Positions 1 through 64,000 of a DNA stretch of 64,000 nucleotides are shown piece by piece. The notes below the pieces were generated by a model, which was given only the letters and a program-made list of their open reading frames with translations, was not told the origin of the DNA and did no database searches. The position numbers and the translations under genes are program-made. The DNA is from an uncultured Alphaproteobacteria bacterium (lineage in GTDB: Bacteria > Pseudomonadota > Alphaproteobacteria > MPNO01 > UBA2964): assembly GCA_951812775.1 (NCBI GenBank), contig OX638326.1, forward strand, positions 2,241,391 through 2,305,390, read 5' to 3'. Positions within the stretch are counted from its first letter, which is position 1. Every line of letters starts with the position of its first letter.

Positions 1-870
1 TCCGGCGTAAACCGGCCTGACGTTATGCAACGACAGGGAAACTATCCGCCACCCAAAGGGGCGCCGGATATTCCTGGTTTGGAAATTGCCGGTACAATTG
101 TCGATATCGCAGGTGATATTAAGGGCTGGGCGCTCGGTGATGAGGTCTGTGCCTTAGTTGCAGGCGGCGGATATGCCAAATATTGCGCTGCACCAGCCCC
201 GCAATGTCTCCCTGTTCCAAAAGGCATTCAACTGATTGACGCGGCGGCTCTTCCAGAAACAATGTTTACGGTTTGGGACAATGTTTTTACGCGTGGCGGG
301 CTATCAGTGGGAGAAACCATCCTGATTCACGGCGGTTCCAGCGGCATCGGCACAACCGCCATTCAACTCGCTGTCGCCATTGGAGCGACGGTGTACGTCA
401 CAGCCGGTTCTGATGAAAAATGCAGGGCCTGCGAAGAGTTGGGGGCTAGCAAAGCAATCAACTACCGTGAGACCGACTTTGTCGACGCGGTTCAGGAATT
501 AACCGACAAGAAAGGCGTCAACGTTGTCCTCGATATGGTGGGCGGCGACTATGTCGCACGCAATCTGCGGGTTCTTGCAAAGGCCGGTCGGCTTGTACAA
601 ATCGCGGTGCAGCAAGGCACCAAGGCTGAAATCCCTGTCCATGTCATTATGTTGAAGCAGATTACCTTTACGGGATCGACTTTGCGCCCGCGCTCCGTTG
701 CAGAAAAAGCATTGATTACTGAGCAACTTCGTGACAAAGCATGGCCTTTGATTGAAACGGGTAAAGTCAAGCCGCTGATTTTTGAGCGTTTTCCTCTTGC
801 AGAGGCTGCGAAAGCCCACGCATTGATGGACAGCAGCGCCCATATCGGTAAAATTGTCCTGACCGTTTAA
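1..870 (+). CDS. qor: NADPH:quinone oxidoreductase, zinc-independent MDR family (Qor-like); 5' end lies outside the window
   Basis: The ORF at 25..870 reads as the central and C-terminal part of a Qor/zeta-crystallin protein (GxGxxG-like Rossmann segment, ending ...HIGKIVLTV). The frame is open to position 1, so the true start is upstream of the window. Confidence 0.7.
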   Translation, partial: SGVNRPDVMQRQGNYPPPKGAPDIPGLEIAGTIVDIAGDIKGWALGDEVCALVAGGGYAKYCAAPAPQCLPVPKGIQLIDAAALPETMFTVWDNVFTRGGLSVGETILIHGGSSGIGTTAIQLAVAIGATVYVTAGSDEKCRACEELGASKAINYRETDFVDAVQELTDKKGVNVVLDMVGGDYVARNLRVLAKAGRLVQIAVQQGTKAEIPVHVIMLKQITFTGSTLRPRSVAEKALITEQLRDKAWPLIETGKVKPLIFERFPLAEAAKAHALMDSSAHIGKIVLTV

Positions 871-994
871 TGGCGTGCGTTGATCCTGTGATCGCGTCGC
901 TATTTCGCCCCAGAGCAAGCATTCCGCATCGCGGTTTGCAGCTGTCGGTTCGGCGGCTGGGGTGTCACGTGTGTCCGAAAACAAAGGAGAGACC

Positions 995-1831
995 ATGAGT
1001 CAGGTCCTTATGCCAAAAGCAACGGCTGTTTGGCTTATTGATAATACCGCACTGACCTTTGATCAGGTTGCGGAGTTCTGCGGATTGCATCCGCTGGAAG
1101 TGCAAAGCATTGCTGACGGCGAAGCCGCAATCGGTATGGTTGGCTACGATCCGATCACCAACGGCCAGTTGACCAACGAAGAGATTGAGCGCTGCGCCGC
1201 TGACCCGGAAGCCCGGCTGGAAATTGCCGAGGTAAATGTACCCCGCCCGGTCACCCGGACCAAAGGACCGCGCTATACGCCAGTTGCACGTCGTCAGGAT
1301 CGTCCTGACGCTATCGCCTGGCTGGTGAAGAATTTCCCGCAGCTATCCGACGGACAGATTTCACGGCTGGTTGGCACCACGAAACCGACAATCAACGGCG
1401 TTCGTGAACGGACTCACTGGAATATCAATAATATCAAACCGCGTGACCCGGTTGCCCTGGGACTCGTCGCACGTGATGATTTGACGGCGGCGATTGAGAA
1501 AGCAAACCGGGCGGTTGAGCGCGCGGAAAAACGTAAAGCAAAAGAAACAGGAAAGGCAGCACCGGTCGCTCCCGTAGTTGAAGAAGCAACTCCGGAACCT
1601 GTTGTCGCACCAGTCGAGGAACCGGTTGAAGCACCAGCAGCTGAAGCCGAGATCACTGCCGAGAGCGTCTTTGGTCCCGCCGCAGATGCTGAAGAAGCAC
1701 CCGCCGAAGCTGAGGCAAAAGAACCATCGCCAGAACCCGCCGTCGAAGATGATGGTAATCCGTTTGCGGCACTTGGCAGTTTGCTACCCGCCGATGATCA
1801 GGCCGGCAAAACTGAAGACAAACAGGACTAG
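995..1831 (+). CDS. DUF1013-family conserved alphaproteobacterial protein with an acidic Pro/Ala/Glu-rich C-terminal tail
   Basis: N-terminal block MPKATAVWLIDNTALTFDQVAEFCGLH is typical of DUF1013. GGAGAG ribosome-binding site lies 5 nt before the ATG at 995. The C-terminal 90 aa are low-complexity (PEPVVAPVEEPVEAPAAEAE...). Confidence 0.55.
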   Translation: MSQVLMPKATAVWLIDNTALTFDQVAEFCGLHPLEVQSIADGEAAIGMVGYDPITNGQLTNEEIERCAADPEARLEIAEVNVPRPVTRTKGPRYTPVARRQDRPDAIAWLVKNFPQLSDGQISRLVGTTKPTINGVRERTHWNINNIKPRDPVALGLVARDDLTAAIEKANRAVERAEKRKAKETGKAAPVAPVVEEATPEPVVAPVEEPVEAPAAEAEITAESVFGPAADAEEAPAEAEAKEPSPEPAVEDDGNPFAALGSLLPADDQAGKTEDKQD

Positions 1832-1865
1832 GTAGACGCGGGCCAACCGCCTCTACGACGCCTAA

Positions 1866-2894
1866 TTGATGGCCAAAAAGCCAGACTATCCGTTCGAGCG
1901 GCTCGATTACGGGGAAACCAAGGAAGTCGTCCCGGGCATCCACTGGATTCGGATGCCCCTCCCCTTCGCCTTAAACCACATAAATCTGTGGCTGGTAGCA
2001 GATGGTGACGGCTGGACGATTATCGATACCGGATACAACACCGACGAAACCCGCGACATATGGGAAAATGTGTTCTCCGACGTCCTGGACAGCAAACCGG
2101 TTAAAAGGATTATCGTCACCCATTTTCATCCAGACCATGTTTCTCTCGCAGGCTGGCTCATCGAAAAATGGGATGCCCCTGTCTGGATGACCTACTCGGA
2201 ATGGATGCAGGCCCAGTTAAATCGTTATGGCGGTCCGACCGCTGACATCGATGCCAGAATGGATTTCTACATCGAACATGGCATGGAACAATCGGGCATT
2301 GATGGCTATCGGGAAACACGGCCCGATTTCTCAAAAATTATTTTACCTCTGCCTACCGGGTTCCGGCGCATGATTGATGGCGAAGAGTTTTCCATTGGCG
2401 AGCATAGCTGGCGCGTCATCACAGGCGCCGGGCACTCCCCGGAGCACGCCGCGCTTTGGTGCAAGTATCTGAATGTGTTGATTTCCGGTGATCAGGTGTT
2501 GCCACGCATTTCCACAAATGTGAGTCTGCAATGCAATGAACCGGATGGCGATCCTCTTCGACTGTACCTTGAAAGCCTTGAAAAGTTTCGTGACCTGCCG
2601 ACAGACGTGTTTATCCTGCCGTCACACGACCGACCCTTCTACGGACTGCATGACAGAATTGATGTGCTCGGGGAGCATCATGCCGAACGGCTTGATGCAG
2701 CTGTCGAGGCCTGCGCAGAACCAAAATCATCGCGTGAATTAATTCCGTTTCTTTTTAAACGGGAACTTGATCGTCATCAGCTGGGCTTTGCCATCGGCGA
2801 AGCAATGGCACACGCCAACTATCTCGTTGCGGATGGCCGGTTATCGAAAGCCCGCGGCGAGGACGGGATTATTCGTTACTCACAAACCCCTTAA
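1866..2894 (+). CDS. MBL-fold metallo-hydrolase
   Basis: HFHPDHV motif (HxHxDH) plus downstream His/Asp ligands. 342 aa. Confidence 0.65.
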   Translation: MMAKKPDYPFERLDYGETKEVVPGIHWIRMPLPFALNHINLWLVADGDGWTIIDTGYNTDETRDIWENVFSDVLDSKPVKRIIVTHFHPDHVSLAGWLIEKWDAPVWMTYSEWMQAQLNRYGGPTADIDARMDFYIEHGMEQSGIDGYRETRPDFSKIILPLPTGFRRMIDGEEFSIGEHSWRVITGAGHSPEHAALWCKYLNVLISGDQVLPRISTNVSLQCNEPDGDPLRLYLESLEKFRDLPTDVFILPSHDRPFYGLHDRIDVLGEHHAERLDAAVEACAEPKSSRELIPFLFKRELDRHQLGFAIGEAMAHANYLVADGRLSKARGEDGIIRYSQTP

Positions 2895-2903
2895 ACCCTC
2901 GGA

Positions 2904-4544
2904 CTAATCCTGTCGGGCTTGTGCCTCTAGCTCGCGCAGTGCCCGACGATCAATCTTCATCAAGGTTGTCCGCGGCAGCATGTCTACAAAAGCCATTTCC
3001 TGCGGCACTTTGTAACCACCAATTTTGCGAACGCCTTCTTTGATCTCGGTAACCAGCGTGTCATTAACTTCGACATCAGGTTTCAGGACGATAAAGGCCT
3101 TGGGCTGCGTAAGACCTTCACGGTCTTCAAACGAGATGACAGCCGCTTCCAGCACACTGTCATGCTCAGTAATCGCTGCTTCCACCTCAATCGGCGACAC
3201 CCACAACCCTTTGACCTTGAAGACATCGTCACTACGTCCGGAGAACCAGAAGAAACCGTCCTCATCGAACTGCAAAGTATCCCCGGTCCGCGCCCATTCA
3301 CCAACAAACGTTTCCCGGCTCTTCTTGAGCTTGCGCCAGTAAAAGAAACAGGTTGTCCGGCTGCCAATCCACGCTTCGCCGTCGGTGTTGGGCTCCGTCA
3401 CCTCATTGCCGTCGTCATCCATAAGCCTGACGTCATAGCCAAAGACCGGTTTGCCGAGGCTCCCGCGCCGAAATTCTTTGGGCCGATTGGCGATCCATTC
3501 ATAGGTGATTTCTGAAGAGCCAATAGAGTCCAGAATCTCAAGTCCGAACAACTCCTCAAATTTTTCAAACACCTCGGGCGGCATTTTTTCAGATGCTGAC
3601 GTGACTAAATTCAATGACGAGAAATCCGGGACCCGCTCCTGCTCCGCAAACAGCAACAGGTTTTTGATGATCGTCGGCACGGTGATGAGCTTGTTGGGCT
3701 TCGTCTTCTCGATCACCCCAACAACATTCTCTGCCGATGGTGGCAGTCGCGAGATGACGCTGGTCGCGCCGAAATAAAACGGGATCAGAACCGCCGGCCA
3801 GATACCATGGGTAAAATATTTCTTGGAGGTCGCATGAACGACGTCATCCGGTCCGTACTCCATAAACGTGCCATGCCGTTCAGGAACGAGATAGAAATCA
3901 TGAGCCAAATGGGTAATGCCCTTTGCGGGCCCCGTCGTGCCACCCGAATAAAACATGTAGGTGACGTCATTGTGATGCAACGGCACGGGCGCAAATGTTT
4001 GGAGTTGCCCTTCAACCATCTCGTTGTAGGTCAACGTATGTCGATCGCCGGATTCCGGGGCATCACCTATGTCATCTCCCCGAACGATCACATTCTCCAA
4101 TGTCCAGGGCATATCGTCAGCAATCTCGGCTAACTTTTCGGATTGTTCGACATCGATAAACAACGACTTGGCAGCTGTATCGCGCAGAAAATAGAGAAGA
4201 TTTGGCGCTTTATAGGCGTCGGAAACAACGACAGGCACGATACCTGCCCGGATCGCCCCAAACCACAAGGCCAGATATTCAACACTATCCGTCCCAAACA
4301 GTAATATGCGTGACCCTGTCTCAATCTTGAGTGTTTTCAGCCCGTGCGCCGCGCGGCACACCAGCCCAAGAAACTCTTCATAGCTGTAGCTGTCATCATC
4401 AACGATGAGCACCGTTGAACCGGCTTTACCACCTGACAAATGTTTATCAAGAACGATTGTGGTCGGATTAAAATATTCCGGTACTTCCGGGTCGTTCCAG
4501 CCTTGCCATTCTTTGCCGAAGATTATGTCCTTATGATCACTCAC
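2904..4544 (-). CDS. AMP-dependent acyl-CoA synthetase/ligase (benzoate-CoA ligase-like); candidate oxalate--CoA ligase
   Basis: AMP-binding motif FYSGGTTGPAKG. 546 aa. Same strand and immediately downstream of frc-oxc. Confidence 0.7.
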   Translation of the reverse strand: MSDHKDIIFGKEWQGWNDPEVPEYFNPTTIVLDKHLSGGKAGSTVLIVDDDSYSYEEFLGLVCRAAHGLKTLKIETGSRILLFGTDSVEYLALWFGAIRAGIVPVVVSDAYKAPNLLYFLRDTAAKSLFIDVEQSEKLAEIADDMPWTLENVIVRGDDIGDAPESGDRHTLTYNEMVEGQLQTFAPVPLHHNDVTYMFYSGGTTGPAKGITHLAHDFYLVPERHGTFMEYGPDDVVHATSKKYFTHGIWPAVLIPFYFGATSVISRLPPSAENVVGVIEKTKPNKLITVPTIIKNLLLFAEQERVPDFSSLNLVTSASEKMPPEVFEKFEELFGLEILDSIGSSEITYEWIANRPKEFRRGSLGKPVFGYDVRLMDDDGNEVTEPNTDGEAWIGSRTTCFFYWRKLKKSRETFVGEWARTGDTLQFDEDGFFWFSGRSDDVFKVKGLWVSPIEVEAAITEHDSVLEAAVISFEDREGLTQPKAFIVLKPDVEVNDTLVTEIKEGVRKIGGYKVPQEMAFVDMLPRTTLMKIDRRALRELEAQARQD

Positions 4545-4633
4545 AGCGCCGTCTTTCTTGTTTCTCTAATAGTTAACCAGGCACAATTTTTCCCTACCAG
4601 ACTCCGTCCGGCAAGAGGAAACCGGGAAAAACG

Positions 4634-5884
4634 TCAAATTGCGCCTTCTTCACGGGCGGCCGCAATTTCCTCATCATTTAATCCGAGCACAGTCTTCAGA
4701 ATTTCATCCGTGTGTTCTCCGAGCAACGGCGATCGTTTTACATCAGACGGCGAGTCAGAAAGTTTCACCGGATTACCAACCGTGAGATATTTTCCGCGTT
4801 CAGGGTGATCGACTTCCACAATTGTGCCGGTTTCCCGCAGCGACGGTTCCTCCGCCAACTCTTTCATCGACAGGATTGGCCCACAGGGAATGTTAAGAGG
4901 ATTGCAAAGATTCATGACCTCAAACTTATCCATGGTCATGGTCCATTCTTCAATCGCATCAAAGATAGGCTTAATCTTGTCGAGCCGATCCGCTGGCTTG
5001 GCATAGCCAGGGTCTTCTTTCCATTCCGGTTTCCCGATCAGATCGCAAATATTTCCCCATACCGCGGCCTGAGTGATGAAATAGACATAGGCGTTGGGGT
5101 CTGTCTCCCAGCCTTTGCATTTGAGAATCCAGCCTGGCTGCCCACCGCCGGAATCATTGCCGGCACGTGGTGTCGCGTCGCCAAACTCAATGCCCTGACC
5201 AAACTGGCTATATTCTTTTAACGGACCATGGGCGAGCCGTTGCTGATCCCGCAGCTTCACGCGCGAAAGGTTCAGAACGCCGTCCTGCATGGCGCACTCA
5301 ACGCGCTGGCCTTTGCCGGATTGTTCGCGATGGTAGAGTGCCGTGACGATCCCGAAGGCGAGATGAAGGCCGGTGCCGGAATCACCGATCTGGGCGCCGG
5401 TAACAAGCGGTGGTCCATCGAGGAAACCCGTTGTCGACGCCGCCCCACCCGTGCATTGGGCGACGTTTTCATACACCTTGCAGTCCTCATATGGTCCGGG
5501 ACCGAACCCTTTGACCGACGCATAAATCATCCGTGGGTTGATCTCCTGGATTTTTCCCCAGGGAAACCCCATCCGATCGATCGCGCCTGGGGCAAAATTT
5601 TCGACCAGCACATCGCATTCCTCGATCAGCTTGGTGAAAATTTTGGCACCCGAATCCGTCTTGGGATTCAGTGTAACACTACGCTTATTGTGATTCAGCA
5701 TCGTGAAATACAGGCTATCGACATCCGGAATATCGCGCAGCTGCCCTCGTGTGGCATCACCGACCCCAGGTCGTTCAACCTTGATCACGTCAGCGCCAAA
5801 CCACGCCAATAGTTGCGTGCAGGTTGGCCCGGACTGCACATGGGTCATGTCCAGAATTTTTACACCTTCAAGGGCTTTACTCAT
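4634..5884 (-). CDS. frc: formyl-CoA:oxalate CoA-transferase (family III CoA-transferase)
   Basis: Near-colinear similarity to Oxalobacter Frc ([35 protein letters not shown]..., [17 protein letters not shown]...). 416 aa. Confidence 0.85.
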
Positions 5885-5917
5885 GTTCTCGATCCTCTTC
5901 TTAAGAGTTAAACGACG

Positions 5918-7630
5918 CTATTTCTTCCCGACGACGCTTTGCGGGTTAAGGTTGCCAATCCGGCCACTCTCTGTCCCTGCCTCCGCATCAATCACAGCGT
6001 TCACTAAAGTTGGTTTTCCCGAGTCCATGGCAGCGTTGACCGCCTGACTTAATTCATCGGGAGAGGTGGCATTGAACCCGACACCCCCAAAGGCTTCCAT
6101 CATCTTGTCGTAGCGGGCATCCTTCACAAACACGGTTGTTGCCACATCATCGCCAGCGGCATTCTGATCCGTTCCGCGATAAATACCACCATTGTTAAAC
6201 ACGACGACGCAGACCGGCAGGTTGTAGCGGCAGATCGTTTCGATCTCCATGCCCGAAAAACCAAAGGCACTATCCCCCTCAACGGCAAGCACCGGATTTC
6301 CGGTCTCCACCGCCGCGGCTATCGCTGTTCCCATGCCAACACCCATCACACCCCAGGTGCCAACATCCAGCCGTTTGCGCGGCTGATACATATCAATAAT
6401 GCTGCGGGCAAAATCGAGTGTATTCGCGCCCTCATTGACCATGATGGCATCAGGGCGTTCCTTAATGATTGTCTGCAAGGCGCCAAGAGCCCCATGATAA
6501 TCCATTGGAACATTGTTGTTTTGCAGCCGCGGTGCCATCCGTTCAACATTGCTCGCGACCTTTTCCTGAACCGCACTTGTCCATGCTGTCGGGGGTGCCG
6601 TCCAGTCCTTGCCCATAGCCGAAAGCATCGCCTCCACACAGGAGCCAATATCCCCAACGACGGGGGCGGCAATCTCGACATTGCTATCCATTTCACGGGG
6701 CTCAATATCTATATGGACAAATTTCTTGGGCGCGGTTCCCCAAGCCTTTCCCTTACCGTGCGACAACAGCCAGTTCAGGCGTGCGCCAATCATCACAACA
6801 ACATCGGACTCTTTCAGCACCAAAGAACGTGCGGCACCGGCTGATTGCGGATGGGTGTCAGGTAACAACCCCTTGGCCATGCTCATCGGGAGATAAGGAA
6901 TACCGCTGGTCTCTACCAAGGCACGGATCGCGTCATCAGCCTGAGCATAGGCGGCGCCCTTACCCAGAATAATGAGTGGCCGTTCAGCGCCTTTCAAGAC
7001 ATCAAGTGCGCGATCAATAGACTCAGGCGCGGGAAGTTGGCGCGGCGCCGCATCAACGACCTGCACCAATGACTTGGCTCCATCATCAGCATCCATTACC
7101 TGCCCGAGAAGTTTGGCTGGCAGATCAAGATAGACGCCACCAGGACGACCTGACACCGCCGCCCGGATCGCCCGCGCAATTCCGATACCGATATCCTCGG
7201 CATGGAGCACACGGTACGCCGCCTTACAAAGCAGTTTGGCGACAGCCAGCTGATCCATCTCTTCATAATCGCCCTGCTGCAGATCAACGATCTCGCGCTC
7301 CGAAGATCCCGAAATCAAGATCATCGGGAAGCAATTTGTCGTAGCGTGGGCGAGCGCCGTCAGCCCGTTGAGAAATCCCGGCGCCGATACCGTCAGGCAT
7401 ATGCCCGGTTTCTGTGTCAAAAAACCAGCAATCGCTGCCGCGTATCCCGCGTTCTGTTCATGTCGAAAAGACAGAACGCGCATGCCTTCTGCCTGCATCA
7501 TGCGACCCAGATCGGTAATCGGAATTCCCGGCACGTTATAAATTGTGTTGATGTCATTTAGTTTCAAAGCATCGATTACGAGATGAAACCCGTCTGTCAG
7601 ATTGCCAGTGTCCTGTGTTTCTTCCGCCAT
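5918..7630 (-). CDS. oxc: oxalyl-CoA decarboxylase (ThDP-dependent)
   Basis: Strong similarity to Oxc ([16 protein letters not shown]..., [38 protein letters not shown]...). 570 aa. Contiguous with frc. Confidence 0.85.
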
Positions 7631-7639
7631 GTTCTTTTC

Positions 7640-8328
7640 CTAATCGAGATAATGTACGTGCTGTTCAACGTGAGCAGCCAAATCCAGCGTATGTTGCCGG
7701 ACCAACGGCTCAGCGAGTTCGGTGTCGCGATTTTCGAGCGCCTCAATGATATTCATATGATCGATGATTGACCGGCTCGCGCGATTATTCTCTCCAATTG
7801 TGCGCACGCGAATTGAGCGCATATGAATGAATAATGTTTCGGTAAGCGAATTCAGCAGTTCGCTCTTACTCAGTTTCAAAATTGCCTGATGAAACTCAAT
7901 ATTGGTGCCAGAATACCCATCGATATTTGCCTGAGGCTTTTCATTTTCAAATGTCGTGAACATTCGTCGTAACCCGGCTATTTCGTCATCGCTGGCATTT
8001 TGCGTTATCAGACGCGCAGCCATGTTTTCCAATGCCGCCCAAACCGTGATCATCTCCAGAATTTCTGTCTTCGTTTTACGAACCACAAAAACCCCGCGAC
8101 GGGAATGACCCTTACCAATCCTTCTTGGGCCAATCGGGCAAGCGCTTCGCGGACCGGCGTCCGGCTAACTCCAAGGTCTTCAGACAGCAGTCGCTCATCA
8201 AGACGTGGCTCACCATCACCTTCATAGATGTCGATGGTGGTGATCGTCTCTTTAAGCGCCTCATAGGTTCGATCCTTAAGGCTAAAGGAGACGTCTATCG
8301 GCTGAAGATCAAGTCTTACAGTTGCCAA
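7640..8328 (-). pseudogene. GntR/FadR-family (FCD) transcriptional regulator, disrupted by a -1 frameshift in a homopolymer near 8087-8091
   Basis: N-terminal wHTH ORF (8050..8328) and C-terminal FCD ORF (7640..8086) overlap in different frames. Restoring one T in the T5 run (coding strand) gives the expected ...RVIPVAGFFVVRKTKTEILEM... . Confidence 0.7.
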
Positions 8329-8359
8329 GGAATTTCTCGCTCAATTTAACGAAGAAAAA

Positions 8360-8379
8360 TGGTGGTATACCACATACCA
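8360..8379. promoter_or_regulatory. putative GntR/FadR-type operator palindrome (tGGTATACCa) in the divergent oxc / TRAP intergenic region
   Basis: Perfect palindrome TGGTATACCA fits the FadR-family consensus t.GT.N.AC.a. It lies between the divergently transcribed gntR-oxc-frc operon and the TRAP operon. Confidence 0.35.
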
Positions 8380-8407
8380 TAGGAAATCAGCCCATAGGAA
8401 ATCAGCC
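8378..8407. repeat. perfect 15-bp tandem duplication (cataggaaatcagcc x2) in the intergenic region
   Basis: Direct reading of the sequence. Confidence 0.6.
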
Positions 8408-8570
8408 TTCGTCACGCCTAATCGAAGCAATTATGCTGGTTCACCAGTTGAAATTTTTGTGAGATAAAAATCGAGATCAGTGCGTTTCAGCCAAGAAGCT
8501 GATTGTCGGCCTAACCAAGAGTTACTAAGCTTCCAATCCTGTAGTTACAAACCAACTTGGGGGAGACATT

Positions 8571-9557
8571 ATGAAACGCCTATTAACGGGAGTCGCTGTC
8601 GCCGGAATGGTGATCGGCGGACTTTCAGTTGCCGCCAACGCAGCAACGATCAAAATTTTGGCCAGCTGGAACAAAAACGTTTGGCCGACCTATGTGGTGC
8701 TCGACAGCTTTGTAAAGAACGTTAAAAAGCTGGGTGGCGATAAAATCAAAATTCGGATCAGTGGCCCAGAAGTGGTCCCTGGTTTCCAGCAGCTACAACC
8801 GGTTAAAGCAGGCGTTTTCGATATCCTGTTTACCCATGGTGTCTATCACATGGGATCCAAGGGACTGGCCGCCATTATGGATGCCATGAACTCTGACCCG
8901 GTCGGCAAACGGACATCGGGCGTTTGGGATCACCTCGACAAATTCTATCAGAAAACCCATGGGCTGAAGTTGCTGGCCATTTCACCCAACAGCACCAAGG
9001 GCTACCACATTTTCCTCAAGAAACCGCTATCGGGTAAAGGCGATTGGAAAGGCCGTAAAATCCGTGGCACGCAGACCTATCACGGTGTGATCCGTCTGTT
9101 CGGCGGCGAACCGGTTGTGATGCCTGGCTCGCAGGTTTATTCCGCATTGGAGAAAGGCGTTGTTGATGGCGCAGCATGGCCAGCCGCGGGCATGCTTAGC
9201 ATGAAGCATTTCGAAGTAGCCAAGTACAAGGTTCGCCCAACTTTCGGCACCTCAACTTTGCCCTTCCTTATGAATCTCAAAAGCTTCAACAAGCTGAGCA
9301 AGGAAAAGCAGAACATCCTGCTGCAAGCCGGTTACATGACCGAGCTTGAAATGCCTTGGGTTGGTGATCAGGTACAGGCGAAGGAAGATGCCGAACTTGC
9401 CAAAAAAGGCGTCAAGATTACCAAACTGCCTGCCGACCAGGTGGCCAAGATGCGTAAGGCTTTCTCGGAAAGCATCTGGGCTCTGGGCGCGAAGTGCTGT
9501 GGCGCAGACGCCAAGAAGCTTCGTGAACTCGCCGAAAAGGCTGGTCTATCCTGGTAA
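8571..9557 (+). CDS. dctP: TRAP transporter solute-binding protein, DctP family
   Basis: Signal peptide, DctP-like length (328 aa), followed by DctQ and DctM genes. Confidence 0.75.
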   Translation: MKRLLTGVAVAGMVIGGLSVAANAATIKILASWNKNVWPTYVVLDSFVKNVKKLGGDKIKIRISGPEVVPGFQQLQPVKAGVFDILFTHGVYHMGSKGLAAIMDAMNSDPVGKRTSGVWDHLDKFYQKTHGLKLLAISPNSTKGYHIFLKKPLSGKGDWKGRKIRGTQTYHGVIRLFGGEPVVMPGSQVYSALEKGVVDGAAWPAAGMLSMKHFEVAKYKVRPTFGTSTLPFLMNLKSFNKLSKEKQNILLQAGYMTELEMPWVGDQVQAKEDAELAKKGVKITKLPADQVAKMRKAFSESIWALGAKCCGADAKKLRELAEKAGLSW

Positions 9558-9583
9558 AATAGATCGATGAAATTGAGACGGGC

Positions 9584-9612
9584 CACGGGACATTCAGTCT
9601 CGTGGTTCTCTC
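9584..9612 (+). terminator. intercistronic hairpin (ccacgggac/gtctcgtgg) followed by a T-rich tract between dctP and dctQ; possible attenuator
   Basis: 9-bp stem with one mismatch and a 5-nt loop, then ttctctcttatttc. Flanked by 14-bp direct repeats gatcgatgaaattg at 9563..9576 and 9623..9636. Confidence 0.35.
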
Positions 9613-9629
9613 TTATTTCTGATTGATCG

Positions 9630-10151
9630 ATGAAATTGTACCGGACATTTGAACGCGGTCATGACTGGCTGACAGTCGCGGGGTATTACCTCGCCTGCAT
9701 CGCTCTATCGATAATTTTCGGCGCCTATATTATCGAGGTTTTCGCCCGCTATTTCTTTAATGCGCCACAATGGTGGGCCAGCGAGGCCGTGTCCTACTCG
9801 CTATGCGCCTGCACCTTCCTGATGATGCCCTACGTTACCTGGAAAAAAGGGCACGTCGCCGTCGCTCTGATTTTTGACCTGTTGCCAACAAATGGCGCGC
9901 GCGTTGCCATATGGTTGACCTATCTGCTCGGAACGCTTTTCTGCGGGTTTGCAACCTGGATTTCCATGGATGAAACCGCGCGGCAATTCATCAGCAATAT
10001 TGATCTCATGGCAGTCAAACCGGTTCCTAAATATTTGATTTCAATTTTCATTCCATTTGGTTTTGCAAGCTCAACTTTGCACTTCATGCGTCTTCTCGAT
10101 TTTAAGGCGATTGACCCTGATGCCTCCGCCGGCGGCTTTGGTGAGAGCTGA
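9630..10151 (+). CDS. dctQ: TRAP transporter small permease, DctQ family
   Basis: 173-aa protein with four TM segments, between dctP and dctM. Confidence 0.75.
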   Translation: MKLYRTFERGHDWLTVAGYYLACIALSIIFGAYIIEVFARYFFNAPQWWASEAVSYSLCACTFLMMPYVTWKKGHVAVALIFDLLPTNGARVAIWLTYLLGTLFCGFATWISMDETARQFISNIDLMAVKPVPKYLISIFIPFGFASSTLHFMRLLDFKAIDPDASAGGFGES

Positions 10152-10154
10152 TCG

Positions 10155-11465
10155 ATGGGTTGGGAAGCCACATTAATCACCGCATTGCTGCTTCTCCTGG
10201 CCGCTTTTATGTCGGGTGCGCCGCTCTTTGTTGCTTTCCTGGCGATCAACCTCACCGGCGTTGCCATTTTTCTTGGCCCTGCCGGGTTTGGCATGGTCGC
10301 CAACTCAATTTTCGACACCACGAACAATGCCGACATGGCGACAATTCCGCTCTTTATTCTGATGGCCGAGGTGCTGTTTCGCTCCGGCACTGTCGACATC
10401 CTGTTCGATGCTGTCGATAAGTTGATCGGCCGTATGAAAGGTCGTCAGTATGTTCTGACAATCTCTCTTTCCACGGTGTTTGGGGCTTTGTCAGGCGCCG
10501 GAATGGCGGTGGCTGCCATGCTGGCCCGGACCATTTTTCCAACCATGCGCAATCGCGGATACGACTCCAAACTTGCCATCGGGAATATTCTCGCCGGTGC
10601 CAGCCTAGCGCCGATTATTCCGCCGAGCGTCCTGGCCATTGTCATTGGGACACTTTCCAACACATCGATTGCCGGCCTGCTGATCGGCGGCATCATTCCC
10701 GGTCTGATGCTTTCCGCAATGTTCCTGACCTATACGATGGTGCGCGTAAAACTGAATCCTTCGCTCGCACCTGACGATAGTGACGATGAAACCCCAAAAA
10801 TTTCGGCCGGAGAGAAGCTGCGGGCGCTCGCGGGCTGTCTGCCTTTCGCCCTGATCATCTTTTCGGTCATGGGATTTATCATGTTCGGCATCGCGACACC
10901 TTCCGAGGCAGCGGCAACAGGTGTACTCGCGGCGATTATCACAGCCGCGTATTATCGAAAGTTGAGCTGGAAGATGATCACCGAGTCGCTCGGCACGGCA
11001 GCTTTCATCACCAGTATGATCCTGCTCATTATGGCGAGTTCGCGGATGTTTAGTCAGTTGCTGGCTTTCACTGGCGCGACAACCGAACTTACAAACCTGA
11101 TCGTCAACCTTGGTTGGCATCCGATGCTGATGTTATTCATCATGATGGCGATCCCGTTCATCCTTTGCATGTTTATCGATCAGATTGCCTTGATGCTTGT
11201 GGTCATTCCGATCTATCAGCCATTGCTGACGACCCTCGGATTCGATCCGATTTGGTTCTGGCTCATCATGCTGTTGAATGTAACGGTCGGCGGTATTTCG
11301 CCGCCCTTTGGCTATGTAATATTCGCCTTCCAGGGTGCAGCAGATAAAGTTCAAATTGCCGAAGTCTTTAAGGCATCCTGGCCATTTGTCGTGTTGTTTC
11401 TTCTGGGCATGGTGGTGCTGGCCGCCTTCCCGTCGCTGGTCACCTTCCTGCCAGGGCTGATATAA
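10155..11465 (+). CDS. dctM: TRAP transporter large permease, DctM family
   Basis: 436-aa polytopic permease. Start lies 4 nt after the dctQ stop. Confidence 0.8.
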   Translation: MGWEATLITALLLLLAAFMSGAPLFVAFLAINLTGVAIFLGPAGFGMVANSIFDTTNNADMATIPLFILMAEVLFRSGTVDILFDAVDKLIGRMKGRQYVLTISLSTVFGALSGAGMAVAAMLARTIFPTMRNRGYDSKLAIGNILAGASLAPIIPPSVLAIVIGTLSNTSIAGLLIGGIIPGLMLSAMFLTYTMVRVKLNPSLAPDDSDDETPKISAGEKLRALAGCLPFALIIFSVMGFIMFGIATPSEAAATGVLAAIITAAYYRKLSWKMITESLGTAAFITSMILLIMASSRMFSQLLAFTGATTELTNLIVNLGWHPMLMLFIMMAIPFILCMFIDQIALMLVVIPIYQPLLTTLGFDPIWFWLIMLLNVTVGGISPPFGYVIFAFQGAADKVQIAEVFKASWPFVVLFLLGMVVLAAFPSLVTFLPGLI

Positions 11466-11481
11466 CCCAATAGCTGGGATG

Positions 11482-12075
11482 CTATTTAACAGCCTCAAGA
11501 TTGAGGCTCATCAGGCGACCACTCTCTTTGTCCATATGCGGTAAGTGCGCTTGTGAGTAATCGTCCACATCCGCATGTTCCGTATTCTGCCAGTCCCAAC
11601 GGTGCACATCCGAAAACCCTGCCTGCAGCAACAAACCCGACAAGAGTGGCGCATCGAAAATCATGTGATGGAAATCGGTTTCGTCTCACTGGCCACCGCA
11701 AACAAGGCCGACCAGGCCGGATAAGCCATCCTTAAGGCCTTGCTCATAATAGATCGCGGCACAGGCTGCAAAATCGGGAACCGCCAGACGCAGGACGCCG
11801 CCGGGCTGAAGCACACGGCACCATTCCTGCAGCACATCAACAATTTGAAACCGGCCAAAATGTTCCAACACGTGGCAGGCATAGATCAACTCGACTGTAT
11901 CGTCTGCGACAAAAGTTAACTTATCGACGGAACAAAGTTGATCGACATGCGGATAGGGCTGAATATCGACATGATAAAAGCCCGGGATGAACTTTCCACC
12001 GCATCCGAGATGTAGCCGTTTCATATTGGGCGTTACGTCGACAATGTTATTTGACCGCGGCAACGAGTCAGCCAT
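11482..12075 (-). pseudogene. class I SAM-dependent methyltransferase (type 11-like) with an in-frame TGA at 11686..11688
   Basis: The two ORFs 11686..12075 and 11482..11664 share one frame and are separated only by TGA (...LVCGGQ*DETDFHHMIFDAPLL...). Together they give a ~197-aa methyltransferase-sized product. Confidence 0.55.
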
Positions 12076-13796
12076 GCGGATTTACCTCTTTACACCAATG
12101 ACACCACATATGCCTGATAGCATCTTCCATCGCCGTAACAAATCTCTTTTGATCCGCTAAGGGAGACGCAGCTGCCCGCTGGCGCAATGATTTGCGGTAA
12201 GTCGCAATTTGCTCCGGCGCCTTAGCCAAAGCCTTCGCTAACTCTAAATATTGCTGTTCATCCGCAGCCACTAATCCATCATGACCAATTGTATTTAAAA
12301 TGCCGGTCGCCATACGCGACACATATCGATCACCAGCAATCGTGATGGTTGGCACCCCCATCCACAAGGCCTCACAAACGGTCGTCGCACCCGAATAGGG
12401 GAAACTGTCGAGCATGATGTCGATCTTTCCGAACAGAGAGAGATGGCCTTGCTTGTCAGAAAGGTGATCAAACAGATCCAGACGCTCTTCCCCAATATTT
12501 TTGTCGGCAAAGATTGAAAGAACACGCTGACGAAGTTGAGGATCTCTCAGCCCCCGCCCTTTGATCACCATTCGGGAATTTGGCACGACCGTCAGGATAT
12601 TTGCCCAACACCTCAAAAGACGGTCATTTATTTTACTGAGATTATTTAGCGATCCGAACGTGACGAAGCCGTTTTCCTCAATAGGGGCTGAATCTGGTAA
12701 CGGCATTTGATCTTCCGGCGCATAGCAAAATAACGACTCCGGCAAATGGAGAAGCTTCTCGTTGTAATGTGCGTCATGTTCCGGAGGATCTATCTGTTTG
12801 TCCGTGATCCGCCAATCTAAGGCATCCATACCCGTTGACCCACCATATCCCAGCCAGCTCTCCTGAACCGGTGCAGGGCGTTCTGCAAAGGCCAGCAACC
12901 GGTTTCCCGCCGTATGGCCGGCAACATCTATAAGAACATCTGTGCGGTCTCGCCGAATTTGCGCCGCCAGTTGATCGTCAGCCATGCCAAACGTACGACA
13001 CCAATGGTCAGAGTTCTGTTCGAACCAATTTGTCTGGCCATCGATACGCGCAACTTCCGCATAGGAGAAAATTTCAACCTTTTGCCGATCATGTTCCGCG
13101 TAAAGTGGTGTCAGAAATCGACCGACCGCATGATCGTGGAAATCGGGCGATACATACCCAACCCGCAAGCGACGATCTTTTGACGGTTCGTTTGGGTGAG
13201 AAAAACCCTTCTGCAGTCGAGGCAGCGCATGTCGCTTATTCCAGCTCCGGGCCTCCGCCAAGATGCTTAGCGGCGACACCTCCGGCTCCAACGCAATCAC
13301 CCGACGAAAGGCATTTATGGCATCGATAGGACGCCCATGAGCGCGGAAAAGATTTCCAAGATTATTCCAGGCGGCCGGCATATTGGGATTGAGGTCGAGC
13401 GCCGTTCGAAAAGCTATTTCAGCCTCGAAGAATTGCCCTTGCGCTTCCAGAACGCCGCCGAGTGTCACTTGGGAAATCGCGTGACAATTGTCGATCGATA
13501 TGGCTTCGCGGCAAATGCGCTCCGCTTCTTCGATCTTGCCCTGCATCGCCAGCACATTTGCGAGATTATTTCGAGCCGAGACCTCTTTGGGAGCAATGGA
13601 TACCGCTTCGCGGAAGATTGCTGCCGCCTCATCAAACTGCGCCTGTAGATACAGGCCCGTGCCGAGATTGTTGTAAGCATCAAAATATTGCGGCTCGATA
13701 TCAATCGCCCGGCGAAATGCCGCCTCTGCCTCTACGGACTGACCATTTCTATTCAGGGCAATACCAAGATTATTGTGCGCTACAGCATAGTCAGGC

Positions 13797-15088
13797 GGGC
13801 GCCTCTAAAAACCTCGTCATTTTGGCCATGATCTGCTTCACTTCTCTCATCGGCTTGATGGAGGATGGAATGTCGGATCAGCCCGGTTTTTTCGATCTTG
13901 ATGAGCGTTACGCGGCGCTGTCGGCGGCGGGTGATCCGTTGCTTCGGCTTGGTGAGTTGGTCGATTTCGAGTTGTTTCGCCGGCCCTTGATCCGGGCGCT
14001 ACGTCGCTCGGACCGGCGCCAGGGTGGCCGGCCTCCCTATGACCCCGTTCTGATGTTCAAGATCCTGGTGTTGCAGGCACTATACAATCTCTCGGATGAT
14101 CAAACCGAGTTCCAGATCCGCGACCGGCTGTCTTTCATGCGGTTCCTGGGCCTGGGGCTTCACGCCCGGGTGCCGGACGCCAAGACGATCTGGCTGTTCC
14201 GTGAGTTGCTGGTGCAGGCCAAGGCGATCGAGGCGTTGTTCGATCGCTTCGACGAACACCTGCGCGGCCATGGCTACCTGGCGCTGTCGGGCCAGATCGT
14301 CGATGCCACGATCGTCGCGGCGCCCAGGCAGCGCAACAGCGTTCCGGAGAAGGTGGCGTTGAAGGCCGGCAAGGTGCCAGAGGAGTGGAAGGACAAGCCG
14401 GCCAAGCTGGCCCAGAAAGACCGGGATGCGCGCTGGACCATGAAGCGTGGCCGAGTGAAGCGTCTGGAGGATGGGCACCCCAAGGGGCCGGAGATCATGG
14501 TGCCGGCGTTTGGCTACAAGAACCACATCTCCACGGACCGGCGGCACGGGTTGATCCGCAAGTGGCGCGTCACCGATGCCGCCGCCAATGACGGCCGCCA
14601 GCTCGCCGGTCTGATCGATCCGGAGAACACGGCGAGCCCGGTCTGGGCGGATACCGCCTATCGGTCCAAGCGTAACGAGAAGATGCTGGCGCGCCAAGGC
14701 AAGCGCTCCCAGATCCACTTCCGCAAGCCGCGCGGCAAGCCGATGCCGGCGACCCTGGCCAAGGCCAACGCGGCGCGCTCGGCGGTACGCTCCGCCGTCG
14801 AGCATGTCTTCGCCCATCAGAAAGGCTTGATGGCGCTCTCGGTTCGGACCATCGGCATCGCCCGGGCCGAGGCCAAGATCGGCATGACCAATCTGGCGTA
14901 TAACATGCGCCGTTTCCTCTGGCTCCAGGGGCGAAGTGCGCCCACATGACGCCGGAACGGCCGGTTCGACCGGCTAAACCGATCAAATCGACGCAAAACG
15001 GCTCGAAAAACCGACACTCAGACGCGCCCACCCGGTCAAATCACGCCGCAAGCGGCCAAACCGAACGTTCTTCGAGGTGTCCAGGCAC
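13797..15088 (+). mobile_element. IS5-family insertion sequence (boundaries approximate)
   Basis: Contains a DDE transposase with the YNLSD motif. The host TPR gene is split exactly here. The ends begin GGGCGC.../...GCGCCC (imperfect inverted repeats). Exact termini and target-site duplication could not be fixed by eye. Confidence 0.65.
13858..14949 (+). CDS. IS5-family DDE transposase
   Basis: ...YDPVLMFKILVLQALYNLSDDQTEFQIRDRLSFMRFLGL... resembles IS5 InsH-type transposases. 363 aa counted from the ATG at 13858. Confidence 0.8.
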   Translation: MEDGMSDQPGFFDLDERYAALSAAGDPLLRLGELVDFELFRRPLIRALRRSDRRQGGRPPYDPVLMFKILVLQALYNLSDDQTEFQIRDRLSFMRFLGLGLHARVPDAKTIWLFRELLVQAKAIEALFDRFDEHLRGHGYLALSGQIVDATIVAAPRQRNSVPEKVALKAGKVPEEWKDKPAKLAQKDRDARWTMKRGRVKRLEDGHPKGPEIMVPAFGYKNHISTDRRHGLIRKWRVTDAAANDGRQLAGLIDPENTASPVWADTAYRSKRNEKMLARQGKRSQIHFRKPRGKPMPATLAKANAARSAVRSAVEHVFAHQKGLMALSVRTIGIARAEAKIGMTNLAYNMRRFLWLQGRSAPT

Positions 15089-15585
15089 GTACTTTACAGC
15101 CTTTTGGTAGGCTTTAATCACGCCGTCGAAATCTTCGATCTGGCGCAAAATATTTCCATAATTGTTGTGATATATCGCGTTGGCCGGATCCAGTGACAGA
15201 GATCGCGCGACGAGCGCCAGAGCCTTTTCTGTTTGCCCCATGTCGCCAGCGATAATGCCGAGAAAGTTGAGCGCATCTGGAAGGTCTGGATATCGATCCA
15301 GCACCGATTGATAAAGACCCGCGGCCCGCGTCAGATCACCAGCTTGATGGAAACCAACGGCGGTCTCCATATCCCGCATGACATCGGATGTAAGATTGGC
15401 GGCAGCAGTTAGGGCTACGCCCTGTTTACGAGCTTTTTTAGTAGTTTTCGCAGATTGGCGGCGCTGAGCGCGATTCATGTACGGGTCCCCAAAGCCGTTA
15501 AACAGCGGCGATGGGGTTACCCTAAGAGCAATCCGTTAAGGCGCGCTTAACCATAGAGGTCCAAAGAGAACCTCGGAAATCAGGC

Positions 15586-17073
15586 TTAGGCGCTTGCAGC
15601 GGCTCCGGCAGAGGTTCCGGCGAGTTTGCCAAAGACTGACCCTGCCGTGAGGCCTGATCCACCGGGATAGTTGAAGTAGAACAACCCACCAACGCACTCG
15701 CCTGCAGCATAAAGGCCTTCCATCGGCATTAAATCAGTGTCGACGACCTGCCCCTCGGTATTGATGCGCAGCCCGCCAAACGTGAACGTCACACCGCATG
15801 TGACCTGATAGGCCTCAAAGGGTGCGGTATCAATTGTCTGTGCCCAGTTTGATTTATTGATCTCAAGACCTTCCGTGCAACGTCCATCTTTGACGTTCGG
15901 ATTATATTCAATGTCCTGATTGACCGCTGCATTGTACTCTTTGATTTCCTGGAGGAAGGCTTCCTTATCGACACCTTCCAGTTTGTCAGCCAGGTCCTCG
16001 ATCATATCAGCCGTAACTTTAGTAACCTGGCGGATCGAATATTCGTCACGCTTGAGATGCGCCACTTTGGCATCAAGAACCTGCCAGGCGAACTGCGCCG
16101 GCTGCTCAAGAATAACACGACCATATTTTGCATAAGTGTAGTTCCGGAAATCCGCCCCTTCATCGACAAAACGTTTGCCGGTCGCGTTGACCATGATGAA
16201 GAACGGATAGGAGTGCTTCTGGAACTGATCACCAACAGCGAGGTCGCCAAATTCCGGTGCGTTGCGATCCCAGCCCACAGCGTGACAGCCTGACCAGTTA
16301 CCATATGTCGCCGCACCGATATCTGTCGCCATACGAATGCCGTCACCGGTGTTAAAGCGTGTGCCCCGAATTTTTGCCAGATCCCAGCCCGGACCAAGAT
16401 AGCGAGTCCGCCATTCAGGGTTTGCCTGGAAGCCGCCGGACGCCATAACAACCGATTTACAGCTCAGCTCTTTGACTTCATTGCCCTGCTTGATCCGAAC
16501 ACCGCAGACCTTTGCACCATCGAACACCAGGCTCATCGCCCGGGTCTCGAACATGGTCTCAATGCCATCTCTCTTGGTAATCTCTTGTTGGGCTTCATAC
16601 AGACCTGGGCCACCGCCGTTGGTTTCAACCGTCAGACCACCCCAAAACTTGAACTTGCCATCGATCTTAAAGGCCTGCCGTCCATAGATAGGCACGAACC
16701 GGATACCCTTTTCACGCATCCAAGTCAGTGTTTCGAGGCTGCGGGTAACAAGAGTTTCTGCCATATCCGGGTCCGTACGGAACTGGGTGACACGGAAAAT
16801 GTCATCGAAGAACTGATCCTGCGTATAGGTACCGAAATCTGTATCTTCGATTTCCTGGTCGGAAAGCTCTACAAGCTTCTGGATATCTTCGACACCATCG
16901 TAAACCACGCGCATCGCACCAGCGGTAAAGCGTGTATTGCCGCCAGCTTCATCTTCCGGCGCGCGTTCCAGCATGACGATTTTTTTGGCGCCAGCATCCT
17001 GGGCCGCCATTGCTGCACATGCTGCCGCGTTGCCCGCGCCAACGACAATTACATCATAATCCGTATCAGCCAT
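15586..17073 (-). CDS. FAD-dependent oxidoreductase, TcuA (tricarballylate dehydrogenase)-like / fumarate reductase flavoprotein family
   Basis: N-terminal DVIVVGAGNAAACAAMAA FAD-binding fold. Landmarks IRGTRFN, GVTFTFGGL and AAGE..GG match the TcuA family. 495 aa. Confidence 0.6.
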   Translation of the reverse strand: MADTDYDVIVVGAGNAAACAAMAAQDAGAKKIVMLERAPEDEAGGNTRFTAGAMRVVYDGVEDIQKLVELSDQEIEDTDFGTYTQDQFFDDIFRVTQFRTDPDMAETLVTRSLETLTWMREKGIRFVPIYGRQAFKIDGKFKFWGGLTVETNGGGPGLYEAQQEITKRDGIETMFETRAMSLVFDGAKVCGVRIKQGNEVKELSCKSVVMASGGFQANPEWRTRYLGPGWDLAKIRGTRFNTGDGIRMATDIGAATYGNWSGCHAVGWDRNAPEFGDLAVGDQFQKHSYPFFIMVNATGKRFVDEGADFRNYTYAKYGRVILEQPAQFAWQVLDAKVAHLKRDEYSIRQVTKVTADMIEDLADKLEGVDKEAFLQEIKEYNAAVNQDIEYNPNVKDGRCTEGLEINKSNWAQTIDTAPFEAYQVTCGVTFTFGGLRINTEGQVVDTDLMPMEGLYAAGECVGGLFYFNYPGGSGLTAGSVFGKLAGTSAGAAASA

Positions 17074-17154
17074 TTATTCGTGTTCCTCTGATCTCACCGG
17101 TCAAAATTATGACGTGGATATACCGGCTAACGCCCGCCGCGACAAGGGCGCGCC

Positions 17155-18255
17155 CTAAGAGTTGCAGGCGTTGGCAGTACGGGCTTTCTTTTCGGCGGTG
17201 GCGCCCGAATAGGCGTTCAACTCTGTTCTGGCGCGTGCTTCGGCGAGACGCGTGACCGGTTGGTTTTGCAGATTAGCCAACAGCCAATCGACGTCACTTG
17301 TCACATCCCCCCTGCCATCGATCCGCTGCGTCGATGTTGCCACGAGTTTTTCCGGTTTGAGCTGACCTAAAATAAATCGAAATGCATAGTTTGGCGTTAG
17401 CCCCATACGAAGGTCTGCAACGCTCACCTCATCGCCATTAACGATAATTCTGTAATAACCACGGCTAAACTTGGCGACCTTGGAAATTCGGCTGGCGAAA
17501 GGAGGACAGCTTTCAAATTTCAGATGTCGTGGATAAGCATAAAAAGTTGCCGTTTCTGGCCCGCCAAATATCGGCATATAGAGATTAAAGTAACGATCAC
17601 CATCGATACCGACGATGCGCCAAAAGAAAGAATTAAAAGGTGTCGGAATGGCCAATATCCTGTCCGGAGATATTTTCTTGTCGGCCAACAAGCTATTGGC
17701 GCGCTGCGTCATGACGAATTGTGCAATAGCAGTCCATCCAAGATAGACCGTCGTAAAACTAAGGCACACGACCTGCGTTTTCCGGAAACGATCCGACATA
17801 TTTCGTAGAAAAAAAGCCCAAACCATCACAACGAGAAGCGGCAATGTATACAGAGGGTCGATGATAAAGATTGATCCGAGGGCGACGGGGTCCGTCGAGA
17901 ATGGCCAGAATAGTCGCGTTCCATAGACCGTGATTGCATCCAGCAATGCGTGCGTGGTTAAACACAAAAACACCGCCGCCCAGATTTGGAAGGGCTGATC
18001 CCGCAGTCCCTTGAACATGCGGCGGATCACCTCGCCAAATACCGGAGTCAAAGCCGCGTGGACAAAAAGCGAATGGGTCCAGCCACGATGCTGGACAAAG
18101 GCCTCGATCGGATCATCGGGCGCAATAAAGACATCGAGATCAGGTAAAGTGCCCAACACACCACCAGTGAGCGCCGCCCGTCTGGGGCCAATTTTTCGAC
18201 CGAGAACCGCAACCCCGACACAGGCTCCCAGTGTAAATTGCGTAACACTATCCAT
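17155..18255 (-). CDS. membrane-bound metal-dependent hydrolase (DUF457/YdjM-like) with a C-terminal extension
   Basis: N-terminal His-rich TM region typical of DUF457 (..HRGWTHSLF..). 366 aa. Confidence 0.5.
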   Translation of the reverse strand: MDSVTQFTLGACVGVAVLGRKIGPRRAALTGGVLGTLPDLDVFIAPDDPIEAFVQHRGWTHSLFVHAALTPVFGEVIRRMFKGLRDQPFQIWAAVFLCLTTHALLDAITVYGTRLFWPFSTDPVALGSIFIIDPLYTLPLLVVMVWAFFLRNMSDRFRKTQVVCLSFTTVYLGWTAIAQFVMTQRANSLLADKKISPDRILAIPTPFNSFFWRIVGIDGDRYFNLYMPIFGGPETATFYAYPRHLKFESCPPFASRISKVAKFSRGYYRIIVNGDEVSVADLRMGLTPNYAFRFILGQLKPEKLVATSTQRIDGRGDVTSDVDWLLANLQNQPVTRLAEARARTELNAYSGATAEKKARTANACNS

Positions 18256-18311
18256 GACTGACTACTTCAATAACAACACTGACCGCTTATACGCTTGCTA
18301 ACCAACAACAG

Positions 18312-19220
18312 CTAGTCGTCGCTCGCGGCGGCGTTCCGCAAAACATCTGCGGCGATATTACTCAATGCAAGCGCTGACGGGCTGAGTGTCCGCCCGATAG
18401 GCCTGATAATCCCTATTGTCCGACTCACCACAGGATCGACGAGAGGCCGAAAAACCAGCTTAAGGTCCGGACGCTGCACTGTTGCCAGTTTGGGAACCGC
18501 TGAAACGCCCAACCCGTTTCCAACCATGCTCATTAACGTCGAAATATGGGCGACTTCATGGGTTCCCGCTGGCAACAGACCACTTTCCCCAAGGGCGCTT
18601 TCAAGCTTTCGCTGATTGCCAGCTTCCGCCCCCATTCGAATATATGTGTGTTTGCGAAGATCGGTCCAGGTAACACGCCGCTTCCGGGCCAGCGGATGGT
18701 CCTCCCGACAGGCGAGAAGGTAAGGGTCATCTATCAAAGGCTGATATTCTAAGTTGGGACGGTCTTCAGCCGCTAGGGCGATTGCAAATTCGGCATCCCC
18801 GGTCGTCACAAAATCCGCAACCTTTGGACCAACATCATCCATTACCCGCACGGAGACCGACGGAAATTGTTCGTTAAACTGCGCAATAACCCGCGGCAGC
18901 ACATTCTGGGCAATTGTCAGGACCGACGCCATAGTTACAACACCCGCCCGTTTTTCGATGATATCCTGAATATCGTCCATCGAGCGTTCAAATTCCCGGA
19001 CCATTCGCATGGCGGTCGGCAGAAACTCTTCGCCAATTGTTGTGAGCGCGACCGTCCGTGAGGTGCGGTCGAGCAACCTCACATGGAGGACGTCTTCCAT
19101 TTTCTTAAGACGTCGCGAGAGGCCAGATTGGGTAATCGCCAACTCTTCCGCTGCGCGATGAAAATTTTTTATCTCGGCGACCAGTACAAAGGCGCGCAAA
19201 TCTTCAATGCCTATTCTCAT
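18312..19220 (-). CDS. LysR-family transcriptional regulator
   Basis: N-terminal HTH (IKNFHRAAEELAITQSGLSRRLKKME) plus LysR substrate-binding domain. Divergent from the PrpF-like gene. Confidence 0.8.
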   Translation of the reverse strand: MRIGIEDLRAFVLVAEIKNFHRAAEELAITQSGLSRRLKKMEDVLHVRLLDRTSRTVALTTIGEEFLPTAMRMVREFERSMDDIQDIIEKRAGVVTMASVLTIAQNVLPRVIAQFNEQFPSVSVRVMDDVGPKVADFVTTGDAEFAIALAAEDRPNLEYQPLIDDPYLLACREDHPLARKRRVTWTDLRKHTYIRMGAEAGNQRKLESALGESGLLPAGTHEVAHISTLMSMVGNGLGVSAVPKLATVQRPDLKLVFRPLVDPVVSRTIGIIRPIGRTLSPSALALSNIAADVLRNAAASDD

Positions 19221-19230
19221 GGCCTTTATA

Positions 19231-19251
19231 TTGATAATTTAATTGCATCAA
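19231..19251. promoter_or_regulatory. LysR-type T-N11-A box (TTGAT-N11-ATCAA) in the divergent promoter region
   Basis: Palindrome ttgataatttaattgcatcaa lies between the LysR gene and the prpF-like gene. Confidence 0.45.
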
Positions 19252-19329
19252 ACAAGTATTTTAATGCGCTTTACTTTTCACCTACCTTCGACGAGAGTCC
19301 GTCTATCAAACTGGTGGAGAGTAAATTCG

Positions 19330-20396
19330 TGAAAGCGATCCCAAGCGTTATGATGCGTGGCGGCACCTCGCGCGGTCTTTATTTTCGGCGTGAAGATTTG
19401 CCCGCAGATCAAGACGGAATCGCGGAAATACTGCTCTCCGCGATGGGATCGTATGACCCGACGCAGATCGACGGTGTCGGAGGCGCCACCAGCCTTACCA
19501 GTAAGGTCGCGATTGTCGGCCCCTCCCCGGAAACGGACATTGATATCGATTATCTGTTCGCCCAGGTCGGCACTCGCGACCCTATTGTTGATTTCGCCCC
19601 TACCTGCGGCAACATGCTTGCTGGCGTTGGTCCATTCGCCATCGAGTCAGGCATGATCGCGGCAATGGACGAGGAGACGACAATCCGAATTCGGTCGGTC
19701 AATACAGGCGCCATTATCGAAGCTCGCATTCAGACGCCAAACAATCAAGTAACTTATGAAGGTGACACCGCGATTGACGGTGTTCCGGGAACTGCCGCTC
19801 CGGTCATTCTCAATTTTTGTGACGCGATTGGCTCCAAAACAGGCGCCCTTTTTCCCACTGGCAAACATAGCGAAATCATTGATGGTGTCGAGGTGAGTCT
19901 GGTTGACGCAACGATGCCCGCGATGATTCTGCGTGCCCAGGATATTGGGAAAACAGGTTACGAGACAGCCCGTGAACTGGACGAAGATCGGATGACCTTC
20001 GCGCGGCTTGAAAGCATGCGTCGGGAAGCGGGGATACGGATGGGTCTGAATGACGTTTCTGAAAGCGTTGTCCCAAAAATTATGCTAGTCGCGCCGCCAC
20101 GGAATGGCGGCACTGTAACATCACGCTATCTGGTACCGGACCGGACCCATGCAGCACATGCCGTAACGGGTGCCGTCACGCTGACGCATTGCGTTGCGAC
20201 ATCCGGCACAGTCACAGAGTCTGTCATCGAAGCACCATTGGCTTTACCGGCGGAGATACAAATCGAACATCCGTCTGGTGTGCTTGGCATTCTCTTGAAC
20301 AAAAGCACAGCAGGCGTCATCCGGACAGCGCGCCGACTGTTTGCCGGTGAGGTCTATGTTCAAGATCGATTGACTCCAAGGCGCAAAGCAGCGTAA
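19330..20396 (+). CDS. PrpF/AcnD-accessory family isomerase (2-methylaconitate isomerase / 4-oxalomesaconate tautomerase family)
   Basis: VKAIPSVMMRGGTSRGLYF N-terminus is typical of the PrpF family. GGAGAG ribosome-binding site precedes the GTG at 19330. Confidence 0.65.
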
Positions 20397-20456
20397 CGAA
20401 ACAGGCAGTATTTTTAAGTAAATTACAAAACAGAAGGGATGAAGAGGAATTCTCAT

Positions 20457-21548
20457 ATGATAAAAACTTCAATTTCAGTTCTGGCAGCAGCAGGATTTGT
20501 TGCCACCACATTTGGGACGACGGCGCCAGCTGTTGCCCAGGACGTCGATTTCGCTGGCAAGCGAATTGAATGGGTCATTCCCTATGGTACGGGTGGTGGC
20601 TCAAACCGCTGGGCACGTTTCTATGTGCCATGGCTGCAGAAAGCATTACCGGGCAACCCAACCGTTGCGGTTAAAAACATGCCGGGCGCCAGCTCGACAA
20701 AGGGCACCAACTATTTCGCCCGCCGTGGCACCAAAGACGGTCTGTCGATTCTCGGCACCTCGGGATCTACGCAGTTCCCGTTCCTGCTCGGTGACCGCCG
20801 GGTGAAATACAATTACGCGGATTGGGAAGTCATTTTGGCCACACCTGTCGGCGGCGTTGTCTATGTGAACAAAAGCCTCGGCGTAAAATCCGCAGCCGAT
20901 ATGAAAAAGCTGCAGAAAGCCAAGCTGAAATTTGGTTCGCAGGGTCCGACGTCTCTTGATCTCGTTCCATTGCTCGCCTTTGACATTCTCGGTCTGAACG
21001 TCAAGCCGGTCTTTGGCATGAAAGGTCGTGGTCCATCCCGTTTAGCATTCGAACGTGGCGAAGTCCGGATTGACTATCAAACGACGCCGGCCTTCCTGAA
21101 ACGCGTCACACCTTTGGTCAAAAAGGGCATTGCTGTGCCGATCATGACCTGGGGAACGCTCGACGATGCCGGCAAGCTGGTACGTGATCCCACTTTCCCG
21201 AACCTGCCGCATGTAGGCGAAGTCTACAAAATGATGCACGGCAAGGCTCCTAAGGGTCCGGCCTGGACTGCCTGGAAAGCCTTCATGGCTGCTGGCTTCC
21301 CTGCTCAGAAGATGATCTTCGTTAAAAAAGGAACACCGAAGAACATCGTCGCCGCGTGGCGCGCAACTGCTGCAAAGGCTGTTGCAATGCCTGGCTTTGA
21401 AGCTGCCAAGAACAAAAAGCTCGGTAAGTATCCGCAAGCTGTTGGCAAGAAAGCCCAGGTCCTGAAGAAGGTCGCAACCAACGTACCACCCGCTGCCAAG
21501 AAGTGGGTCCTCGACTGGTTGAAGAGCCGTTACAACAAGGTACCGTAA
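20457..21548 (+). CDS. periplasmic solute-binding protein, putative TTT-system TctC/Bug-like partner of the downstream TctA
   Basis: Signal peptide (MIKTSISVLAAAGFVATTFG), Lys-rich C-terminal tail, sits immediately upstream of the TctA-like permease. Sequence similarity to canonical TctC is weak. Confidence 0.4.
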   Translation: MIKTSISVLAAAGFVATTFGTTAPAVAQDVDFAGKRIEWVIPYGTGGGSNRWARFYVPWLQKALPGNPTVAVKNMPGASSTKGTNYFARRGTKDGLSILGTSGSTQFPFLLGDRRVKYNYADWEVILATPVGGVVYVNKSLGVKSAADMKKLQKAKLKFGSQGPTSLDLVPLLAFDILGLNVKPVFGMKGRGPSRLAFERGEVRIDYQTTPAFLKRVTPLVKKGIAVPIMTWGTLDDAGKLVRDPTFPNLPHVGEVYKMMHGKAPKGPAWTAWKAFMAAGFPAQKMIFVKKGTPKNIVAAWRATAAKAVAMPGFEAAKNKKLGKYPQAVGKKAQVLKKVATNVPPAAKKWVLDWLKSRYNKVP

Positions 21549-21647
21549 CGCGTTAGACTGTTAGCGAATGAGGGGCGGAGAGAGACTTACCTTTCTCCGC
21601 CCTTTTTCGTACGCTGTATCTAGATTGGGAAATTTAGGGGCACCGGA

Positions 21648-23627
21648 ATGATTGAATCCATGATCTCCGCTTTTGCGGAAATAACCAGCGGCGCACATCT
21701 GTTGTACCTGCTTGGTGGCGTCATAATGGGGCTGGTCGTCGGCATCTTCCCCGGCCTCGGTGGGATCGTTGGTCTGTCCCTGCTGCTGCCCTTCCTCTAC
21801 GGCATGGACCCAACCTCCGCGCTGGCCATGCTGATCGGACTGGTCGCCATTATTCCGACATCCGATACCTTTACCTCTGTCCTCATGGGTATTCCGGGCT
21901 CGAGCGCCTCACAAGCGACAGTGCTCGACGGATTCCCTCTCGCCAAAAAAGGGGAAGCCGCGCGCGCTCTAGGCGCTGCCTTCTCAGCGTCACTCTATGG
22001 CGGTGTCATTGGCGCCATCGTGCTCACTTTCTTTATCGTTGTCGCCCGCCCCATCATTCTGCTTTTCACATCAGCTGAACTCTTCATGCTGACGATCCTC
22101 GGCCTGTCGATGGTAGGCGTGTTGGCTGGTAACTGTCTGTCAAAAGGTCTGCTCGCCTGCGGGCTGGGGCTGATGTTTGGCGCACTTGGCGGCGCTCCGG
22201 CGACCGGTGAATTCCGCATGTCATTTGATAGCGCCTATCTTGGCGATGGGTTGCCGCTGGTGGTCGTCGGTCTCGCCATGTTTGCAGTGCCGGAAATTAT
22301 TGATCTGTTACGTAGCGGCGGGGCGATCTCAAAGAGCGCCAGCCTGGGCTCCGGCTGGACGCGGGGTTTCAAGGATATGTGGGCCTATCGTTGGCTCTGC
22401 ACGCGCTGCGCCGGTATCGGCTGTATCATTGGCGCCCTGCCCGGCCTTGGCGGCAGCGTTGTCGACTGGATTGCCTATGGCCATGTCAAACAGGTCGCCA
22501 AGGATTCATCGCAATTCGGCAAGGGCGATATACGCGGCGTCCTCGCACCGGAATCTGCCAACAATGCTAAAGAGGGTGGTGGACTCATCCCCACCCTGCT
22601 CTTCGCCATTCCGGGTTCAGGCAGCATGGCCGTCTTCCTTGGCGGCATGGAACTGATTGGGCTGGAACCCGGCCCCAGCATGGTCGATGGCAAGCTCAAC
22701 CTGACCTATGTCATTATCTGGTCTCTCGCCCTGGCCAATGTTATTGGCGCCGGCTGCTGCCTGCTCATTTCACGCAATGTCGCACAGCTCACCACCATCA
22801 AATATGTCTATCTTGCCCCGTTCATGGTCATGGTCATCTGTTTTGCCGCTTTCCAGGCGACACGCGATCTCGGTGATCTCCTCGCTCTATTCGGGGTCGG
22901 ACTCATCGGCATTATGTTCAAACGGTTTGGCTGGCCACGCCCGGCCTTCCTGATTGGCTTTGTTTTAGCGGACAACTCCGAGACCTATCTGTATCAGGCG
23001 GTTCAGTTCTATGACTGGGGATTCCTGTTACGCCCGGGTGTCATCATCATTTTTGTCCTGACGCTTATCTCAATCTGGTTTGGCGCGCGCAACGCCCCGA
23101 CCGGCGAAGCAGAAATGGCGGAAGATAGCAAACCCAAACCAACCAACATGAAGCCACAAGCCTGGTTTGCAGGATTTGTTGTCTTCCTGTTCACCTGGGG
23201 CCTTATCGATGGCATCCAGCATTCCTTCCTGGGCGCGGTCTATCCCGTTGGGATATGTCTGGTCATGTTGCCGATTGCCATTCATTTATTTTACATCACC
23301 GCGAAGAACAAAACGCAGCACGCCGCCAATTATGACTATGAGGTCGAAGGCGACCATGCCGGACAGGAAGGCATCCCCAGTCTTGTCTACTACCTTACCT
23401 GGCTTGCCGGCTTTATCGCCGCCGTCATGCTGGTCGGGTTCTGGCTCGCCATCACCGGATTTTTCCTGATCTTCCTGCGGGTGCATTCCGATGCTTCCTG
23501 GACCCGAATTGTCACCATGACGACATGCGGTGTTGGCTTTATCACCGGGCTCTCCTGGATCATGGTCCTCAATTTTCCGGGCGGGCTGCTCCAGCATTAT
23601 TTCAAACTCCCCTGGCCATTGAGCTAA
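21648..23627 (+). CDS. tripartite tricarboxylate transporter permease TctA with a C-terminal TctB-like four-TM extension (putative TctA-TctB fusion)
   Basis: TctA/DUF112 landmarks (GLLPGLG-like, FGKGDIRGVLAPESANNA). 659 aa against about 500 for TctA. The last ~165 aa form four hydrophobic helices resembling TctB. Confidence 0.65.
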   Translation: MIESMISAFAEITSGAHLLYLLGGVIMGLVVGIFPGLGGIVGLSLLLPFLYGMDPTSALAMLIGLVAIIPTSDTFTSVLMGIPGSSASQATVLDGFPLAKKGEAARALGAAFSASLYGGVIGAIVLTFFIVVARPIILLFTSAELFMLTILGLSMVGVLAGNCLSKGLLACGLGLMFGALGGAPATGEFRMSFDSAYLGDGLPLVVVGLAMFAVPEIIDLLRSGGAISKSASLGSGWTRGFKDMWAYRWLCTRCAGIGCIIGALPGLGGSVVDWIAYGHVKQVAKDSSQFGKGDIRGVLAPESANNAKEGGGLIPTLLFAIPGSGSMAVFLGGMELIGLEPGPSMVDGKLNLTYVIIWSLALANVIGAGCCLLISRNVAQLTTIKYVYLAPFMVMVICFAAFQATRDLGDLLALFGVGLIGIMFKRFGWPRPAFLIGFVLADNSETYLYQAVQFYDWGFLLRPGVIIIFVLTLISIWFGARNAPTGEAEMAEDSKPKPTNMKPQAWFAGFVVFLFTWGLIDGIQHSFLGAVYPVGICLVMLPIAIHLFYITAKNKTQHAANYDYEVEGDHAGQEGIPSLVYYLTWLAGFIAAVMLVGFWLAITGFFLIFLRVHSDASWTRIVTMTTCGVGFITGLSWIMVLNFPGGLLQHYFKLPWPLS

Positions 23628-23650
23628 GGGCCAATTCGTAAAGAGAGTAC

Positions 23651-24688
23651 ATGACCAACAATAAGAAGATGCAGTTTGGGCTTGCCATTCGCGGGCAGTA
23701 TGCAGCCGATCAGAATATCGAGAAATGTTTTGAGGAGCTGATCGCCGAATGCAAAGCCGCCGAAGATCTTGGTTTTGATTCCATAACCAAGACGTCACAT
23801 TACAGCACCGCCCCCTTTCAGGCTTTTCAGCAACTCCCGATCCTTGCGCGCTTAAGCGCCGAGACAAATCGCGTGCGGCTCAACGCAGGAATCATTCTTC
23901 TTTCACTTCACAAACCCCTCGACATCGCCGAGCAACTGGCAACCATCGACATCATGTCCGGCGGACGGGTGATTTGCGGTATCGCGCTCGGCTACCGGGA
24001 CGTGGAGTTCGCCGCCTTTGGCAGTGAGGTCAAAAAACGTGGCAAACTGCTGGAAGAAAATCTCATTGCCTTGAAGCGTCTCTGGACTGAAGACAGCGTC
24101 ACAATGGAAGCCAGTCATTTCGAGCTTAAGGAAGCCTCCTGCTGCCCCAAACCGCTGCAACGTCCTCACCCGCCGATCTGGATTGGCGCGAATGCCAACC
24201 CGGCGATCAGGCGTGCGGCCCGGCTTGGCGATTGCTGGTACATCAATCCGCACAACAAGATCAGTGATATTGAAAAACAGATCAATGTCTATAAACGGGC
24301 ACTCGATGAATGCGGCAAACCCTTCCCCGATGAACTGCCCATGCGCCGTGAAGTATTTGTCGCAGAAACACGCGAAGAGGCGCTGCGGCTGGCGGGGCCC
24401 TATATCACAAAAAAATATGACGCCTATCAGAACTGGGGCCAGGGGAAACAACTTCCCGAAGGCGACCAGAATTTAGCGCTGGCTTTTGACGAGCTTGCTG
24501 GCGACCGGTTTATCATTGGCTCACCCGATGACGTCACCGAGCAGATCGTCAACCTCAACAAGACCGTCGGCATGAACCATCTGATAATGTCTGTGCAGTG
24601 GGCCGACATGCCCCATTCCCTGACCATGGACACCCTCGCCATCCTCGGCGAGAAGGTCTTCCCGCAAGTGCAGCAGGCGTTGGATTAA
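23651..24688 (+). CDS. LLM-class (luciferase-like) flavin-dependent oxidoreductase
   Basis: 345 aa, bacterial luciferase-like TIM-barrel sequence pattern. Confidence 0.65.
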   Translation: MTNNKKMQFGLAIRGQYAADQNIEKCFEELIAECKAAEDLGFDSITKTSHYSTAPFQAFQQLPILARLSAETNRVRLNAGIILLSLHKPLDIAEQLATIDIMSGGRVICGIALGYRDVEFAAFGSEVKKRGKLLEENLIALKRLWTEDSVTMEASHFELKEASCCPKPLQRPHPPIWIGANANPAIRRAARLGDCWYINPHNKISDIEKQINVYKRALDECGKPFPDELPMRREVFVAETREEALRLAGPYITKKYDAYQNWGQGKQLPEGDQNLALAFDELAGDRFIIGSPDDVTEQIVNLNKTVGMNHLIMSVQWADMPHSLTMDTLAILGEKVFPQVQQALD

Positions 24689-24760
24689 GATCTGATCTCA
24701 TCAACGAGAAAAAATTTCGACCAATATACGATACCGCTAACCTTCAAGCGCTCTGGCAAC

Positions 24761-25516
24761 TCAATTTGAAACCTTTTTCGCCACGTAATACCCGTAGCTG
24801 AAAAATGCTGAAAATCGTTCGTATAAACTAATTTCCTGTTTTTCGGCCGCAACGATTGCCTGTGCAGGTTCGGAATTATCATTGCGTGAAAGGAACTCGG
24901 TAAATCGCGCCTGCATCGGATGGTAATAGTTTTCCAGCCAACACCGTTTGGAAAGCGGAAAATACCCGATGGCCGAATAGCCATTTTTTTCGAGGATCGC
25001 CAATTTTTCCGACGCCAAAGCGACTTCAGAATATTCCTGCATCCAATATTGTTCGAGCTCCTTAGGACGCTCGTTCGTCAGCCAGGTTAGCTCTGACACA
25101 GCGAGAATACCGCCCGGCTTCAAAAAACGGCGCCATGCCTTAACACCATTCTCAAAGCCCATATTGTAGATCGCGCCTTCAGACCAAATCGCATCCAGCG
25201 ACTGCTCCTCAAAGGGCAACGTTTCCATGGATGCCTCCAATGTCGATACAGGCTCAGCGAGCCCCTTACTCTCCGCAGTGACCTTTAATCGTTCAAGAAA
25301 CGGCGGCAAAAAATCGACGGCTGTAACGTTCGCATCAAGTTCTTCTGCAAGAACGAGTGTCGACGCGCCTGTCCCACAGCCTATATCGGCAACTTTTAAA
25401 TCTTTCATGCCTTTAAGACCGGATAACAAAACAGAAAAACGTGTCTCGTCATTACCGCTTGGTCCCTGGCGGTCCGCTTCCAGATGTAGATCAATGAGTA
25501 GTTCGAGATCATCCAT
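24761..25516 (-). CDS. class I SAM-dependent methyltransferase
   Basis: VADIGCGTGASTLVLAEE motif I. Confidence 0.7.
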   Translation of the reverse strand: MDDLELLIDLHLEADRQGPSGNDETRFSVLLSGLKGMKDLKVADIGCGTGASTLVLAEELDANVTAVDFLPPFLERLKVTAESKGLAEPVSTLEASMETLPFEEQSLDAIWSEGAIYNMGFENGVKAWRRFLKPGGILAVSELTWLTNERPKELEQYWMQEYSEVALASEKLAILEKNGYSAIGYFPLSKRCWLENYYHPMQARFTEFLSRNDNSEPAQAIVAAEKQEISLYERFSAFFSYGYYVAKKVSN

Positions 25517-25550
25517 TTGGAAACGGGGTTATAAAAGGTGCCAACAGCGT

Positions 25551-26573
25551 TTAGCCACACTCCGCCACTATATCCCGACGGAGCATACGGCGGGCGGCGA
25601 TGCCGGGGGCATCGACGTTGATATCAACGAGCGCACGCTCCGGTTCGGCATCAAGCATTTTTTGCTGGGCTTCGAGGATGACGACGTCCTCATCGAAGGT
25701 CTGTGACACCATCTTGAAAAGATCGGCAGAGACTTTTTCATCGCCCAATGCAAAGTCGCGGGCGTGCCCGAAAAAATAAAAGGTCGATGTTTCGGTTTCG
25801 GGCGTTGGCGCGTTGAGACTCCGAATGTGCATGCCGCTATCAGGCTCGCCCTGTTCGGGATCGCAGCTGCCGGCATCACACGCGCCGGCGCGTATCTGCG
25901 TCAGACAGGGGGAAAAAGTCTCGACGATCTGCCAGCGGTCTACCGTGCCTGCGAAATTCCCCAACGCCTGAAACATCGGCGGGGCCGGTCGATCAATGAT
26001 CCAGCGGGTCATACGCACCAAATTGTCTTCGCGGTCGGTCTTGATCGGGAACTCGCTGATATCACCGGTGCCGAGCGTATTCAGATGCACATAGGCGAGA
26101 TGCGAGAGATCGAGCAAATTGTCGGTAATCAGCTCGTAATTACAGTCGAGCTTAAGATACTTGCCTTTGACGAGTTCCCATTCCGGATGATCAAACCACC
26201 ACCAGTCGGGGATCAGGCTTTCATCAGCAAGCGCCGGGTCGCCCATCCAGATCCACAGCCATTTCCAGCGCTCGACCAGCGGATAGGACTTTACTGCGGC
26301 GCATGGCGGTATCTTGTCCTGCCCCGGGATTTTCACGCAGGCACCGGACTGATCAAATTCCAGACCGTGATAGCCACATTGCAGGCAATCACCGACAACT
26401 TTTCCCATAGAGAGCGGCAATGCGCGATGACAGCACCGGTCTTCCAGTGCCACTGCTGTGCCATCCTGCTGGCGATACAGGACCACCGGTTCACACAGTA
26501 ACGTCCGGGCCAGCGGCTCCTAGGTTACCTCATGATCCCACGCCGCGACATACCAGCAATTTTTGCGAAACAT
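25551..26573 (-). pseudogene. Rieske [2Fe-2S] non-heme iron oxygenase alpha subunit (VanA-like) with an in-frame TAG at 26520..26522
   Basis: Rieske motif CCHRALPLS...CGYHG. The typical N-terminus MFRKNCWYVAAWDHEVT precedes an amber codon that is in frame with EPLARTLLCEPVVLYRQ... . Confidence 0.6.
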
Positions 26574-26708
26574 TCCGTCCAACTTTTTTTATCGTCATCC
26601 CCGGACTTGATCCGGGGATCCGTATTTCAACCACCCCAAAATTGCATGAAGCTGGATTGCCGGGTCAAGCCCGGCAATGACAATTTAGAGAAGACTCCAC
26701 TTCTTTCT

Positions 26709-27476
26709 TTAATACCCGACAATTACTTCGCCTGAGTTCGGGCTGATGACCTGCCCCGTGATCATTTCGGTTTCCTCCGACACCAGCCATGCCACAGCAT
26801 AGGAAATATCCTGAGGGGTTGTCAGTCGCCCAAGCGGCATGCCGGCTCCCCGCTCCTCGATCATTTCAGGCGTGTTACTGCCCTGCGTCATGCCGGTGAG
26901 GATAAATCCGGGGGCCACCGCGTTGACGCGAATTTTGTGAGAGGCAAATTCCCGTGCCCACGCTTTGGTAAAGCCCGAAAGGGCCGCTTTGGCGGCGGCA
27001 TAGTGCGATGCAAAATCACTGCCACCCATCGCGTAGATCGACGAAATCATGATTATACTGCCATGTTTTCTGGCCTTCATGCCGGGCAAAACAGCCTGGG
27101 TGGCAAAAAATGCCCCGCGCACCTGAATACCGAACATCTGATCAAAGATGGCCTCATCGATCTCTTCCATCGCGAGCTTATTGCCGGTAACCCCGGCATT
27201 GTTCACCAGAATATCGATCTTGCCATGCTCGGCTTCGGCCTCTTTGATTTTCGCCGTGAAATCCGGAACATTGCAGACATCAGCAATGAGCACGGAGGCT
27301 TTCTGGCCGTTGGCGCGGATCATTTCGGCAGTTTCGTTCGCGCCATCTTCATTGATGTCATGAACGATGACATCGGCGCCCCGTTCGGACATCAGTACAG
27401 CATGGCTCCGCCCCATGCCTCCAGCCCTGCCAGAACCGGTGACCAACGCCGTCTTGCCTTCTAAAGTTACCGCCAT
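26709..27476 (-). CDS. SDR-family oxidoreductase
   Basis: TALVTGSGRAGGMG Rossmann motif. GGGAGG ribosome-binding site precedes the ATG at 27476. Confidence 0.75.
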   Translation of the reverse strand: MAVTLEGKTALVTGSGRAGGMGRSHAVLMSERGADVIVHDINEDGANETAEMIRANGQKASVLIADVCNVPDFTAKIKEAEAEHGKIDILVNNAGVTGNKLAMEEIDEAIFDQMFGIQVRGAFFATQAVLPGMKARKHGSIIMISSIYAMGGSDFASHYAAAKAALSGFTKAWAREFASHKIRVNAVAPGFILTGMTQGSNTPEMIEERGAGMPLGRLTTPQDISYAVAWLVSEETEMITGQVISPNSGEVIVGY

Positions 27477-27582
27477 CTCTTTGCCTCCCATGCGTTCTCT
27501 TGTAATGTGCCCGCGGATTTTAAACGCGAATGCCATTCAAAGAAATGGCAGCCGCCCGAAAAGAATTTTCAGGGAGTAGAAA

Positions 27583-28962
27583 ATGGCAGTGCAACCCGCA
27601 CCCGGCATAGGCCAATATGACGTAAAGAACCCCAAGCTGCGCAGTTTTCATGACCAACGCGAGAAGTTTCTGTCCGGTGACGACACACCGCGTGATTATC
27701 TGGAACGCTGCATTGCGGTCGTTGAGGAATGCAATGACGAGGTAAAAGCCTGGGCCTTCCAGAACTTTGATCGCGCCCGCGACATGGCGGATGCCTCAAC
27801 CAAACGTTATGCCGATGGCAAACCACTTTCTCTGGTCGACGGCATGCCAATTGGCATCAAAGACCTGATTGAAACCTGCGACATGCCGACGGAATATAAC
27901 TGCGAGCTGTTCCAGGGGAACCAGCCGATCCGGGATGCGGCCTCGGTCTATTTCCTGCGTCAGGGCGGTGCCGTACTGATGGGTAAAACGGTTACGGTTA
28001 CCCTCGGTGGCGGCGATCCATCGATGTCTCGCAATCCTTATGATACGCAGCGCACGCCCGGCGGCTCTTCCAGCGGCACTTGTGCTGCGGTCGGCGCCGG
28101 CATGATGCCGGGCGGCCTCGGCACCCATGCCCGTGGTTCCACCATCCGTCCCGCCAGCTTCTGCGGCAATTATGGTCTCAAGGCAACATTTGGTGCGCTG
28201 AACCGCCAGGGCGGGTTCTCGGCTGCCGAGACCATGGACCATCTCGGCATTCTCGCCGGATCAATCGAAGATATGTGGATCATGGCCCGCTATATTTCAG
28301 AAACCGCTGGGGGCGATCCTGGTCACCCGGGCCTCTATGGCAGCCGCACGCCCCCGCCGGCAAAAAAACCTGCACGGTTGATCGTTCTGGAAACCGCAGG
28401 TTGGGACGCAACGGACGATGCCAGCAAAGCCGCTTTCAATGAAGCCATTGGCAAACTCTCCGATGCAGGGTGTGAAATCTATACCCGGAAAGACGACCCG
28501 GCGATCGAAGCCTATGAGGCAGAAACCGCCCAGTCCCCGGAATTGTGGCGCCAGCTTTACCGCTTTGAGATGCGCTGGCCCATGTACCAGTATCTCGATT
28601 ATGACGCGGACAAAATTCCGCCGCGCCTTAAGGCCGGTATCCAGGAAGGTGCCGGGCTGACACAAGCCGAATATCGAGCCGCCCTCGCCCGTCGGGTCTA
28701 TTGGCGCGAGATGCATGATGCTCTGGCACGGCGTTGTGATGCGATGGTCACCCTGGCCTCACCGGGCCCCGGCCCTGTTGGCATTGATCAAGGCAGCGCG
28801 ATTTATAACGAAGCCTCTTCGATCATCGGCATGCCCGCGATCTCCCTGCCTGTCATGACAGTGGAAGACATGCCGCTCGGCATGCAGATCAAAGGCCGGG
28901 TTCATGGTGATGAAGCCCTTACCGCGGCGGGTCGCTGGATCAGTCAGGAACTGCTGCAGTAG
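27583..28962 (+). CDS. amidase (amidase-signature family)
   Basis: GGSSSGTCAAVGAG motif. 459 aa. Confidence 0.8.
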   Translation: MAVQPAPGIGQYDVKNPKLRSFHDQREKFLSGDDTPRDYLERCIAVVEECNDEVKAWAFQNFDRARDMADASTKRYADGKPLSLVDGMPIGIKDLIETCDMPTEYNCELFQGNQPIRDAASVYFLRQGGAVLMGKTVTVTLGGGDPSMSRNPYDTQRTPGGSSSGTCAAVGAGMMPGGLGTHARGSTIRPASFCGNYGLKATFGALNRQGGFSAAETMDHLGILAGSIEDMWIMARYISETAGGDPGHPGLYGSRTPPPAKKPARLIVLETAGWDATDDASKAAFNEAIGKLSDAGCEIYTRKDDPAIEAYEAETAQSPELWRQLYRFEMRWPMYQYLDYDADKIPPRLKAGIQEGAGLTQAEYRAALARRVYWREMHDALARRCDAMVTLASPGPGPVGIDQGSAIYNEASSIIGMPAISLPVMTVEDMPLGMQIKGRVHGDEALTAAGRWISQELLQ

Positions 28963-29001
28963 GTTTATCCACCATCTTTTTTCTCGAAAGGGGAAACCGC
29001 A

Positions 29002-31071
29002 TTGGCGAAATACAGACTGGGAGTCGATGTCGGCGGGACGCATACCGATCTGGTCCTTGCCGATGCCGAAACCGATGAGATACTGATTGAAAAAGTGCAT
29101 TCGACACTGGCGAACCCATCGCTGGCGGTGCTCGACGGGGTGCAACGGTTTTTTATGCGCGGTGTCGCCGCCACTGACATTGATTTCTTCAGTCACGGAA
29201 CGACCGTAACCACCAACGCTTTGCTGGAAATGAAGGGTGCCACCATCGGCATGCTCATCACCAAAGGGTTCCGGGCCATTCAGGTTGTGCAAAGCCAGGC
29301 GCGCGAAAGCAATCAGTTCGAGCTGAAATTCCAGCGTCCCGAAATGCTGGCAACGCAGCAAATGACCAACGAAATTATCGGCCGGATCGACTATGCCGGA
29401 AATGAGGTCGAACCGCTGAATGAAGACGATGTTCGAGAGGCCGCCCGAACGTTGCAGGAAAAGGGCGCGACATCTTTTGCGGTCTGCTACATGTTTTCAT
29501 TTATGAACCCCACCCACGAGCAACGCACGGCTGAGATTATTCGCGACGAAGTGCCCGGCGCCTATGTCTCTCTGTCATCTGATGTGCTGCCACGAATTCG
29601 CGAATGGCCACGCATGTCGACCACAATGCTCAACGCCTATTTAGAGCCCGGCCTCGCGCGCTATGCCAGCGATCTCGATAATGGTCTCGACACCGCTGGC
29701 GTTGAAACAGCGCGCCGATTCCTGATGCAATCCAATGGCGGTGTAATGCCACTCGGTGCAACAGCTGGTGGCGGCCGCACGGTACAAACATTGCTGTCCG
29801 GTCCTGCTGCCGGCGTTCAGGCGACAGGCTATGTTCTCGGCGAGCGCCAAGGCTGGGATCAGGTCGTCACCATGGATATGGGCGGTACCAGCTGCGATAT
29901 CGCCTTTATCCAGGACAGCAAACCGCTGGAGGTTACCGAAGGCACGATTGCTGAACGGGGTCTGGATGTTCCGGCTTTCGATATCAGTACCATCTCCGCC
30001 GGGGGCGGTACAATTGCCCGGCTAACCGCCGTCAACTTTATGAGTGTCGGACCGGATAGTGCCGGTGCTGACCCCGGGCCGGTTTGTTATGGCAATGGCG
30101 GCGATCGCCCCACCGTCACCGATGCGGATTTGATTTGCGGCTTCCTCAATCCGGGACATCTGCTTGGCGGTGAAACAACATTGGATCGTGATGGTGCGCT
30201 AGCTGTTGTAAAGAAAACGATTGCCGATGCGATGGGACTTTCCGCAGAAGAGGCCGCTGCCGGGATCATACGGTTGATCAATGCGCGGATGGCCGATGAG
30301 ATACGTGTTCAGGCAGCGAAAAAGGTCATTGATCTGGCCGCCTTTACGCTCGTGCCGTTTGGTGGTGCCGGCCCCGTTCACGCGGCCATGGTCGCCGATG
30401 AGCTCAGCATCCCGCGTATTCTGGTGCCCCCCAACCCCGGCGCGTTCTCGGCGCTTGGATTGCTGTGTTCAGACATAGTTCATGACTATATTCGCTCTGA
30501 TATTTGCGAGATCAATCAGCTCGGGCCGGATCGGGCGGAAACGTATTTCGTCGAACTTGAAGAACAAGCCGCGGCCGATCTCGCCGAGGAAGGTCTCGTT
30601 GATCATGAGCGCCACTTCATCCGCGACCTCGATTTGCGCTATGCCGGGCAGGGCTATGAAATCCGAACGCCGCTGGACGGGCTAAGCGCTAGCCCAATGA
30701 CATCAGAAGGCCTTACTCAGATACAAGAACGTTTCCACGAGCTGCACCAAACCCTGCACGGCCACTCTGCCCGCGATCAAGAAATTGAGGTCGTAAGCTA
30801 TCGGGTACGCGTTCGGGTACGCGTACCTAAACAGGATTTGCCTGAAATTGAGATACCCAGTGGAACAACGGAACCAGTTGGCGAGCGTCAGGTTACTTTT
30901 GACGGCAAAGAGAACTATTTGGCGCCGATTTACACGCGTGGCACGTTGAAATCTTCAGCTATCGAAGGCCCTGCGATCATCGAACAGTTTGATTCGACGA
31001 CGGTGTTGCCGCCAGGTTGGACCGCGACACTCGACAGGTTTGGAAATATTGTCGGGGAAAGGAGCGCCTGA
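29002..31071 (+). CDS. hydantoinase/oxoprolinase family protein, A subunit (HyuA-like)
   Basis: 689 aa. Hydantoinase_A N-terminal and central regions. Paired with a B-subunit gene. Confidence 0.8.
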   Translation: MAKYRLGVDVGGTHTDLVLADAETDEILIEKVHSTLANPSLAVLDGVQRFFMRGVAATDIDFFSHGTTVTTNALLEMKGATIGMLITKGFRAIQVVQSQARESNQFELKFQRPEMLATQQMTNEIIGRIDYAGNEVEPLNEDDVREAARTLQEKGATSFAVCYMFSFMNPTHEQRTAEIIRDEVPGAYVSLSSDVLPRIREWPRMSTTMLNAYLEPGLARYASDLDNGLDTAGVETARRFLMQSNGGVMPLGATAGGGRTVQTLLSGPAAGVQATGYVLGERQGWDQVVTMDMGGTSCDIAFIQDSKPLEVTEGTIAERGLDVPAFDISTISAGGGTIARLTAVNFMSVGPDSAGADPGPVCYGNGGDRPTVTDADLICGFLNPGHLLGGETTLDRDGALAVVKKTIADAMGLSAEEAAAGIIRLINARMADEIRVQAAKKVIDLAAFTLVPFGGAGPVHAAMVADELSIPRILVPPNPGAFSALGLLCSDIVHDYIRSDICEINQLGPDRAETYFVELEEQAAADLAEEGLVDHERHFIRDLDLRYAGQGYEIRTPLDGLSASPMTSEGLTQIQERFHELHQTLHGHSARDQEIEVVSYRVRVRVRVPKQDLPEIEIPSGTTEPVGERQVTFDGKENYLAPIYTRGTLKSSAIEGPAIIEQFDSTTVLPPGWTATLDRFGNIVGERSA

Positions 31072-31072
31072 T

Positions 31073-32728
31073 ATGGCCGTTGATCCGATTACCGTCGAAC
31101 TTTTGCGCAATCGCATCGCCAGCCTGATGGAAGAAATGGACTATCATTTCTATCGTTCTGGCTACTCCACCATCGTTCGCGAAAGCCGCGATTTCAGCTG
31201 CGTGATCGTCGATCCCAACGGCCGCCTGCTGGTCGCGCCGTGGATGTTCTTTCATTCCCCGGTTTATTTCCATCTCGTCCAGCGCATCAAAGACCTGTAT
31301 GGGCTAGAGGATCTCGCGGATGGTGATGTATTCGTCACCAACCATCCTTACGAAGGCAATATGCCCCATGCCTCTGATATGGGTTTTATCTCGCCGATAT
31401 TCTTTGAAGGCACGCTGGTCGCCTTTGCCGCAACGATTGCCCACAAGGCAGATGTTGGCGGCACTGTGCCAGGAAGCACCTATGGTTCGGCGACAGAACT
31501 TTATCACGAAGGCATGATGCTGCCGCCGATCCGTATCCATCGCGCAGGCGAACCGGTTGATGATGTCATGCGATTAATCTCCGCCAATACACGGGCGCCC
31601 TATGTTGTCCTCGGAGATATTTCGGGCCAGATCGGCGTCACTCGGATCGGCCGCAAACATATGCAGGAGATGTGCGCGCGGTTTGGGGTTGATACGGTGT
31701 TGGAATCGATGGAAGCGATGATTACCGCGTCTGGCGAAGAATTTGCCGCCGCCCTTAAAAACATTCCCGATGGTGTCGCTGAAGCAACCGGTTACCTCGA
31801 TCATGATGGGGTCGATGAGACCACTAAGGTTAAGCTCAACGTCAAGATCACGATTAATTCCGGCAAACTGCATTTCGATTTTACCGGCTGTGACCCTCAA
31901 ACACAGGGGCCAGTCAATCTCAGGATCGCGATGGTCGAAGCCTGTGTTTATTACTGTCTGATCGGTCTGATTGACCCCAACCTGCGTTATAGTGACGGCA
32001 TCCGCGATCTCGTCAGTTTCGAATTTGCCGAGCACAGTGTCGTGAGCGCCGAGCCGCCGAGCCCGTGTTCGAGCTATATGAAATGTTGCCTGAAGCTTTG
32101 TGACGTCATCCTGGAAGCGATGGATCCACTTTTGCCAGGTCGCGCGATTGCCCATTCCGGTGGGAGCGGCGGCTCGATCATCGTCGCCTGGAAAGGCGAT
32201 ACACGACCCAAACGCGGCAATCAATATGAATTTTTCGGTTCCGCCTATGGCGCGGGCACAGGCGTCGACGGTGCGTCAGGCGCGAGCGTCATGCTCGCAA
32301 ACCTGTTTGCTGCACCGGTAGAAATAATCGAGTCAGAATTTCCCTGCCGCATACGCGAATACAGCCTGAACACCGACTCCGGCGGTGCCGGTGAGTTCCG
32401 GGGAGGCCTGAATTTTGTTCGCGAATATGAAATGCTGGAACCAGCCGAAATCGTTTATCGCGCTGATCGTTCCATTGAATTGCCAGCCGGTATTCAAGGC
32501 GGCATGCCAGGTGGTCCCAGCCGTTTTGTCGTAAACCCTGGAACATCTGAAGAAGAACAAATGCCGTCTTCTGCCCGTATGAACCTGCCGGCTGGGACAA
32601 CGTTTCGGGTAAATGGACCAGGCGGCGGCGGTTATGGTGATCCTCGGAAACGTGACCGGGAAGCTCTCGCCGACGATATTGCAGAAGGCTACGTCTCCGA
32701 AGAGGCCGCTGCCAAATATTATCGGTGA
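31073..32728 (+). CDS. hydantoinase B / oxoprolinase family protein (HyuB-like)
   Basis: 551 aa. ATG lies 2 nt after the hyuA stop with a GGAG ribosome-binding site. Hydantoinase_B pattern. Confidence 0.8.
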   Translation: MAVDPITVELLRNRIASLMEEMDYHFYRSGYSTIVRESRDFSCVIVDPNGRLLVAPWMFFHSPVYFHLVQRIKDLYGLEDLADGDVFVTNHPYEGNMPHASDMGFISPIFFEGTLVAFAATIAHKADVGGTVPGSTYGSATELYHEGMMLPPIRIHRAGEPVDDVMRLISANTRAPYVVLGDISGQIGVTRIGRKHMQEMCARFGVDTVLESMEAMITASGEEFAAALKNIPDGVAEATGYLDHDGVDETTKVKLNVKITINSGKLHFDFTGCDPQTQGPVNLRIAMVEACVYYCLIGLIDPNLRYSDGIRDLVSFEFAEHSVVSAEPPSPCSSYMKCCLKLCDVILEAMDPLLPGRAIAHSGGSGGSIIVAWKGDTRPKRGNQYEFFGSAYGAGTGVDGASGASVMLANLFAAPVEIIESEFPCRIREYSLNTDSGGAGEFRGGLNFVREYEMLEPAEIVYRADRSIELPAGIQGGMPGGPSRFVVNPGTSEEEQMPSSARMNLPAGTTFRVNGPGGGGYGDPRKRDREALADDIAEGYVSEEAAAKYYR

Positions 32729-32741
32729 TTAAGAGAAGGGG

Positions 32742-33119
32742 TTAGGCCGACTTACGCTGTTTTCGCAGCTTCTCGCGACGGAGGCGACCGGTCGAGAGAC
32801 CTTCAAGCGTATTCAGGATATCATCATCCAGCTCGATAAAGTTGGCGGCAAGCAGTTTCCGATTAAAATCAATCCGTACAATTTCCACCCGGGTCACATG
32901 TTGAAACCGCTGATCACCAACCTCGGCTTTTATACCAACGACCGGTGTATCTCCAATCTGGAAGTCGCCATAAAAGGAATAGAGTAGAAAACCGCCCAGA
33001 CTCCAGTTTGCGGTTTCATAACTGCTGCCATTGAGATCAACCTTAATCGGCATCTCTTGAATTCGCCGGTCGCGGCGGCGCTCCTTGGATTTTCCTTTTA
33101 CTACCCGCATGTCATCCAC
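32742..33119 (-). CDS. PilZ-domain c-di-GMP-binding protein
   Basis: RRRDRR ... DLNGSSYETANWSLGG fits the RxxxR / DxSxxG PilZ motifs. 125 aa. Confidence 0.55.
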   Translation of the reverse strand: MDDMRVVKGKSKERRRDRRIQEMPIKVDLNGSSYETANWSLGGFLLYSFYGDFQIGDTPVVGIKAEVGDQRFQHVTRVEIVRIDFNRKLLAANFIELDDDILNTLEGLSTGRLRREKLRKQRKSA

Positions 33120-33284
33120 CTAGTCATCGTTCGGTAGAGTATCGCCGGCAATTAATGACAATTTATTAACAATTGGGGGGCCCAAACAAACATGGCGTAG
33201 TACCTTTCGGTTACCGGTTTCCCCTGTAGAATGAAGGCAGCGCCAAAAAATTAACGCCATACTCCTCTTACAAAAGATCGAAAT

Positions 33285-34529
33285 TTGACTCAGGAGAAAT
33301 CAAAAGGCCCCAGTAAGAAAGATCTCCATGCCGTTTATGCTTTTGGCATCTTCAGTATGGCGTTGATCGATATCTTTGTTCTGCTGATCCCGATCTTTGC
33401 CAAAGAATCACTGGGAATGTCTGACGGTGAAATCGGCATATTGGTCGGCGCCCGCTCATTGCTTTCGCTATTTCTTTCCATCCATGGTGGCGCTCTCATG
33501 GATCGTTTCGGTACCCGTCGCATAACCCTGATGTTCACGGGCACCGTCATTCTTTGCGGCCCGCTATTTCCCCTTCTCTCAACATTTTGGGCACTCTTTG
33601 TCCTTCAGGTTGTCAGCGGTTTTGCCATTTCCCTCGGCTGGTCAGGGGCGCAAACCTTGATTGCCCGGGTTGCAGAAGGAGACGCCGAGTATATTGGACG
33701 GTTCAGTACCTTTACCCGTATCGGCACAACTATTGCCCCGATATGTGCAGGTTTTCTATTCGATGTTGGCGGCGCCTGGCTTGCCTATGGCTTTGGAACG
33801 GTGTGGGCTATAGGTGCGGTATATGCGCTGTGGCGAGCACCCGAACCTAACCCACCACCACCATACTCGCCTGACACTCCCAAATTCAGTTTTATGGAGA
33901 TTATGCCGAAGCTGTCGGACTACACGGCAACCTTTGCACTTATGGCGATTCCAGCAGTTGCCTTTACGGCGGTCGCCATGCTGGTACGAAATTCGACATA
34001 TGGTATCCAGACCACTGTCTATGTCACCTACGCACAAGATGCCGGATTGACCGCGACAAAAATCGGTCTGCTCTTCGCCGCCATCGAGATGGCGGGGGCA
34101 TTAGGTTCCTGGTATTCTGGACGAATAATGCGGCGTTTCGACCCCATCCGAACCCTCGTCGTGACGACATTTATTACAGTATCCCTGGTAAGCGCGACCC
34201 CACTCCTCGGCGGGTTAGGATCCACAACCTGGTCGATCTTCGGGTTTCTCCTTATCGGTCAACTGTTCCGTGGCATGACACAAGGTGTTTCTCAGCCCAT
34301 TCTGTTCTCCGTACAGGCCATTTCCGTTACCCGAGAACAGCAAGGCACGGTGGTGGGTCTCCGACAAACCATGAACCGCTTCGGCGGCATCGTTATTCCA
34401 CCAATTATTGGAATTACGTCAGATTTTTACGGCCGCGAAGAAAGCTTCTACATTGTTGGGGGTGGACTGTTATTTCTACTGTTCTGTCTTGCCGTTTACG
34501 CGCGTTTCGTTCCAAGAATTGCGACTTAG
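33285..34529 (+). CDS. MFS transporter
   Basis: 12-TM pattern. 414 aa. Confidence 0.7.
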   Translation: MTQEKSKGPSKKDLHAVYAFGIFSMALIDIFVLLIPIFAKESLGMSDGEIGILVGARSLLSLFLSIHGGALMDRFGTRRITLMFTGTVILCGPLFPLLSTFWALFVLQVVSGFAISLGWSGAQTLIARVAEGDAEYIGRFSTFTRIGTTIAPICAGFLFDVGGAWLAYGFGTVWAIGAVYALWRAPEPNPPPPYSPDTPKFSFMEIMPKLSDYTATFALMAIPAVAFTAVAMLVRNSTYGIQTTVYVTYAQDAGLTATKIGLLFAAIEMAGALGSWYSGRIMRRFDPIRTLVVTTFITVSLVSATPLLGGLGSTTWSIFGFLLIGQLFRGMTQGVSQPILFSVQAISVTREQQGTVVGLRQTMNRFGGIVIPPIIGITSDFYGREESFYIVGGGLLFLLFCLAVYARFVPRIAT

Positions 34530-34566
34530 AGCGAATACGACTACTATGAGTGCCAGAAATTAAAAA

Positions 34567-34609
34567 ATCGATATTTCGTTGACTATCGTTTTTTTATCGA
34601 TATTTATGA
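34567..34609. promoter_or_regulatory. direct repeats ATCGATATTT x2 flanking an A/T-rich spacer upstream of the FAH gene; possible operator
   Basis: aaaaaatcgatatttcg...tttttttatcgatattt, read directly. Confidence 0.25.
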
Positions 34610-34628
34610 TTACAAAAGGGAGAGATTA

Positions 34629-35504
34629 ATGCGGCTTATTGCTTTTGATAAAAACGGAACCGCCACAATGGGCGCGCGCGATGGCGATAGCGTCGTCGAT
34701 CTATCAATTGCCGCACCGGGTTTGCCTCAGGACCTTACCGGTATAATCAAGCTCGGCCAGGCGGGGATAGACCAAATTTCTGCCGCTGTAAGCAGCGCCG
34801 GGGATGATGCCCGCGTTAGCCTTGAAGGCATCAAATATCTCCCACCATCCACCAATGCCGGCAAACTTATTTGTCTTGGCCTCAACTATACGGATCACGC
34901 CGCTGAAGGTGGCCATCAGAAACCCGAATATCCTTCCTTCTTTTTGCGGACCAATTCAACGCTGGTTGCCCATGGCGATCCGATCCTGCGCCCTGTGGTT
35001 TCGGAACAACTCGACTATGAAGCGGAAATGGTCGCCATCGTTGGCAAGCAGGCCCGCCACGTTAAACAAGCCGACGCGCTGGATTATATCTGGGGTTACT
35101 CGGTCTTTAACGAAGCCTCGATCCGCGAATATCAGCGCAAGACGGCGCAATGGACCATCGGCAAAAACTTTGACAACACGGGCGGGTTTGGCCCGGAAGC
35201 CGTTACCGCGGACGAAGTCCCGCCCGGGGGCAACGGACTCCGCATTCAAACGCGCCTGAATGGCGAAATTTTACAGGATGCGAACACCGACGACATGTTG
35301 TTTGATGTTGCCGAAACGGTTGAGTTACTGACAGAGTGTCTGACCCTTGAGCCAGGTGACATTCTGGTGATGGGGACACCATCAGGTGTCGGACATGCGC
35401 GTCGTCCACAGCTTTGGATGAAAGCCGGGGACGTTTGCGAAGTTGAAATCGAAAAAATCGGGCTTCTGCGTAACCCGATTGAAGACGAAGTTTTACCCGC
35501 CTAA
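34629..35504 (+). CDS. fumarylacetoacetate hydrolase (FAH) family protein
   Basis: ICLGLNYTDHA ... DYEAEMVAIVGK FAH-family signature. 291 aa. Confidence 0.75.
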   Translation: MRLIAFDKNGTATMGARDGDSVVDLSIAAPGLPQDLTGIIKLGQAGIDQISAAVSSAGDDARVSLEGIKYLPPSTNAGKLICLGLNYTDHAAEGGHQKPEYPSFFLRTNSTLVAHGDPILRPVVSEQLDYEAEMVAIVGKQARHVKQADALDYIWGYSVFNEASIREYQRKTAQWTIGKNFDNTGGFGPEAVTADEVPPGGNGLRIQTRLNGEILQDANTDDMLFDVAETVELLTECLTLEPGDILVMGTPSGVGHARRPQLWMKAGDVCEVEIEKIGLLRNPIEDEVLPA

Positions 35505-35526
35505 TACGGCCAGGAGAGAAAGACCC

Positions 35527-36165
35527 ATGGATCCGGTACAAGAAGCGATCGACTCTGTAGAAGCACTACGGAAACGAATTTCAAGCGTTGATGAAGATGG
35601 TCTAGACCTCATGTTTCGTGAGGCCAGAACGCACAATGGATGGACCGACAAACCTGTGACAGATGAACAGTTACAAAAACTGTTTCAGCTCGTCATCAAC
35701 TGTCCCACCAGTGGTAACTGTCTCCCTTCCCGTTTCGTATTTTGTCGATCCCCCGAAGCGAAGGCACGCCTGATTCCCTGTGTCGCGCCGGGCAATGCAA
35801 CCAAAATTGAAGCCGCCCCCGTATGTGTGATCATCGGATATGATGTTTCCTTTTGGGAACATTTGCCGCGGCTGTTTCCGCACAAAGATATGGCGGCCAA
35901 TTTCAGGGACAACCCCGCCGCTGCGGAAACCGGTAGTTTCAGAAACAGTTCACTCCAGGGTGGCTATCTCATGATAGCGGCACGGGCGATGGGTCTGGAT
36001 ATCGGTGCGATGTCAGGCTTTAACAACCAGGCCGTCGATGAAGAGTTTTTTGCCGGCACAAGTATTAAGTCGAATTTTTTGTGCAATATCGGCTATGGCG
36101 ATACGTCAGCTTTGTTCCAGAAATTGCCGCGTTTCGATTTCGACGATATCTGCGACGTAATCTAA
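35527..36165 (+). CDS. nitroreductase-family protein, RutE-like (putative malonic semialdehyde reductase)
   Basis: Near-colinear with RutE (..RTHNGWTDKPV.., PTSGNC.PSRFVF.RS.E.K.RL.P.., FRNSS.QGGYL..A.RA.GLD.G.MSGF.., SNFLCNIGYGD.S.LF.KLPR..F...C). 212 aa. Confidence 0.6.
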   Translation: MDPVQEAIDSVEALRKRISSVDEDGLDLMFREARTHNGWTDKPVTDEQLQKLFQLVINCPTSGNCLPSRFVFCRSPEAKARLIPCVAPGNATKIEAAPVCVIIGYDVSFWEHLPRLFPHKDMAANFRDNPAAAETGSFRNSSLQGGYLMIAARAMGLDIGAMSGFNNQAVDEEFFAGTSIKSNFLCNIGYGDTSALFQKLPRFDFDDICDVI

Positions 36166-36183
36166 TCAATAGAGGAATTAATT

Positions 36184-36648
36184 ATGGCGGAAGCAAAACC
36201 AAAGACTGTCGTCCAATACACCTTAAACGGTGAATCCATCTCGCACGCCCGCACAGACATCGAAACGCGTGATGTTGACGTGACGATTGATGAACCCACT
36301 CAGCGTAACGGGACCAATATGGGACTCACCCCGACCGAGACACTGGTGGCCGCACTCATCGGCTGCACGAATGTTATCGGCCAGCGGGCCGGAGAACAAC
36401 ACGGAGTCCATTTTGAGGATTTAACCGTCGATGCCCTCGCCGATTTTGATCGCCGCGGTGTCCTTTTCGAAGAAGAAATTGAGGTCCCGTTTCCAAAAAT
36501 TGTTATGACGATTACCGGGAAATCAGACGTTGATGACGCGCCTCTCGAAAAGGTGAAAGCCGATCTCGCCAAATTCTGTCCAATTGCAAAAGTCATTCGC
36601 AATTCGGGTACGGTCATCGAAGAAGTTTGGAATATCTCCAAACCCTAA
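36184..36648 (+). CDS. OsmC/Ohr-family peroxiredoxin-like protein
   Basis: Two conserved Cys contexts (LIGCTN, KFCPIAK). 154 aa. Confidence 0.6.
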   Translation: MAEAKPKTVVQYTLNGESISHARTDIETRDVDVTIDEPTQRNGTNMGLTPTETLVAALIGCTNVIGQRAGEQHGVHFEDLTVDALADFDRRGVLFEEEIEVPFPKIVMTITGKSDVDDAPLEKVKADLAKFCPIAKVIRNSGTVIEEVWNISKP

Positions 36649-36734
36649 GAATCAAATAGCCATTCCTTGGCTTTCAGGCCGCCGCTGTCTTTGACACTGG
36701 CGGTCTTTCTTTTCCTGTCATGAAGTAGAGCAGA

Positions 36735-37457
36735 CTAGCTCGCCGCAAACTCGGAAATTGATTCCCGGATGATGCCTGCTGTGCGTTCATAATGCGCCAT
36801 CAACAACGATACAGCTTCCTCAGCATCACGGCTTGTTGCCGCTTTCATCATTGCCTCATGCTCGTTCAGCTCGTTGCGCCGGGGATAACTGACAACGATG
36901 GCAAGCTGCCGATAACGATCGGCCTGATCATTTAACTGCGCACAATATTGCAATAACCAGCGGGAGCCGCACGCCGACAAAAGTGCTAAATGAAATGCCC
37001 GGTGCAAGCGTTCCCATTCAGGATTAACCGTATAGTGATCCTCGCTGGATGAACGACGAACCCGAGACAGACGATGGAAGGACAGGACCAGCCCCTCTTC
37101 CCATTCATCGTCGCCATTGGCAATCGATTCCCGCAAGGCAATCGCCTCAAGCCAGCAGCGCGTTTTCACGAGTTCCTCAAGATCGGCCCGGCTCGCCGAA
37201 ACGACGCGGAATCCTTTTTGGTCTTCCCGTGTGACAAGACCATCAGCAGATAGCCGGTTGAGGGCTTCTCGAATGGGGCTGTTGCCCACCTCATATCGCG
37301 CCCGCAATGCTTCAGTCCGAAGCTTTTCTCCAGGCGGCAACGAGCCGGAAAGAATATCCCCGCGTAACCGGTCATAAACGGTGGAAGCAAGTGTGCCCGC
37401 AGAACCCTGTCCTGCAAGATCTACTATTGAGGTCACTACTTTATCGTCGGGCGGCAT
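36735..37457 (-). CDS. GntR/FadR-family (FCD) transcriptional regulator
   Basis: N-terminal wHTH (LPPGEKLRTEALRARYEVGNSPIREALNRL), FCD domain, divergent from a TRAP operon. Confidence 0.75.
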   Translation of the reverse strand: MPPDDKVVTSIVDLAGQGSAGTLASTVYDRLRGDILSGSLPPGEKLRTEALRARYEVGNSPIREALNRLSADGLVTREDQKGFRVVSASRADLEELVKTRCWLEAIALRESIANGDDEWEEGLVLSFHRLSRVRRSSSEDHYTVNPEWERLHRAFHLALLSACGSRWLLQYCAQLNDQADRYRQLAIVVSYPRRNELNEHEAMMKAATSRDAEEAVSLLMAHYERTAGIIRESISEFAAS

Positions 37458-37615
37458 CGCATTTCCCGCTATTTCAACATATGAAACAAACTCGTGGTAT
37501 ATTAAAGCCGAAGCGGAGTCGGAAACACAACGAAATAATTTCGATATTTAATTGACAAGTCTATTTATTTCGACTTTCCTATCAAAAAACCAGAGCAATA
37601 ATTGGGAGAAAGCAT

Positions 37616-38708
37616 ATGTTAGCGAATAAGTTTAGTGTTGGGAGAACAACTGGGCTCGCTGCCGCAGTTGCCGTAGCGGTTACGGCGTTCAGCGGATCAG
37701 CGTTTGCGCAAAAGGAAATCAAACTCACGGCGATTGATGGCTATCCCGCCAAAGCGCTCTGGGTCAAAACCTTCATTAAGTATTTTGTGCCCGCCGTCGA
37801 TAAGGCGCTGGCCAAAACCGGCAACTATAAGATCAAGTGGAACCTCGCCTGGGGTGGCCAAATCGTAAAACCGAAGGGCGTGTTTAAAGGTCTGCAGAAA
37901 GGCCTCGGCGATCTTGGTATCGTCACCACGGTTTTCCATGCCGATAAGGTGCCGTTGCACGGGCTGTCCTTTGCAACACCCTTTGTGACAACAGATCCCG
38001 GCCTGCTGGCACGCACCTTTGATGACATGGTTGCCACGCACCCAGACTTCAAAAAAGGCTGGGAAAAATATAATCAGGTCTATCTGACAAACCTGGCGGT
38101 TCTTGATTCCTACAACATGTTTTTCAAGAAGCCGATCACCCAGCTTTCCGGCCTTAAAGGCAAGAAAATCGCCGCAGCCGGTTTGAACATGCGTTACCTC
38201 AAGAACACGGGCGCCAAAGGCGTCGGCGGTAGCCTTGTTGGTTATTACAACAAGCTTAAAACCGGTGTTGTTGACGGCGCCATGGTTTGGGCTGAAGCGG
38301 CGGTGATCTTCAAGATCGTTGAAGTTGCGCCTCACATGATGTGCGCCAGCCTCGACACGGTGAATTCCAAGGCTATTACGGTGAATACCAAGACCTGGAA
38401 AAAACTGCCAAATGAAGTGAAGCAGGCATTGCAGGCCGCTGCGATAATTTATCGCGACGGCACCAGCAAGGACGTCGAAGCCCGCTCAAAGGTGATGTAC
38501 AAGAAGTTTGCCCAAAAAGGGCGGCAAGGTCACACCGCTGAGCCAGGCGCAGCGCGAAGCATGGGCTAACAGCATGCCGAACGTTGCCAAGGATTGGTCA
38601 GCGAGCCTTGAGAAGAAGGGCATCGCGGGCAAAAAAATCCTCGCCGACTACATGAGCCGTATGCGGACTGCCAAACAGCCCATCATTCGCCAGTGGGACA
38701 AGGAGTAG
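37616..38708 (+). pseudogene. TRAP transporter solute-binding protein (DctP family) with a +1 frameshift in an A5 homopolymer at 38514..38518
   Basis: ORFs 37616..38569 and 38508..38708 overlap. Reading A4 instead of A5 gives a continuous ...KFAQKGGKVTPLSQAQREAW... (~363 aa). Confidence 0.7.
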
Positions 38709-38712
38709 CCCT

Positions 38713-39291
38713 ATGAGCGATCCGGGTAACCCCCGGACGGCGGAAACGATTGAAGGGGCGTCGCCAACCGGCGGCGCCCTTTCCCGATTTCTTTTCTGGT
38801 CATCGTCTGGTTTGAACGCTATCGGATCTGTCTGGATCTTCGTCCTGATGATCATGATTAATTGTGACGCCTTTGGCCGGACCTTTCTAAACCACCCGAT
38901 CGAAGGCGTTATTGAGCTGGTCGAAATGTCGATTGTCGCGATTGTCTTTCTTCAGCTTTCTGATGCGACACGCCGCGGACGCCTGACCCGCTCCGACGGA
39001 TTGTTTTCCAGAATCCTGTTACGCAAGCCTGCTATCGGGTGCACCATGGGGGCGTTGTTTGATCTTCTGGGCATTTTGTTCATGGTGATCATTATATACG
39101 GCACCATTCCTCTTCTTACTGAAGCCATAGATGAGAACCTTTATTTCGGCACTGAAGGCGTGTTCACAGCACCGCGTTGGCCGGTTTATTTTGTGATCAT
39201 CGTTGGTGGTCTGGTTACGCTGATGCAATTCGCCACCTTCACGCACCGCTATATTTGCGGAGGCTATAAACAGCCGGAGCAATCCTCATGA
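38713..39291 (+). CDS. TRAP transporter small permease (DctQ family)
   Basis: 192 aa, four TM segments, between the SBP and DctM genes. Confidence 0.75.
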   Translation: MSDPGNPRTAETIEGASPTGGALSRFLFWSSSGLNAIGSVWIFVLMIMINCDAFGRTFLNHPIEGVIELVEMSIVAIVFLQLSDATRRGRLTRSDGLFSRILLRKPAIGCTMGALFDLLGILFMVIIIYGTIPLLTEAIDENLYFGTEGVFTAPRWPVYFVIIVGGLVTLMQFATFTHRYICGGYKQPEQSS

Positions 39292-39303
39292 CCGGACTCG
39301 AAG

Positions 39304-40608
39304 TTGGCATCGCGTCCGGTCATGAGGATTGTAATCCTGATTTATGCGGGGCTGTACATTCCGGTTGCCCTTGGTCTGATGTCTTTTGTCGGCGTTTGGA
39401 TCATGCGGGAAGAGATCGATATTCCAATCAACCTCCTGTCACTATCTGTGGCGGATACAGTATCGCACTATGTTTTTGCGACCGTCCCCCTCTTCGCCCT
39501 GATGGGATTCCTCGTCAGTAAGGCCGGGTTGGGGAGAGACATCTATGATGTCGCGAATGCGATTTTTTATCGCGTCAGGGGCGGCCTTGGCATTGCAACT
39601 GTCGCTGCCAATGCAATCTTTGCCTCTGTCACCGGGTCAAGCATCGCCTCCGCGTCGGTCTTCACACGCATATCCGTTCCCGAAATGCGCCGCTTCGGAT
39701 ACGGCAAGCGCTTTTCCGTCGGTGTGGTCGCAGGCTCCTCTGTCCTGGGTATGCTTATTCCACCAAGTGCCATGCTGATCATCTATGCCATCGTTGCCGA
39801 ACAATCTGTCGGCCACATGTTTATTGCCGGTATTATCCCGGGCCTGCTCCTCGCCGTTGCCTATGTGATCGCCATTCTTCTGATGGCCATCATCATCCCT
39901 AAATTTGTCGGCGGTAATGCCAATGCTTCTGACGGTGACGAGTCCTGGCGCAATCTGACCATATTAGATATGGGAATTAAGATTTTCCCAATCGTGCTCC
40001 TTGTCGTCGTGGTTCTCGGCGGTATCTATGGTGGGGTCGTTACGCCCACAGAGGCTGGCGCGACAGGGTCACTCCTCGCGCTTCTCATCGCTATTTTTAA
40101 ACGCCGCATGAGCTGGAAATATCTATGGGAGGTGCTGGTTGAAACAGGCCATATTACCGCAACGATCCTGTTTCTCCTTATTGCCGCCTCAATGTATAGC
40201 CGCATGCTGGGTGTCGCGACCTTACCGAGCCAGTTTGGCGAATGGTTGCAGGGCTCGGGACTAACGCTGACCGAAGTCATGATTCTCTATGTGATCATGC
40301 TGGTCCTGCTGGGCACCATAATCGACACGGCGTCTATTATCCTGATTGTTGCACCGCTATTTTTGCCATCCATTGAAGCCTTTGGCGGCGACCTCGTTTG
40401 GTTCGGTATCGTCACCGTTATCGGCGCAGAGATCGGTCTGTTAACACCACCACTCGGAATATCCTGTTTCGTCATTAAGAGCACGATCAATGATAAGGAT
40501 ATTTCGTTGTTCGATATTTTTGCCGGTGCGGCACCCTTCGCCGTCATCATGCTGCTGATTCTGATGGTTATTATCGCCTTCCCGGTTCTTAGCCTTGCGC
40601 TTGTTTAA
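39304..40608 (+). CDS. TRAP transporter large permease (DctM family)
   Basis: 434-aa polytopic permease. Confidence 0.8.
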   Translation: MASRPVMRIVILIYAGLYIPVALGLMSFVGVWIMREEIDIPINLLSLSVADTVSHYVFATVPLFALMGFLVSKAGLGRDIYDVANAIFYRVRGGLGIATVAANAIFASVTGSSIASASVFTRISVPEMRRFGYGKRFSVGVVAGSSVLGMLIPPSAMLIIYAIVAEQSVGHMFIAGIIPGLLLAVAYVIAILLMAIIIPKFVGGNANASDGDESWRNLTILDMGIKIFPIVLLVVVVLGGIYGGVVTPTEAGATGSLLALLIAIFKRRMSWKYLWEVLVETGHITATILFLLIAASMYSRMLGVATLPSQFGEWLQGSGLTLTEVMILYVIMLVLLGTIIDTASIILIVAPLFLPSIEAFGGDLVWFGIVTVIGAEIGLLTPPLGISCFVIKSTINDKDISLFDIFAGAAPFAVIMLLILMVIIAFPVLSLALV

Positions 40609-40616
40609 GAAGGAAT

Positions 40617-41483
40617 ATGCCGATGCGCAATGTCACTGAAGACACACTCACCCAAGCCGTTCTGGAAACAATCTCCAAAGACGCTGATCCCCGATTTCAG
40701 GAAATTATGACCGGGCTCGTCAGCCATCTTCATGCTTTCGCCCTGGAGACAAACCTTTCTAAGGAAGAATGGCTCGACGCTATTGAATTTCTATACCAGA
40801 CGGGCAAGAAAACGACGCGCAATCGCAACGAATTTATTCTGTTGTCGGATACGCTCGGCCTCTCATCGATGGTCGATATGATTTCGAGCCGCGGTAACGA
40901 TGACGCCACGGATGTCAGTGTTCTGGGGCCCTTTTATATCGAAGGAGCACCCTTCATCAAGAATGGCGGCGACTTGATCGCGGACAATACTGGGCAGCAC
41001 ACGCTGGTCAAAGGGCGTATTTCTTCTACAGACGGCTCCCCTGTTCCCAACGCTCTTCTGGATGTCTGGCAAAATGCCGAAAACGGCAAATACTCCAATG
41101 AAGACCCTGAGCAGGACGACAATAATTTGCGGGCCCGGTTAAACGCCGCCGAAGATGGCAGCTATTCCTTTACGACGATCAGGCCAACACCTTACACGGT
41201 GCCCGAAGATGGCCCCGCCGGTGTTATGCTGGAGGCGATGGGACGTCACCCATGGCGACCGGCGCATATCCATTTCAAGATTTCTGCGGATGGTTTTCAG
41301 GATCTCATAACCGAGATTTATCCCGACGACGACGAGTATATCGATGCTGACGCCGTATTCGGTGTCCGAGACTCTTTGGCCGTAAGCTTTAAACCGGTCG
41401 CATCTGAAGAAGATGCCGCTCAATATGGGATTAAATCACCCTTCCTGACTGTGGAATATGATTTCCGCTTACGGCCCGTTTAA
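40617..41483 (+). CDS. intradiol ring-cleavage dioxygenase (hydroxyquinol/catechol 1,2-dioxygenase family)
   Basis: 288 aa. PWRPAHIHF and Tyr ligand regions match the intradiol dioxygenase fold. Confidence 0.65.
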   Translation: MPMRNVTEDTLTQAVLETISKDADPRFQEIMTGLVSHLHAFALETNLSKEEWLDAIEFLYQTGKKTTRNRNEFILLSDTLGLSSMVDMISSRGNDDATDVSVLGPFYIEGAPFIKNGGDLIADNTGQHTLVKGRISSTDGSPVPNALLDVWQNAENGKYSNEDPEQDDNNLRARLNAAEDGSYSFTTIRPTPYTVPEDGPAGVMLEAMGRHPWRPAHIHFKISADGFQDLITEIYPDDDEYIDADAVFGVRDSLAVSFKPVASEEDAAQYGIKSPFLTVEYDFRLRPV

Positions 41484-41506
41484 GACCGTAGAGAAGGAGT
41501 AACAGC

Positions 41507-53042: not shown

Positions 53043-53894
53043 TTAGTAGGTGACTGAAATCACCACGCGACGGTTCTTGGCATTCTTTGCGCCGTCTGCT
53101 GTTTTGACAGCAGGCTTTGCTTCACCCCAAGCGACCGTTCTCACGATACCTTTCTTAACACCAGCCTTGACGAGACCGGCCGCAACCGCATCAGCGCGTG
53201 CCGATGCGAGCTTGGCATTGTAAGAGTTGGATCCCGAACGGTCAGCATGACCAGCAACCGTAATGCGTGACGTCTTGCGGGGTTTGATGAACTTCCTCAC
53301 GCCTTTGATTTCCGAAGCACCATTCTTGCTGATTTTGGTGCTGTTATAATCAAAATAGACGATGAAGTTACGGGTCAGAAGCTGACGCGTCATCGGCTTC
53401 TTTTCCATCATGACAGGTTCTTCGACCGCAGCTTCAAGCAAGGCCATGGCACCATAAAATGCACTCCGGCATTTTTGGATATCCCTTTTCTGCAGGTTCT
53501 CTTCAGCTTCCTGCATCCAGCAATCGAACTGTACCTGGGCATTCGCCGCATGCTTCGGTGCCTTCTTAATACCACCAGCGGCAAAAGCAGACGTCAGACG
53601 CTTACGCGCATTCGCCAGGGGTTTCTTGTGCTTACTGACGAGTTTCCGTGCGCTCATTGCTTCGGGGCCTGTCGGCTTACCCATCGCAGCCATTTTAGCG
53701 CGATCAACAAATGATCCGGCATCACCGAAATCGTCTTCTTTATATTCAGCCCGGGCCAGTTTCACATATCCGTCCCGCAGGCCCTTTTCATAAGCCCCGC
53801 CCTTTACGCTCATCTTCGCGACTTCGTCTGTGCTACAAGCCGCAGCAAAGACACCAATCGCCAAAACGGCAAAAATGTTTTTAACGCTTCCCAT
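53043..53894 (-). CDS. OmpA-family lipoprotein (C-terminal OmpA-like peptidoglycan-binding domain)
   Basis: Lipobox LAIGVFAAAC. C-terminal NSTKISKNGASEIK...TVAGHADRSGSNSYNAKLASARADAV OmpA_C motif. 283 aa. Confidence 0.75.
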   Translation of the reverse strand: MGSVKNIFAVLAIGVFAAACSTDEVAKMSVKGGAYEKGLRDGYVKLARAEYKEDDFGDAGSFVDRAKMAAMGKPTGPEAMSARKLVSKHKKPLANARKRLTSAFAAGGIKKAPKHAANAQVQFDCWMQEAEENLQKRDIQKCRSAFYGAMALLEAAVEEPVMMEKKPMTRQLLTRNFIVYFDYNSTKISKNGASEIKGVRKFIKPRKTSRITVAGHADRSGSNSYNAKLASARADAVAAGLVKAGVKKGIVRTVAWGEAKPAVKTADGAKNAKNRRVVISVTY

Positions 53895-54018
53895 TAATTT
53901 TCTCCCATCCCAATAAATTTAACCGGGGATATTCACCCCAGCATCACTTGTGCAGTAATAAAGTATACCTAAGCAAGAAGTGTGCCAAGTTCTGTATATG
54001 TTACCAACGGGTAGTGGG

Positions 54019-54903
54019 TCAGTTTGAAATATCTTTCTTGTAAGAGCCGCGCTTCGTCGGCTTGGCCGCTTCCGCAGCTTCCAACAGTTTCACAATGTCT
54101 TTCATATCCCATAGCGTATCGGAAACGCCAGCGGCCATAGCTGGTGACATACGAAGTGTTTTGTGCATCCGAACGAAATTGTAATACATCATGTGAAACG
54201 CAACAGCGTGTGCATGGTTTTCGACCTTCTTGCTGAAACCATTTGTCAGGCGGGTAAAGCGGCGCATGTGCATCCGCATGGTTAGGTTGCTGCGCTCGAC
54301 ATAGGATGTGCTGACCAGCTTTTTGTCAGGCTCACCCTCAATCCGGTGCTTCTTGATGCCGGTGCATTCAGCGGGGCTGTAGCGACCTTTGGAACTTTCC
54401 GGCGCGTTGCCATACATCTTGACCTGTTGCGCATAGTCAACATCGGCTCCGAACGCCCCTTCAACAGCTTCAAGATATGACTTGTGACCGTCACTGGTTA
54501 GCTGGACACGATTGGCAAGGCGGCTACGCAGATCATCCATAAACCACATTGCATATTCGGCATCGCGGCCACCGACCAGATAGGATACGATCATTTTGCT
54601 ATCAGCATCAATCGCGGTCCACGTCCAAGTGTCGCCAGCATTGGCGGGAGCGGCCTTTGCGGTTTTGACGTTCTTTTGTTTGGCATAGGTGAATGACCAG
54701 ATTTCATCGACTTCGACACGGGTTGTTTTCAAGTTGCGGACATTGGCCTCGTGATAGGCCGCACATGCTTTGCCAACGTCAATCAACAGCTTTGATATTG
54801 TGTTCTTGCTGACGCCTGTCATCCGCACGATCGAGCGGATGCTGTTACCCTCGCAAAGCATGTGCAAAATTCTTGATCGTTGTTCTGATGATAGCTTGTT
54901 CAT
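54019..54903 (-). CDS. IS1-family DDE transposase (single-ORF type)
   Basis: N-terminal HTH, VEVDEIWSF...WTAIDADSK...LTSDGHKSY...ERSNLTMRMHMRRFTRLTNGFSKKVENHAHAV parallels the IS1 InsB DDE region. 294 aa. Confidence 0.7.
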   Translation of the reverse strand: MNKLSSEQRSRILHMLCEGNSIRSIVRMTGVSKNTISKLLIDVGKACAAYHEANVRNLKTTRVEVDEIWSFTYAKQKNVKTAKAAPANAGDTWTWTAIDADSKMIVSYLVGGRDAEYAMWFMDDLRSRLANRVQLTSDGHKSYLEAVEGAFGADVDYAQQVKMYGNAPESSKGRYSPAECTGIKKHRIEGEPDKKLVSTSYVERSNLTMRMHMRRFTRLTNGFSKKVENHAHAVAFHMMYYNFVRMHKTLRMSPAMAAGVSDTLWDMKDIVKLLEAAEAAKPTKRGSYKKDISN

Positions 54904-55028
54904 AGGGATTTTATAACTGACCCTTTTTACTTAGTTAAGCACTACAGTCAGTTTAGGGATATAAAATACACTAGGTGGGTGAATCAGGGTGTTGACCTTT
55001 CATTATCCGGTAATTATGGTGATTCCGC

Positions 55029-55325
55029 ATGAAAGTTGATTACGCAGACAAGCGCCTCGGCAGGATTGCAACAGACGAAGCGCACAAGCTGGGTCTACCG
55101 ATTTCGGTAATCAACAGTGCGCGGAAGAAGATCGTTCTTTTGGAGCAAGCGCCTGATGAAAGAACAATTAGAAACTGGAGATCGTTGAATTTTAAGAAAT
55201 TACGTGGCGACAGAGACAATCAAAAATCAATTCGGGTTAACGACCAATACCGCATCATTTTTACGCTCGATAATGACGAGCATCCGCCACGAATAACGAT
55301 TTTGGAGATTGATGATACACATTAG
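55029..55325 (+). CDS. higB: HigB-like toxin (RelE/ParE superfamily, plasmid-maintenance killer type)
   Basis: ...LNFKKLRGDRDNQKSIRVNDQYRIIFTLDNDEHPPRITILEIDDTH matches the HigB C-terminal signature. Toxin lies upstream of the antitoxin, the HigBA order. Confidence 0.7.
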   Translation: MKVDYADKRLGRIATDEAHKLGLPISVINSARKKIVLLEQAPDERTIRNWRSLNFKKLRGDRDNQKSIRVNDQYRIIFTLDNDEHPPRITILEIDDTH

Positions 55326-55337
55326 AATTGGGGTAAT

Positions 55338-56465
55338 ATGAGCAATGGAAATTACATGATTGAAGTGCCGCATCCCGGTGAATTTATTGCTGATGAATTG
55401 GAAGCGCGGGACTGGTCGCAGCGAGACCTTGCCTATATTTTGGGCACAGCTGAAAACAGCGTCAACATGATCGTGACTGGCAAGCGGGGCATAAGTCCTG
55501 AAATGGCCAAGGTGCTCGGTGCCGCTTTTGATGTTAGCCCTGAGTTTTTTGCGAATTTGCAGAAGGCTTATGAAATGTCACGAGCAACAGCACCGGACCC
55601 AGGCATCGCACGTCGCGCACAGTTTCAAAACGTCTATCCTATTCGCGCTATGATTCAGCGCGGATGGTTGGAAGATACGGAAGTGCCGCTTCTTGAGGGA
55701 CAGTTGATGCGGTTTTTCGGCTCCAATAGCGTTGAGAACATCCCGCATTTGGCTCACGCTGCAAAGAAAACCAATTATGACGGGACAACACCTGAACAAC
55801 TCGCTTGGCTTTATCGCGTAAAGCAAATTTGTTCTGAAATGCCCACCCCGCGCTACTCCAAAAAGGCGCTGGTAAAAGCCGTTTCGGAAGATTTGCCAGC
55901 GTTAATGGGAGACCCAGAGGGCGTCCGCCATGTTCCCCGCATCTTGAATGAATGCGGTGTTCGGTTTGCTATCGTCGAGACACTGCCAAAGGCAACCATT
56001 GATGGTGTTTGTTTTTGGGATGGAGCAAAGCCGATGGTTGGCATGACCACCCGCTTTGATCGTATCGACAATTTTTGGTTCGTCCTGTTTCACGAACTCG
56101 AACACGTTTTGAATGAAGATGGAAGGGTTGGAAAATCCATTAATATTGATGTGGATTTGAAATACGACCAGTCTGACGATCAACCAGAACAGGAGCGAAA
56201 AGCTAACCTTGCCGCTGCGAATGCGTGTGTCCCCACAAAGGACTTAGAATCTTTCTATCTTCGTAAAGCCCCTTTCATCTCGCAAAGAGACGTGATCGGC
56301 TTTGCGCGTCGAATTAACCGGCATCCCGGCATTGTTGTCGGACAGCTACAGTGGAAAATGGACCGTTATAACTGGTTGGCGAAACACAAAGTGAGCGTCC
56401 GAAAATTTATTGCTCAAAGTGCAATTACAGATGGTTGGGGCATCCCGGCACCAGTCACAATTTAA
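55338..56465 (+). CDS. HigA-like XRE-HTH antitoxin fused to an ImmA/IrrE-type Zn-metallopeptidase domain (M78, COG2856)
   Basis: N-terminal HTH (HPGEFIADELEARDWSQRDLAYILGTAENSVNMIVTGKRGISPEMA). C-terminal domain with HExxH (LFHELEHVL). 375 aa. Confidence 0.65.
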   Translation: MSNGNYMIEVPHPGEFIADELEARDWSQRDLAYILGTAENSVNMIVTGKRGISPEMAKVLGAAFDVSPEFFANLQKAYEMSRATAPDPGIARRAQFQNVYPIRAMIQRGWLEDTEVPLLEGQLMRFFGSNSVENIPHLAHAAKKTNYDGTTPEQLAWLYRVKQICSEMPTPRYSKKALVKAVSEDLPALMGDPEGVRHVPRILNECGVRFAIVETLPKATIDGVCFWDGAKPMVGMTTRFDRIDNFWFVLFHELEHVLNEDGRVGKSINIDVDLKYDQSDDQPEQERKANLAAANACVPTKDLESFYLRKAPFISQRDVIGFARRINRHPGIVVGQLQWKMDRYNWLAKHKVSVRKFIAQSAITDGWGIPAPVTI

Positions 56466-56476
56466 GGAAATAGAAA

Positions 56477-56950
56477 ATGGCATCTTACGACGAACAACTA
56501 CAAAACGTATGGCACGAATACGAAAAAGAAAAAGGATTTATCCCCGCAACATCTAAAGACGCGGTTAGATGGGGTGTCGAGCGTGGTATGATTGAAATGC
56601 CAGAAATAGACCCGTTTGACGAACTATCCAAGGATATGTCGCGGGCTTTGCGCGAAGAGTATGGCACGGATCGCTACGGTCGTCGGTATCGCAAAAACCA
56701 TGCGGGAAGGGTTACCAAGGCGGGCGTTCAGCATACTATGTGGGCAATCATGGGCAATGCTCCGCTTGACCACATGCGGAAGGCTTTCGTGCAGCGTCGG
56801 GAGCAAATTGTGGGCGACTGTGTCCAGTTAGCTACCGATGTTGAGGTTTACAACGATATGAACCCTGAACAGGAAGGCGTTCAGATTCCGTTCGATTTCA
56901 CTGATGATGTGGACGAACGTTTGCTGTTCGACGGCGGCAAGGCGGCCTAG
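56477..56950 (+). CDS. hypothetical protein with no recognised domain, co-directional with the higBA-peptidase module
   Basis: 157-aa ORF whose start overlaps the upstream region by 12 nt. Confidence 0.4.
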   Translation: MASYDEQLQNVWHEYEKEKGFIPATSKDAVRWGVERGMIEMPEIDPFDELSKDMSRALREEYGTDRYGRRYRKNHAGRVTKAGVQHTMWAIMGNAPLDHMRKAFVQRREQIVGDCVQLATDVEVYNDMNPEQEGVQIPFDFTDDVDERLLFDGGKAA

Positions 56951-57174
56951 TCTTTTTTCTTCCAACGAGCCTGTGCGGCTGTTTTGGCAATTTCAGAACG
57001 TTGCGCTGGTGTTAATGCTTTGGCACGGGCTGGACCGCCTTTCTTTCCAGCTTTAGAAGCGCGTTCCCCGGTTGCCGTTTCTTCCGCATCTTCTTCTTCA
57101 CTGGATGCAATATCCACCATCAGCTTTGCAAGCTGGTTGGGATCGCGGGGTCGTTTGGGCTTTTTGTCTGCCAT
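56947..57174 (-). CDS. small basic Lys/Ala-rich hypothetical protein (possible nucleic-acid-binding)
   Basis: MADKKPKRPRDPNQLAKLMVD...LTPAQRSEIAKTAAQARWKKKD. 76 aa. Confidence 0.35.
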   Translation of the reverse strand: MADKKPKRPRDPNQLAKLMVDIASSEEEDAEETATGERASKAGKKGGPARAKALTPAQRSEIAKTAAQARWKKKD

Positions 57175-57456
57175 AGACTCTATATAGGGTGGTATGCAGA
57201 AAATTGCAGAGCTAAATTTCAAACTGACCCACTACCCCAACGGGGGGATTTGACAGGAAATATTGTTAGATTTCAACAAATTGATTAGTTTTTTTGGAAA
57301 ATGCCCGTAAACTTCGAAAATCTGTACTAAAGAGAATTTGTCGCAGATCAAGACGGGAAACGACCGGTCCCCTCGGCACACACCAAAGACCGACCGAGGA
57401 AGCTGGTTTGGCAGCATAGATTTGGGTGCAAAACCTGATCGAGGAAGTATTAGTTA

Positions 57457-57720
57457 ATGGCCGCAGAACGTAAAAAAGAAATTCTCCTTGTTGAAGATAC
57501 CGCGCTCCTTGCCAAGAGCTATATTCAGTATCTTCGCAACGACCCCTATACGGTCACGCATGTCGCCACCGGCAAGGAAGCCCTGAAACATCTTTCTTCA
57601 AATATGCTGGACTGCATATTGCTGGATCTGGAATTGCCCGACATGACCGGGCTCGAAATCATGGAAAAGATCGGCAGCGGACGACTTCGCACAGCGCTCA
57701 GCGGAAAGACAAGCCGTTAG
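57457..57720 (+). pseudogene. response-regulator receiver-domain fragment (N-terminal ~85 aa only)
   Basis: ILLVEDTALLAKS...DCILLDLELPDMTGLEI is the first half of a REC domain. No output domain follows. Confidence 0.5.
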
Positions 57721-57730
57721 AGGCAATCAG

Positions 57731-58522
57731 GTGGATCAGAGAAATCCGAATCCCGAAACGAGTCTGGATCACGAAGGTGAAACACATGACTCCACCATTT
57801 CCAGAAAGGAACTGAAAAAAGCGGCTGAAGCGCGAAAACTCAACAGCGCAATTCAAACGATGAAAGGGCATGTGAAAAGCTTCGGGCGGAGAAATCTATC
57901 GGATGCGGAAACGAATTTGGAACATTTTCTCTCCGCCACGGGTAAGGACAGAGTGCTTACGCGCAAACAGGCTCGAAGCCATGAAGCCGTCCGGAATCTA
58001 GAAGCAGACATCAGAAAACAGCTAGAAAACAGTTTTTTTACCATCTACGCGGAAAAGGACGAAATACAATCAAAAAACGAGCGCAAACTAAATGGAATAA
58101 AGGATGGTCAGTCGATCACTCTCAACAGTCGAACTGTTTCCAACCATGGTACTGGTAGTTTTTTATTGGACCACGGGCTTGGCATGGAACCTTTCGGGCG
58201 TGATCCAAACTTCGCGCTGGGGTTTGGACAAATAAGACTCTTTTCTGATGCCTAATTCACCGCGAAGCGAACGGGCAAGCGCGTGGAAATAACAGGCACC
58301 GTCCAACACAATTGGAATGACACATATGATTTTGACGACGGACAGCCCGGTTTCGAAGAAGCCAAATTACTCCTAGACGAAGGCATGGCAAAAGAATTTT
58401 CTATACGCGCCAACTGGCGGCAAAAAGTGACTGCTACCTACCGCCTTGAAAATGGCGAATTAAAGCTCGAAGGAACAAAATGGGAGGACATAGATGATGC
58501 CGGAAAAGAAAAACCCGATTAA
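57731..58522 (+). CDS. unrecognised ORF pair (174 aa and 79 aa) in one frame separated by a single TAA at 58253..58255, within an AT-rich island
   Basis: Read directly: ...GFGQIRLFSDA*FTAKRTGKRVEITGTVQHNWNDTYDFDDGQPGF... . No recognised domain. Confidence 0.3.
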
Positions 58523-58615
58523 ACCCATAATCAATAAACTATCTTTCCAGCTGAGTTACTGCTGGAATCGCTGGCCTAAATCGACCATCACACTGGACGC
58601 TGCTTCGATCATTTT

Positions 58616-59107
58616 GTGTGTTTTTTTGTGCCGATGTGGCCACATAAACCCTTTTGCAACGGTCGTGTCTATATTGACACTGGCAAAAAGGGACATGGTA
58701 GATTTAAAACTAATGAAGAATACACAGCTTCTTACCATGTCTATCACTACCGCTTAGTACCCGGCCCTCTTTCTGATCCGTATGTGGACAAGATCGTCAA
58801 TACTCTGGACTATTGGAAGGTTTTATATATCAGAATCGGCAACATAATTCTTATCCCAGGCTATCGAACCGGTTTCTTCGACAACGCTATAGGCGTCTGG
58901 AGCATAGTAATTATAAAAGACCTCTATAAAAATCTTATGAGTGGCCGGATTACATACCCGACGCCTATGCCGCCAAAAATTCGCGAACTAATGGAATTCG
59001 ATATCAGTAAATACAAAGATTACCCTAGAGAAGTAAAAGGCATAGAATACTGCCAAACTGGTATTCCCAAGGCACTCGCCATCAAAAATTGGGGGCTGAA
59101 AGAATAG
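58616..59107 (+). CDS. hypothetical protein with no recognised domain, in an AT-rich island
   Basis: 163-aa ORF. Low-GC codon usage that differs from the flanking core genes. Confidence 0.3.
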   Translation: MCFFVPMWPHKPFCNGRVYIDTGKKGHGRFKTNEEYTASYHVYHYRLVPGPLSDPYVDKIVNTLDYWKVLYIRIGNIILIPGYRTGFFDNAIGVWSIVIIKDLYKNLMSGRITYPTPMPPKIRELMEFDISKYKDYPREVKGIEYCQTGIPKALAIKNWGLKE

Positions 59108-59125
59108 TCTGAATGACCAGGCTAG

Positions 59126-60337
59126 CTACCTTTTTAGCGCCGCGACGCCGGGCAGTTCCTTGCCTTCCAGCCATTCCAGGAATGCCCCGCCTGCTGTAGA
59201 CACGTAAGAGAAATCATCCAGCGCATCAGCGGCAGCCAACGCCGCAACGGTATCACCACCGCCGGCAACTGAACGAAGTTTACCCTCTGCGGTCAACTTC
59301 GCTGCCGCCTGCGCAACGATATTCGTACCCTTATCAAAGGGCCGGATTTCAAACGCGCCAAGCGGGCCGTTCCACAGCACTGTTTTGCAATCGGCGAGGC
59401 TATCAGCCAGCGCCTGCGCTGTTCCTTCCCCGACATCAAGGATCATGGTATCAGCGCGCACTGCTGCGATCGGCACTGTTTCACATGGCGCCCCAGCTTC
59501 AAATTTTTCAGAAATTACAACATCACGGGGCAGAACAACTTCGCAGCCTGCCGCGTCAGCGCTCGCCATCACGGCACGTGCCGTATCCGCCATATCATTT
59601 TCGCACAGGGAAGCGCCGACATCCGTACCAAGCGCATACAGGAACGTATTTGCCATCGCGCCACCGATAACAAGCCGATCAATCTTTTCAACCATATTGC
59701 TCAGAACATCCAGTTTGGTCGACACTTTTGCACCGCCGACCACTGCCAAAACCGGACGCTCTGGATCCCCAAGCGCTACTTCCAGCGCTTCGAGCTCTGC
59801 CTGCATGGATCGGCCCGCCGCCGCCGCCAATACATGCGCAATACCTGCTGTCGACGCGTGCGCCCGATGTGCCGCTGAAAAAGCATCATTGACGTAGGCA
59901 TCCCCGAGCATTGCGAGTGCTTTGATGAAAGCATCATCATTGGCTTCTTCACCAGCATGAAAACGCAAATTTTCGAGCAGTGCGACCCCGCCATTGGGCA
60001 GAGCCTCGATCGCCGCTTCCGATGCGGCACCGATACAAGCATCGACGAATACCACCTCACGCCCACCCAGCGCGGCGCTGAACGGCTCGACAAGCGGTTT
60101 AAGCGACATTTCCGGCACCACCTGACCCTTAGGCCTGTCGAAATGAGACATCACCACGACTTTGCAGCCGCGGTCCGCGAGCTCGAGGACTGTAGGAGCC
60201 AGCCGCTCAATACGGGTGGCCTCTGTCACGATGCCATCCTGCATCGGGACATTGAGATCACCGCGCACCAGAACACGTGTGCCCGCTGCCTGCTCGTTCA
60301 AAGCAGGCAGGGTATCAAGCGTTTCAAATCGCGCCAT
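59126..60337 (-). CDS. pgk: phosphoglycerate kinase
   Basis: [10 protein letters not shown] and hinge motifs typical of Pgk. 403 aa. Confidence 0.9.
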
Positions 60338-60361
60338 TTTACGATCCGCCTATAGTCAGGA

Positions 60362-61372
60362 TCAGCGCAGCTTGCCCATCATCACGGCAGTGTCTGACAT
60401 GCGGTTGGAGAAACCCCACTCATTGTCATACCAAGAGGCAACACGACAAAGCTTACCCTCAATGACCTGGGTCTGGGTCAAATCAAAGATCGAGCTAGCA
60501 GCGTTGTGATTGAAATCCGACGACACAAGAGGCTCATCATTCGTTGTCAGAATGTTTTTGAACGCGGGAGATGCCGCCGCCTTCACGATTGCCTTGTTGA
60601 TTTCCTCTACCGTCGTCTTGCGTTTGGCGGTAAAGTTGAGGTCGACAATAGAAACGTTAGCCGTAGGTACGCGGATTGAGGTCCCGTCAAGTTTGCCGTT
60701 GAGTTCAGGCAACACCAGACCAACAGCCTTCGCCGCACCAGTGGATGTCGGAATCATCGAATAAGCGGCTGCCCGGGCGCGGCGCGGATCAGGATGCAAA
60801 GTATCCTGGAGCCGTTGATCACCCGTATAGGCATGGATAGTTGTCATATAACCCTGTTGAATACCAATCGCTTTATTCAAAACAGCGGCAACAGGCGCAA
60901 GACAGTTGGTCGTACAAGATGCGTTGGACACGACCTTGTGGCTTTTACGCAATTTTTTATCATTGACGCCACACACGACCGTAAGGTCTTCACCACTTGC
61001 CGGAGCCGAAATCAAAACCTTCTTGGCACCTGCGGCAATGTGCGCTTCAGCATGTTCGCGCTTGGTGAAAATACCAGTGCATTCCAGCACAACATCAATG
61101 CCCAGTTTGTCCCAGGGCAGGTTTGCCGGATCGCGTTCTGCAAAGATCTTGATATTGCCTTTGCCGATATTGATGCCGGTCTTGGTAGTCTTCACCTTAC
61201 CGGGGAACGGCCCGTGGATTGTGTCGCGCTGTAACAGCAATGCGTTGGCATCGATACTGCCAAGGTCATTAATTGCGACAAATTCAATGTCCTTGCGACC
61301 ACTTTCATAGGCCGCGCGCAAAACCAGCCGTCCAATGCGACCAAATCCGTTAATGGCTACTTTTACTGCCAT
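60362..61372 (-). CDS. gap: glyceraldehyde-3-phosphate dehydrogenase
   Basis: [14 protein letters not shown]-terminus and catalytic SCTTNCLAP. 336 aa. Confidence 0.9.
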
Positions 61373-61397
61373 AATATCCTCCGTCTAATATATGTTC

Positions 61398-63374
61398 CTA
61401 TAACCGCTCTTTGACCGCTGCCGCGACCGCTTCAGCGGTAATTCCAAAATGCTTAAACAAATCACCCGCAGGCGCCGAAGCACCAAAGCTCGACATGCCG
61501 ACGAATCCGCCCTCGGCCCCGATATATTTTTCCCAACCCAACGATACTGCTGCTTCTACGGCAACTTTAACGGTGTTGTCACCCAGAACCGACGCGCGAT
61601 ATGCCGCAGGTTGGATATCAAACAACTCCCAGCACGGTAAGGAAACAACATTCGCGGCAATACCATCTGCCGCAAGCAATTTCTGAGCCTTCACAGCGAC
61701 AGATACTTCGGATCCCGTTGCCAGCAACGTTGCTGCCGCCTCTCCGTCGGCGGGTGAAATTATATAGCCGCCTTTCGCACACTGGTTTTCACCATCGGCA
61801 TCCGTTCTCAAGGTCGGGATACCTTGCCGCGTCAGTGAGATCGCAGATGGCGTTTTCTCCGACGCGACGGCGATTTCCCAACATTCCGCGACTTCAACGG
61901 CATCGCCAGGACGAAACACATTTAGATTTGGAATGGCACGCAGACTCGCAAGCGTTTCAACCGGTTGATGTGTCGGACCATCCTCGCCCAAGCCGATAGA
62001 GTCATGTGTCAGCACTTGAATAACACGTTGTTCCATCAGGGCGGAAAGCCGCAATGCCGGGCGCATATAATCCGCAAATACGAGGAATGTCCCCGCGTAA
62101 GGTATGATGCCACCGTGCTGCGCCATACCGTTCATTGCCGCCGCCATACCATGCTCGCGAATGCCGTAATGGACATAGCGGGGCCCAAAATCCTCTTTGG
62201 AAATGGCCGACATATTGGATGTTCTTGTATTGACCGAGCCGGTGAGATCGGCGGAGCCGCCCATCAATTCGGGCACCGCACCGATCAACTTCTCCAGTAC
62301 TGCACCGGACGACACGCGTGTTGCCTGCCCTGGCGCTTCTGCCACGAATTCGGCTTTTATCTGATGAATCGCCTGCTCCCATCCCGCGGGCAAATCACCG
62401 GACATCACACGGTTAAATTCGTCACGTACCGCTGCATCAAGCCCGGCAAGTCGTGCTTCCCATGCGTGACGATCAGCCGCGCCCTTGGCGCCAGCATCCC
62501 GCCATCCAGCAACAATGTTATCTGGGACTTCAAAAGGACCATGTGACCAGCCAATGGCGTCACGTGTTCCGGCAATCTCTTCATCACCAAGTGGTGCACC
62601 GTGGGAACCCGATGTCCCCGCTTTGGTTGGTGCCCCATAGGCAATCGTCGTCCGACACGCAATCAAGGAGGGTTTGTCCTGACCCTGTGCAGCTTTTATG
62701 GCGGCTTCCACGGCTTCGGGGTCGTGACCATCAACGACACTCGTATCCCAGCCATAAGCTGCAAACCGTGACGGCACATCATCGGACCAGGACAGCGACG
62801 TGCTGCCGTCAATGGAAATGCCGTTATCATCATAAAGAACGATCAATCGAGACAATCCAAGATGACCGGCAAAGGAGGCCGCCTCATGGCTGATCCCTTC
62901 CATGAGATCGCCATCGCCAGCAATGACATAGGTGTGGTGATCAACCACGTCTTCACCAAAACGGGCCGCCAGAATACGCTCGGCCATCGCCATTCCGACA
63001 GCGGTCGAAATGCCCTGACCGAGTGGCCCGGTCGTCGTTTCGATGCCTGCGGCATGACCATACTCAGGATGGCCAGCCGTTTTACTCCCGAGCTGGCGGA
63101 AATTTTTAATTTCTTCAATATCGATATCGGGATAGCCGGTGAGATAAAGCAACGAATAGAGCAGCATCGAACCATGGCCCGCAGACAGAATAAATCTGTC
63201 GCGATCAGCCCAGTCCGGCGCGGAAGCGTCATATTTTAGGAACTTGGTAAAAAGTACGGTGGCGACATCCGCCATACCCATCGGCATGCCCGGATGGCCG
63301 GAATTTGCTGCCTGAACGGCATCCATTGAGAGGGCGCGGATGGCGTTGGCAAGGTCCTTATGTTCGATGGTCAC
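61398..63374 (-). CDS. tkt: transketolase
   Basis: ThDP-binding [22 protein letters not shown]. 658 aa. Confidence 0.9.
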
Positions 63375-63526
63375 GTTACTTCCAAGGTTAGATTTACAGG
63401 CAAGTCTTTTCGTCGATCACGTCAATGTTTGGCACCGTTTTATAAGCCGGTTGACCTACGCTCAACCTACGGCGAATCGGTGGCTGGGTGGAGTCGCGGG
63501 TTACAAAAGCATGCAATTTATTGGCT

Positions 63527-64000
63527 TCAATTCTCTTCGGTATGCAGAGATACCCCGAGCAAAGCCCGGCGCTTAAGCCAGGGGCTTGGTCGGTAACGTG
63601 GATCGCCGTAGAAATCATACATCGCGTTGAGAACCGCCAATATGCGTCGGGCACCAACAGCATCTCCCTTTGCTAGGGGACCGCTGGGGTAACCGAGCCC
63701 CAACGTGACCGCTTTATCAATATCTGCAGGGCTAGCAATACGTTGTTGAGCGATATCGCAGGCGATATTCACGATGGTTGCCACAACACGCTGGTTCACA
63801 AATCCAGGACTGTCGTGAATGACAGTGACATCGTAACCGCCAGCTGCCAGCGCGGCATGTACCATGTTACGAAGATCGGGGTCAGAAACCGGTGTGCCCA
63901 TGAGGGTTCGACGACCATCAAGTCCAAACATCGTATCGACCCCGAAGGCGCGTTCTGCTTCCACACCTTCAGCAACCGCGGCGCTCGTAATATCACGCCC
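63527..64000 (-). CDS. 3-hydroxyacyl-CoA (3-hydroxybutyryl-CoA) dehydrogenase, C-terminal part; 5' end lies outside the window
   Basis: C-terminal domain pattern ...LGYPSGPLAKGDAVGARRILAVLNAMYDFYGDPRYRPSPWL. The frame is open to position 64000. Confidence 0.6.
   Translation of the reverse strand, partial: GRDITSAAVAEGVEAERAFGVDTMFGLDGRRTLMGTPVSDPDLRNMVHAALAAGGYDVTVIHDSPGFVNQRVVATIVNIACDIAQQRIASPADIDKAVTLGLGYPSGPLAKGDAVGARRILAVLNAMYDFYGDPRYRPSPWLKRRALLGVSLHTEEN

Follow-up and report, generated by a model that had tools for sequence, protein, structure and literature searches.

The breakdown of oxalate through CoA derivatives depends on two enzymes, Frc and Oxc, and the locus described here raises the question of which of the genes beside them belong to the same module. 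It was found in 64,000 nucleotides of DNA (the window) from an uncultured marine alphaproteobacterium. An earlier note had described a CoA-dependent oxalate catabolic pair with a GntR regulator in a compact four-gene operon, and had proposed an adjoining AMP-forming acyl-CoA ligase as an oxalate-CoA ligase and a divergent TRAP transporter as an oxalate importer. All seven genes that it described, the ligase among them, were located where it had placed them (Table 1), and an Rfam scan of the entire 64-kb window gave zero matches. With moderate confidence, we favour the reading that the locus is a canonical oxalate module from which the transporter genes tctCBA have been deleted, and that the TRAP system and the ligase are bystanders.

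Table 1. Features of the locus and of the surrounding 64-kb window
Feature	Coordinates	Strand	Basis or remark
ADH	25-870	+	Pfam
TrcR	962-1831	+	Pfam
MBL-fold hydrolase	1866-2894	+	Pfam
AMP-forming acyl-CoA ligase	2904-4544	-	uncharacterised clade inside benzoate-CoA-ligase family
frc, formyl-CoA:oxalate CoA-transferase, 416 aa, intact	4634-5884	-	TIGR03253, CoA_transf_3
oxc, oxalyl-CoA decarboxylase, 570 aa, intact	5918-7630	-	TIGR03254, NF006721
gntR (FadR/FCD subfamily), frameshifted	7640-8328	-	GntR HTH + FCD domains in two ORFs
Perfect palindrome GTGGTATACCAC, putative GntR operator	8362-8373	.	just 5' of gntR
dctP	8571-9557	+	Pfam DctP
dctQ	9630-10151	+	Pfam DctQ
dctM	10155-11465	+	Pfam DctM
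tcuA-like FAD-dependent tricarballylate dehydrogenase	15586-17073	-	NF006130, 565 bits (cut-off 369)
TctA-type permease	21648-23627		64-kb window survey
Amidase	27583-28962		in 64-kb window
MFS gene	33285-34529		in 64-kb window
Second TRAP system	37616-40608		in 64-kb window

The oxc and frc genes of the window are the canonical CoA-dependent oxalate degradation pair. Oxc reaches 1010 bits with TIGR03254 (cut-off 739) and 1016 bits with NF006721 (cut-off 557), and its three TPP domains (TPP_enzyme_N, M and C) were all found. Frc is a full-length family III CoA-transferase, with 718.5 bits against TIGR03253 (cut-off 504.2) and residues 3-416 of 416 aligned. Both pass curated equivalog cut-offs, and the earlier call of a catabolic pair with a GntR regulator was right, though gntR is frameshifted. 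At the equivalog level, the same two enzymes make up the type II pathway of Oxalobacter formigenes and E. coli (Frc and Oxc; yfdXWUVE), and the chemistry is also the same, with CoA transfer followed by TPP-dependent decarboxylation that regenerates formyl-CoA. Frc is predicted to move CoA from formyl-CoA onto oxalate and Oxc to decarboxylate oxalyl-CoA, yielding formyl-CoA and CO2, and expression of the pair would be controlled by a GntR/FCD repressor. The locus differs from those of Oxalobacter and E. coli in having no OxlT antiporter, YfdV-type permease or YfdE-type priming transferase; its regulator is a GntR/FCD protein, and its relatives carry a binding-protein-dependent TTT system as the apparent transporter of the module. 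No OxlT-type antiporter was found in 2904-11465, and the MFS gene of the window matched no oxalate/formate antiporter model, giving weak matches to other MFS models.

A module that has lost its transporter and carries a broken regulator might be a decaying remnant that no longer serves oxalate catabolism. The window is without tctCBA, gntR is frameshifted here and missing in L013-L017, and the formyltransferase and fhs genes found 3' of frc in other lineages are missing from the locus. Decay is nevertheless highly improbable, as oxc and frc are full length and match the equivalog models end to end, omega against relatives is about 0.02 for oxc and about 0.015 for frc (range 0.015-0.025) with dS saturated across the clade, and loss of the repressor would mean constitutive expression rather than lost function. 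Strong purifying selection acts on both genes also in lineages without an adjacent TTT, and therefore some importer or internal source of oxalate must exist.

The regulator gene consists of two overlapping ORFs, one for the HTH part (8050-8328) and one for the FCD part (7640-8086). When aligned to its intact counterparts in L009-L012 (229-233 aa), it lacks a single nucleotide of a Pro codon, between 8102 and 8101. The GntR winged HTH and the FCD domain are both present but in different frames, and do not form the single polypeptide of a FadR-subfamily regulator. The frameshift could be a true pseudogene or a homopolymer sequencing error; the oxc-frc module of the window has probably lost its regulator. 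Spacers of 9, 33 and 89 nt separate gntR from oxc, oxc from frc and frc from the ligase gene, respectively. In the last of these, neither a terminator search nor RNA folding revealed a significant hairpin (z = -0.89), and co-transcription is therefore possible. The compact four-gene operon of the earlier note is borne out in its spacing and in the lack of a predicted terminator before the ligase, but gntR is not intact.

The palindrome GTGGTATACCAC, a presumed GntR operator, lies in the 243-bp spacer between the divergent dctP and gntR. It matches nowhere else in the window, even when up to 2 mismatches are allowed, and is kept at the same position in L009-L012, L010 included. In L008, one 17-nt box related to it, GTGGTATACAAAATACC, is found 5' of both tctC and gntR, and a GGTATAC-type box 5' of gntR is common to the window, L008 and L010. 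At loci without gntR, the TRAP still adjoins oxc and the box is absent. A second palindrome, TGTCA-N7-TGACA 5' of dctP, was considered as a TRAP-specific operator and rejected; it occurs in L009 and L010 and is not conserved at other loci.

The arrangement closest to that of the window is an uncharacterised operon of marine Alphaproteobacteria, tctCBA-gntR-oxc-frc(-formyltransferase-fhs), present in L008, L010 and L096-L129, in which the GntR, Oxc and Frc proteins are 60-97% identical to the copies of the window or of L010. The window differs in having no tctCBA, only a 29% identical TctA paralogue (the TctA-type permease of Table 1), and neither the formyltransferase nor the formate-THF ligase, of which the former lies 3' of frc in 16 loci and the latter in 14. 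The sister genomes L008 and L010 carry tctC-tctB-tctA-gntR-oxc-frc, and their TctC, TctB and TctA proteins are 84%, 80% and 89% identical to each other. L008, whose ligase is 78% identical to that of the window, has no TRAP, and in L010 (DctP 95% identical) tctCBA lies between gntR and dctP. Because the TTT operon occupies this place in L010, the adjacency of TRAP and oxc in the window appears to be the product of deletion, a point on which the sister loci are judged decisive. On the window data alone, tctCBA may have been relocated elsewhere in the genome.

Marine metagenomes were searched with TctC of the L010/L008 type as query, and oxc was found directly 3' of tctA and co-oriented with it in 19 of 19 informative loci, i.e., those in which the sequence continues for 1.5 kb or more beyond tctA (TctC 68-86% identical to the query); given the direction of the search, this means that the TTT goes with oxc and does not imply that oxc always goes with the TTT. 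Only L092 and L094 also carry dctP, and together with L010 they keep both systems. The dctPQM tree, whose deeper branching is unresolved, was read only for terminal groups that have 100% bootstrap, one of which unites L010, L092 and L014. L014 has neither TTT nor gntR, L010 has both, and the TTT was therefore lost at least twice; nine of the 11 species-level loci in the TRAP-adjacent clade are without it.

In the scenario proposed from these comparisons, the module would occupy a variable spot beside a conserved ligase-MBL-TrcR-ADH backbone, and the ancestral uptake system of these marine Alphaproteobacteria would be the TTT, in the order tctC-tctB-tctA-gntR-oxc-frc. Deletion of tctCBA in the lineage of the window would have brought gntR-oxc next to a pre-existing TRAP operon, and loss of intervening genes would have left the ligase 89 nt 3' of frc, where it may be reached by read-through from frc. 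That the TTT system imports oxalate in the relatives is rated a little better than even.

The TRAP system of the window is complete, with DctP, DctQ and DctM encoded together and 281.7 bits against TIGR00786 (cut-off 268). It had been described as the sole transporter, which is true within 2904-11465 but not for the 64 kb as a whole. These contain a second TRAP system, a TctA-type permease and an MFS gene, and nearness to a transporter therefore says little in this genome. With 63.5 bits against TIGR00787 (cut-off 175), DctP is not a C4-dicarboxylate DctP proper, and the solved C4-dicarboxylate DctPs 9DSY and 7NQG give 36-38 bits. The closest solved relatives are Bpro_4736, followed by lactate and 2-oxo-acid binders. 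The TakP-like and lactate TRAP receptors (2HZL, 2ZZX, 7UG8) and Bpro_4736 (4MNC/4MNI) have the DctP fold in common with it (Foldseek TM 0.74-0.77) as well as arginine R165 of the GxKIR motif, to which the ligand carboxylate binds, but are only 19-25% identical. The 4MNC/4MNI structures presumably contain benzoylformate. The ligand-carboxylate arginine, R165, is invariant among 80 homologues, and the likeliest substrate would be a small 2-oxo or 2-hydroxy carboxylate.

Of the 80 genome loci with DctP homologues, those that contain oxc and frc all have a DctP of 88% identity or more. At 51-84% identity, the homologues occupy other contexts, including amidase/TetR, shikimate dehydrogenase with citryl-CoA lyase, and Mo-hydroxylases, and the TRAP genes are not co-inherited with oxc-frc across divergent lineages. 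Throughout the 80 sequences compared, 61 DctP residues are invariant, and the oxc-linked clade has no clade-specific non-conservative substitution. A tcuA-like gene, likewise a conserved companion of the TRAP operon, stands directly after dctM in L006, L010, L014, L015 and L017 and is convergent with dctM in relatives. Two further associations were set aside. Linkage of the DctP family to amidases (25 of 80 loci) came from loose single-linkage clustering and was not used as evidence, the window amidase matching those beside distant DctPs at no more than 34% identity across 201 aa. A frc-like CoA-transferase beside distant DctPs, considered as a YfdE-type oxalate transferase, falls far below every curated cut-off; it adjoins shikimate dehydrogenase and citryl-CoA lyase and has no oxalate link.

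The TRAP, being already adjacent, could have taken over oxalate import and functionally replaced the ancestral TTT in the lineage of the window, which would explain why tctCBA and gntR were lost repeatedly while oxc-frc stay under selection. Several observations speak for such a replacement: the TRAP is the nearest candidate importer for enzymes kept under purifying selection without the TTT, the loss of the latter from nine of 11 loci would fit redundancy, and adjacency of TRAP and oxc is retained at every locus of the clade. The divergent operons also have the palindrome in their common spacer, R165 is kept, and the nearest structural relatives (TakP, 7UG8) bind lactate and 2-oxo acids, which are chemically fairly close to oxalate. 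Alternatively, an oxalate-like 2-oxo acid, e.g., oxamate or glyoxylate, may be the substrate imported. Replacement is nonetheless considered unlikely, as the TRAP genes most similar to those of the clade but not part of it (DctP 71-84% identical) lack oxc/frc within 10 kb, the other contexts of the family, listed above, point elsewhere, the oxc-linked clade has no DctP residue change of its own, and L010, L092 and L094 retain both systems. The operator would lie in the spacer merely because gntR sits there, and lineages without gntR keep TRAP-oxc without the box. The TRAP beside oxc is most likely a bystander, and the earlier proposal of a TRAP importer for oxalate is not upheld. A literature search, of incomplete coverage, found no paper tying TRAP or TTT transporters to oxalate, a weak sign of novelty.

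The ligase is a member of the benzoate-CoA-ligase family, although it only just passes the TIGR02262 cut-off (388.3 against 375.25 bits). The closest solved relatives over a full-length alignment are BadA (4EAT), the benzoate-CoA ligase BCL of P. xenovorans (2V7B) and the anthranilate-CoA ligase AuaEII (4WV3). The anthranilate- and benzoate-CoA ligases give 252-308 bits (308 for 4WV3 and 252-266 for the benzoate-CoA ligases), whereas the plant and yeast oxalate-CoA ligases score about threefold lower (5IE0, 102; 6QJZ, 107; 8AFF, 92 bits). Comparison with characterised oxalyl-CoA synthetases thus returned benzoate/aryl-CoA ligases as the closest relationship, contrary to the function first suggested for the gene. 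The benzoate pocket of BadA is formed by Y228, G327, S328, T329, H333 and I334 (PMC7277991), which align to H246, G342, S343, S344, Y348 and E349. Four of the six cavity positions differ from those of BadA (Y to H, T to S, H to Y and I to E), and Gly and Phe are replaced by W249 and W350; plain benzoate is thus an improbable substrate. A polar aryl or similar acid would be the likeliest substrate. Among 120 homologues at 62-100% identity, some of them without oxc/frc nearby, H246, G342, S343 and Y348 never vary, and S344 and E349 recur in 119 of them.

A role of the ligase in priming the Frc/Oxc cycle, as an oxalate-CoA or formate-CoA ligase, would agree with its position, since at nine or more species-level loci it follows frc in the same orientation after 46-89 nt, with no terminator in between, and it lies within a few kb of oxc-frc also in L008 and L089. 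Co-expression is likewise plausible in the window. This function is very improbable, however. Apart from the family assignment and the low scores against solved oxalate-CoA ligases, the pocket Glu would disfavour a dianion, and the pocket motif is virtually unchanged in orthologues without oxc/frc nearby (L090, L091, P0077, P0107 and P0120); relatives at 62-73% identity likewise have no oxc/frc nearby. Two opposite-strand genes lie between frc and the ligase in L008, the slot after frc is filled by an ADP-forming acyl-CoA synthetase in L089 and L096, and the ligase is missing from the 2 kb 3' of frc in the metagenomic TTT-oxc-frc loci. The most constant neighbours of the ligase are the MBL, TrcR and ADH genes, and the ADH-TrcR-MBL block flanks its orthologues both with and without oxc/frc. 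The ligase is most likely a bystander, a backbone gene outside the oxalate module. Two of the three observations named beforehand as damaging to the earlier proposal were made: the ligase clusters with aryl ligases, and the closest solved DctP relatives bind other ligands.

The malonate locus of rhizobia comprises matR (GntR-type), matA for a decarboxylase and matB for a CoA synthetase, with a matPQM TRAP system in Sinorhizobium. The window superficially resembles this layout of a GntR regulator, an acyl-CoA decarboxylase, an AMP-forming ligase and a divergent TRAP for a short dicarboxylate. In the window, however, the arrangement appears to have arisen by deletions. The ligase, a member of the aryl-CoA ligase family, reaches only 178 bits with the malonyl-CoA synthase model, whose cut-off is 558, and TRAP and decarboxylase are inherited together in no more than one narrow clade.

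The well-known Frc/Oxc pathway is thus met once more, in an ordinary, trimmed form, in an uncultured marine alphaproteobacterium. The locus calls for caution, as function predicted from adjacency is unreliable in genomes rich in TRAP and TTT systems. The TTT-linked module of the relatives is a more interesting lead than the locus of the window itself, since it bears on how aerobic marine bacteria take up oxalate without an OxlT gene in these loci. In many marine contigs, tctCBA and gntR-oxc-frc stand firmly together, often with the formyltransferase and formate-THF ligase genes behind them. If uptake by this system is true, a TTT system would for the first time be assigned to oxalate, extending a short list of TTT substrates, and oxalate breakdown would be joined to the C1-folate pool in the ocean.

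The window is a further case of the known Frc/Oxc pathway, in trimmed form. Judged by its best relatives, the source is an uncultured alphaproteobacterium from the sea, Rhodospirillaceae-like and of the UBA2964 type. All seven genes of the earlier note lie where it placed them, and curated models uphold its identification of oxc and frc; its proposals of an oxalate-CoA ligase and of a TRAP oxalate importer are not borne out. The enzymology is the same as in the pathway of Oxalobacter and E. coli, and any likeness in layout to the rhizobial malonate (mat) locus is superficial. The genes gntR and oxc lie 9 nt apart, oxc and frc 33 nt, and frc and the ligase 89 nt; no terminator was found in the last of these gaps.

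The regulator is indeed a GntR/FCD protein, but its gene is broken, with the HTH and FCD parts in separate frames. Alignment with four intact orthologues places a missing single base in a proline codon, between 8102 and 8101. Because the genome seems to consist of one contig, a true pseudogene and a homopolymer sequencing error are equally possible explanations. A perfect palindrome, GTGGTATACCAC, is found upstream of gntR in the window and in loci L009-L012; it is related to a 17-nt box that precedes both tctC and gntR in L008. Immediately upstream of the window palindrome, GGCTGATTTCCTATG (minus-strand reading) occurs as a perfect 15-nt tandem duplication, absent from L009 and L010.

The comparison loci reveal a different transporter, the tripartite tricarboxylate type (TTT). 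Locus L008 reads tctC-tctB-tctA-gntR-oxc-frc and has no TRAP; in L010, whose DctP is 95% identical to that of the window, this TTT operon stands between gntR and dctP. The two loci share 84% identity in TctC, 80% in TctB and 89% in TctA. A metagenome scan with TctC of this type returned 40 loci, 19 of them informative (at least 1.5 kb beyond tctA). In 19/19, oxc comes directly after tctA, in the arrangement tctCBA-gntR-oxc-frc on one strand, with TctC 68-86% identical to the query. Only two scanned loci also hold dctP, L094 and L092, the latter identical to the L010 type with only 1.4 kb of sequence beyond tctA. No tctCBA orthologue was found in the 64-kb window, only a 29% identical TctA paralogue, the 659-aa permease. 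A dctPQM DNA tree joins L014, which lacks both TTT and gntR, to L010 and L092, which have both, with 100% bootstrap; further members of the TRAP-adjacent clade lack TTT, some with gntR and some without it. Since L014 nests with L010 and L092 and other members also lack TTT, the transporter was lost at least twice. The adjacency of TRAP and oxc is thus secondary, arising from deletion and not from operon design; in the window lineage, deletion of tctCBA would have brought gntR-oxc beside the TRAP genes.

The DctP homologue alignment, scanned against one genome per species, gave 80 loci. By tblastn, oxc and frc lie near DctP only at 88% identity or more, which corresponds to one genus-level clade, and neither was found within 10 kb of relatives at 71-84% and 51-66%. 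Distant DctP loci have diverse neighbours: amidase, TetR and RidA-like genes; Mo-hydroxylase and luciferase-like genes; or shikimate dehydrogenase, citryl-CoA lyase, a CoA-transferase of unassigned specificity and UbiD decarboxylases. On the other side of the TRAP genes, the tcuA-like tricarballylate dehydrogenase gene is a conserved neighbour. Across 80/80 sequences 61 DctP residues are invariant; one of them is R165, the arginine of GxKIR, which binds the carboxylate of the ligand. Among these 80, no non-conservative substitution sets the oxc-linked clade apart, so there is no sign of a binding site retooled for oxalate. The predicted DctP model, a confident one (pLDDT 87.5), is nearest to Bpro_4736, followed by lactate- and 2-oxo-acid-binding receptors at 19-25% identity, and sequence comparison points the same way; our best guess for the ligand is a small 2-oxo or 2-hydroxy carboxylate, with oxalate chemically conceivable. 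TTT has been given up by most species in the TRAP-adjacent clade, as redundancy with an oxalate-importing TRAP predicts. Moreover, comparison of oxc and frc with those of TTT-less relatives gave dN of 0.03-0.13, dS at or beyond saturation and omega of about 0.02; the genes are not decaying, so both enzymes must still be supplied with oxalate or oxalyl-CoA. Import of oxalate by this TRAP system is nonetheless unlikely. The genome outside the window may hold an OxlT, a TTT at a new site or some other importer. By NCBIfam, the sole MFS gene of the window does not encode an oxalate/formate antiporter.

As for the ligase, it matches plant and yeast oxalate-CoA ligases at only 92-107 bits, as against 308 bits for anthranilate-CoA ligase, the closest solved structure, and 252-266 bits for benzoate-CoA ligases. 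Activation of oxalate by it is very improbable. It narrowly passes the benzoate-CoA ligase family model TIGR02262 (388 against a cut-off of 375 bits). The reported benzoate cavity of BadA comprises Y228, G327, S328, T329, H333 and I334 (PMC7277991); the aligned residues are H246, G342, S343, S344, Y348 and E349, and the substrate is therefore probably other than plain benzoate. The cavity glutamate would also argue against a dianion such as oxalate. The motifs FTHG[IL]WP and SSEITYEWIAN are essentially invariant across 120/120 homologues (62-100% identity), many of which have no oxalate link. The usual companion of the ligase is an ADH-TrcR-MBL block. Between frc and the ligase, L008 has two genes on the opposite strand, and L089 has genes for an ADP-forming acyl-CoA synthetase and a Usp protein. 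From these neighbourhoods, the ligase appears to be a backbone gene of a clade so far without a characterised member. We conclude that the region beside it is variable, holding the oxalate module in some lineages and hydantoinase and amidase genes in L090, where the ligase orthologue has SDR, amidase, hydantoinase A/B and MFS genes immediately upstream, in the module's place. A DASS-family anion symporter gene adjoins the ligase in L089. ADP-forming synthetase genes (NDP-forming; ATP-grasp_5/CoA_binding/Succ_CoA_lig) directly follow frc in L089 and L096, and their product is a better candidate than the AMP-forming ligase for CoA-thioester priming of the cycle.

Among the marine TTT-oxc-frc loci, 16 have a formyltransferase-like gene of 306 aa (Formyl_trans_N/C) about 30 nt past frc; in 14 of these, formate-tetrahydrofolate ligase comes next. 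This gene order suggests that formyl-CoA or formate could feed the folate C1 pool. The window lacks both genes.

Elsewhere in the window, within 12068-15478, an IS5-family transposase gene (DUF772 and DDE_Tnp_1; local GC 65% against about 52%) cuts a TPR/GT41 glycosyltransferase gene; L004 and L009 have this gene whole (723 aa). The methyltransferase and GT41 insert between dctM and tcuA is shared by the window, L004 and L009 and absent from L006, L010, L014, L015 and L017. The region 15586-23627, a possible tricarballylate/aconitate utilisation cluster, holds a YdjM-like membrane protein, a LysR regulator and a 369-aa ORF without family match besides the tcuA-like dehydrogenase, the PrpF-family isomerase and the TctA-domain permease. 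Rieske/VanA-like oxygenase, SDR, amidase, hydantoinase A and B and MFS transporter genes occupy 25551-34529, and part of this set is what L090 has at the site of the oxalate module. The stretch 36735-42046 opens with a second GntR/FCD regulator and a second complete TRAP system; after them come an intradiol (catechol-type) dioxygenase and an ORF of 179 aa, probably a fragment, whose sole match is to the N-terminal domain of malonyl-CoA decarboxylase. An apparent type I secretion island (42248-56465) includes HlyD and OEP-type components, an ABC membrane protein, the RTX-repeat protein, a histidine kinase and the IS1-like transposase fragment.

Coordinates of features in the window and in comparison loci
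Feature	Position	Strand	Remark
ADH-TrcR-MBL block	25-2894
AMP-forming acyl-CoA ligase	2904-4544	-
frc	4634-5884	-	formyl-CoA transferase equivalog, 718 bits, end-to-end alignment
oxc	5918-7630	-	oxalyl-CoA decarboxylase equivalogs, 1010-1016 bits
gntR, FCD part	7640-8086
gntR, HTH part	8050-8328
Palindrome	8362-8373
Tandem duplication	8378-8407
dctP, dctQ, dctM	8571-11465	+	complete TRAP system
IS5-family transposase	13462-14949
tcuA-like dehydrogenase	15586-17073
PrpF-family isomerase	19083-20396
TctA-domain permease, 659 aa	21648-23627
Second TRAP system	37616-40608
RTX-repeat protein	49546-51594
IS1-like transposase fragment	54019-54903
pgk, gap, tkt	59126-63374		core glycolysis/pentose genes, after secretion region
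L008, frc	6573-7806		two overlapping ORFs, 126 + 298 aa; probable frameshift in that metagenomic contig
L008, ADP-forming synthetase	11675-12382		235-aa fragment, near ligase
L089, ADP-forming synthetase	4126-6255
L096, ADP-forming synthetase	15268-16989
L098-L129, formyltransferase-like gene with formate-tetrahydrofolate ligase	L101: 15047-17001		after frc
P0120, ligase homologue			62% identical; among UbiD decarboxylases
P0107, ligase homologue			65%; among Paa-like, enoyl-CoA hydratase, Rieske genes
P0077, P0065, ligase homologues			64%, 68%; adjoin window-type MBL-fold gene, without oxc/frc
P0060, ligase homologue			73%; yet another setting

The literature covered, which is incomplete, yielded no account of a link between oxalate and either TTT or TRAP transporters. 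The lead worth following is the conserved tctCBA-gntR-oxc-frc operon of the relatives.

Follow-up and report, generated by a model that had tools for sequence, protein, structure and literature searches.

An IS5-family insertion sequence within a SPINDLY-like TPR/GT41 gene of a marine alphaproteobacterium: a probable gene knockout in a cassette at an early stage of decay

A 64-kb stretch of DNA (the window, i.e., the whole stretch that was analyzed), taken from a 4,149,033-bp contig of a marine alphaproteobacterium, was found to carry a SPINDLY-like TPR/GT41 gene that is split by an IS5-family element. We consider it very probable that transposition of this element knocked out the GT41 gene at codon 132 and that the cassette formed by this gene and the overlapping downstream methyltransferase gene is now decaying. 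The case is a real but routine IS insertion, that is, an ordinary and well-understood gene knockout. The features of the locus are as follows.

15083..15478, minus strand: 5' part of the TPR/GT41 gene, native codons 1-132 (from the ORF and homologue comparison)
12068..13796, minus strand: 3' part of the TPR/GT41 gene, codon 132 onward, with about 5 TPRs and the GT41 catalytic domain
13797..15082, plus strand: IS5-family insertion sequence, 1286 bp, 63.4% GC (ends fixed via relatives)
13870..14949, plus strand: transposase gene, 359 aa, intact (NCBIfam and Pfam models)
13797..13812, plus strand: left inverted repeat (IRL), GGGCGCCTCTAAAAAC (comparison with relatives)
15067..15082, minus strand: right inverted repeat (IRR), minus-strand reading GGACACCTCGAAGAAC (comparison with relatives)
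13793..13796, no strand: target-site duplication (TSD) AGGC, left copy (single copy at the L001 empty site)
15083..15086, no strand: target-site duplication AGGC, right copy (single copy at the L001 empty site)
13285..13286, minus strand: junction of a 51-bp in-frame deletion, with loss of 17 aa (PGNAMAHSNLLFSLALD in orthologs) at the TPR-to-catalytic connector
11482..12075, minus strand: downstream SAM-methyltransferase pseudogene, with an in-frame TGA at 11686-11688

The two parts of the host gene are represented by an N-terminal ORF (15041-15478, minus strand, 145 aa; P0136 in the public annotation) and a C-terminal ORF (12068-13555, minus strand; P0005, 492 aa, in the public annotation). 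The N-half reads ...YQKAVKYVP, followed by 13 IS-encoded residues (GHLEERSVWPLAA) and a stop at 15041-15043, and the frame of the C-half is open back to the junction at 13795, starting again at PDYAVAHNNLG. The original prediction, which had placed an IS inside a SPINDLY-like TPR/GT41 gene at 12068-15478, gave the ORF ends exactly, and its break between KAVKY and PDYAV was right to within two residues, as the true junction follows KYVP, with the Pro codon lying inside the duplicated AGGC. Both halves were recognisable, as had been claimed: when positions 13797-15086 (the IS plus one TSD copy) were deleted in silico, the halves joined up again in frame, midway through a TPR repeat, to give a single ORF of 2121 nt and 706 aa. 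The restored protein matched Pfam Glyco_transf_41 (PF13844) at 178 bits (cutoff 25) and many TPR families in addition, and the TPR array was fused to the GT41 domain in the restored ORF and in all orthologs; the present allele is split. One ortholog (P0001) matched Arabidopsis SPINDLY (SPY, 7Y4I; 8DTF is also SPY) over residues 31-718 at E = 7.6e-117 (~1e-116), and it also matched TtOGT (Thermobaculum, 5DJS), hOGT (human, 3PE3) and XcOGT (Xanthomonas, 2JLB). By these comparisons, the host gene is predicted to be a minus-strand gene for a SPINDLY-like TPR plus GT41 glycosyltransferase.

An uninterrupted version of this gene, encoding 723 aa, was detected in three related marine alphaproteobacterial contigs (L001, L002 and L003) that share the synteny LysR-YdjM-TcuA-GT41-MTase-DctMQP. 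The original prediction had named separate genes for the two halves in relatives as the finding that would speak against it, and what the relatives have is one 723-aa gene in the same synteny. The closest relative, L001 (85-86% nucleotide identity), provides a clean empty site across both junctions: it aligns to positions 19500-15082 and 13797-8827 of the window with an overlap of only 6 bp (L001 4813-4818), and AGGC is found once at this empty site versus on both sides of the IS in the window. A metagenome search with an exact 22-mer for the empty site as reconstructed gave no match, and no conspecific uninterrupted allele was found by this search, the nearest uninterrupted allele being 84-86% identical.

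The ends of the element were set by comparison with relatives and not by inverted-repeat search. With only 12 of 16 positions matching between IRL and IRR, the pair was missed by an ungapped inverted-repeat search of the window. The same IR motif bounds the relatives L004, L077, L078 and L080, among others; L004 has perfect 16-bp IRs (16/16), a length of 1287 bp and the 4-bp TSD GGTC, and L077 is also 1286 bp long, with a transposase 94% identical to that of the window. Other 4-bp TSDs among the relatives are ATCT (L086/87) and AATT (L039). The IRR of the window copy is identical to those of L077 and L078. At its positions 3 and 5, the IRL departs from GGACACC, the sequence in the closest relatives; P0135, another copy in this genome (read-through peptide ...AGASKN), encodes the same variant. 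In three contigs of MAG BS301-5m-G13 the shared sequence begins exactly at GGACACCTCTAAAAAC. A parse with a 5-bp repeat (CAGGC) and a 1285-bp IS was dropped in favor of AGGC and 1286 bp because the ends of all relatives begin GG...CC. Thus, the terminal inverted repeats and 4-bp duplication for which a check had been proposed are present as imperfect 16-bp IRs and as AGGC on both sides.

The transposase scored 231 bits against NCBIfam NF033581 (transpos_IS5_4, IS5 family transposase; cutoff 140) and contains the Pfam domains DUF772 (PF05598, 3e-26) and DDE_Tnp_1 (PF01609, 9e-13), each exceeding its gathering score. Its length is matched by that of transposases in relatives (359-363 aa). When 22 relatives of 41-94% identity were aligned, the catalytic triad D145/D261/E311 was invariant or nearly so, and it is kept in the full-length window protein. 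Both the IS5 assignment and the intact transposase of the original prediction were borne out. Taken together, the model match, the DDE triad, the IRs, the 4-bp TSD and the repeated copies identify the element, at the level of sequence, as an IS5-family insertion sequence with a single transposase ORF. The 64-kb window was found to contain neither a second IS copy nor a GT41 paralog, and Rfam and tRNA scans of the window gave no matches.

Cut-and-paste transposition by a DDE mechanism is established for the IS5 family and would apply to the window element as well. The element would have transposed into codon 132 of the chromosomal SPINDLY-like gene, with the 4-bp AGGC duplication arising from a staggered cut in the target and subsequent gap repair. 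With the IS antisense to the gene, translation would be truncated after 132 native residues. On the minus strand, there is a stop 4 codons into the IS end, with the GTG at 13555 as the first start codon after it, and a promoter/terminator scan (sigma-70 consensus only) gave nothing above shuffled expectation. Since the N-half would be truncated and the catalytic part appears to be left with neither a start codon nor a recognisable promoter, the GT41 gene would have been knocked out. The translationally coupled methyltransferase gene, which overlaps the GT41 stop by 8 bp and matches Pfam Methyltransf_11, would probably have been silenced by polarity. A slippage-type 51-bp deletion may then have removed the helix that connects the TPRs to the catalytic domain, and the methyltransferase gene may have gained its nonsense codon as the cassette decayed.

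The halves of the gene had been described as undegraded, and this part of the original prediction did not hold, as the C-half has the 51-bp deletion, with loss of 17 conserved residues. The deleted segment is present in 13 of 13 homologs, down to 44% identity, and is bordered in L001 by the direct repeats CTGGAGCC and CTGGATCC. The 17 residues align to SPY residues ~428-444, which cover the last part of TPR11 together with the first helix of the connector (PMC9715652), and the window allele thus lacks an intact TPR-to-catalytic connector. In addition to this deletion, a premature TGA interrupts the coupled methyltransferase gene downstream: the enzyme of relatives is 197-198 aa long with an Arg (AGG/CGT) at this codon, and a 129-aa fragment remains in the window. 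The claim of a recent insertion was upheld, with 24 amino-acid changes assigned to the window branch versus 31 to that of L001. All three lesions (IS, deletion and TGA) are taken to be recent, with ages that are short compared with the divergence from the closest relative known, since no excess of amino-acid substitutions has accumulated on the window branch. Long-standing relaxed selection on the GT41 gene was ruled out by these branch counts together with a dN/dS of 0.11 for the gene. By sequence, the cassette is judged to be pseudogenised at an early stage, and the window allele, which is split and lacks the first connector helix, is most likely non-functional.

The temporal order of the three lesions as presented above is one that we infer. 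It is possible, if rather unlikely, that the cassette was already dead through the connector deletion or the methyltransferase nonsense codon, and that the IS landed later in a neutral pseudogene. Two additional lesions do lie in the same two-gene cassette, and the sequence holds nothing that orders the three events. However, an in-frame deletion of 17 aa need not abolish function, the methyltransferase gene lies downstream, and no substitution excess marks a long prior period of neutrality. An IS insertion with polarity is also the simplest single cause that would relax selection on both genes together, and knockout by the IS remains our preferred reading. We regard as doubtful a further proposal, namely that the cassette is being lost under selection rather than by drift and that this IS lineage may have a real target preference. 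Its first part draws on the occurrence of three independent disabling lesions in a two-gene module for protein glycosylation within a time too short for excess substitutions, and its second part on the position of a second copy in the same genome, which also lies directly after ...CARGC.

The insertion could instead have made a functional truncated enzyme (2-5 TPRs plus GT41) with an altered substrate range, expressed by read-through or from an IS-borne promoter. IS5-family elements in E. coli are known to activate neighboring genes, and an ORF of 492-495 aa with GTG/ATG starts at 13555/13546 is still open. This outcome appears highly unlikely, however, as no promoter-like site reading outward was detected at the left IS end by the scan, which was for sigma-70 consensus only, and the fragment is missing the conserved connector helix. 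The truncation of the coupled methyltransferase also speaks against continued selection on the cassette.

The genome context of the element was considered with respect to its activity and to the quality of the assembly. At least three transposase loci are present on the source contig, with at most one amino-acid difference between them: the window copy (P0121), P0135, which is identical to P0121 but has another upstream flank, and P0133, which differs from the window copy solely by D3A. This copy number of at least three derives from protein-cluster records. The element is GC-rich (63.4% GC, with GC3 of 83%) compared to the host (52.8% GC). Recent activity is plausible based on the intact triad, the at least three near-identical loci and the GC content of 63% versus 53%; likewise, its standing as a GC-rich compositional outlier with at least three near-identical copies in the genome makes the IS look like a recent arrival that has been active of late. 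We infer that the element may still be competent for transposition. Counting against such competence are the IR pair, with its 12/16 matches, and the IRL, which is two positions off that of the closest relatives. The multiple copies in the genome, along with three contig ends of MAG BS301-5m-G13 that break inside the element and thus show related MAG assemblies breaking at the IS, are the grounds for suspecting an assembly artefact, in which a repeated IS was misplaced and the true chromosome has an intact gene. We judge this very improbable, as mis-assembly would not produce a perfect 4-bp duplication at the precise ends of the IS, the source is a single 4.15-Mb contig, and the locus has independent lesions that fit a dead gene. 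That the halves are naturally separate genes, one for a TPR protein and the other for a GT41 enzyme, and that an IS merely lies between them, as the two proteins of the public annotation might suggest, is hardly credible and was refuted by the in-frame rejoining in mid-repeat and the L001 empty-site alignments, in keeping with the identical synteny, the single proteins (695-735 aa) found in 5 of 5 close orthologs and 8 more distant homologs, the IS-encoded residues that end the N-half ORF and the missing start codon of the C-half at the junction.

With knockout by the IS as the favored reading, the value of the locus is mostly one of annotation, and current understanding is unchallenged by it. 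The 145-aa and 492-aa CDSs, along with the 129-aa remnant of the methyltransferase, should be entered as pseudogene fragments of a single cassette disrupted by an IS, and exact ends, IRs and a TSD are now available for describing the IS. The locus also offers a dated example of a GC-rich IS newly entering a marine alphaproteobacterium of ~53% GC, and it suggests that a SPINDLY-like GT41/methyltransferase module, although conserved in relatives under purifying selection (dN/dS ~0.11), is dispensable in this lineage.

Compared to known elements, the window element is similar to the IS5 subgroup of the IS5 family, with a length of ~1.3 kb, one transposase ORF with DUF772 and DDE_Tnp_1, IRs starting GG, a 4-bp TSD, multiple copies and insertion into genes, features that follow the general criteria for the subgroup (ISfinder, Siguier/Chandler reviews). 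By contrast, its target AGGC departs from YTAR/CTAG, the preferred target of IS5 itself. A plasmid search turned up no near-identical named element, the best matches being ~77% over one third in Mesorhizobium and Agrobacterium; the closest full copies are metagenome/MAG sequences with transposases 81-94% identical. The combination of an IS, a small deletion and a nonsense codon with little substitution decay resembles the pseudogenisation by IS elements and the early decay of operons that have been described in many bacteria with a recent host restriction or an IS expansion. Here, however, genome-wide IS expansion is not indicated, with a single IS in 64 kb and at least three documented copies in 4.15 Mb.

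The restored protein is similar to SPY and OGT in that an N-terminal TPR superhelix is followed by a two-lobed GT41 catalytic domain. SPY is an O-fucosyltransferase that uses GDP-fucose and OGT uses UDP-GlcNAc as donor (PMC9715652); donor specificity varies within GT41 and the donors of bacterial GT41 enzymes are unsettled (PMC9715652). With the O-fucosyltransferase SPY as the nearest relative of solved structure (PMC9715652), the label 'O-GlcNAc transferase' is putative only. This bacterial GT41 protein is shorter than SPY/OGT (706-723 aa, with about 8-9 TPRs), and, unlike SPY/OGT, its gene is paired with an overlapping methyltransferase gene.

The TPR/GT41 gene on the minus strand was found to be divided into two open reading frames (ORFs) by a foreign block of 63.4% GC, compared to 52.8% for the remainder of the window. 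The features of the locus are as follows.

12068-13555, minus strand, C-terminal ORF of the split gene (495 aa from the first start codon; frame open back to 13795)
15041-15478, minus strand, N-terminal ORF of the split gene (145 aa)
13797-15082, IS5-family element (1286 bp; ends set by comparison with relatives)
13870-14949, plus strand, transposase gene (359 aa; product starts MSDQPGFFDL)
Left terminal inverted repeat (IRL), GGGCGCCTCTAAAAAC
Right terminal inverted repeat (IRR), GGACACCTCGAAGAAC
13793-13796 and 15083-15086, 4-bp target-site duplication (TSD) AGGC

The native part of the N-terminal ORF ends with ...YQKAVKYVP and is followed by 13 foreign residues (GHLEERSVWPLAA) and a stop codon; the C-terminal frame picks up at PDYAVAHNNLG, directly after a stop codon located four codons inside the foreign block. 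In silico deletion of 13797-15086 (the element and one AGGC copy) generated a single 2121-nt ORF of 706 aa, with many TPR matches and a match to Pfam Glyco_transf_41 at 178 bits (cutoff 25). By ORF ends, junction translation and this restored ORF, the coordinates and junction peptides of the original prediction were correct to within two residues. The source genome's public annotation presents the fragments as two ordinary proteins, P0005 (C-terminal, 492 aa) and P0136 (N-terminal, 145 aa), and not as a single pseudogene.

Search with the restored protein returned uninterrupted 723-aa orthologs at 84, 75, 74, 74 and 66% identity, as well as P0005 itself (100% identity) on the 4,149,033-bp contig of the source genome. 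On the contigs of orthologs P0001 and P0002, gene order was identical to that of the window (LysR, YdjM, TcuA-like FAD dehydrogenase, TPR/GT41, methyltransferase and DctM/Q/P), with the methyltransferase gene overlapping TPR/GT41 by 8 bp. The order from LysR to the TRAP transporter DctMQP (window 8571-19220) was strictly kept in three contigs of relatives, L001-L003, at 75-86% nucleotide identity. L001 DNA was 85-86% identical and aligned to window 19500-15082 and 13797-8827, with an overlap of only 6 bp in L001; this is a textbook empty site in which AGGC is present once. No conspecific allele was found by the restored-protein search or by use of an exact empty-site 22-mer against metagenomes.

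The transposase gene lies on the strand opposite the host gene. Its predicted assignment to the IS5 family was upheld by a score of 231 bits against NCBIfam NF033581 (IS5 family transposase; cutoff 140) and by matches to Pfam DUF772 and DDE_Tnp_1. Alignment with 21 relatives (41-94% identity) revealed D145, D261 and E311 to be (nearly) invariant; thus, the catalytic triad is intact. The 359-aa ORF is full length, and an intact transposase had been proposed. An ungapped repeat search reported no terminal repeats of the element, and its ends were therefore fixed by comparison with related copies. In three contigs of the alphaproteobacterial MAG BS301-5m-G13 (L073-L075), unrelated flanks meet at a common sequence with its first base exactly at GGACACCTCTAAAAACC. 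The copy in L004 (Rhodospirillales MAG; transposase 81% identical) spans 1287 bp, with perfect 16-bp inverted repeats (GGACGCCTCTAAAAAC) and a 4-bp duplication, GGTC, and that in metagenome contig L077 (94% identical) spans 1286 bp and shares its right end with the window element. These ends place the window element at 13797-15082. Its 16-bp inverted repeats match at 12 of 16 positions and AGGC is present at both junctions, which supplies the termini and 4-bp TSD anticipated by the original prediction. A 5-bp duplication (CAGGC) was rejected, as the extra C is the terminal C of IRR. Among related metagenome copies, perfect 4-bp duplications (GGTC, AATT and ATCT) were detected in L004, L039 and L086/L087; several others (L077, L079, L080 and L083) had no 4-bp duplication, and recombination between IS copies or chimeric contigs could account for such unmatched flanks. 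The last base of the left flank is mostly T, and the first base of the right flank mostly A.

Only one IS copy was detected within the 64-kb window. Genome-wide, a 90% protein cluster of the transposase included three records on the source 4.15-Mb contig: P0121 (the window copy), P0135 (identical, with an ORF that runs into a different upstream flank) and P0133 (D3A the sole difference). Thus, the genome harbors at least three essentially identical copies, a lower bound from protein records for the count that had been proposed. The read-through peptide of P0135 (...SYQ followed by AGASKN) revealed the same GGGCGCC variant of IRL, which therefore belongs to the transposed lineage and is not damage private to the window copy. 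By this peptide, the bases immediately ahead of the IS would read ...CARGC, and the window has CAGGC (13792-13796); these two cases are only a hint of a target-site preference. The GC-rich composition of the IS (transposase GC3 of 83% vs 52-65% in neighboring genes; genome of ~53% GC) suggests a recent arrival, horizontally acquired from a higher-GC donor. The L073-L075 contigs end ~130 bp inside a near-identical copy; thus, the element is multi-copy in that MAG and breaks its assembly.

Among solved structures, the ortholog was closest to Arabidopsis SPINDLY (SPY; 7Y4I/8DTF; E ~1e-116; residues 31-718 aligned), with human OGT, TtOGT and XcOGT next. SPY acts as an O-fucosyltransferase, and the sugar donor differs among GT41 enzymes (PMC9715652). 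Thus, the SPINDLY-like GT41 part of the predicted name is justified, with the Pfam match in agreement, and the O-GlcNAc label is not established.

The restored protein was 17 residues shorter than every ortholog. All 13 homologs compared, the most distant at 44% identity, retain the missing segment, PGNAMAHSNLLFSLALD, in which an A-x-S-N-L motif is nearly invariant. In the DNA, 51 bp are cleanly deleted, in frame, between window positions 13286 and 13285, in the minus-strand C-terminal half of the gene; in L001, CTGGAGCC and CTGGATCC border the stretch that is deleted here, a pattern suggestive of slippage between short direct repeats. In SPY, the segment corresponds to residues ~428-444, where TPR11 ends and the first of two helices connecting the TPR superhelix with the catalytic domain lies (PMC9715652). 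Downstream, the SAM-methyltransferase gene (11482-12075, minus strand), which overlaps the GT41 gene by 8 bp, has an in-frame TGA at 11686-11688 (AGG in L001 and CGT in L002, Arg in relatives) that cuts the 197-aa protein off at residue 129. The GT41 gene had a dN/dS of 0.11 (window vs L001), with 24 private amino acid changes on the window branch vs 31 on the L001 branch (outgroup L002), and flanking genes were alike. Point substitutions thus give no sign of relaxation, so the IS insertion, the 51-bp deletion and the TGA are all recent. The predicted recency of the insertion was borne out; the claim that the halves had not degraded failed for the C-terminal half. The cassette is in the first stages of pseudogenisation. 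That the IS landed in a gene already inactive is less likely than not.

The predicted N-terminal product would comprise 132 native and 13 IS-encoded residues, and the earliest start codons for the catalytic part are GTG 13555 or ATG 13546. A promoter scan for the sigma-70 consensus revealed no sigma-70-like promoter reading outward from the left IS end. A still functional truncated enzyme is unlikely, since the connector helix is missing, this promoter signal is absent and the partner methyltransferase gene is dead. Most likely, the glycosyltransferase would be lost through the insertion and the coupled methyltransferase by polarity; the methyltransferase nonsense mutation fits such polar loss. 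Mis-assembly as the source of the IS position is likewise unlikely, given that an exact TSD flanks the defined IS ends and that the gene shows independent signs of being dead. That the halves are naturally separate genes, the case that would have refuted the original prediction, is excluded, as the halves rejoin in frame and relatives carry a single 723-aa gene in the same synteny, with an empty site in L001.

Taken together, the locus is a real, cleanly bounded and ordinary IS5-family insertion in a SPINDLY-like TPR/GT41 gene. In the ISfinder classification, the IS5 subgroup is marked by a length of 1.0-1.5 kb, termini that start with GG and a duplication of 4 bp; the element is a new, unnamed IS of a kind already known.

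What the first reader, a model, noticed from the sequence alone, without database searches (positions are those of the whole stretch)
15586..23627. Tricarboxylate-type catabolic island: TcuA-like flavoprotein, LysR, PrpF-family isomerase, TctC-like binding protein, and a TctA with a fused TctB-like tail
Gene content points to uptake and oxidation or isomerisation of an aconitate or tricarballylate-like acid. The canonical operon order is tctC-tctB-tctA. Here a single 659-aa permease carries the TctA core plus a C-terminal four-TM segment resembling TctB, which would be a reversed-order fusion. TcuB, the membrane partner of TcuA, is not visible, so the electron acceptor for the TcuA-like enzyme is unclear.
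Basis: partly seen in the sequence, partly recalled or inferred. Interest (0 to 1): 0.5.

Follow-up and report, generated by a model that had tools for sequence, protein, structure and literature searches.

The report
Single-chain TctA–TctB tricarboxylate transporter operon
A marine alphaproteobacterial operon encodes an acid-uptake system whose two membrane subunits (TctA and TctB) are fused into one 659-aa protein; this form is common, correctly named at family level in databases and barely studied, and its gene neighbours elsewhere point to aconitate- or tricarballylate-type acids.

Summary
All the named genes are at the stated coordinates.

- **Permease:** the 659-aa protein is a TctA core (residues 1 to about 481), a disordered linker of about 20 residues, and a four-helix tail (502-659). 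A profile of 47 such tails finds a stand-alone TctB encoded directly after tctA in Arthrobacter (E = 6e-11). A split form of the same subfamily also exists.
- **Binding protein:** it misses Pfam TctC itself, but it is a divergent TctC by family transitivity, PDB profile search and predicted fold.
- **Distribution:** at least 588 species-level genomes carry the fused form, so it is not rare.
- **Context in 80 loci:** binding protein directly upstream in 72, PrpF-like gene adjacent in 55, and tcuA plus tcuB in 40.
- **Flavoprotein:** it belongs to a sister subfamily that never has TcuB. Its closest relatives are orphans, so its link to the transporter is weak.
- **Best reading:** a LysR-controlled uptake and isomerisation module for trans-aconitate or tricarballylate-type acids.

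This is a new member of a known kind, of moderate interest.

The parts
15586..17073 (-). TcuA-like FAD flavoprotein (495 aa) of the TcuB-less sister subfamily. Its membership of the functional unit is uncertain.
   Evidence: PF00890. NF006130 at 565 bits, above the cut-off of 369, but TIGR02485 at 242 bits, below 372.6. It is 32% identical to the TcuB-linked TcuA of Thalassospira marina. Relatives at 46-67% identity sit beside the transporter in 8 of 80 loci, never with TcuB. Relatives at 72-74% identity are orphans.
17155..18255 (-). Its role is unknown and it is probably unrelated.
   Evidence: PF04307 on residues 1-176. It is absent from all 80 related loci and present only in near-identical contigs.
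18312..19220 (-). LysR-type regulator, transcribed divergently from the transport operon.
   Evidence: HTH_1 plus LysR_substrate domains. It reaches no specific NCBIfam equivalog.
19231..19251 (.). Dyad TTGAT-N11-ATCAA in the 108-bp LysR/PrpF intergenic region, a candidate LysR box.
   Evidence: Read from the sequence. The TGAT...ATCA core and an adjacent block are conserved in contigs only about 78% identical in DNA. Binding was not tested.
19329..20396 (+). PrpF-family isomerase (355 aa), a candidate aconitate isomerase.
   Evidence: PF04303, E = 1.7e-106. NF033377 at 460.6 bits against a cut-off of 440. TIGR02334 prpF at 182 bits, below 440. The GTG start follows a GGAG motif and aligns with the ATG of homologues. 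A homologue is adjacent to the transporter in 55 of 80 loci. It is 39.9% identical to a B. thuringiensis plasmid PrpF-domain protein encoded beside a transporter gene.
20439..21548 (+). Periplasmic solute-binding protein, a divergent TctC/Bug family member (369 aa; the start may be Met7 at 20457).
   Evidence: It has no Pfam hit itself, but 28 of 39 family members hit PF03401. The family profile hits only Bug/TctC structures in the PDB, best at 3.6e-9. The AF2 model has pLDDT 87.6 and its top 17 Foldseek hits are all TctC/Bug proteins. A homologue lies directly upstream of the permease in 72 of 80 loci.
21648..23090 (+). TctA core of the fused permease (residues 1 to about 481).
   Evidence: PF01970 on residues 18-435, E = 3e-115. 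Residues 1-492 align to 1-495 of the 503-aa unfused TctA of Arthrobacter at 38.7% identity.
23091..23150 (+). Hydrophilic linker (residues 482-501) joining the TctA and TctB parts.
   Evidence: The AF2 model has no helix over 482-501, and pLDDT is below 50 for 485-494. It is hydrophilic in the hydropathy scan.
23151..23627 (+). TctB-like four-helix tail (residues 502-659) plus the stop codon.
   Evidence: Helices 502-523, 527-552, 579-613 (kinked) and 618-638, with block-mean pLDDT mostly 78-95 (one block at 67). Pfam TctB at E = 1e-4, sub-threshold. The tail HMM hits Arthrobacter TctB at E = 6e-11, and that protein passes Pfam TctB at 46.8 bits. A split homologue exists, P0262 on L089.
23651..24688 (+). 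Luciferase-like (LLM-class) oxidoreductase, 23 bp downstream. It is probably co-transcribed but is lineage-specific.
   Evidence: PF00296. It is found only in the closest relatives, L001-L003 and L006.

Best explanation
This is a divergently arranged LysR regulator and operon.

The operon encodes, in order:
- a PrpF-family isomerase;
- a secreted, divergent TctC-type binding protein;
- a single-chain TctA-TctB permease;
- in this lineage only, a luciferase-like oxidoreductase.

Proposed mechanism. The binding protein captures a C6 tricarboxylate in the periplasm, most likely of the trans-aconitate or tricarballylate class. It delivers the acid to the TctA transport domain. The covalently attached TctB part acts as the accessory or scaffold subunit at fixed 1:1 stoichiometry. 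In the cytoplasm the PrpF-like enzyme isomerises the acid to cis-aconitate, which enters the TCA cycle. The LysR protein senses the acid and activates the operon from the shared intergenic region.

The nearby TcuA-like flavoprotein may oxidise the saturated analogue tricarballylate without TcuB, but its link to the operon is weak.

Shown: the gene architecture, the homologies, the fusion and the conserved gene neighbourhood.
Inferred: the substrate, the direction of transport, the energy coupling, the enzyme activities and the regulation.
For: **Fusion.** TctA domain plus tail. 12 of 47 members hit Pfam TctB. The tail HMM hits stand-alone Arthrobacter TctB at E = 6e-11, and that gene follows tctA with a 4-nt overlap. 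A split form has an in-frame stop at the junction. The AF2 model shows four confident helices after a disordered linker.

**Binding protein is TctC.**

**Distribution.** At least 588 relatives in species-representative genomes, across Alpha- and Gammaproteobacteria, Desulfobulbaceae, Binatia, Saprospiraceae and Pelagibacterales. 117 of the 120 best database hits are 650-679 aa long.

**Substrate class, from 80 loci.**
- Binding protein directly upstream in 72 loci.
- PrpF-like gene adjacent in 55 and nearby in 13 more.
- tcuA plus tcuB in 40.
- TctDE-like two-component system in 42-45.
- Isocitrate/isopropylmalate-type dehydrogenase in 17.
- The Pelagibacterales locus adds two aconitases.

**Published parallel.** tarR (LysR, divergent), tarA (PrpF-superfamily aconitate isomerase) and tarB (importer) form a proven trans-aconitate assimilation system with the same layout (PMC11495376).

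**Regulation.** The dyad in the intergenic region is conserved.
Against: - No substrate was tested. TTT binding proteins bind many carboxylates: aspartate, glutamate, malate, adipate, terephthalate and sulfolactate (PMC5812351).
- The window has neither tcuB nor the TctDE-like system typical of the family.
- NCBIfam places the PrpF-like protein just above the 4-oxalomesaconate tautomerase cut-off.
- The flavoprotein, YdjM and LysR genes lie in an 11-kb segment that is absent from a related genome (L007). The region upstream of the binding-protein gene is replaced in another (L006).
- The flavoprotein's closest relatives are not near any TTT.
- The window's own tail and binding protein are below the Pfam gathering scores.
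Confidence: 0.6

Rival explanations
1. The module serves aromatic-acid catabolism. The PrpF-like protein is a true 4-oxalomesaconate tautomerase (GalD-like), and the transporter imports a ring-cleavage-derived or methoxy-aromatic acid.
For: NF033377 'OMA tautomerase' scores 460.6 bits, above its cut-off of 440. A VanA-type Rieske O-demethylase gene and an SDR gene lie 2-3 kb downstream.
Against: - No ring-cleavage dioxygenase, hydratase or aldolase was seen among the genes scanned from 0 to 29 kb.
- The margin over the cut-off is only 20 bits. A B. thuringiensis PrpF-domain protein in a tbrA-like setting scores 418, and transporter-linked orthologues straddle the cut-off at 445 and 431.
- Related loci carry tcuAB, aconitases and IDH-like genes rather than gallate genes.
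- The VanA-like gene has an in-frame stop in this window.
Confidence: 0.12
2. The transporter takes up some other carboxylate (a di-acid, hydroxy-acid or amino-acid derivative). The neighbouring flavoprotein and oxidoreductase are unrelated neighbours in a mosaic region.
For: TTT binding proteins have a wide ligand range (PMC5812351; PDB matches). The flanks of the core module vary between close relatives. The flavoprotein's closest relatives are orphans. The luciferase-like gene is lineage-specific.
Against: The PrpF-family gene, whose known members all act on tricarboxylates, is adjacent in 55 of 80 loci. tcuAB is present in 40 of 80.
Confidence: 0.22
3. The C-terminal 160 residues are an unrelated membrane extension, not a TctB homologue.
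Against: - The tail profile hits Arthrobacter TctB at E = 6e-11 over nearly its full length, and that protein passes Pfam TctB.
- The tails of the Paracoccus and Thalassospira fused homologues score 29.3 and 26.4 bits.
- 12 of 47 members score E <= 0.01.
- A split stand-alone form exists.
Confidence: 0.03

Closest known systems
Salmonella enterica TctCBA citrate transporter (archetypal TTT, TC 2.A.80)
   Same: Same three functional parts: a TctC-type binding protein, a large TctA subunit (30% identical) and a small four-helix TctB subunit.
   Different: Gene order is C-B-A with separate TctB (144 aa) and TctA (504 aa). Here the order is C-A-B and the parts are fused into 659 aa. Regulation there is by TctDE; here it is by a LysR regulator. 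The tail profile does not detect Salmonella TctB.
TTT systems with tctB downstream of tctA: slcHFG of Roseovarius nubinhibens (PMC5812351) and the tctA-tctB-tctC genes on Arthrobacter sp. FB24 plasmid 2
   Same: A-to-B order. Arthrobacter TctA is the closest unfused relative found (38.7%), and its TctB is homologous to the tail.
   Different: They are two polypeptides (503 and 183 aa, with genes overlapping by 4 nt), and the binding-protein gene comes last. slcHFG carries sulfolactate.
TctAB fusion of Paraburkholderia caribensis, noted in Rosa et al. 2018
   Same: A single protein carrying both TTT membrane subunits.
   Different: It was reported as a single, rare case without analysis. I could not retrieve it to compare order or sequence. 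Here the fused form is found in at least 588 species-level genomes.
Fused DctQM of TRAP transporters (e.g. SiaQM)
   Same: The analogous idea: small and large membrane subunits of a binding-protein-dependent secondary transporter joined in one chain.
   Different: It is a different family with no sequence similarity. The order is small-then-large, with an extra connecting helix (PMC5812351). Here the order is large-then-small, joined by a linker of about 20 residues with no extra helix. No TRAP structure matched the model.
tarR-tarA-tarB trans-aconitate assimilation system of Bacillus velezensis (PMC11495376)
   Same: A divergent LysR regulator, then a PrpF-superfamily enzyme, then an importer.
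   Different: There the importer is a single MFS protein; here it is a binding-protein-dependent TTT. The identity of the window's PrpF-like protein to TarA could not be measured.
TcuABC tricarballylate utilisation of Salmonella
   Same: A TcuA-type flavoprotein (NF006130 passed). Related loci carry genuine tcuA-tcuB next to the same transporter.
   Different: The window has no TcuB and no TcuC. Its flavoprotein fails TIGR02485 and is 32% identical to TcuB-linked TcuA.

Membership tests
TTT large subunit TctA (PF01970) | Significant full-length match to the TctA profile | tested here: met
   385.7 bits, E = 3e-115, profile positions 1-422 of 423.
TTT small subunit TctB (PF07331) | Pfam match at or above the gathering score (29.1 bits) | tested here: inconclusive
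   The window's tail scores 19.6-22.5 bits, E = 1e-3 to 1e-4, on profile positions 5-124 of 137. Fused homologues score 29.3 and 26.4 bits. 12 of 47 members reach E <= 0.01.
TTT small subunit TctB (PF07331) | Homology to a stand-alone protein that itself passes the TctB model | tested here: met
   The tail HMM hits Arthrobacter FB24 TctB at E = 6e-11 and 41 bits, HMM positions 16-163 against residues 23-180. That protein scores 46.8 bits on PF07331.
TTT small subunit TctB (PF07331) | Four to five transmembrane helices, encoded next to tctA | tested here: met
   Four confident helices in the AF2 model. Hydropathy agrees. The segment is contiguous with TctA.
TctC/Bug binding proteins (PF03401) | Sequence match to the TctC profile | tested here: inconclusive
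   The window's own protein has no Pfam hit even at E <= 10. 28 of 39 homologues hit PF03401, best at 9.5e-12. The family profile hits only Bug/TctC PDB chains.
TctC/Bug binding proteins (PF03401) | Bug/TctC fold and a secretion signal | tested here: met
   The top 17 Foldseek PDB hits are all TctC/Bug proteins (E = 3.6e-14 to 3e-11, TM 0.70-0.76), followed by a gap of about four orders of magnitude in E-value. The N-terminal 33 residues are hydrophobic, disordered in the model and end in AVA-Q.
Tricarballylate dehydrogenase TcuA | Passes the NCBIfam equivalog models | tested here: inconclusive
   NF006130 at 565 bits, above 369: passes. TIGR02485 at 242 bits, below 372.6: fails. A TcuB-linked TcuA passes both.
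Tricarballylate dehydrogenase TcuA | Partner TcuB (FeS/haem membrane protein) encoded alongside | tested here: not met
   No TcuB in the window. None beside any of the 8 same-type flavoproteins in related loci or the 3 orphan relatives.
PrpF family (PF04303) | Full-length PrpF domain | tested here: met
   356.7 bits, profile positions 3-370 of 371.
4-oxalomesaconate tautomerase GalD (NF033377) | Equivalog score plus gallate-pathway neighbours | tested here: inconclusive
   The score of 460.6 against 440 passes narrowly. A tbrA-like Bacillus protein scores 418. No gallate-pathway genes were seen nearby.
2-methylaconitate isomerase PrpF proper (TIGR02334) | Equivalog score | tested here: not met
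   182 bits, below 440.6. There is no acnD or prpC in the operon.
tar-type trans-aconitate assimilation system | Divergent LysR, PrpF-superfamily isomerase and importer in one locus | tested here: met
   Layout. Published layout in PMC11495376.
tar-type trans-aconitate assimilation system | Aconitate isomerase activity, induction by trans-aconitate and its import | not testable with these tools
   Needs enzyme, binding and growth assays.

The most novel reading that the evidence does not exclude
The fused TctAB permease, its long divergent TctC and the PrpF-like enzyme form a widespread, uncharacterised marine pathway for assimilating tricarballylate and trans-aconitate, reaching into Pelagibacterales. 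They are joined either by TcuAB or by a 495-aa TcuB-less flavoprotein. On this reading the 495-aa flavoprotein is a TcuB-independent tricarballylate dehydrogenase that uses a different electron acceptor.
Probability: 0.3. Interest if true: 0.5.

Novelty: new member of a known kind. Interest (0 to 1): 0.33.

Why it matters
- **Structural biology.** No membrane component of any TTT transporter matched a solved structure, by sequence or by fold. The role of TctB is unknown. A natural single-chain TctA-TctB fixes 1:1 stoichiometry. It also shows that the TctA C-terminus and the TctB N-terminus lie on the same side of the membrane. That makes it a convenient target for structural and transport work.
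- **How common the fusion is.** It was described in 2018 as a rare oddity. It is in fact common in marine and soil Proteobacteria and occurs in other phyla.
- **Substrate lead.** Its tight linkage to tcuAB, PrpF-like and aconitase genes gives a testable substrate hypothesis for a large set of transporters that are currently named only 'tripartite tricarboxylate transporter permease'.
- **Missing importers.** The authors of the tar system noted that further trans-aconitate importers remain to be identified (PMC11495376). This transporter is a candidate.

Tried and rejected
- The exact 659-aa protein is not on record in the contig index. A 96% relative was used instead.
- Foldseek against the PDB gave no match for the permease model: all E >= 0.01 and TM about 0.1.
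- The tail searched against 1.84 billion cluster representatives gave only 222 hits, mostly gene fragments, because the fused family collapses into few 50% clusters. It was useful only for finding the split form.
- The promoter and terminator scan was at chance level.
- I tested whether the luciferase-like gene is linked to the flavoprotein family, since an LLM gene lies near two orphan relatives. The two LLMs are not orthologous: 28% identity over 79 residues.
- The tail profile did not detect Salmonella TctB. The link to TctB runs through the A-to-B-order lineage.
- Literature searches for tcuA with tctC, and for tricarballylate with TTT, found nothing relevant.
- I could not retrieve TarA, GalD or the P. 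caribensis TctAB sequences for direct comparison.
Full report
**1. What is there**

The region holds seven genes.

On the minus strand:
- 15586-17073: a 495-aa FAD_binding_2 flavoprotein.
- 18312-19220: a LysR regulator.

On the plus strand:
- A PrpF-family gene. Its real start is GTG 19329, preceded by GGAG and aligned with the ATG of homologues. The ATG at 19083 of the 437-aa ORF is not the start.
- 20439-21548: a secreted 369-aa binding protein.
- 21648-23627: the 659-aa permease.
- 23651-24688: a luciferase-like oxidoreductase, 23 bp further on.

The 108-bp LysR/PrpF intergenic region contains the dyad TTGAT-N11-ATCAA at 19231-19251. Its TGAT...ATCA core is conserved in contigs that are only about 78% identical in DNA.

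The closest genome is a Fram Strait MAG, 'Alphaproteobacteria bacterium UBA2964', at 94% protein identity.

**2. The permease is a TctA-TctB fusion**

- Pfam TctA covers residues 18-435.
- Residues 1-492 align to residues 1-495 of the 503-aa unfused TctA of Arthrobacter sp. FB24 at 38.7% identity. The TctA part therefore ends near residue 480-495.
- The AF2 model has pLDDT 77.8 and pTM 0.78. Its last TctA helix spans 463-481. A linker without helices follows at 482-501. Then come four confident helices: 502-523, 527-552, 579-613 (kinked) and 618-638.
- The tail alone hits Pfam TctB at E = 1e-3 to 1e-4 over profile positions 5-124 of 137. This is below the gathering score.
- Of 47 homologues, 12 hit TctB at E <= 0.01, best at 1.4e-6.
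- An HMM built from the 47 tails was searched against about 7,600 ORFs of all fetched loci. Its best non-fused hit was the annotated TctB of Arthrobacter FB24: E = 6e-11, near full length.
  - That gene directly follows tctA with a 4-nt overlap, and the protein passes Pfam TctB at 46.8 bits.
  - The profile also hit the divergent tail of a 647-aa Paracoccus permease at E = 1e-7. It did not hit Salmonella TctB.
- A split form of the same subfamily exists on a metagenome contig. A TctA C-terminus, 51% identical to window residues 359-499, ends at an in-frame TAG. A 159-aa TctB-like gene follows immediately.
- No other tctB candidate exists in the operon or the window.

**3. The binding protein is a divergent TctC**

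- It has no Pfam or NCBIfam hit.
- Even so, 28 of 39 homologues hit PF03401.
- The family profile hits only Bug/TctC chains in the PDB, best at 3.6e-9.
- The top 17 fold matches of the AF2 model (pLDDT 87.6) are all TctC/Bug proteins. They are followed by a gap of about four orders of magnitude in E-value.

**4. How common and how conserved**

- The 120 best database hits are nearly all 650-679 aa long and are named only 'tripartite tricarboxylate transporter permease'.
They span Alpha- and Gammaproteobacteria, Desulfobulbaceae, Syntrophobacterales, Binatia, Saprospiraceae and Pelagibacterales.
- All 53 plasmid hits of the tail lie inside permease genes.
- Rosa et al. 2018 noted one TctAB fusion as rare, and noted A-to-B gene order in slcHFG.

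**5. Context and substrate**

In 80 loci:

| Neighbour of the fused permease | Loci |
|---|---|
| Binding-protein gene directly upstream | 72 |
| PrpF-like gene directly adjacent | 55 |
| PrpF-like gene within 10 kb but not adjacent | 13 |
| tcuA-type gene (with tcuB) | 41 (40) |
| TctDE-like two-component system | 42-45 |
| Isocitrate/isopropylmalate-type dehydrogenase | 17 |

- The annotated Thalassospira marina plasmid shows tcuA, tcuB, a two-component system, the binding protein, the fused permease, an 'OMA tautomerase' and an IDH-family gene.
- A Pelagibacterales locus adds two aconitases.
- This supports a tricarboxylate of the aconitate or tricarballylate class.
- The layout of LysR, PrpF-family enzyme and importer matches the proven tarR-tarA-tarB trans-aconitate system. 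That system uses an MFS importer, and its authors note that more trans-aconitate importers remain to be identified.
- The NCBIfam name 'OMA tautomerase' is marginal: 460.6 bits against a cut-off of 440.
  - A B. thuringiensis plasmid PrpF-domain protein scores 418. It is followed by a transporter gene, as published for tbrA-tbrB, and is 39.9% identical to the window's protein.
  - Transporter-linked orthologues score 445 and 431.

**6. The flavoprotein**

- It passes NF006130 but fails TIGR02485. The TcuB-linked T. marina TcuA passes both and is only 32% identical to it.
- In the 80 loci the two types never co-occur. There are 41 TcuA-type, 40 of them with TcuB, and 8 of the window's type, none with TcuB. 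In several of these 8 loci the flavoprotein gene directly follows the transporter and PrpF-like genes on the same strand.
- The window's protein is closer to a very abundant group (72-74% identity) than to those 8. In three complete genomes members of that group sit alone, with no TcuB and no TTT nearby.
- In a related genome (L007), the 11 kb between window positions 8332 and 19331 are absent. That segment carries the flavoprotein, YdjM and LysR genes. In another (L006), homology starts only at the binding-protein gene.
- The flavoprotein's role in this unit is therefore plausible but not shown, and its electron acceptor remains unknown.

**7. Verdict**

The locus is an ordinary though little-studied member of a large fused-TTT subfamily that databases already name correctly at family level.

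Its value lies in three points:
- the fusion is common and arose in the A-to-B-order lineage;
- it gives a natural single-chain target for a transporter family that has no solved membrane structure;
- gene context gives a concrete substrate hypothesis.

Noticed in passing
window 13462-14949 (ORF); inserted segment about 13796-15138: An IS element has inserted here. It carries a DDE_Tnp_1 plus DUF772 transposase and has GC 0.60-0.65 against about 0.53 around it. It splits a TPR/glycosyltransferase-41 gene into 12068-13555 and 15041-15478. The gene is intact (723 aa) in related contigs.
   Followed up: partly
window 25551-26573 (-), stop at 26520-26522: The VanA-type Rieske O-demethylase gene has an in-frame stop where relatives have Gln (...WDHEVT*EPLAR against ...WDHEVTQSPLAR). 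It is a probable pseudogene or a sequencing error.
   Followed up: partly
window 24689-25559 (gene 24761-25516, -): A class I SAM methyltransferase gene lies between the luciferase-like gene and the Rieske gene. It is absent from L001, L002 and L006, where those two genes abut.
   Followed up: partly
window 8571-11465 (+): A complete unfused TRAP transporter (DctP, DctQ, DctM) lies 9 kb upstream. It is a second binding-protein-dependent acid uptake system in the same neighbourhood.
   Followed up: no
window 4634-7630 (-): A family III CoA-transferase gene lies next to a thiamine-pyrophosphate enzyme gene. The pair resembles formyl-CoA transferase and oxalyl-CoA decarboxylase (oxalate breakdown). 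An AMP-binding ligase gene is adjacent at 2904-4544.
   Followed up: no
window permease residues 561-565 (nt about 23328-23342): The motif N-x-D-x-E (NYDYE) in the loop between the second and third tail helices is invariant in 47 fused homologues. It recurs as F-D-S-E in stand-alone and split forms and as E-Y-E in Arthrobacter TctB. It could be a cation-contact or subunit-contact site.
   Followed up: no
L089 414-440: In the split form the junction reads ...RKMTPS*MTPQ..., with the stop in frame and 'MTP' repeated on both sides. This looks like a short tandem duplication that carries the stop and a new start.
   Followed up: no
L057 and L084 (Pelagibacterales MAGs): The SAR11-type loci hold an extended cluster: TcuA-like flavoprotein, Ldh_2 dehydrogenase, IDH-like dehydrogenase, TauD-family dioxygenase, hydrolase, binding protein, fused permease, PrpF-like enzyme, SDR and two aconitases.
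   Followed up: partly

Follow-up and report, generated by a model that had tools for sequence, protein, structure and literature searches.

The repeat-bounded unit and its transposase

At this locus, two inverted terminal repeats enclose a transposase gene, a divergent promoter region, a higB-like toxin gene, a gene for a HigA::peptidase fusion and two small ORFs (Table 1). The first-pass annotation had listed the same genes, together with an inner repeat given as 55 bp that measures 58 nt. Within the window, by which we mean the whole 64-kb stretch of DNA analysed, the 22-mer GGGTAGTGGGTCAGTTTGAAAT has two exact sites only, at 54009-54030 (+) and 57216-57237 (-); a third site is absent even with 3 mismatches allowed, and dinucleotide shuffles gave a match in 0 of 100. 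The inverted repeat is real and perfect over 22 bp, as had been claimed, but the coordinates given for its two copies (54011-54032 and 57220-57241) were off by 2 and 4, respectively. The functional end is a 21-bp IS1-type terminal repeat with the tip GGTAGTG, and the 22nd matching base is part of the flanking direct repeat. The proposed overlap of the right repeat with the transposase stop codon was also borne out.

Table 1 Features of the locus, with positions counted from the first nucleotide of the window
Feature	Position	Strand	Description and basis
58-nt stretch, outer copy	52148-52205	-	Outside the element; insertion in a long minus-strand ORF
Left flanking direct repeat	54004-54009		CCAACG, putative target-site duplication; identical to 57237-57242
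Transposable unit	54010-57236		3,227 bp
Right terminal repeat (IRR)	54010-54030	+	GGTAGTGGGTCAGTTTGAAAT; transposase 3′ end, overlaps transposase stop codon
Transposase	54019-54903	-	Single-ORF IS1-family DDE transposase, 294 aa, N-terminal helix-turn-helix (Pfam)
Divergent promoter region	54904-55028		Transposase and higB promoters
Transposase promoter (predicted)	54938-54933; 54915-54910	-	-35 TTAACT; -10 TATAAA
Sites like inner half of terminal repeat	54916-54923; 54947-54954		ACTGACCC; GTCAGTTT
58-nt stretch, inner copy	54948-55005	+	Native IS promoter DNA
higB promoter (predicted)	54992-54997; 55015-55020		TTGACC; TATGGT (consensus scan)
HigB/RelE-like toxin gene	55029-55325	+	98 aa; first gene of module (Pfam, PHROG)
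HigA-type Xre helix-turn-helix::M78 (ImmA/IrrE) metallopeptidase	55338-56465	+	375 aa (NCBIfam, Pfam, PADLOC)
orf157	56477-56950	+	Conserved 157-aa protein; third gene of module
orf75	56947-57174	- (transposase strand)	Small basic protein, 75 aa; adjoins IRL
Left terminal repeat (IRL)	57216-57236	-	End distal to transposase; same 21-mer inverted
Right flanking direct repeat	57237-57242		CCAACG; followed by GGGGG

Direct repeats had been expected just outside the two ends at a length of 8-9 bp, and were found there as a 6-bp repeat, whereas related elements have 8 bp. The sequence is compatible with the loss of two G residues from the G3 run at 54009-54011, which would make the left repeat originally CCAACGGG, and the 6-bp length may be explained by such a homopolymer loss or by an assembly error. 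The insertion site is intergenic, with an OmpA-family gene on one side and a truncated response-regulator gene on the other. Comparison of positions 53900-57400 with the window showed just two recurring sequences, the 21/22-bp repeat and the 58-nt stretch, and no second IS or transposase copy in the 64 kb. A compound (composite) transposon was considered and rejected, there being no two complete IS copies that bracket the cargo. The arrangement found, one transposase and its repeats enclosing 2.2 kb of other genes, is that of a transporter IS (tIS), defined by TnCentral as an IS-like element whose terminal repeats enclose passenger genes besides its one transposase.

The transposase matches Pfam PF03400 (DDE_Tnp_IS1; 34.9 bits, cut-off 24.1), and its helix-turn-helix matches HTH_38 (30.7). 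The best NCBIfam family is transpos_IS1 (NF033558; 2e-17), but the score of 63.8 bits lies below the cut-off of 100, and a pairwise alignment with InsB of IS1A covered the E motif region only. The DDE_Tnp_IS1 domain is precomputed on nearly all of the best 120 transposase homologues, and residues D66, D138 and E203 are invariant across 71 relatives. Judged by these sequence matches, the transposase is a divergent branch of the IS1 family. Its ORF is uninterrupted, lacking the programmed -1 frameshift of insA/insB.

The ATG of the transposase lies only 6 nt past the -10 hexamer, giving a predicted promoter of leaderless type. A family promoter consensus, AAACTGACC-ATGC-TTGACT-N17-TATnnA-ATG, was present in nearly all of the 71 elements regardless of cargo, and the repeat-like sites, too, are conserved with every type of cargo; the -35 hexamer in the window is degenerate (TTAACT vs the family TTGACT). 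For the promoter and the repeat-like sites we infer a function: the N-terminal helix-turn-helix of the transposase would bind the repeats, with cutting at the GG tips as in IS1, and the transposase would repress its own leaderless-type promoter. Two copies of the repeat's inner half flank this promoter.

Cargo genes, orf75 and the 58-nt stretch

The first cargo gene encodes a HigB-like toxin (Pfam HigB-like_toxin, 36.8 bits, cut-off 27; PHROG 'toxin of TA system', 4.5e-11) and is syntenic in 28 of the 71 elements. The second encodes a fusion protein that matches antidote_HigA (TIGR02607, 54.3 bits, cut-off 47.7), Pfam HTH_3 and Peptidase_M78, with the metallopeptidase motif HELEH encoded at 56091-56105 and HExxH retained in 43/43 family members. 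The order of a toxin gene followed by an Xre-HTH antitoxin gene is that of a type II HigBA system, to which the M78 domain is an addition. Residues 4-359 of the fusion protein align with positions 51-397 of the 402 in the PADLOC model PD-Lambda-2_B (PDLC03982; E 4.5e-44). The third gene is orf157, which 43 of the 71 elements carry along with the M78 gene. It has at least 665 homologues, every one annotated 'hypothetical'; for the protein itself, searches of Pfam, PADLOC and PDB and a fold comparison gave no match. A homologue of orf157 lies 3′ of RelE and HigA-M78 genes on a Paraburkholderia plasmid without the IS (hhalign E 4e-39), where the three-gene module is found on its own within a defence island.

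The published PD-lambda-2 system, discovered by experiment, comprises a HigB-like protein, an Xre/HigA helix-turn-helix protein with a C-terminal peptidase and a small third protein related to P4 antitoxin, and protects from phage by abortive infection, the toxicity of B being relieved by A (Vassallo et al. 2022, PMC9519451). Gene order and domains are the same here and the B model is matched, whereas the PADLOC models of the other two components are not: the HigB-like protein gave no match to PD-Lambda-2_A at E <= 0.01, and 0/42 members of the orf157 family matched PD-Lambda-2_C at E <= 0.1, although orf157 co-varies with component B. The similarities suggest that the module is of the type known as PD-lambda-2, an abortive-infection anti-phage system, and a role in defence is predicted for it. 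Such cargo would pay for retention of the element by protecting against phage, by post-segregational addiction, or by both.

Next to the left repeat lies orf75, whose reading frame extends over 56947-57222 (-) and is listed as 91 aa, with the true start probably at the ATG at 57174. It is present in 71/71 elements with any cargo, and the distance between its start and the repeat tip is 52-922 nt (median 104). Its homologues number at least 1,248, none with a Pfam domain, and searches of Pfam and NCBIfam recognised no domain in orf75 itself, the predicted structure of which is poor (pLDDT 68, pTM 0.26). Two motifs are conserved, PKRPRDPNQLAKLxVDIAxGE and GGxARAxxLTPxQRSEIAxxAAxARWKK. Its position and universality suggest that the protein may act in transposition as a DNA-binding factor, either accessory or regulatory. 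That it is a mere passenger, such as a nucleoid-associated or anti-defence protein, with transposase and repeats sufficient for movement, is plausible while falling somewhat short of probable: the protein resembles neither InsA of IS1 nor any other transposition protein and has no domain match, one homologue is labelled 'histone H1' in GenBank annotation, and the C-terminal motif recurs at the N-terminus of P63C-domain cargo and of phage proteins. Set against this, orf75 is the sole non-transposase gene found in every element, its end and strand never vary while all that lies between it and the transposase is exchanged, and its divergence tracks that of the transposase (Spearman 0.50) more closely than does that of the cargo (0.18).

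The two copies of the 58-nt stretch are identical at 57 of 58 positions. The inner copy is native to the element, and the closest relative (L081) carries the stretch at the same place with ~86% identity. The outer copy interrupts a gene: the stop codon of a 224-aa ORF comes from the insert, and excising the 58 nt restores the frame (...FAEFVEL|SPQTTDGTEG...) for ~120 further codons. No direct repeat or target duplication was found at the borders of the outer copy. The pair was rejected as a second set of element ends, the inner copy being native and the outer an insertion that truncates a gene. The interleaved order A, B, A′, B′ described previously is present (B being the terminal repeat), but it does not record an earlier rearrangement; the outer copy is a separate small event of DNA-repair type and not a rearrangement of the element.

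Related elements and alternative readings

A census of 80 genome loci, 2 metagenome loci and the window yielded 71 complete related elements, the transposases of which are 71-93% identical. In all 71, a repeat lies 2-2.5 kb upstream of the transposase and another lies downstream, with exactly one repeat per side at every locus with enough flank, and the 21-mer ends every element with no more than 4 mismatches. Perfect 8-bp target duplications surround the whole unit in 65 of 69 elements, and L081 and L082 also have them; the duplications are diverse and target specificity is not evident. Unit size ranges from 1.7 to 6.2 kb. The elements come from Sphingomonadales, Hyphomicrobiales, Rhodospirillales and others, each at a different site. 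A 3,370-bp member on a Mesorhizobium loti plasmid (CP050295.1) is missing at the corresponding site of the plasmids NZ_CP050299.1 and NZ_CP080528.1, where a single target copy remains (L105 occupied, L106 empty). Empty sites, which the first-pass annotation had advised looking for, were thus found for this relative; for the element in the window, neither an empty site nor a second copy was found. These observations show that the whole unit, cargo included, moves in this family, which is widespread in alphaproteobacteria and apparently undescribed. The transporter-IS architecture suggested earlier agrees with them, and the unit at 54010-57236 is very probably a transporter insertion sequence of the IS1 family with cargo between its ends.

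The cargo varies widely. Other elements carry Fic, GmrSD, nSTAND1, SDH protease, HipA_2+DUF3037, P63C and NYN genes, or genes for Abi_2/HEPN, an Eco57I-type methylase, a NotI-like nuclease or an FRG protein. Mean identity is 76% for the transposase, 47% for the M78 protein and 34% for orf157, and the cargo class is the same as that of the nearest transposase neighbour in only 33 of the 71 elements. Closely related transposase backbones have exchanged cargo.

One alternative accepts a genuine transporter IS but holds that the present copy is fixed and effectively immobile, kept for its cargo while transposition is idle or decaying. We consider this unlikely, though it has to be weighed: there is one copy in the window, the flanking repeat is atypical at 6 bp, the -35 hexamer of the transposase is degenerate, and relatives occur as single vertically inherited insertions in many samples; where one transposase was found on many contigs, it represented one insertion. 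Both repeats are nevertheless perfect, the transposase is full length and keeps its invariant D, D and E residues, orf75 is intact, as are the cargo ORFs, and the short flanking repeat may reflect the loss of two G residues or an assembly error. Because all ORFs and both repeats are intact, the transporter IS in the window is probably still mobilisable.

It is most improbable that the locus holds an ordinary ~0.95-kb IS1-like element with a decayed left repeat, a solo repeat from another copy 2.2 kb off and toxin-antitoxin genes that are host DNA. A degenerate repeat-like sequence, GGGTCAGTTATAAAAT, does lie on the minus strand directly upstream of the transposase start and might pass for a decayed left end, but this internal site corresponds to the inner half only, has no GGTAGTG tip and belongs to the promoter that is conserved in all 71 elements, whereas the distal repeat occurs in every relative, 65 of 69 having the 8-bp duplications outside it, and the Mesorhizobium empty site lacks the whole unit. 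Copies of ~1 kb with both repeats beside the transposase, which had been named in advance as the observation that would speak against a cargo-bearing unit, numbered 0 of 71, the shortest element being 1,723 bp with orf75 still inside. Equally improbable is a compound or one-off mobilisation via a fortuitous repeat-like sequence (a TMo/ISCR-like capture, the accident of one genome), for while surrogate ends let IS elements mobilise neighbouring DNA (PMC9330008, a general statement), the architecture, 21-bp repeats and orf75 are common to 71 elements at different sites and the window holds no second transposase copy.

Relation to known elements

The transporter IS described here resembles IS1 in its DDE_Tnp_IS1 match and E-motif region, in repeats of ~21-23 bp that start GGT-R-R-TG (tip GGTAGTG, compared with GGTGATG and GGTAATG in a verified IS1A copy, all of the form GGnnnTG), in a transposase stop codon that lies inside the right repeat as in that copy and in a small gene directly inside the left repeat. 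Its relatives also share with IS1 target duplications of 8-9 bp (9 bp in the IS1A copy, 8 bp in the relatives), compared with 6 bp in the window. The element differs in having one 294-aa ORF with a helix-turn-helix, where IS1 has insA and insB joined by a frameshift; in orf75, which bears no relation to InsA and lacks a zinc finger; and in 0.8-5 kb of cargo between the small gene and a transposase with its own internal promoter. ISfinder recognises single-ORF IS1 subgroups as well, and its IS1 table includes the ISMhu11 subgroup, which reaches 4.6 kb; the statement in the first-pass annotation that IS1 is not known for cargo may therefore be overstated.

With the tIS of the IS1595 and IS66 families, the element shares one transposase, terminal repeats and passengers inside. 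IS1595 is reportedly the family closest to IS1 and is said to generate 8-bp duplications too, but the transposase here matches IS1 profiles and not those of IS1595, and has no Zn-ribbon. In contrast to those tIS, the whole clade has obligatory cargo, which occupies a defined slot beside a universal small gene.

In the Tn3 family, according to a passage of PMC9330008, toxin-antitoxin pairs adjoin the transposition module, and integration via shared promoters has been proposed. Toxin-antitoxin genes lie beside the transposition module here as well, but Tn3 has a ~1000-aa transposase, a resolvase with a res site, 38-bp repeats and 5-bp duplications, compared with a 294-aa IS1-type enzyme, and the present module is three-part with a peptidase fusion. 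Tn7-like transposons are said to combine a conserved backbone with variable cargo rich in defence, toxin-antitoxin and restriction genes, an organisation that the conserved transposition backbone and variable, defence-rich cargo region of these elements recall. Tn7-like elements are, however, large, multi-protein (TnsABC and a targeting factor) and site-specific, whereas the elements described here are 2-6 kb with one transposase.

As a speculative reading that we hold only tentatively, the element could be the type member of an unrecognised IS1 subgroup dedicated to carrying defence and addiction cassettes, in which a novel, obligatory 75-aa co-factor on the left and a self-repressed, leaderless transposase on the right flank a recombination-prone slot. 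If true, this slot would let alphaproteobacteria swap PD-lambda-2-like, Fic, GmrSD, STAND, HipA, NYN and Abi modules.

The repeat-bounded unit and its family

The first-pass annotation had proposed that an IS1-family transposase and its neighbouring genes form a transporter-IS, in which cargo lies between the transposase and a distal inverted repeat. The 22-mer concerned, GGGTAGTGGGTCAGTTTGAAAT, is present at two exact sites, plus-strand 54009-54030 and minus-strand 57216-57237 (the positions originally assigned were 2 and 4 bases too high), with no other site in the window at up to 3 mismatches and matches in 0 of 100 dinucleotide-preserving shuffles. Reading of the junctions indicated that the conserved end is a 21-mer (GGTAGTG...), giving a 3,227-bp element (54010-57236) with the right repeat at the transposase 3′ end and the left repeat beside a 75-aa gene, orf75. 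ORF calling and Pfam searches recovered the contents first listed for this interval, namely the transposase, one copy of a 58-nt repeat, higB, a HigA::peptidase fusion and two small ORFs; all five ORFs and both terminal repeats are intact. The insertion site is intergenic, with an OmpA-family gene on one side and a truncated response-regulator gene on the other, and the G+C content of this copy is 48.7%, compared with 53.0% for the window.

Coordinates of genes within and beside the element
Feature	Position	Strand	Description
RTX calcium-binding repeat protein	49546-51594		11 HemolysinCabind stretches
OmpA-family gene	53043-53894	minus	neighbour of element
Transposase	54019-54903	minus	294-aa ORF, Pfam DDE_Tnp_IS1 and HTH_38
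HigB-like toxin gene	55029-55325		cargo
HigA-type HTH::M78 peptidase fusion (HTH-M78)	55338-56465		cargo
157-aa ORF (orf157)	56477-56950		cargo
Small ORF (orf75)	56947-57222	minus	
Response-regulator gene	57457-57720		receiver domain, truncated at 87 aa; neighbour of element

Transposase homologues number in the thousands in public data, and nearly all are either unlabelled or named 'IS1 family transposase'. When one genome per species was scanned for the family census, 80 loci with a 71-92% identical transposase were obtained, mainly in Alphaproteobacteria, and translated searches showed the other four proteins in conserved order and orientation upstream of the transposase at dozens of these. 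Every locus with enough flanking sequence has exactly one 21-mer upstream of the transposase and one, inverted, downstream (at most 4 mismatches). Perfect 8-bp direct repeats, each a different sequence, lie just outside the terminal repeats in 65 of 69 complete elements; the remaining four are one duplication of 7 bp, the 6-bp duplication of this window, and two that are absent or mismatched. Element lengths range from 1,723 to 6,242 bp, and the standard copy of about 1 kb without the distal repeat, which had been named as the case against a transporter-IS, is not found among the 71 complete elements of the census. A 3,370-bp member in the Mesorhizobium loti plasmid CP050295.1 is flanked by CGCTGGTG, and its joined flanks match without interruption in plasmids of M. 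huakuii (98.3%) and Mesorhizobium sp. AR07 (97.3%), where the empty-site junction reads ...GATCGCGCTGGTAGACTGC..., one copy of the target. Two closer relatives, from metagenomes, L081 (90.5% nucleotide identity to this element over the shared length) and L082 (81%), have the gene order of the window and 8-bp duplications at unrelated sites. Based on the repeats, the 8-bp duplications and the Mesorhizobium empty site, the whole repeat-bounded unit, cargo included, is what transposes in this family, and the 3.2-kb unit is very probably a transporter-IS of the IS1 family, as originally proposed.

For this copy, the direct repeat sought outside the ends is present as CCAACG (54004-54009 and 57237-57242), 6 bp long rather than the anticipated 8-9 bp. 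Had two G been lost from the run at 54009-54011, the original flanking repeat would have been 8 bp long, as in the family (CCAACGGG; right flank, CCAACGGGGGG), and either homopolymer slippage or an assembly artefact could plausibly account for the shorter form. Self-comparison within the 64-kb window revealed no second copy. Protein look-ups, the Tara relative L086 and metagenome pattern scans gave neither an empty site nor a near-identical element for this copy: exact-protein look-up returned no identical protein for the transposase, its 280-aa called form or the OmpA neighbour, and the pattern scans matched neither the reconstructed empty site nor the left-end junction of this element's lineage. 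Rfam detected no RNA family in 51500-59200. On balance we consider it probable that this copy is mobile at present.

Two further candidates were rejected. An identical transposase on 21 contigs (P0064) was considered as multiple insertion sites and proved to be one site in one species. L086, a Tara contig found via Pgk and considered as an empty-site source, is the closest available relative (77% nucleotide identity over tkt-gap-pgk); its synteny spans tkt to pgk only and ends exactly at the pgk end (59136), below which everything in the window, element included, is lineage-specific by comparison. The locus with the closest transposase (L001, 3520-6894; 92%) is without a target duplication, and part of one flank recurs inverted in the other (CAAAGATTC; reverse complement CACAGAT), pointing to an inversion, or to recombination between copies, at a later stage. 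Eight relatives are located on IMG/VR contigs classed as viral (L095-L102); one of them, L095, is a 3,227-bp element that is complete for the three cargo genes and has GATGGTAC as its duplication. Prophage-like DNA is therefore a further target or carrier of the family.

The 58-nt repeat and the flanking DNA

An inverted-repeat pair described as 55 bp long, and interleaved with the terminal repeats, had been taken to record an earlier rearrangement. The pair exists (52148-52205 and 54948-55005, 57 of 58 positions complementary), with a length of 58 nt. The inner copy extends from the GTCAGTTT site within the element as far as the higB promoter -35 and is native to the IS lineage, since L081 has it in place at ~86% identity. 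The outer copy lies inverted inside a long minus-strand ORF (51600-52863 region) without a flanking duplication; deleting exactly 52148-52205 reopens the frame for ~120 further codons, and the insert provides the stop of a 224-aa ORF. Three observations told against reading the pair as the ends of a second element, and this candidate was rejected: no duplication flanks it, the IS lineage has the inner copy as its own, and the outer copy interrupts an ORF. For the outer copy, the best reading is that a short piece of neighbouring IS DNA was inserted by templating into a gene, and it resembles filler DNA left by repair or template switching. An insertion of this kind would make the interleaving incidental to the transposon's structure, and the earlier rearrangement was not borne out.

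The same minus-strand frame needs a second frameshift near 51870 (about 51860-51880) to reach the RTX calcium-binding repeat protein, and the large adhesin-like gene (47512-52863) would be either a pseudogene or affected by assembly indels. To the right of the element, a region of low GC (57237-59107; 45.5% versus 53% for the window) holds the truncated response-regulator receiver (87 aa) and three orphan ORFs without a Pfam match, and could be what is left of a further acquired element.

Transposase, promoter and orf75

The transposase has the invariant residues D66, D138 and E203, and its stop lies 9 nt from the repeat tip in 29 elements, this copy among them. The IS1A reference used for comparison was a copy in a Salmonella plasmid (sequence verified at 100% against annotated records), which has the ends GGTGATG... 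and GGTAATG..., a 9-bp duplication, and the insB stop within its right repeat; over 40 residues of the E-motif region, the transposase and IS1A are 38% identical. The NCBIfam IS1 score of the transposase is 63.8, against a cut-off of 100. The element was placed in the IS1 family due to its catalytic residues, IS1A-like ends, the 8-bp duplications of its relatives, the stop within the repeat and the E-motif alignment and, to judge from the NCBIfam score, is a divergent single-ORF branch of that family.

Irrespective of cargo, nearly all 71 elements have kept the 130 nt that precede the transposase, with the consensus AAACTGACC-(3 nt)-ATGC-TTGACT-17 nt-TATnnA-5 to 8 nt-ATG, in which AAACTGACC corresponds to the terminal repeat's inner half; a second copy, inverted, frequently lies across the -10. 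The transposase promoter is situated between two inverted inner-half copies, here at 54904-54954 and in all 71 elements; its -35 in this copy is TTAACT, versus TTGACT in the family. With the ATG 5-8 nt past the -10 there is no room for a leader, and we infer leaderless translation and a promoter autoregulated by transposase binding. The repeat-like site at the transposase start was considered as a fossil left end and rejected, since the tip is missing and the site is conserved as part of the promoter.

An orf75-type gene (~75 aa) and the transposase are the two universal genes of the 71 complete elements, on a shared strand (ORF census), with orf75 just inside the left repeat, where it starts at 52-922 nt from the tip (median 104). 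Its homologues, at least 1,248, are all hypothetical and without a Pfam domain, and share two strongly conserved motifs; the predicted model has three helices at low confidence, too poor for a structure search. Universality, fixed position and a better co-divergence with the transposase (Spearman 0.50) would make orf75 part of the transposition module, a role to which we give roughly even chances. The C-terminal motif GGxARAxxLTPxxRSEIAxxAAxARW (56950-57040) also occurs N-terminally in a P63C-domain cargo protein of other family members (L063) and in the phage protein family PHROG 2384 (E 8e-6), and is apparently a shared short module.

Exchangeable cargo and its significance

Between orf75 and the transposase lies a variable slot (71-element census). 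It holds orf157 and HTH-M78 in 43 of the 71 elements, with HigB present in 28 of the 43 and absent from 15 (L010, L011, L014, L020, L025, L050-L052, L056, L062, L065-L067, L071 and L075). In the other 28 elements, the slot genes identified by Pfam include Fic/DOC, GmrSD, nSTAND1 NTPase, SDH-type ClpP-like proteases, HipA_2 with DUF3037, P63C, HARE-HTH and another HTH-M78. Some elements have genes 3′ of the transposase, encoding NYN, Abi_2/HEPN, an Eco57I-type methylase (967 aa), a ParA-like ATPase, a NotI-like nuclease or an FRG protein. In the Acidiphilium plasmid NZ_CP041717.1 (L084, 5383-6221), a RES-domain toxin and MbcA/ParS/Xre antitoxin pair overlaps the transposase 3′ end just beyond the right repeat, a second toxin-antitoxin association, on the other side. 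Mean identity is 76% for transposases, 47% for HTH-M78 and 34% for orf157. Divergence of the transposase correlates weakly with that of the cargo (Spearman 0.18 and 0.13), whereas the two cargo proteins HTH-M78 and orf157 co-vary (0.64). Only 33 of 71 elements share their cargo class with the nearest transposase neighbour, and between this copy and L001 the transposases are 92% identical, HigB 51% and M78 43%. By these comparisons, cargo has been exchanged between transposase backbones of the family.

The HTH-M78 of this copy matches the PADLOC model PD-Lambda-2_B over its full length (E 4.5e-44), with HExxH intact. PD-lambda-2, recovered in a functional screen, comprises a HigB-like protein, a HigA-HTH::peptidase and a small third protein, and acts in abortive-infection defence; in E. 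coli, B alone is toxic and is rescued by A, and C is required for defence (PMC9519451). The HigB-less variants hint at a toxin/antitoxin logic different from that of the E. coli system. Gene order and domains of this copy's trio agree with PD-lambda-2, whereas orf157 has no match to the PADLOC C model and HigB none to the A model; the cargo is therefore termed PD-lambda-2-like rather than a PD-lambda-2 member. No Pfam, NCBIfam, PADLOC or PDB sequence match was found for orf157, and a Foldseek search against PDB with its moderate AlphaFold model (pLDDT 75, pTM 0.39) returned nothing below E = 2.6. In a Paraburkholderia plasmid, a RelE-like gene, HigA-M78 and a homologue of orf157 (hhalign E 4e-39) occur with no IS1 transposase, between a gene of type I restriction on one side and an Abi gene on the other; the trio is an independent module. 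We lean towards a predicted defence function for the cargo of this copy.

In public annotation these units were unrecognised anywhere checked. Pipelines label the transposase alone, in L085 merely as 'helix-turn-helix domain-containing protein', and an orf75 homologue is labelled 'histone H1' in GenBank (L105, 3075-3284; CP050295.1). The ISMhu11 subgroup of the ISfinder IS1 table, with lengths of up to 4.6 kb, may include cargo carriers. In the texts searched, nothing relevant was found on ISMhu11, the repeat sequence or an IS1 transporter-IS. The transporter-IS is known as a kind of element, described as rare and, in a curators' text, restricted to the IS1595 and IS66 families, with one further case mentioned in an IS6-family review; by comparison, the IS1-type clade in the census was never seen without extra genes. 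What we rate as new is an IS1-type clade with obligatory extra genes, one small gene common to all members, and a slot of exchangeable content in which genes of defence and toxin-antitoxin type are enriched. Provided that this picture of the family holds, orf75 would be a candidate transposition factor and a new small protein, the 21-bp repeat, orf75, slot and transposase would together provide a simple bounded marker for mining defence genes, and anti-phage and toxin-antitoxin modules would regularly travel on the smallest class of transposons.

Follow-up and report, generated by a model that had tools for sequence, protein, structure and literature searches.

Organization of the Locus

The window, i.e., the whole stretch of 64,000 nucleotides that was analysed, contains at 54010–57236 an element of ca. 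3.2 kb, with a transposase gene, three cassette genes, and one further small gene lying between two terminal repeats (Table 1). The cassette genes code for a HigB-like protein, for a protein in which a HigA-type helix-turn-helix (HTH) domain is fused to an M78-type zinc peptidase, and for an acidic protein of 157 aa. They are co-directional and form one tight operon; the three ORFs that the sequence-only reading had placed at 55029–56950 were found at exactly these positions, and the operon anatomy is kept in more than 130 loci.

Table 1. Features of the element and its immediate flanks, in window positions
Feature	Position	Strand	Evidence
Left CCAACG 6-bp direct repeat, adjoining the element; imperfect target-site duplication	54004..54009	.	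Flank comparison
Terminal inverted repeat GGTAGTGGGTCAGTTTGAAAT, at the transposase 3' end	54010..54030	+	Two matches in the window, none expected by chance
Candidate IS1-family DDE transposase, single ORF, 294 aa, N-terminal HTH	54019..54903	-	Pfam, homologue annotation
Divergent control region	54904..55028	.	Alignment of 35 loci, promoter scan, repeat search
HigB-like (RelE-fold) toxin-type protein, 98 aa, pI 9.4	55029..55325	+	Pfam, structure match, synteny
HigA-type HTH (about residues 8–85) + M78/CapP-like zinc peptidase, 375 aa	55338..56465	+	Pfam, NCBIfam, PADLOC, motif, fold
Acidic protein, 157 aa, pI 4.95, undescribed family, downstream partner of the fusion	56477..56950	+	Family clusters, synteny
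Basic protein, 75 aa, pI 9.85, C-terminus ...AARARWKK, IS backbone	56947..57174	-	Conservation, co-occurrence
Second terminal inverted repeat, ATTTCAAACTGACCCACTACC on the + strand	57216..57236	-	Repeat search
Right CCAACG direct repeat	57237..57242	.	Flank comparison

IS1-Type Transposon

The element ends on both sides in perfect inverted repeats of 21/22 nt, complementary in 21 of 21 positions and starting with GGTAGTG, and more than 40 loci have the unit enclosed by the same repeat. Terminal inverted repeats of the IS1 family begin with GGnnnTG (ISfinder consensus); this consensus, the single-ORF subgroup, and the transporter IS were reportedly treated by Siguier et al. in 2015. Target-site duplications of the family measure 8–9 bp. 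The flanks of the window copy are TACCAACG and CCAACGGG; their 8-bp frames differ, but CCAACG adjoins both ends, and this 6-bp repeat is the only one that the copy itself shows. Of 42 related copies, 33 show perfect 8-bp target duplications bordering the whole unit; their sequences differ from copy to copy, and a relative with a 97% identical fusion protein is inserted at a different site. The target duplications prove dozens of independent insertions of the whole unit. Together with the terminal repeats of the window copy, they bear out the suggestion that the module rides on a mobile unit: the cassette is cargo of an IS1-type transposon that has been inserted independently in many bacterial phyla.

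The transposase scores 34.9 bits against Pfam DDE_Tnp_IS1 (cut-off 24.1), with an alignment covering only profile positions 81–125, and also matches HTH_38; its score against the NCBIfam IS1 equivalog, 63.8 bits, lies below the cut-off of 100. Its homologues are named "IS1 family transposase" by both RefSeq and JGI. An InsA/InsB'-type two-frame transposase with a programmed frameshift is absent, the single ORF of 294 aa fitting the single-ORF subgroup. The element shares with the IS1 family GGTAGTG termini conforming to GGnnnTG and, in its relatives, 8-bp target duplications, and by its partial DDE_Tnp_IS1 match the transposase is a candidate member; the element differs in size (ca. 3.2 kb instead of ca. 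0.8 kb), in carrying four extra genes, and in the lack of the InsA/InsB frameshift. As in Tn3-family elements, a toxin–antitoxin (TA)-type cassette adjoins the transposase promoter; TA passengers in Tn3-family transposons are said to have been described by Lima-Mendez et al. in 2020. In the literature searched, no description of an IS1 or IS1595 element carrying such genes turned up, and the 3.2-kb IS1-family transposon is newly described here as the vehicle of the cassette.

The 75-aa gene is convergent with the 157-aa gene, whose stop codon it overlaps by 4 nt. It was mechanically listed as an ORF of 91 aa extending to 57222, but its conservation begins at M17, and gene calls give it 75 aa. 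Across loci it co-occurs with the transposase, both genes being present in 47, neither in 17, and the 75-aa gene alone in none. One of its homologues is annotated as "histone H1". A long XRE-family regulator is among the other cargo carried by this IS clade.

Divergent Control Region

The transposase gene and higB are transcribed divergently from predicted promoters whose −35 boxes lie about 50 nt apart. On the higB side, a promoter scan found a promoter-like site, TTGACC-17-TATGGT, at 54992–55020, which ends 8 nt before the ATG of higB. On the transposase side, a GTTAAGCAC box at 54934–54942 (consensus GTCAAGCAT) gives on its complement the predicted −35 of the transposase gene; it is preceded by a degenerate inner repeat (54910–54923) and followed by a copy of the terminal-repeat core, GTCAGTTTA, at 54947–54955. 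The boxes conserved in the alignment of 35 loci are GTCAAGCAT, GGTCAGTTTA, the palindrome ACGCATGGCGT, and TTGAC. The palindrome is conserved in the relatives but degenerate in the window copy.

Proteins of the Cassette

The first gene product matches Pfam HigB-like_toxin (PF05015; E 5.7e-9, 36.8 bits, cut-off 27), and its nearest solved structure is GraT (6f8s_B, 7e-7). The HigB core motif SIRxNDQYRxxF and a C-terminal D-x-H are conserved, and the RelE-fold gene lies 5' of the HigA-type antitoxin gene, as in HigBA type II TA systems.

In the second protein, residues 18–71 match Pfam HTH_3 (E 3.4e-7), and the score of 54.3 bits against TIGR02607 HigA (cut-off 47.7) places the domain among HigA-type Xre HTHs. 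Residues 215–309 give a weak match to Pfam Peptidase_M78 (PF06114; E 2.3e-6, 27.8 bits, cut-off 22), a domain that precomputed Pfam annotation frequently overlooks in homologues. This match above the threshold and a likeness to CapP, a member of solved structure and the one neighbour found in the structure comparison, uphold the assignment of the C-terminal part to M78. Marginal matches to PADLOC RmrA were obtained for residues ca. 200–306 (E 0.005–0.04), and the PADLOC capP model did not match the fusion. The LFHELEHVL motif comprises residues 250–258 (nt 56085–56111), with HExxH at 252–256. Conservation of HExxH had been set in advance as a point on which the reading could fail, and H252, E253, H256, E286, A289, and N290 proved invariant in 81/81 homologues. 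By itself this invariance shows no more than selection for catalysis. The stretch between H256 and E286 (residues 257–285) contains no Cys, its invariant residues in the 81 homologues being D261, G262, and D271; a cysteine-switch mechanism as in CapP and VapB52, which was considered, finds no support in the sequence. The fusion architecture, presented earlier as a departure from standard HigA, is not unusual and was already known in 2009 (PMC2701414).

The third protein of the window gave no match in Pfam, NCBIfam, PADLOC, or PHROGs, in keeping with its description as an ORF of unrecognised function; no recognisable fold was found for it, and searches of 35 diverse family members with Pfam and PADLOC returned nothing consistent. 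At 90% identity its family falls into 665 clusters, and at 50% identity (E<=1e-3) into 1,060; judging from this the ORF is a real conserved gene and belongs to a stand-alone family, newly described here as the third component. Two other origins were considered and rejected. The protein is not a domain of larger proteins, as the best 150 of the 1,060 representatives do not exceed 232 aa and, apart from fragments, mostly measure 150–230 aa; nor is it a shortened PD-Lambda-2_C/P4 beta protein, which has about 365 aa and with which hhalign gives a probability of 0.1%. R72, W89, and R108 are invariant in the family, with no invariant His, Cys, or Ser or other catalytic signature. The protein is acidic, as antitoxins are.

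Conservation of the Cassette

The gene immediately 5' of the 157-aa gene codes for the fusion in 75/76 genome loci and in 59/60 metagenome loci, the latter belonging to a subfamily with only 30–38% identity, that is, in 134 of 136 testable loci. This near-obligate synteny confirms that the neighbourhood of the 157-aa ORF and the HTH::M78 fusion is conserved. Fusion stop and 157-aa start are separated by about 10 nt (6–12 nt in 59 loci). HigB is found directly upstream of the fusion somewhat less regularly (71/76 and 51/56 loci, in total 122/132). Among the three proteins the 157-aa one is the most conserved, with a median of 60% vs. 53% for HigB. The component lost among cassettes is HigB, not the fusion or the 157-aa gene; it is absent from ca. 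8% of otherwise intact cassettes, including two elements (L086 and L077) which keep the transposase, the terminal repeats, and the target duplications. This rules HigB out as an indispensable effector.

Copies of the cassette that lack the IS are found on a Paraburkholderia plasmid and in the temperate Achromobacter phage CF418P1, where the cassette adjoins the integrase. The transposase is absent from 17 + 19 cassette loci, i.e., 36 of the 99 with enough flanking sequence. Its occurrence on a plasmid, in a phage, and in transposase-less loci indicates that the cassette is a self-sufficient module.

Relation to PD-lambda-2 and Other Known Systems

PD-lambda-2 of E. coli ECOR42, described by Vassallo et al. 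in 2022, is a three-gene abortive-infection system validated experimentally against phage (PMC9519451). In this system the fusion is toxic when overexpressed alone, the HigB-like protein rescues the cells, and the C protein is needed for defence (PMC9519451). The gene layout is the same as here: a HigB-like gene, then a gene for a HigA-HTH::ImmA/IrrE-type peptidase fusion, then a third gene, all co-directional. The comparison was made with PADLOC profiles and with plasmid-borne positive controls as reference. The fusion matches PD-Lambda-2_B (E 4.5e-44) with residues 4–359 aligned to profile positions 51–397 of 402, at 149 bits vs. 232–497 bits for true members. No PD-Lambda-2_A model matched the HigB of the window or its orthologues in two further loci (L081 and L167) at E<=0.1, and the positive control, an Acinetobacter HigB (L084), gave 6.8e-49; the HigB found here belongs to another HigB subfamily. 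PD-Lambda-2_C matched neither the 157-aa protein of the window nor the 35 diverse members at E<=1, and the hhalign probability cited above was obtained by aligning the profile of the 157-aa family with a genuine C protein (L174, PD-Lambda-2_C 3.4e-23). PD-Lambda-2_C is a P4 "beta family" protein, to which the third protein here is unrelated. On these profile comparisons the cassette is best described as a sister version of PD-lambda-2 with an unrelated third protein. With a model match for just one of the three proteins, the locus would not be called by rules of the PADLOC type. No later mechanistic work on PD-lambda-2 was found in the literature search.

Operons combining RelE or PIN toxins with Xre-COG2856 proteins were predicted in 2009 by Makarova et al. 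(PMC2701414). A recent example is VapBC52 of M. tuberculosis (NAR 2026), in which the antitoxin VapB52 consists of an Xre-HTH and an IrrE-type peptidase and was shown to cleave itself on ssDNA; release of the toxin by this cleavage was inferred by the authors (PMC13273310). The likeness to the present locus lies in the pairing of a toxin gene with an Xre-HTH + IrrE-family HExxH peptidase antitoxin. However, the toxin of VapBC52 is a PIN RNase and not a RelE-fold protein, the Cys "switch" ligand described for VapB52 (PMC13273310) is lacking here, and VapBC52 has two genes without an obligate third partner. In common with CapH/CapP, ImmR/ImmA, and DdrO/IrrE, the cassette pairs a zinc protease of the M78/COG2856 type with an HTH of the Xre family. 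In the Rosmer (RmrT/RmrA) defence pair one partner is likewise a zinc peptidase, but the RmrA matches are weak and marginal and the locus lacks an RmrT-like gene.

Possible Function of the Cassette

We infer the function of the cassette by analogy. Probably, though we say so with considerable reserve, the locus is a tripartite protease-linked TA-type cassette, a sister of PD-lambda-2, carried as cargo by the intact IS1-family transposon. What speaks against it is the failure of its HigB and third protein to match PD-Lambda-2_A and _C, the existence of cassettes lacking HigB, the missing switch Cys, the weak M78 match together with the negative capP result, and the degenerate palindrome of the window copy. 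The earlier proposal of a three-component, protease-gated TA system or an abortive-infection switch finds support in the near-obligate synteny of the 157-aa gene, and it is the most plausible reading because of the published precedents of PD-lambda-2 (PMC9519451) and VapBC52 (PMC13273310). The operon would be driven by the predicted promoter abutting the start codon of higB, and the HTH of the fusion, to judge from its HigA homology, would bind the control region and autoregulate the operon. As in PD-lambda-2 and classical HigBA, the fusion and the HigB-like protein would keep each other inactive in a complex. VapB52 and CapP suggest that the HExxH...E zinc site belongs to a latent protease of the ImmA/IrrE/CapP type that needs a signal to become active; given such a signal, e.g., single-stranded or damaged DNA in phage infection or stress, the fusion may cut itself or a partner, and this cleavage would break the complex and lead to growth arrest. 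The 157-aa protein, given its obligate synteny, may be a required accessory acting as a sensor, adaptor, substrate, or inhibitor and filling the role of the P4-beta-like protein of PD-lambda-2. Such a cassette would serve as retention or defence cargo, aiding the persistence of the transposon after insertion.

The locus could also be read as a plain HigBA addiction module, with HigB as an mRNA-cleaving toxin, the HTH as a labile antitoxin, and a peptidase and a 157-aa gene that contribute nothing essential, the module merely stabilising the transposon or replicon via post-segregational killing. Both the HigB-like_toxin and the TIGR02607 HigA matches above curated cut-offs, the toxin-first gene order typical of HigBA, the conserved HigB motifs, and the occurrence of the module on plasmids, phage, and IS speak for it. 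Nevertheless, we regard it as very unlikely: the peptidase site is invariant in all 81 homologues, the 157-aa gene is almost always kept and is better conserved than HigB, it is HigB that gets lost, and in PD-lambda-2 the toxic partner is the fusion (PMC9519451). Another arrangement is a core made of the fusion and the 157-aa protein, acting as effector and controller in either assignment, to which HigB was added as a modulator in most lineages. That pair is the invariant unit, elements lacking HigB are otherwise intact, and constraint is strongest on the 157-aa protein; but its family has no catalytic signature and no fold match, its acidity recalls antitoxins, and 92% of loci do have HigB, so that this arrangement, too, appears unlikely.

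The control region brings up a further role, that of an ImmR/ImmA-style switch of the transposon, in which the fusion would repress the divergent promoters of both the transposase and the cassette and would inactivate itself on DNA damage, giving stress-induced transposition. The palindrome ACGCATGGCGT and the terminal-repeat core lie between the closely spaced −35 boxes, ImmR and ImmA govern a mobile element in exactly such a manner (PMC2701414), and the long XRE-family regulator in other cargo of the IS clade would fit as well. Still, the HTH site is putative and the palindrome degenerate in the window copy. Moreover, the cassette frequently occurs without the transposase (36/99 loci, besides the plasmid and phage copies), so regulation of the IS cannot be its primary function, and the switch is distinctly improbable as an account of the locus. 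We give similarly little credence to the fusion being a damage- or phage-sensing switch shared by the cassette and the IS, the firing of whose protease unleashes toxicity and de-represses the transposase together. Were this so, the fusion would occupy the control region of ca. 125 bp between the two divergent promoters, an attack on the cell would make the IS1 element transpose or kill its host, and the 157-aa family would supply HTH::M78 switches with a new type of sensor or effector subunit.

As a sister of PD-lambda-2, the cassette adds to that system a large, phylum-spanning branch missed by current defence-system finders and defines an undescribed protein family as the obligate partner of HTH::M78 protease switches. 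The target duplications show a small IS1-type transposon moving such a cassette as a unit, which makes it a compact natural system for asking what triggers protease-gated antitoxins and why TA or defence genes travel as transposon cargo. In practical terms, annotation gains a new HMM, and a 3.2-kb construct is open to direct testing. Fusion proteins of this kind are at present labelled "HigA family antitoxin" by NCBI.

The three-gene cassette

The cassette is an operon of three genes located exactly at the positions given in the sequence-only reading: higB, a gene for a 375-aa fusion of a HigA-type HTH with a Peptidase_M78 (ImmA/IrrE/CapP-type) domain, and a gene for a 157-aa protein. The HigB assignment made in that reading is borne out by a Pfam HigB-like_toxin match above the threshold, and the closest solved relative of the protein is GraT, a HigB-family toxin. 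The HExxH residues, whose conservation among homologues the same reading depended on, are invariant: H252, E253, H256, E286, A289, and N290 of the fusion are found in 81/81 sequences (the window protein and those of 80 related loci, 39–74% identical to it). Residues 257–285 comprise the invariant D261, G262, and D271 and contain no Cys; the Cys "switch" ligand is absent.

Features of the cassette and of the IS1-type element carrying it (window positions)
Feature	Position	Strand	Description
IS1-type element	54010-57236		
Terminal inverted repeat GGTAGTGGGTCAGTTTGAAAT	54010-54030 and 57216-57236		perfect, 21/22 nt; 0 such matches expected by chance
Transposase	54019-54903	minus	294 aa, single ORF; HTH and DDE_Tnp_IS1 match
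Transposase-to-higB start-codon interval	54904-55028		125 bp
Truncated inward-facing repeat	54910-54923		
Repeat-core copy GTCAGTTTA	54947-54955		between the two -35 boxes
higB promoter-like site	54992-55020		TTGACC-17-TATGGT; promoter scan
HigB-like protein	55029-55325	plus	98 aa, basic; HigB-like_toxin 36.8 bits vs threshold 27
HTH::peptidase fusion	55338-56465	plus	375 aa; zinc-peptidase motif LFHELEHVL at residues 250-258
Third protein	56477-56950	plus	157 aa, acidic
75-aa basic protein	56947-57174	minus	pI 9.85; translation starts at M17 of an ORF listed mechanically as 91 aa

The 157-aa protein has no match in Pfam, NCBIfam, PADLOC, or PHROGs. Clustered at 90% identity, its family numbers 665 clusters, almost all of 153–161 aa; at 50% identity (E<=1e-3) there are 1,060, of which the best 150 are all short (<=232 aa) and, fragments apart, mostly stand-alone proteins of 150–230 aa. 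R72, W89, and R108 are invariant, and there is a GRRYR-x-NHA patch; the set does not look enzyme-like. The co-directional gene noticed in the sequence is a real third component. Gene order was compared in 80 genome loci (Alphaproteobacteria, Nitrospirota, Acidobacteriota, and others) and, independently, in 80 metagenome loci of a subfamily only 30–38% identical. The fusion lies immediately 5' of the 157-aa gene in 75/76 testable genome loci, the sole exception being a split gene, and in 59/60 metagenome loci, while HigB is located upstream in 71/76 and 51/56, respectively; the linkage of the three, or at least of two, genes is obligate. The fusion stop and the start of the 157-aa gene are separated by 6–12 nt (59 loci). 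In a metagenome contig (Ga0070678_100069416, 2096-2551), carrying the sole 157-aa-family gene without an upstream fusion among 136 loci, an oppositely oriented ORF of 345 aa occupies the place of the fusion gene.

The IS1-type element

The transposase, the three cassette genes, and a convergent gene for a 75-aa basic protein are enclosed by inverted repeats, and the same repeats enclose this gene set at >40 other loci. A perfect 8-bp direct repeat, different in each case, flanks the unit in 33 of 42 repeat pairs, which shows that the whole 3.2–4.9 kb unit has transposed repeatedly, as expected for the mobile unit proposed earlier. Another copy, with a 97% identical fusion protein, has inserted at an unrelated site, where it is flanked by a duplication of its own. 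The ends of the window copy show only a 6-bp CCAACG repeat, which two extra G in the G-run of the left junction would bring to 8/8. GGnnnTG tips are the ISfinder consensus for the IS1 family, which they and the 8-bp duplications fit, and homologues of the transposase carry the database label "IS1 family". In a decaying copy (ENA contig of 71 kb, 3530-6761) the transposase is fragmented, with three short ORFs, and HigB is not called, but the terminal repeats, the 8-bp duplication CAGATTCT, and the fusion, 157-aa, and 75-aa genes are retained. HigB-less elements, composed of the transposase, fusion, 157-aa, and small basic genes within intact repeats and target duplications, were found in Methylocapsa pRX1 (L085), M. 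loti p_1 (L086), Sphingomonadales MAGs (L175–L180), and loci L051, L061, L067, and L077.

The 3' ends of the 75-aa and 157-aa genes overlap by 4 nt (CTAG). The 75-aa gene belongs with the transposase and not with the cassette, since both occur in 47 loci, neither in 17, the transposase alone in three, and the small gene alone in none. The protein, with conserved N-terminal KRPRDxNQLAK and C-terminal LTPEQRSEIARxAAxARWKK, matches PHROG 2384, of unknown function, and one homologue is annotated as "histone H1"; it may be an accessory DNA-binding protein of the IS. The IS1 clade appears to serve as a general vehicle for regulator or TA-like cassettes, since different cargo is found within the same repeats beside a related transposase. 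A 4.2-kb element of a Hoeflea sp. plasmid (NZ_CP011481.1, 1555-5778), with a 66% identical transposase and a perfect 8-bp duplication GATGATTG, carries a 395-aa XRE-family regulator and four hypothetical genes, and another such case is on an Acidiphilium plasmid.

The interval separating the start codons of the transposase gene and higB is conserved (35 loci). It begins with a GTCAAGCAT box, the complement of which is the predicted TTGAC -35 of the transposase gene; next come a copy of the core of the terminal repeat, GGTCAGTTTA, then a palindrome, ACGCATGGCGT, degenerate in the window copy, and finally the TTGAC -35 of higB. The higB -10 ends 8 nt upstream of the ATG, so that its message is probably leaderless; at the two promoters the -10 appears to end ca. 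7–8 nt from the start codon, and both messages would be leaderless. The truncated repeat adjoining the transposase start in some loci looks like a relic of a minimal ancestral IS end.

Relation to known systems and interpretation

This architecture is known from both experimental and computational work. Makarova et al. (2009) listed Xre-COG2856 fusions that are linked to RelE or PIN toxins and predicted three-component systems (PMC2701414). The phage-defence system PD-lambda-2 of Vassallo et al. (2022) has three components: A is HigB-like, B joins a HigA-HTH to a peptidase, and C is "related to a P4 phage antitoxin". On its own B is toxic, an effect from which A rescues the cell, and defence requires C (PMC9519451). 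The window fusion matches PADLOC PD-Lambda-2_B (4.5e-44), but none of the PD-Lambda-2_A models recognises the window HigB (a genuine Acinetobacter HigB reaches 6.8e-49), and the 157-aa family profile is dissimilar to PD-Lambda-2_C (hhalign probability 0.1%). The latter was identified as a ca. 365-aa phage P4 "beta family" protein from a B + C pair on a Sulfitobacter plasmid (NZ_CP136691.1, 2722-5104), where a 440-aa XRE::peptidase gene overlaps a 363-aa "beta family protein" gene beside a HipBA module, with no HigB annotated. Judged by these profile differences in HigB and the third protein, the cassette is a sister system with the third component swapped, outside PD-lambda-2 as currently defined. 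The Xre-HTH and IrrE-peptidase antitoxin of VapBC52 (2026) was shown to self-cleave on ssDNA, and its authors inferred that the toxin is then released (PMC13273310); this supplies a worked mechanism for the antitoxin class. CapP and VapB52 have the Cys ligand (PMC13273310) that the window fusion family lacks.

The best explanation, which we hold at slightly better than even confidence, is a protease-gated tripartite module of the TA type, serving abortive infection, retention of the element, or both. The layout of the operon, the domain assignments, the invariance of the catalytic site, the linkage of the genes, and the movement of the unit as a whole are established, whereas the toxic protein's identity, the protease target, the trigger, and the role of the 157-aa protein are inferred. 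The original interpretation along these lines is reasonable, and the finding real. Conservation is highest in the 157-aa protein, at a median identity of 60%; the fusion (55%) and HigB (53%) follow. Of the rivals, a plain HigBA addiction module agrees least with the conservation pattern. About 8% of the cassettes lack HigB and keep everything else, so the fusion and the 157-aa protein are the invariant core; a second rival takes these two as the core, to which HigB would be an add-on. The third would be an ImmR/ImmA-like switch controlling the transposase too. The cassette itself is an autonomous module, since it occurs without the transposase in 36 loci, alone on a Paraburkholderia plasmid beside restriction and Abi genes, and next to the integrase of the temperate Achromobacter phage CF418P1 (OQ817832.1, 2663-4590). 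In the phage, homologues of the fusion (45% identical) and of the 157-aa protein (37% identical) accompany a 95-aa gene, and their moron-like location is one typical of defence genes carried by prophages. Three points are new: the third-component family, the fact that the system would escape the models of defence finders, and the carriage of the cassette by an IS1-family transporter element that is widely dispersed.

Neighbouring regions

Just outside the transposon, the sequence at 57238-59107 has a G+C content of 0.44–0.49 vs 0.53–0.56 around it. It contains a response-regulator receiver that is truncated (57457-57720, 87 aa, covering profile positions 1–65 of 111) and three orphan ORFs without family matches (57731-58255, 58283-58522, and 58616-59107). 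Lying between an OmpA-family gene and pgk/gap, the stretch may be what is left of another acquired island. A 682-aa ORF of Gly/Asp-rich GGxGxD-type nonapeptide repeats (49546-51594, minus strand) resembles a secreted, calcium-binding protein of the RTX type.
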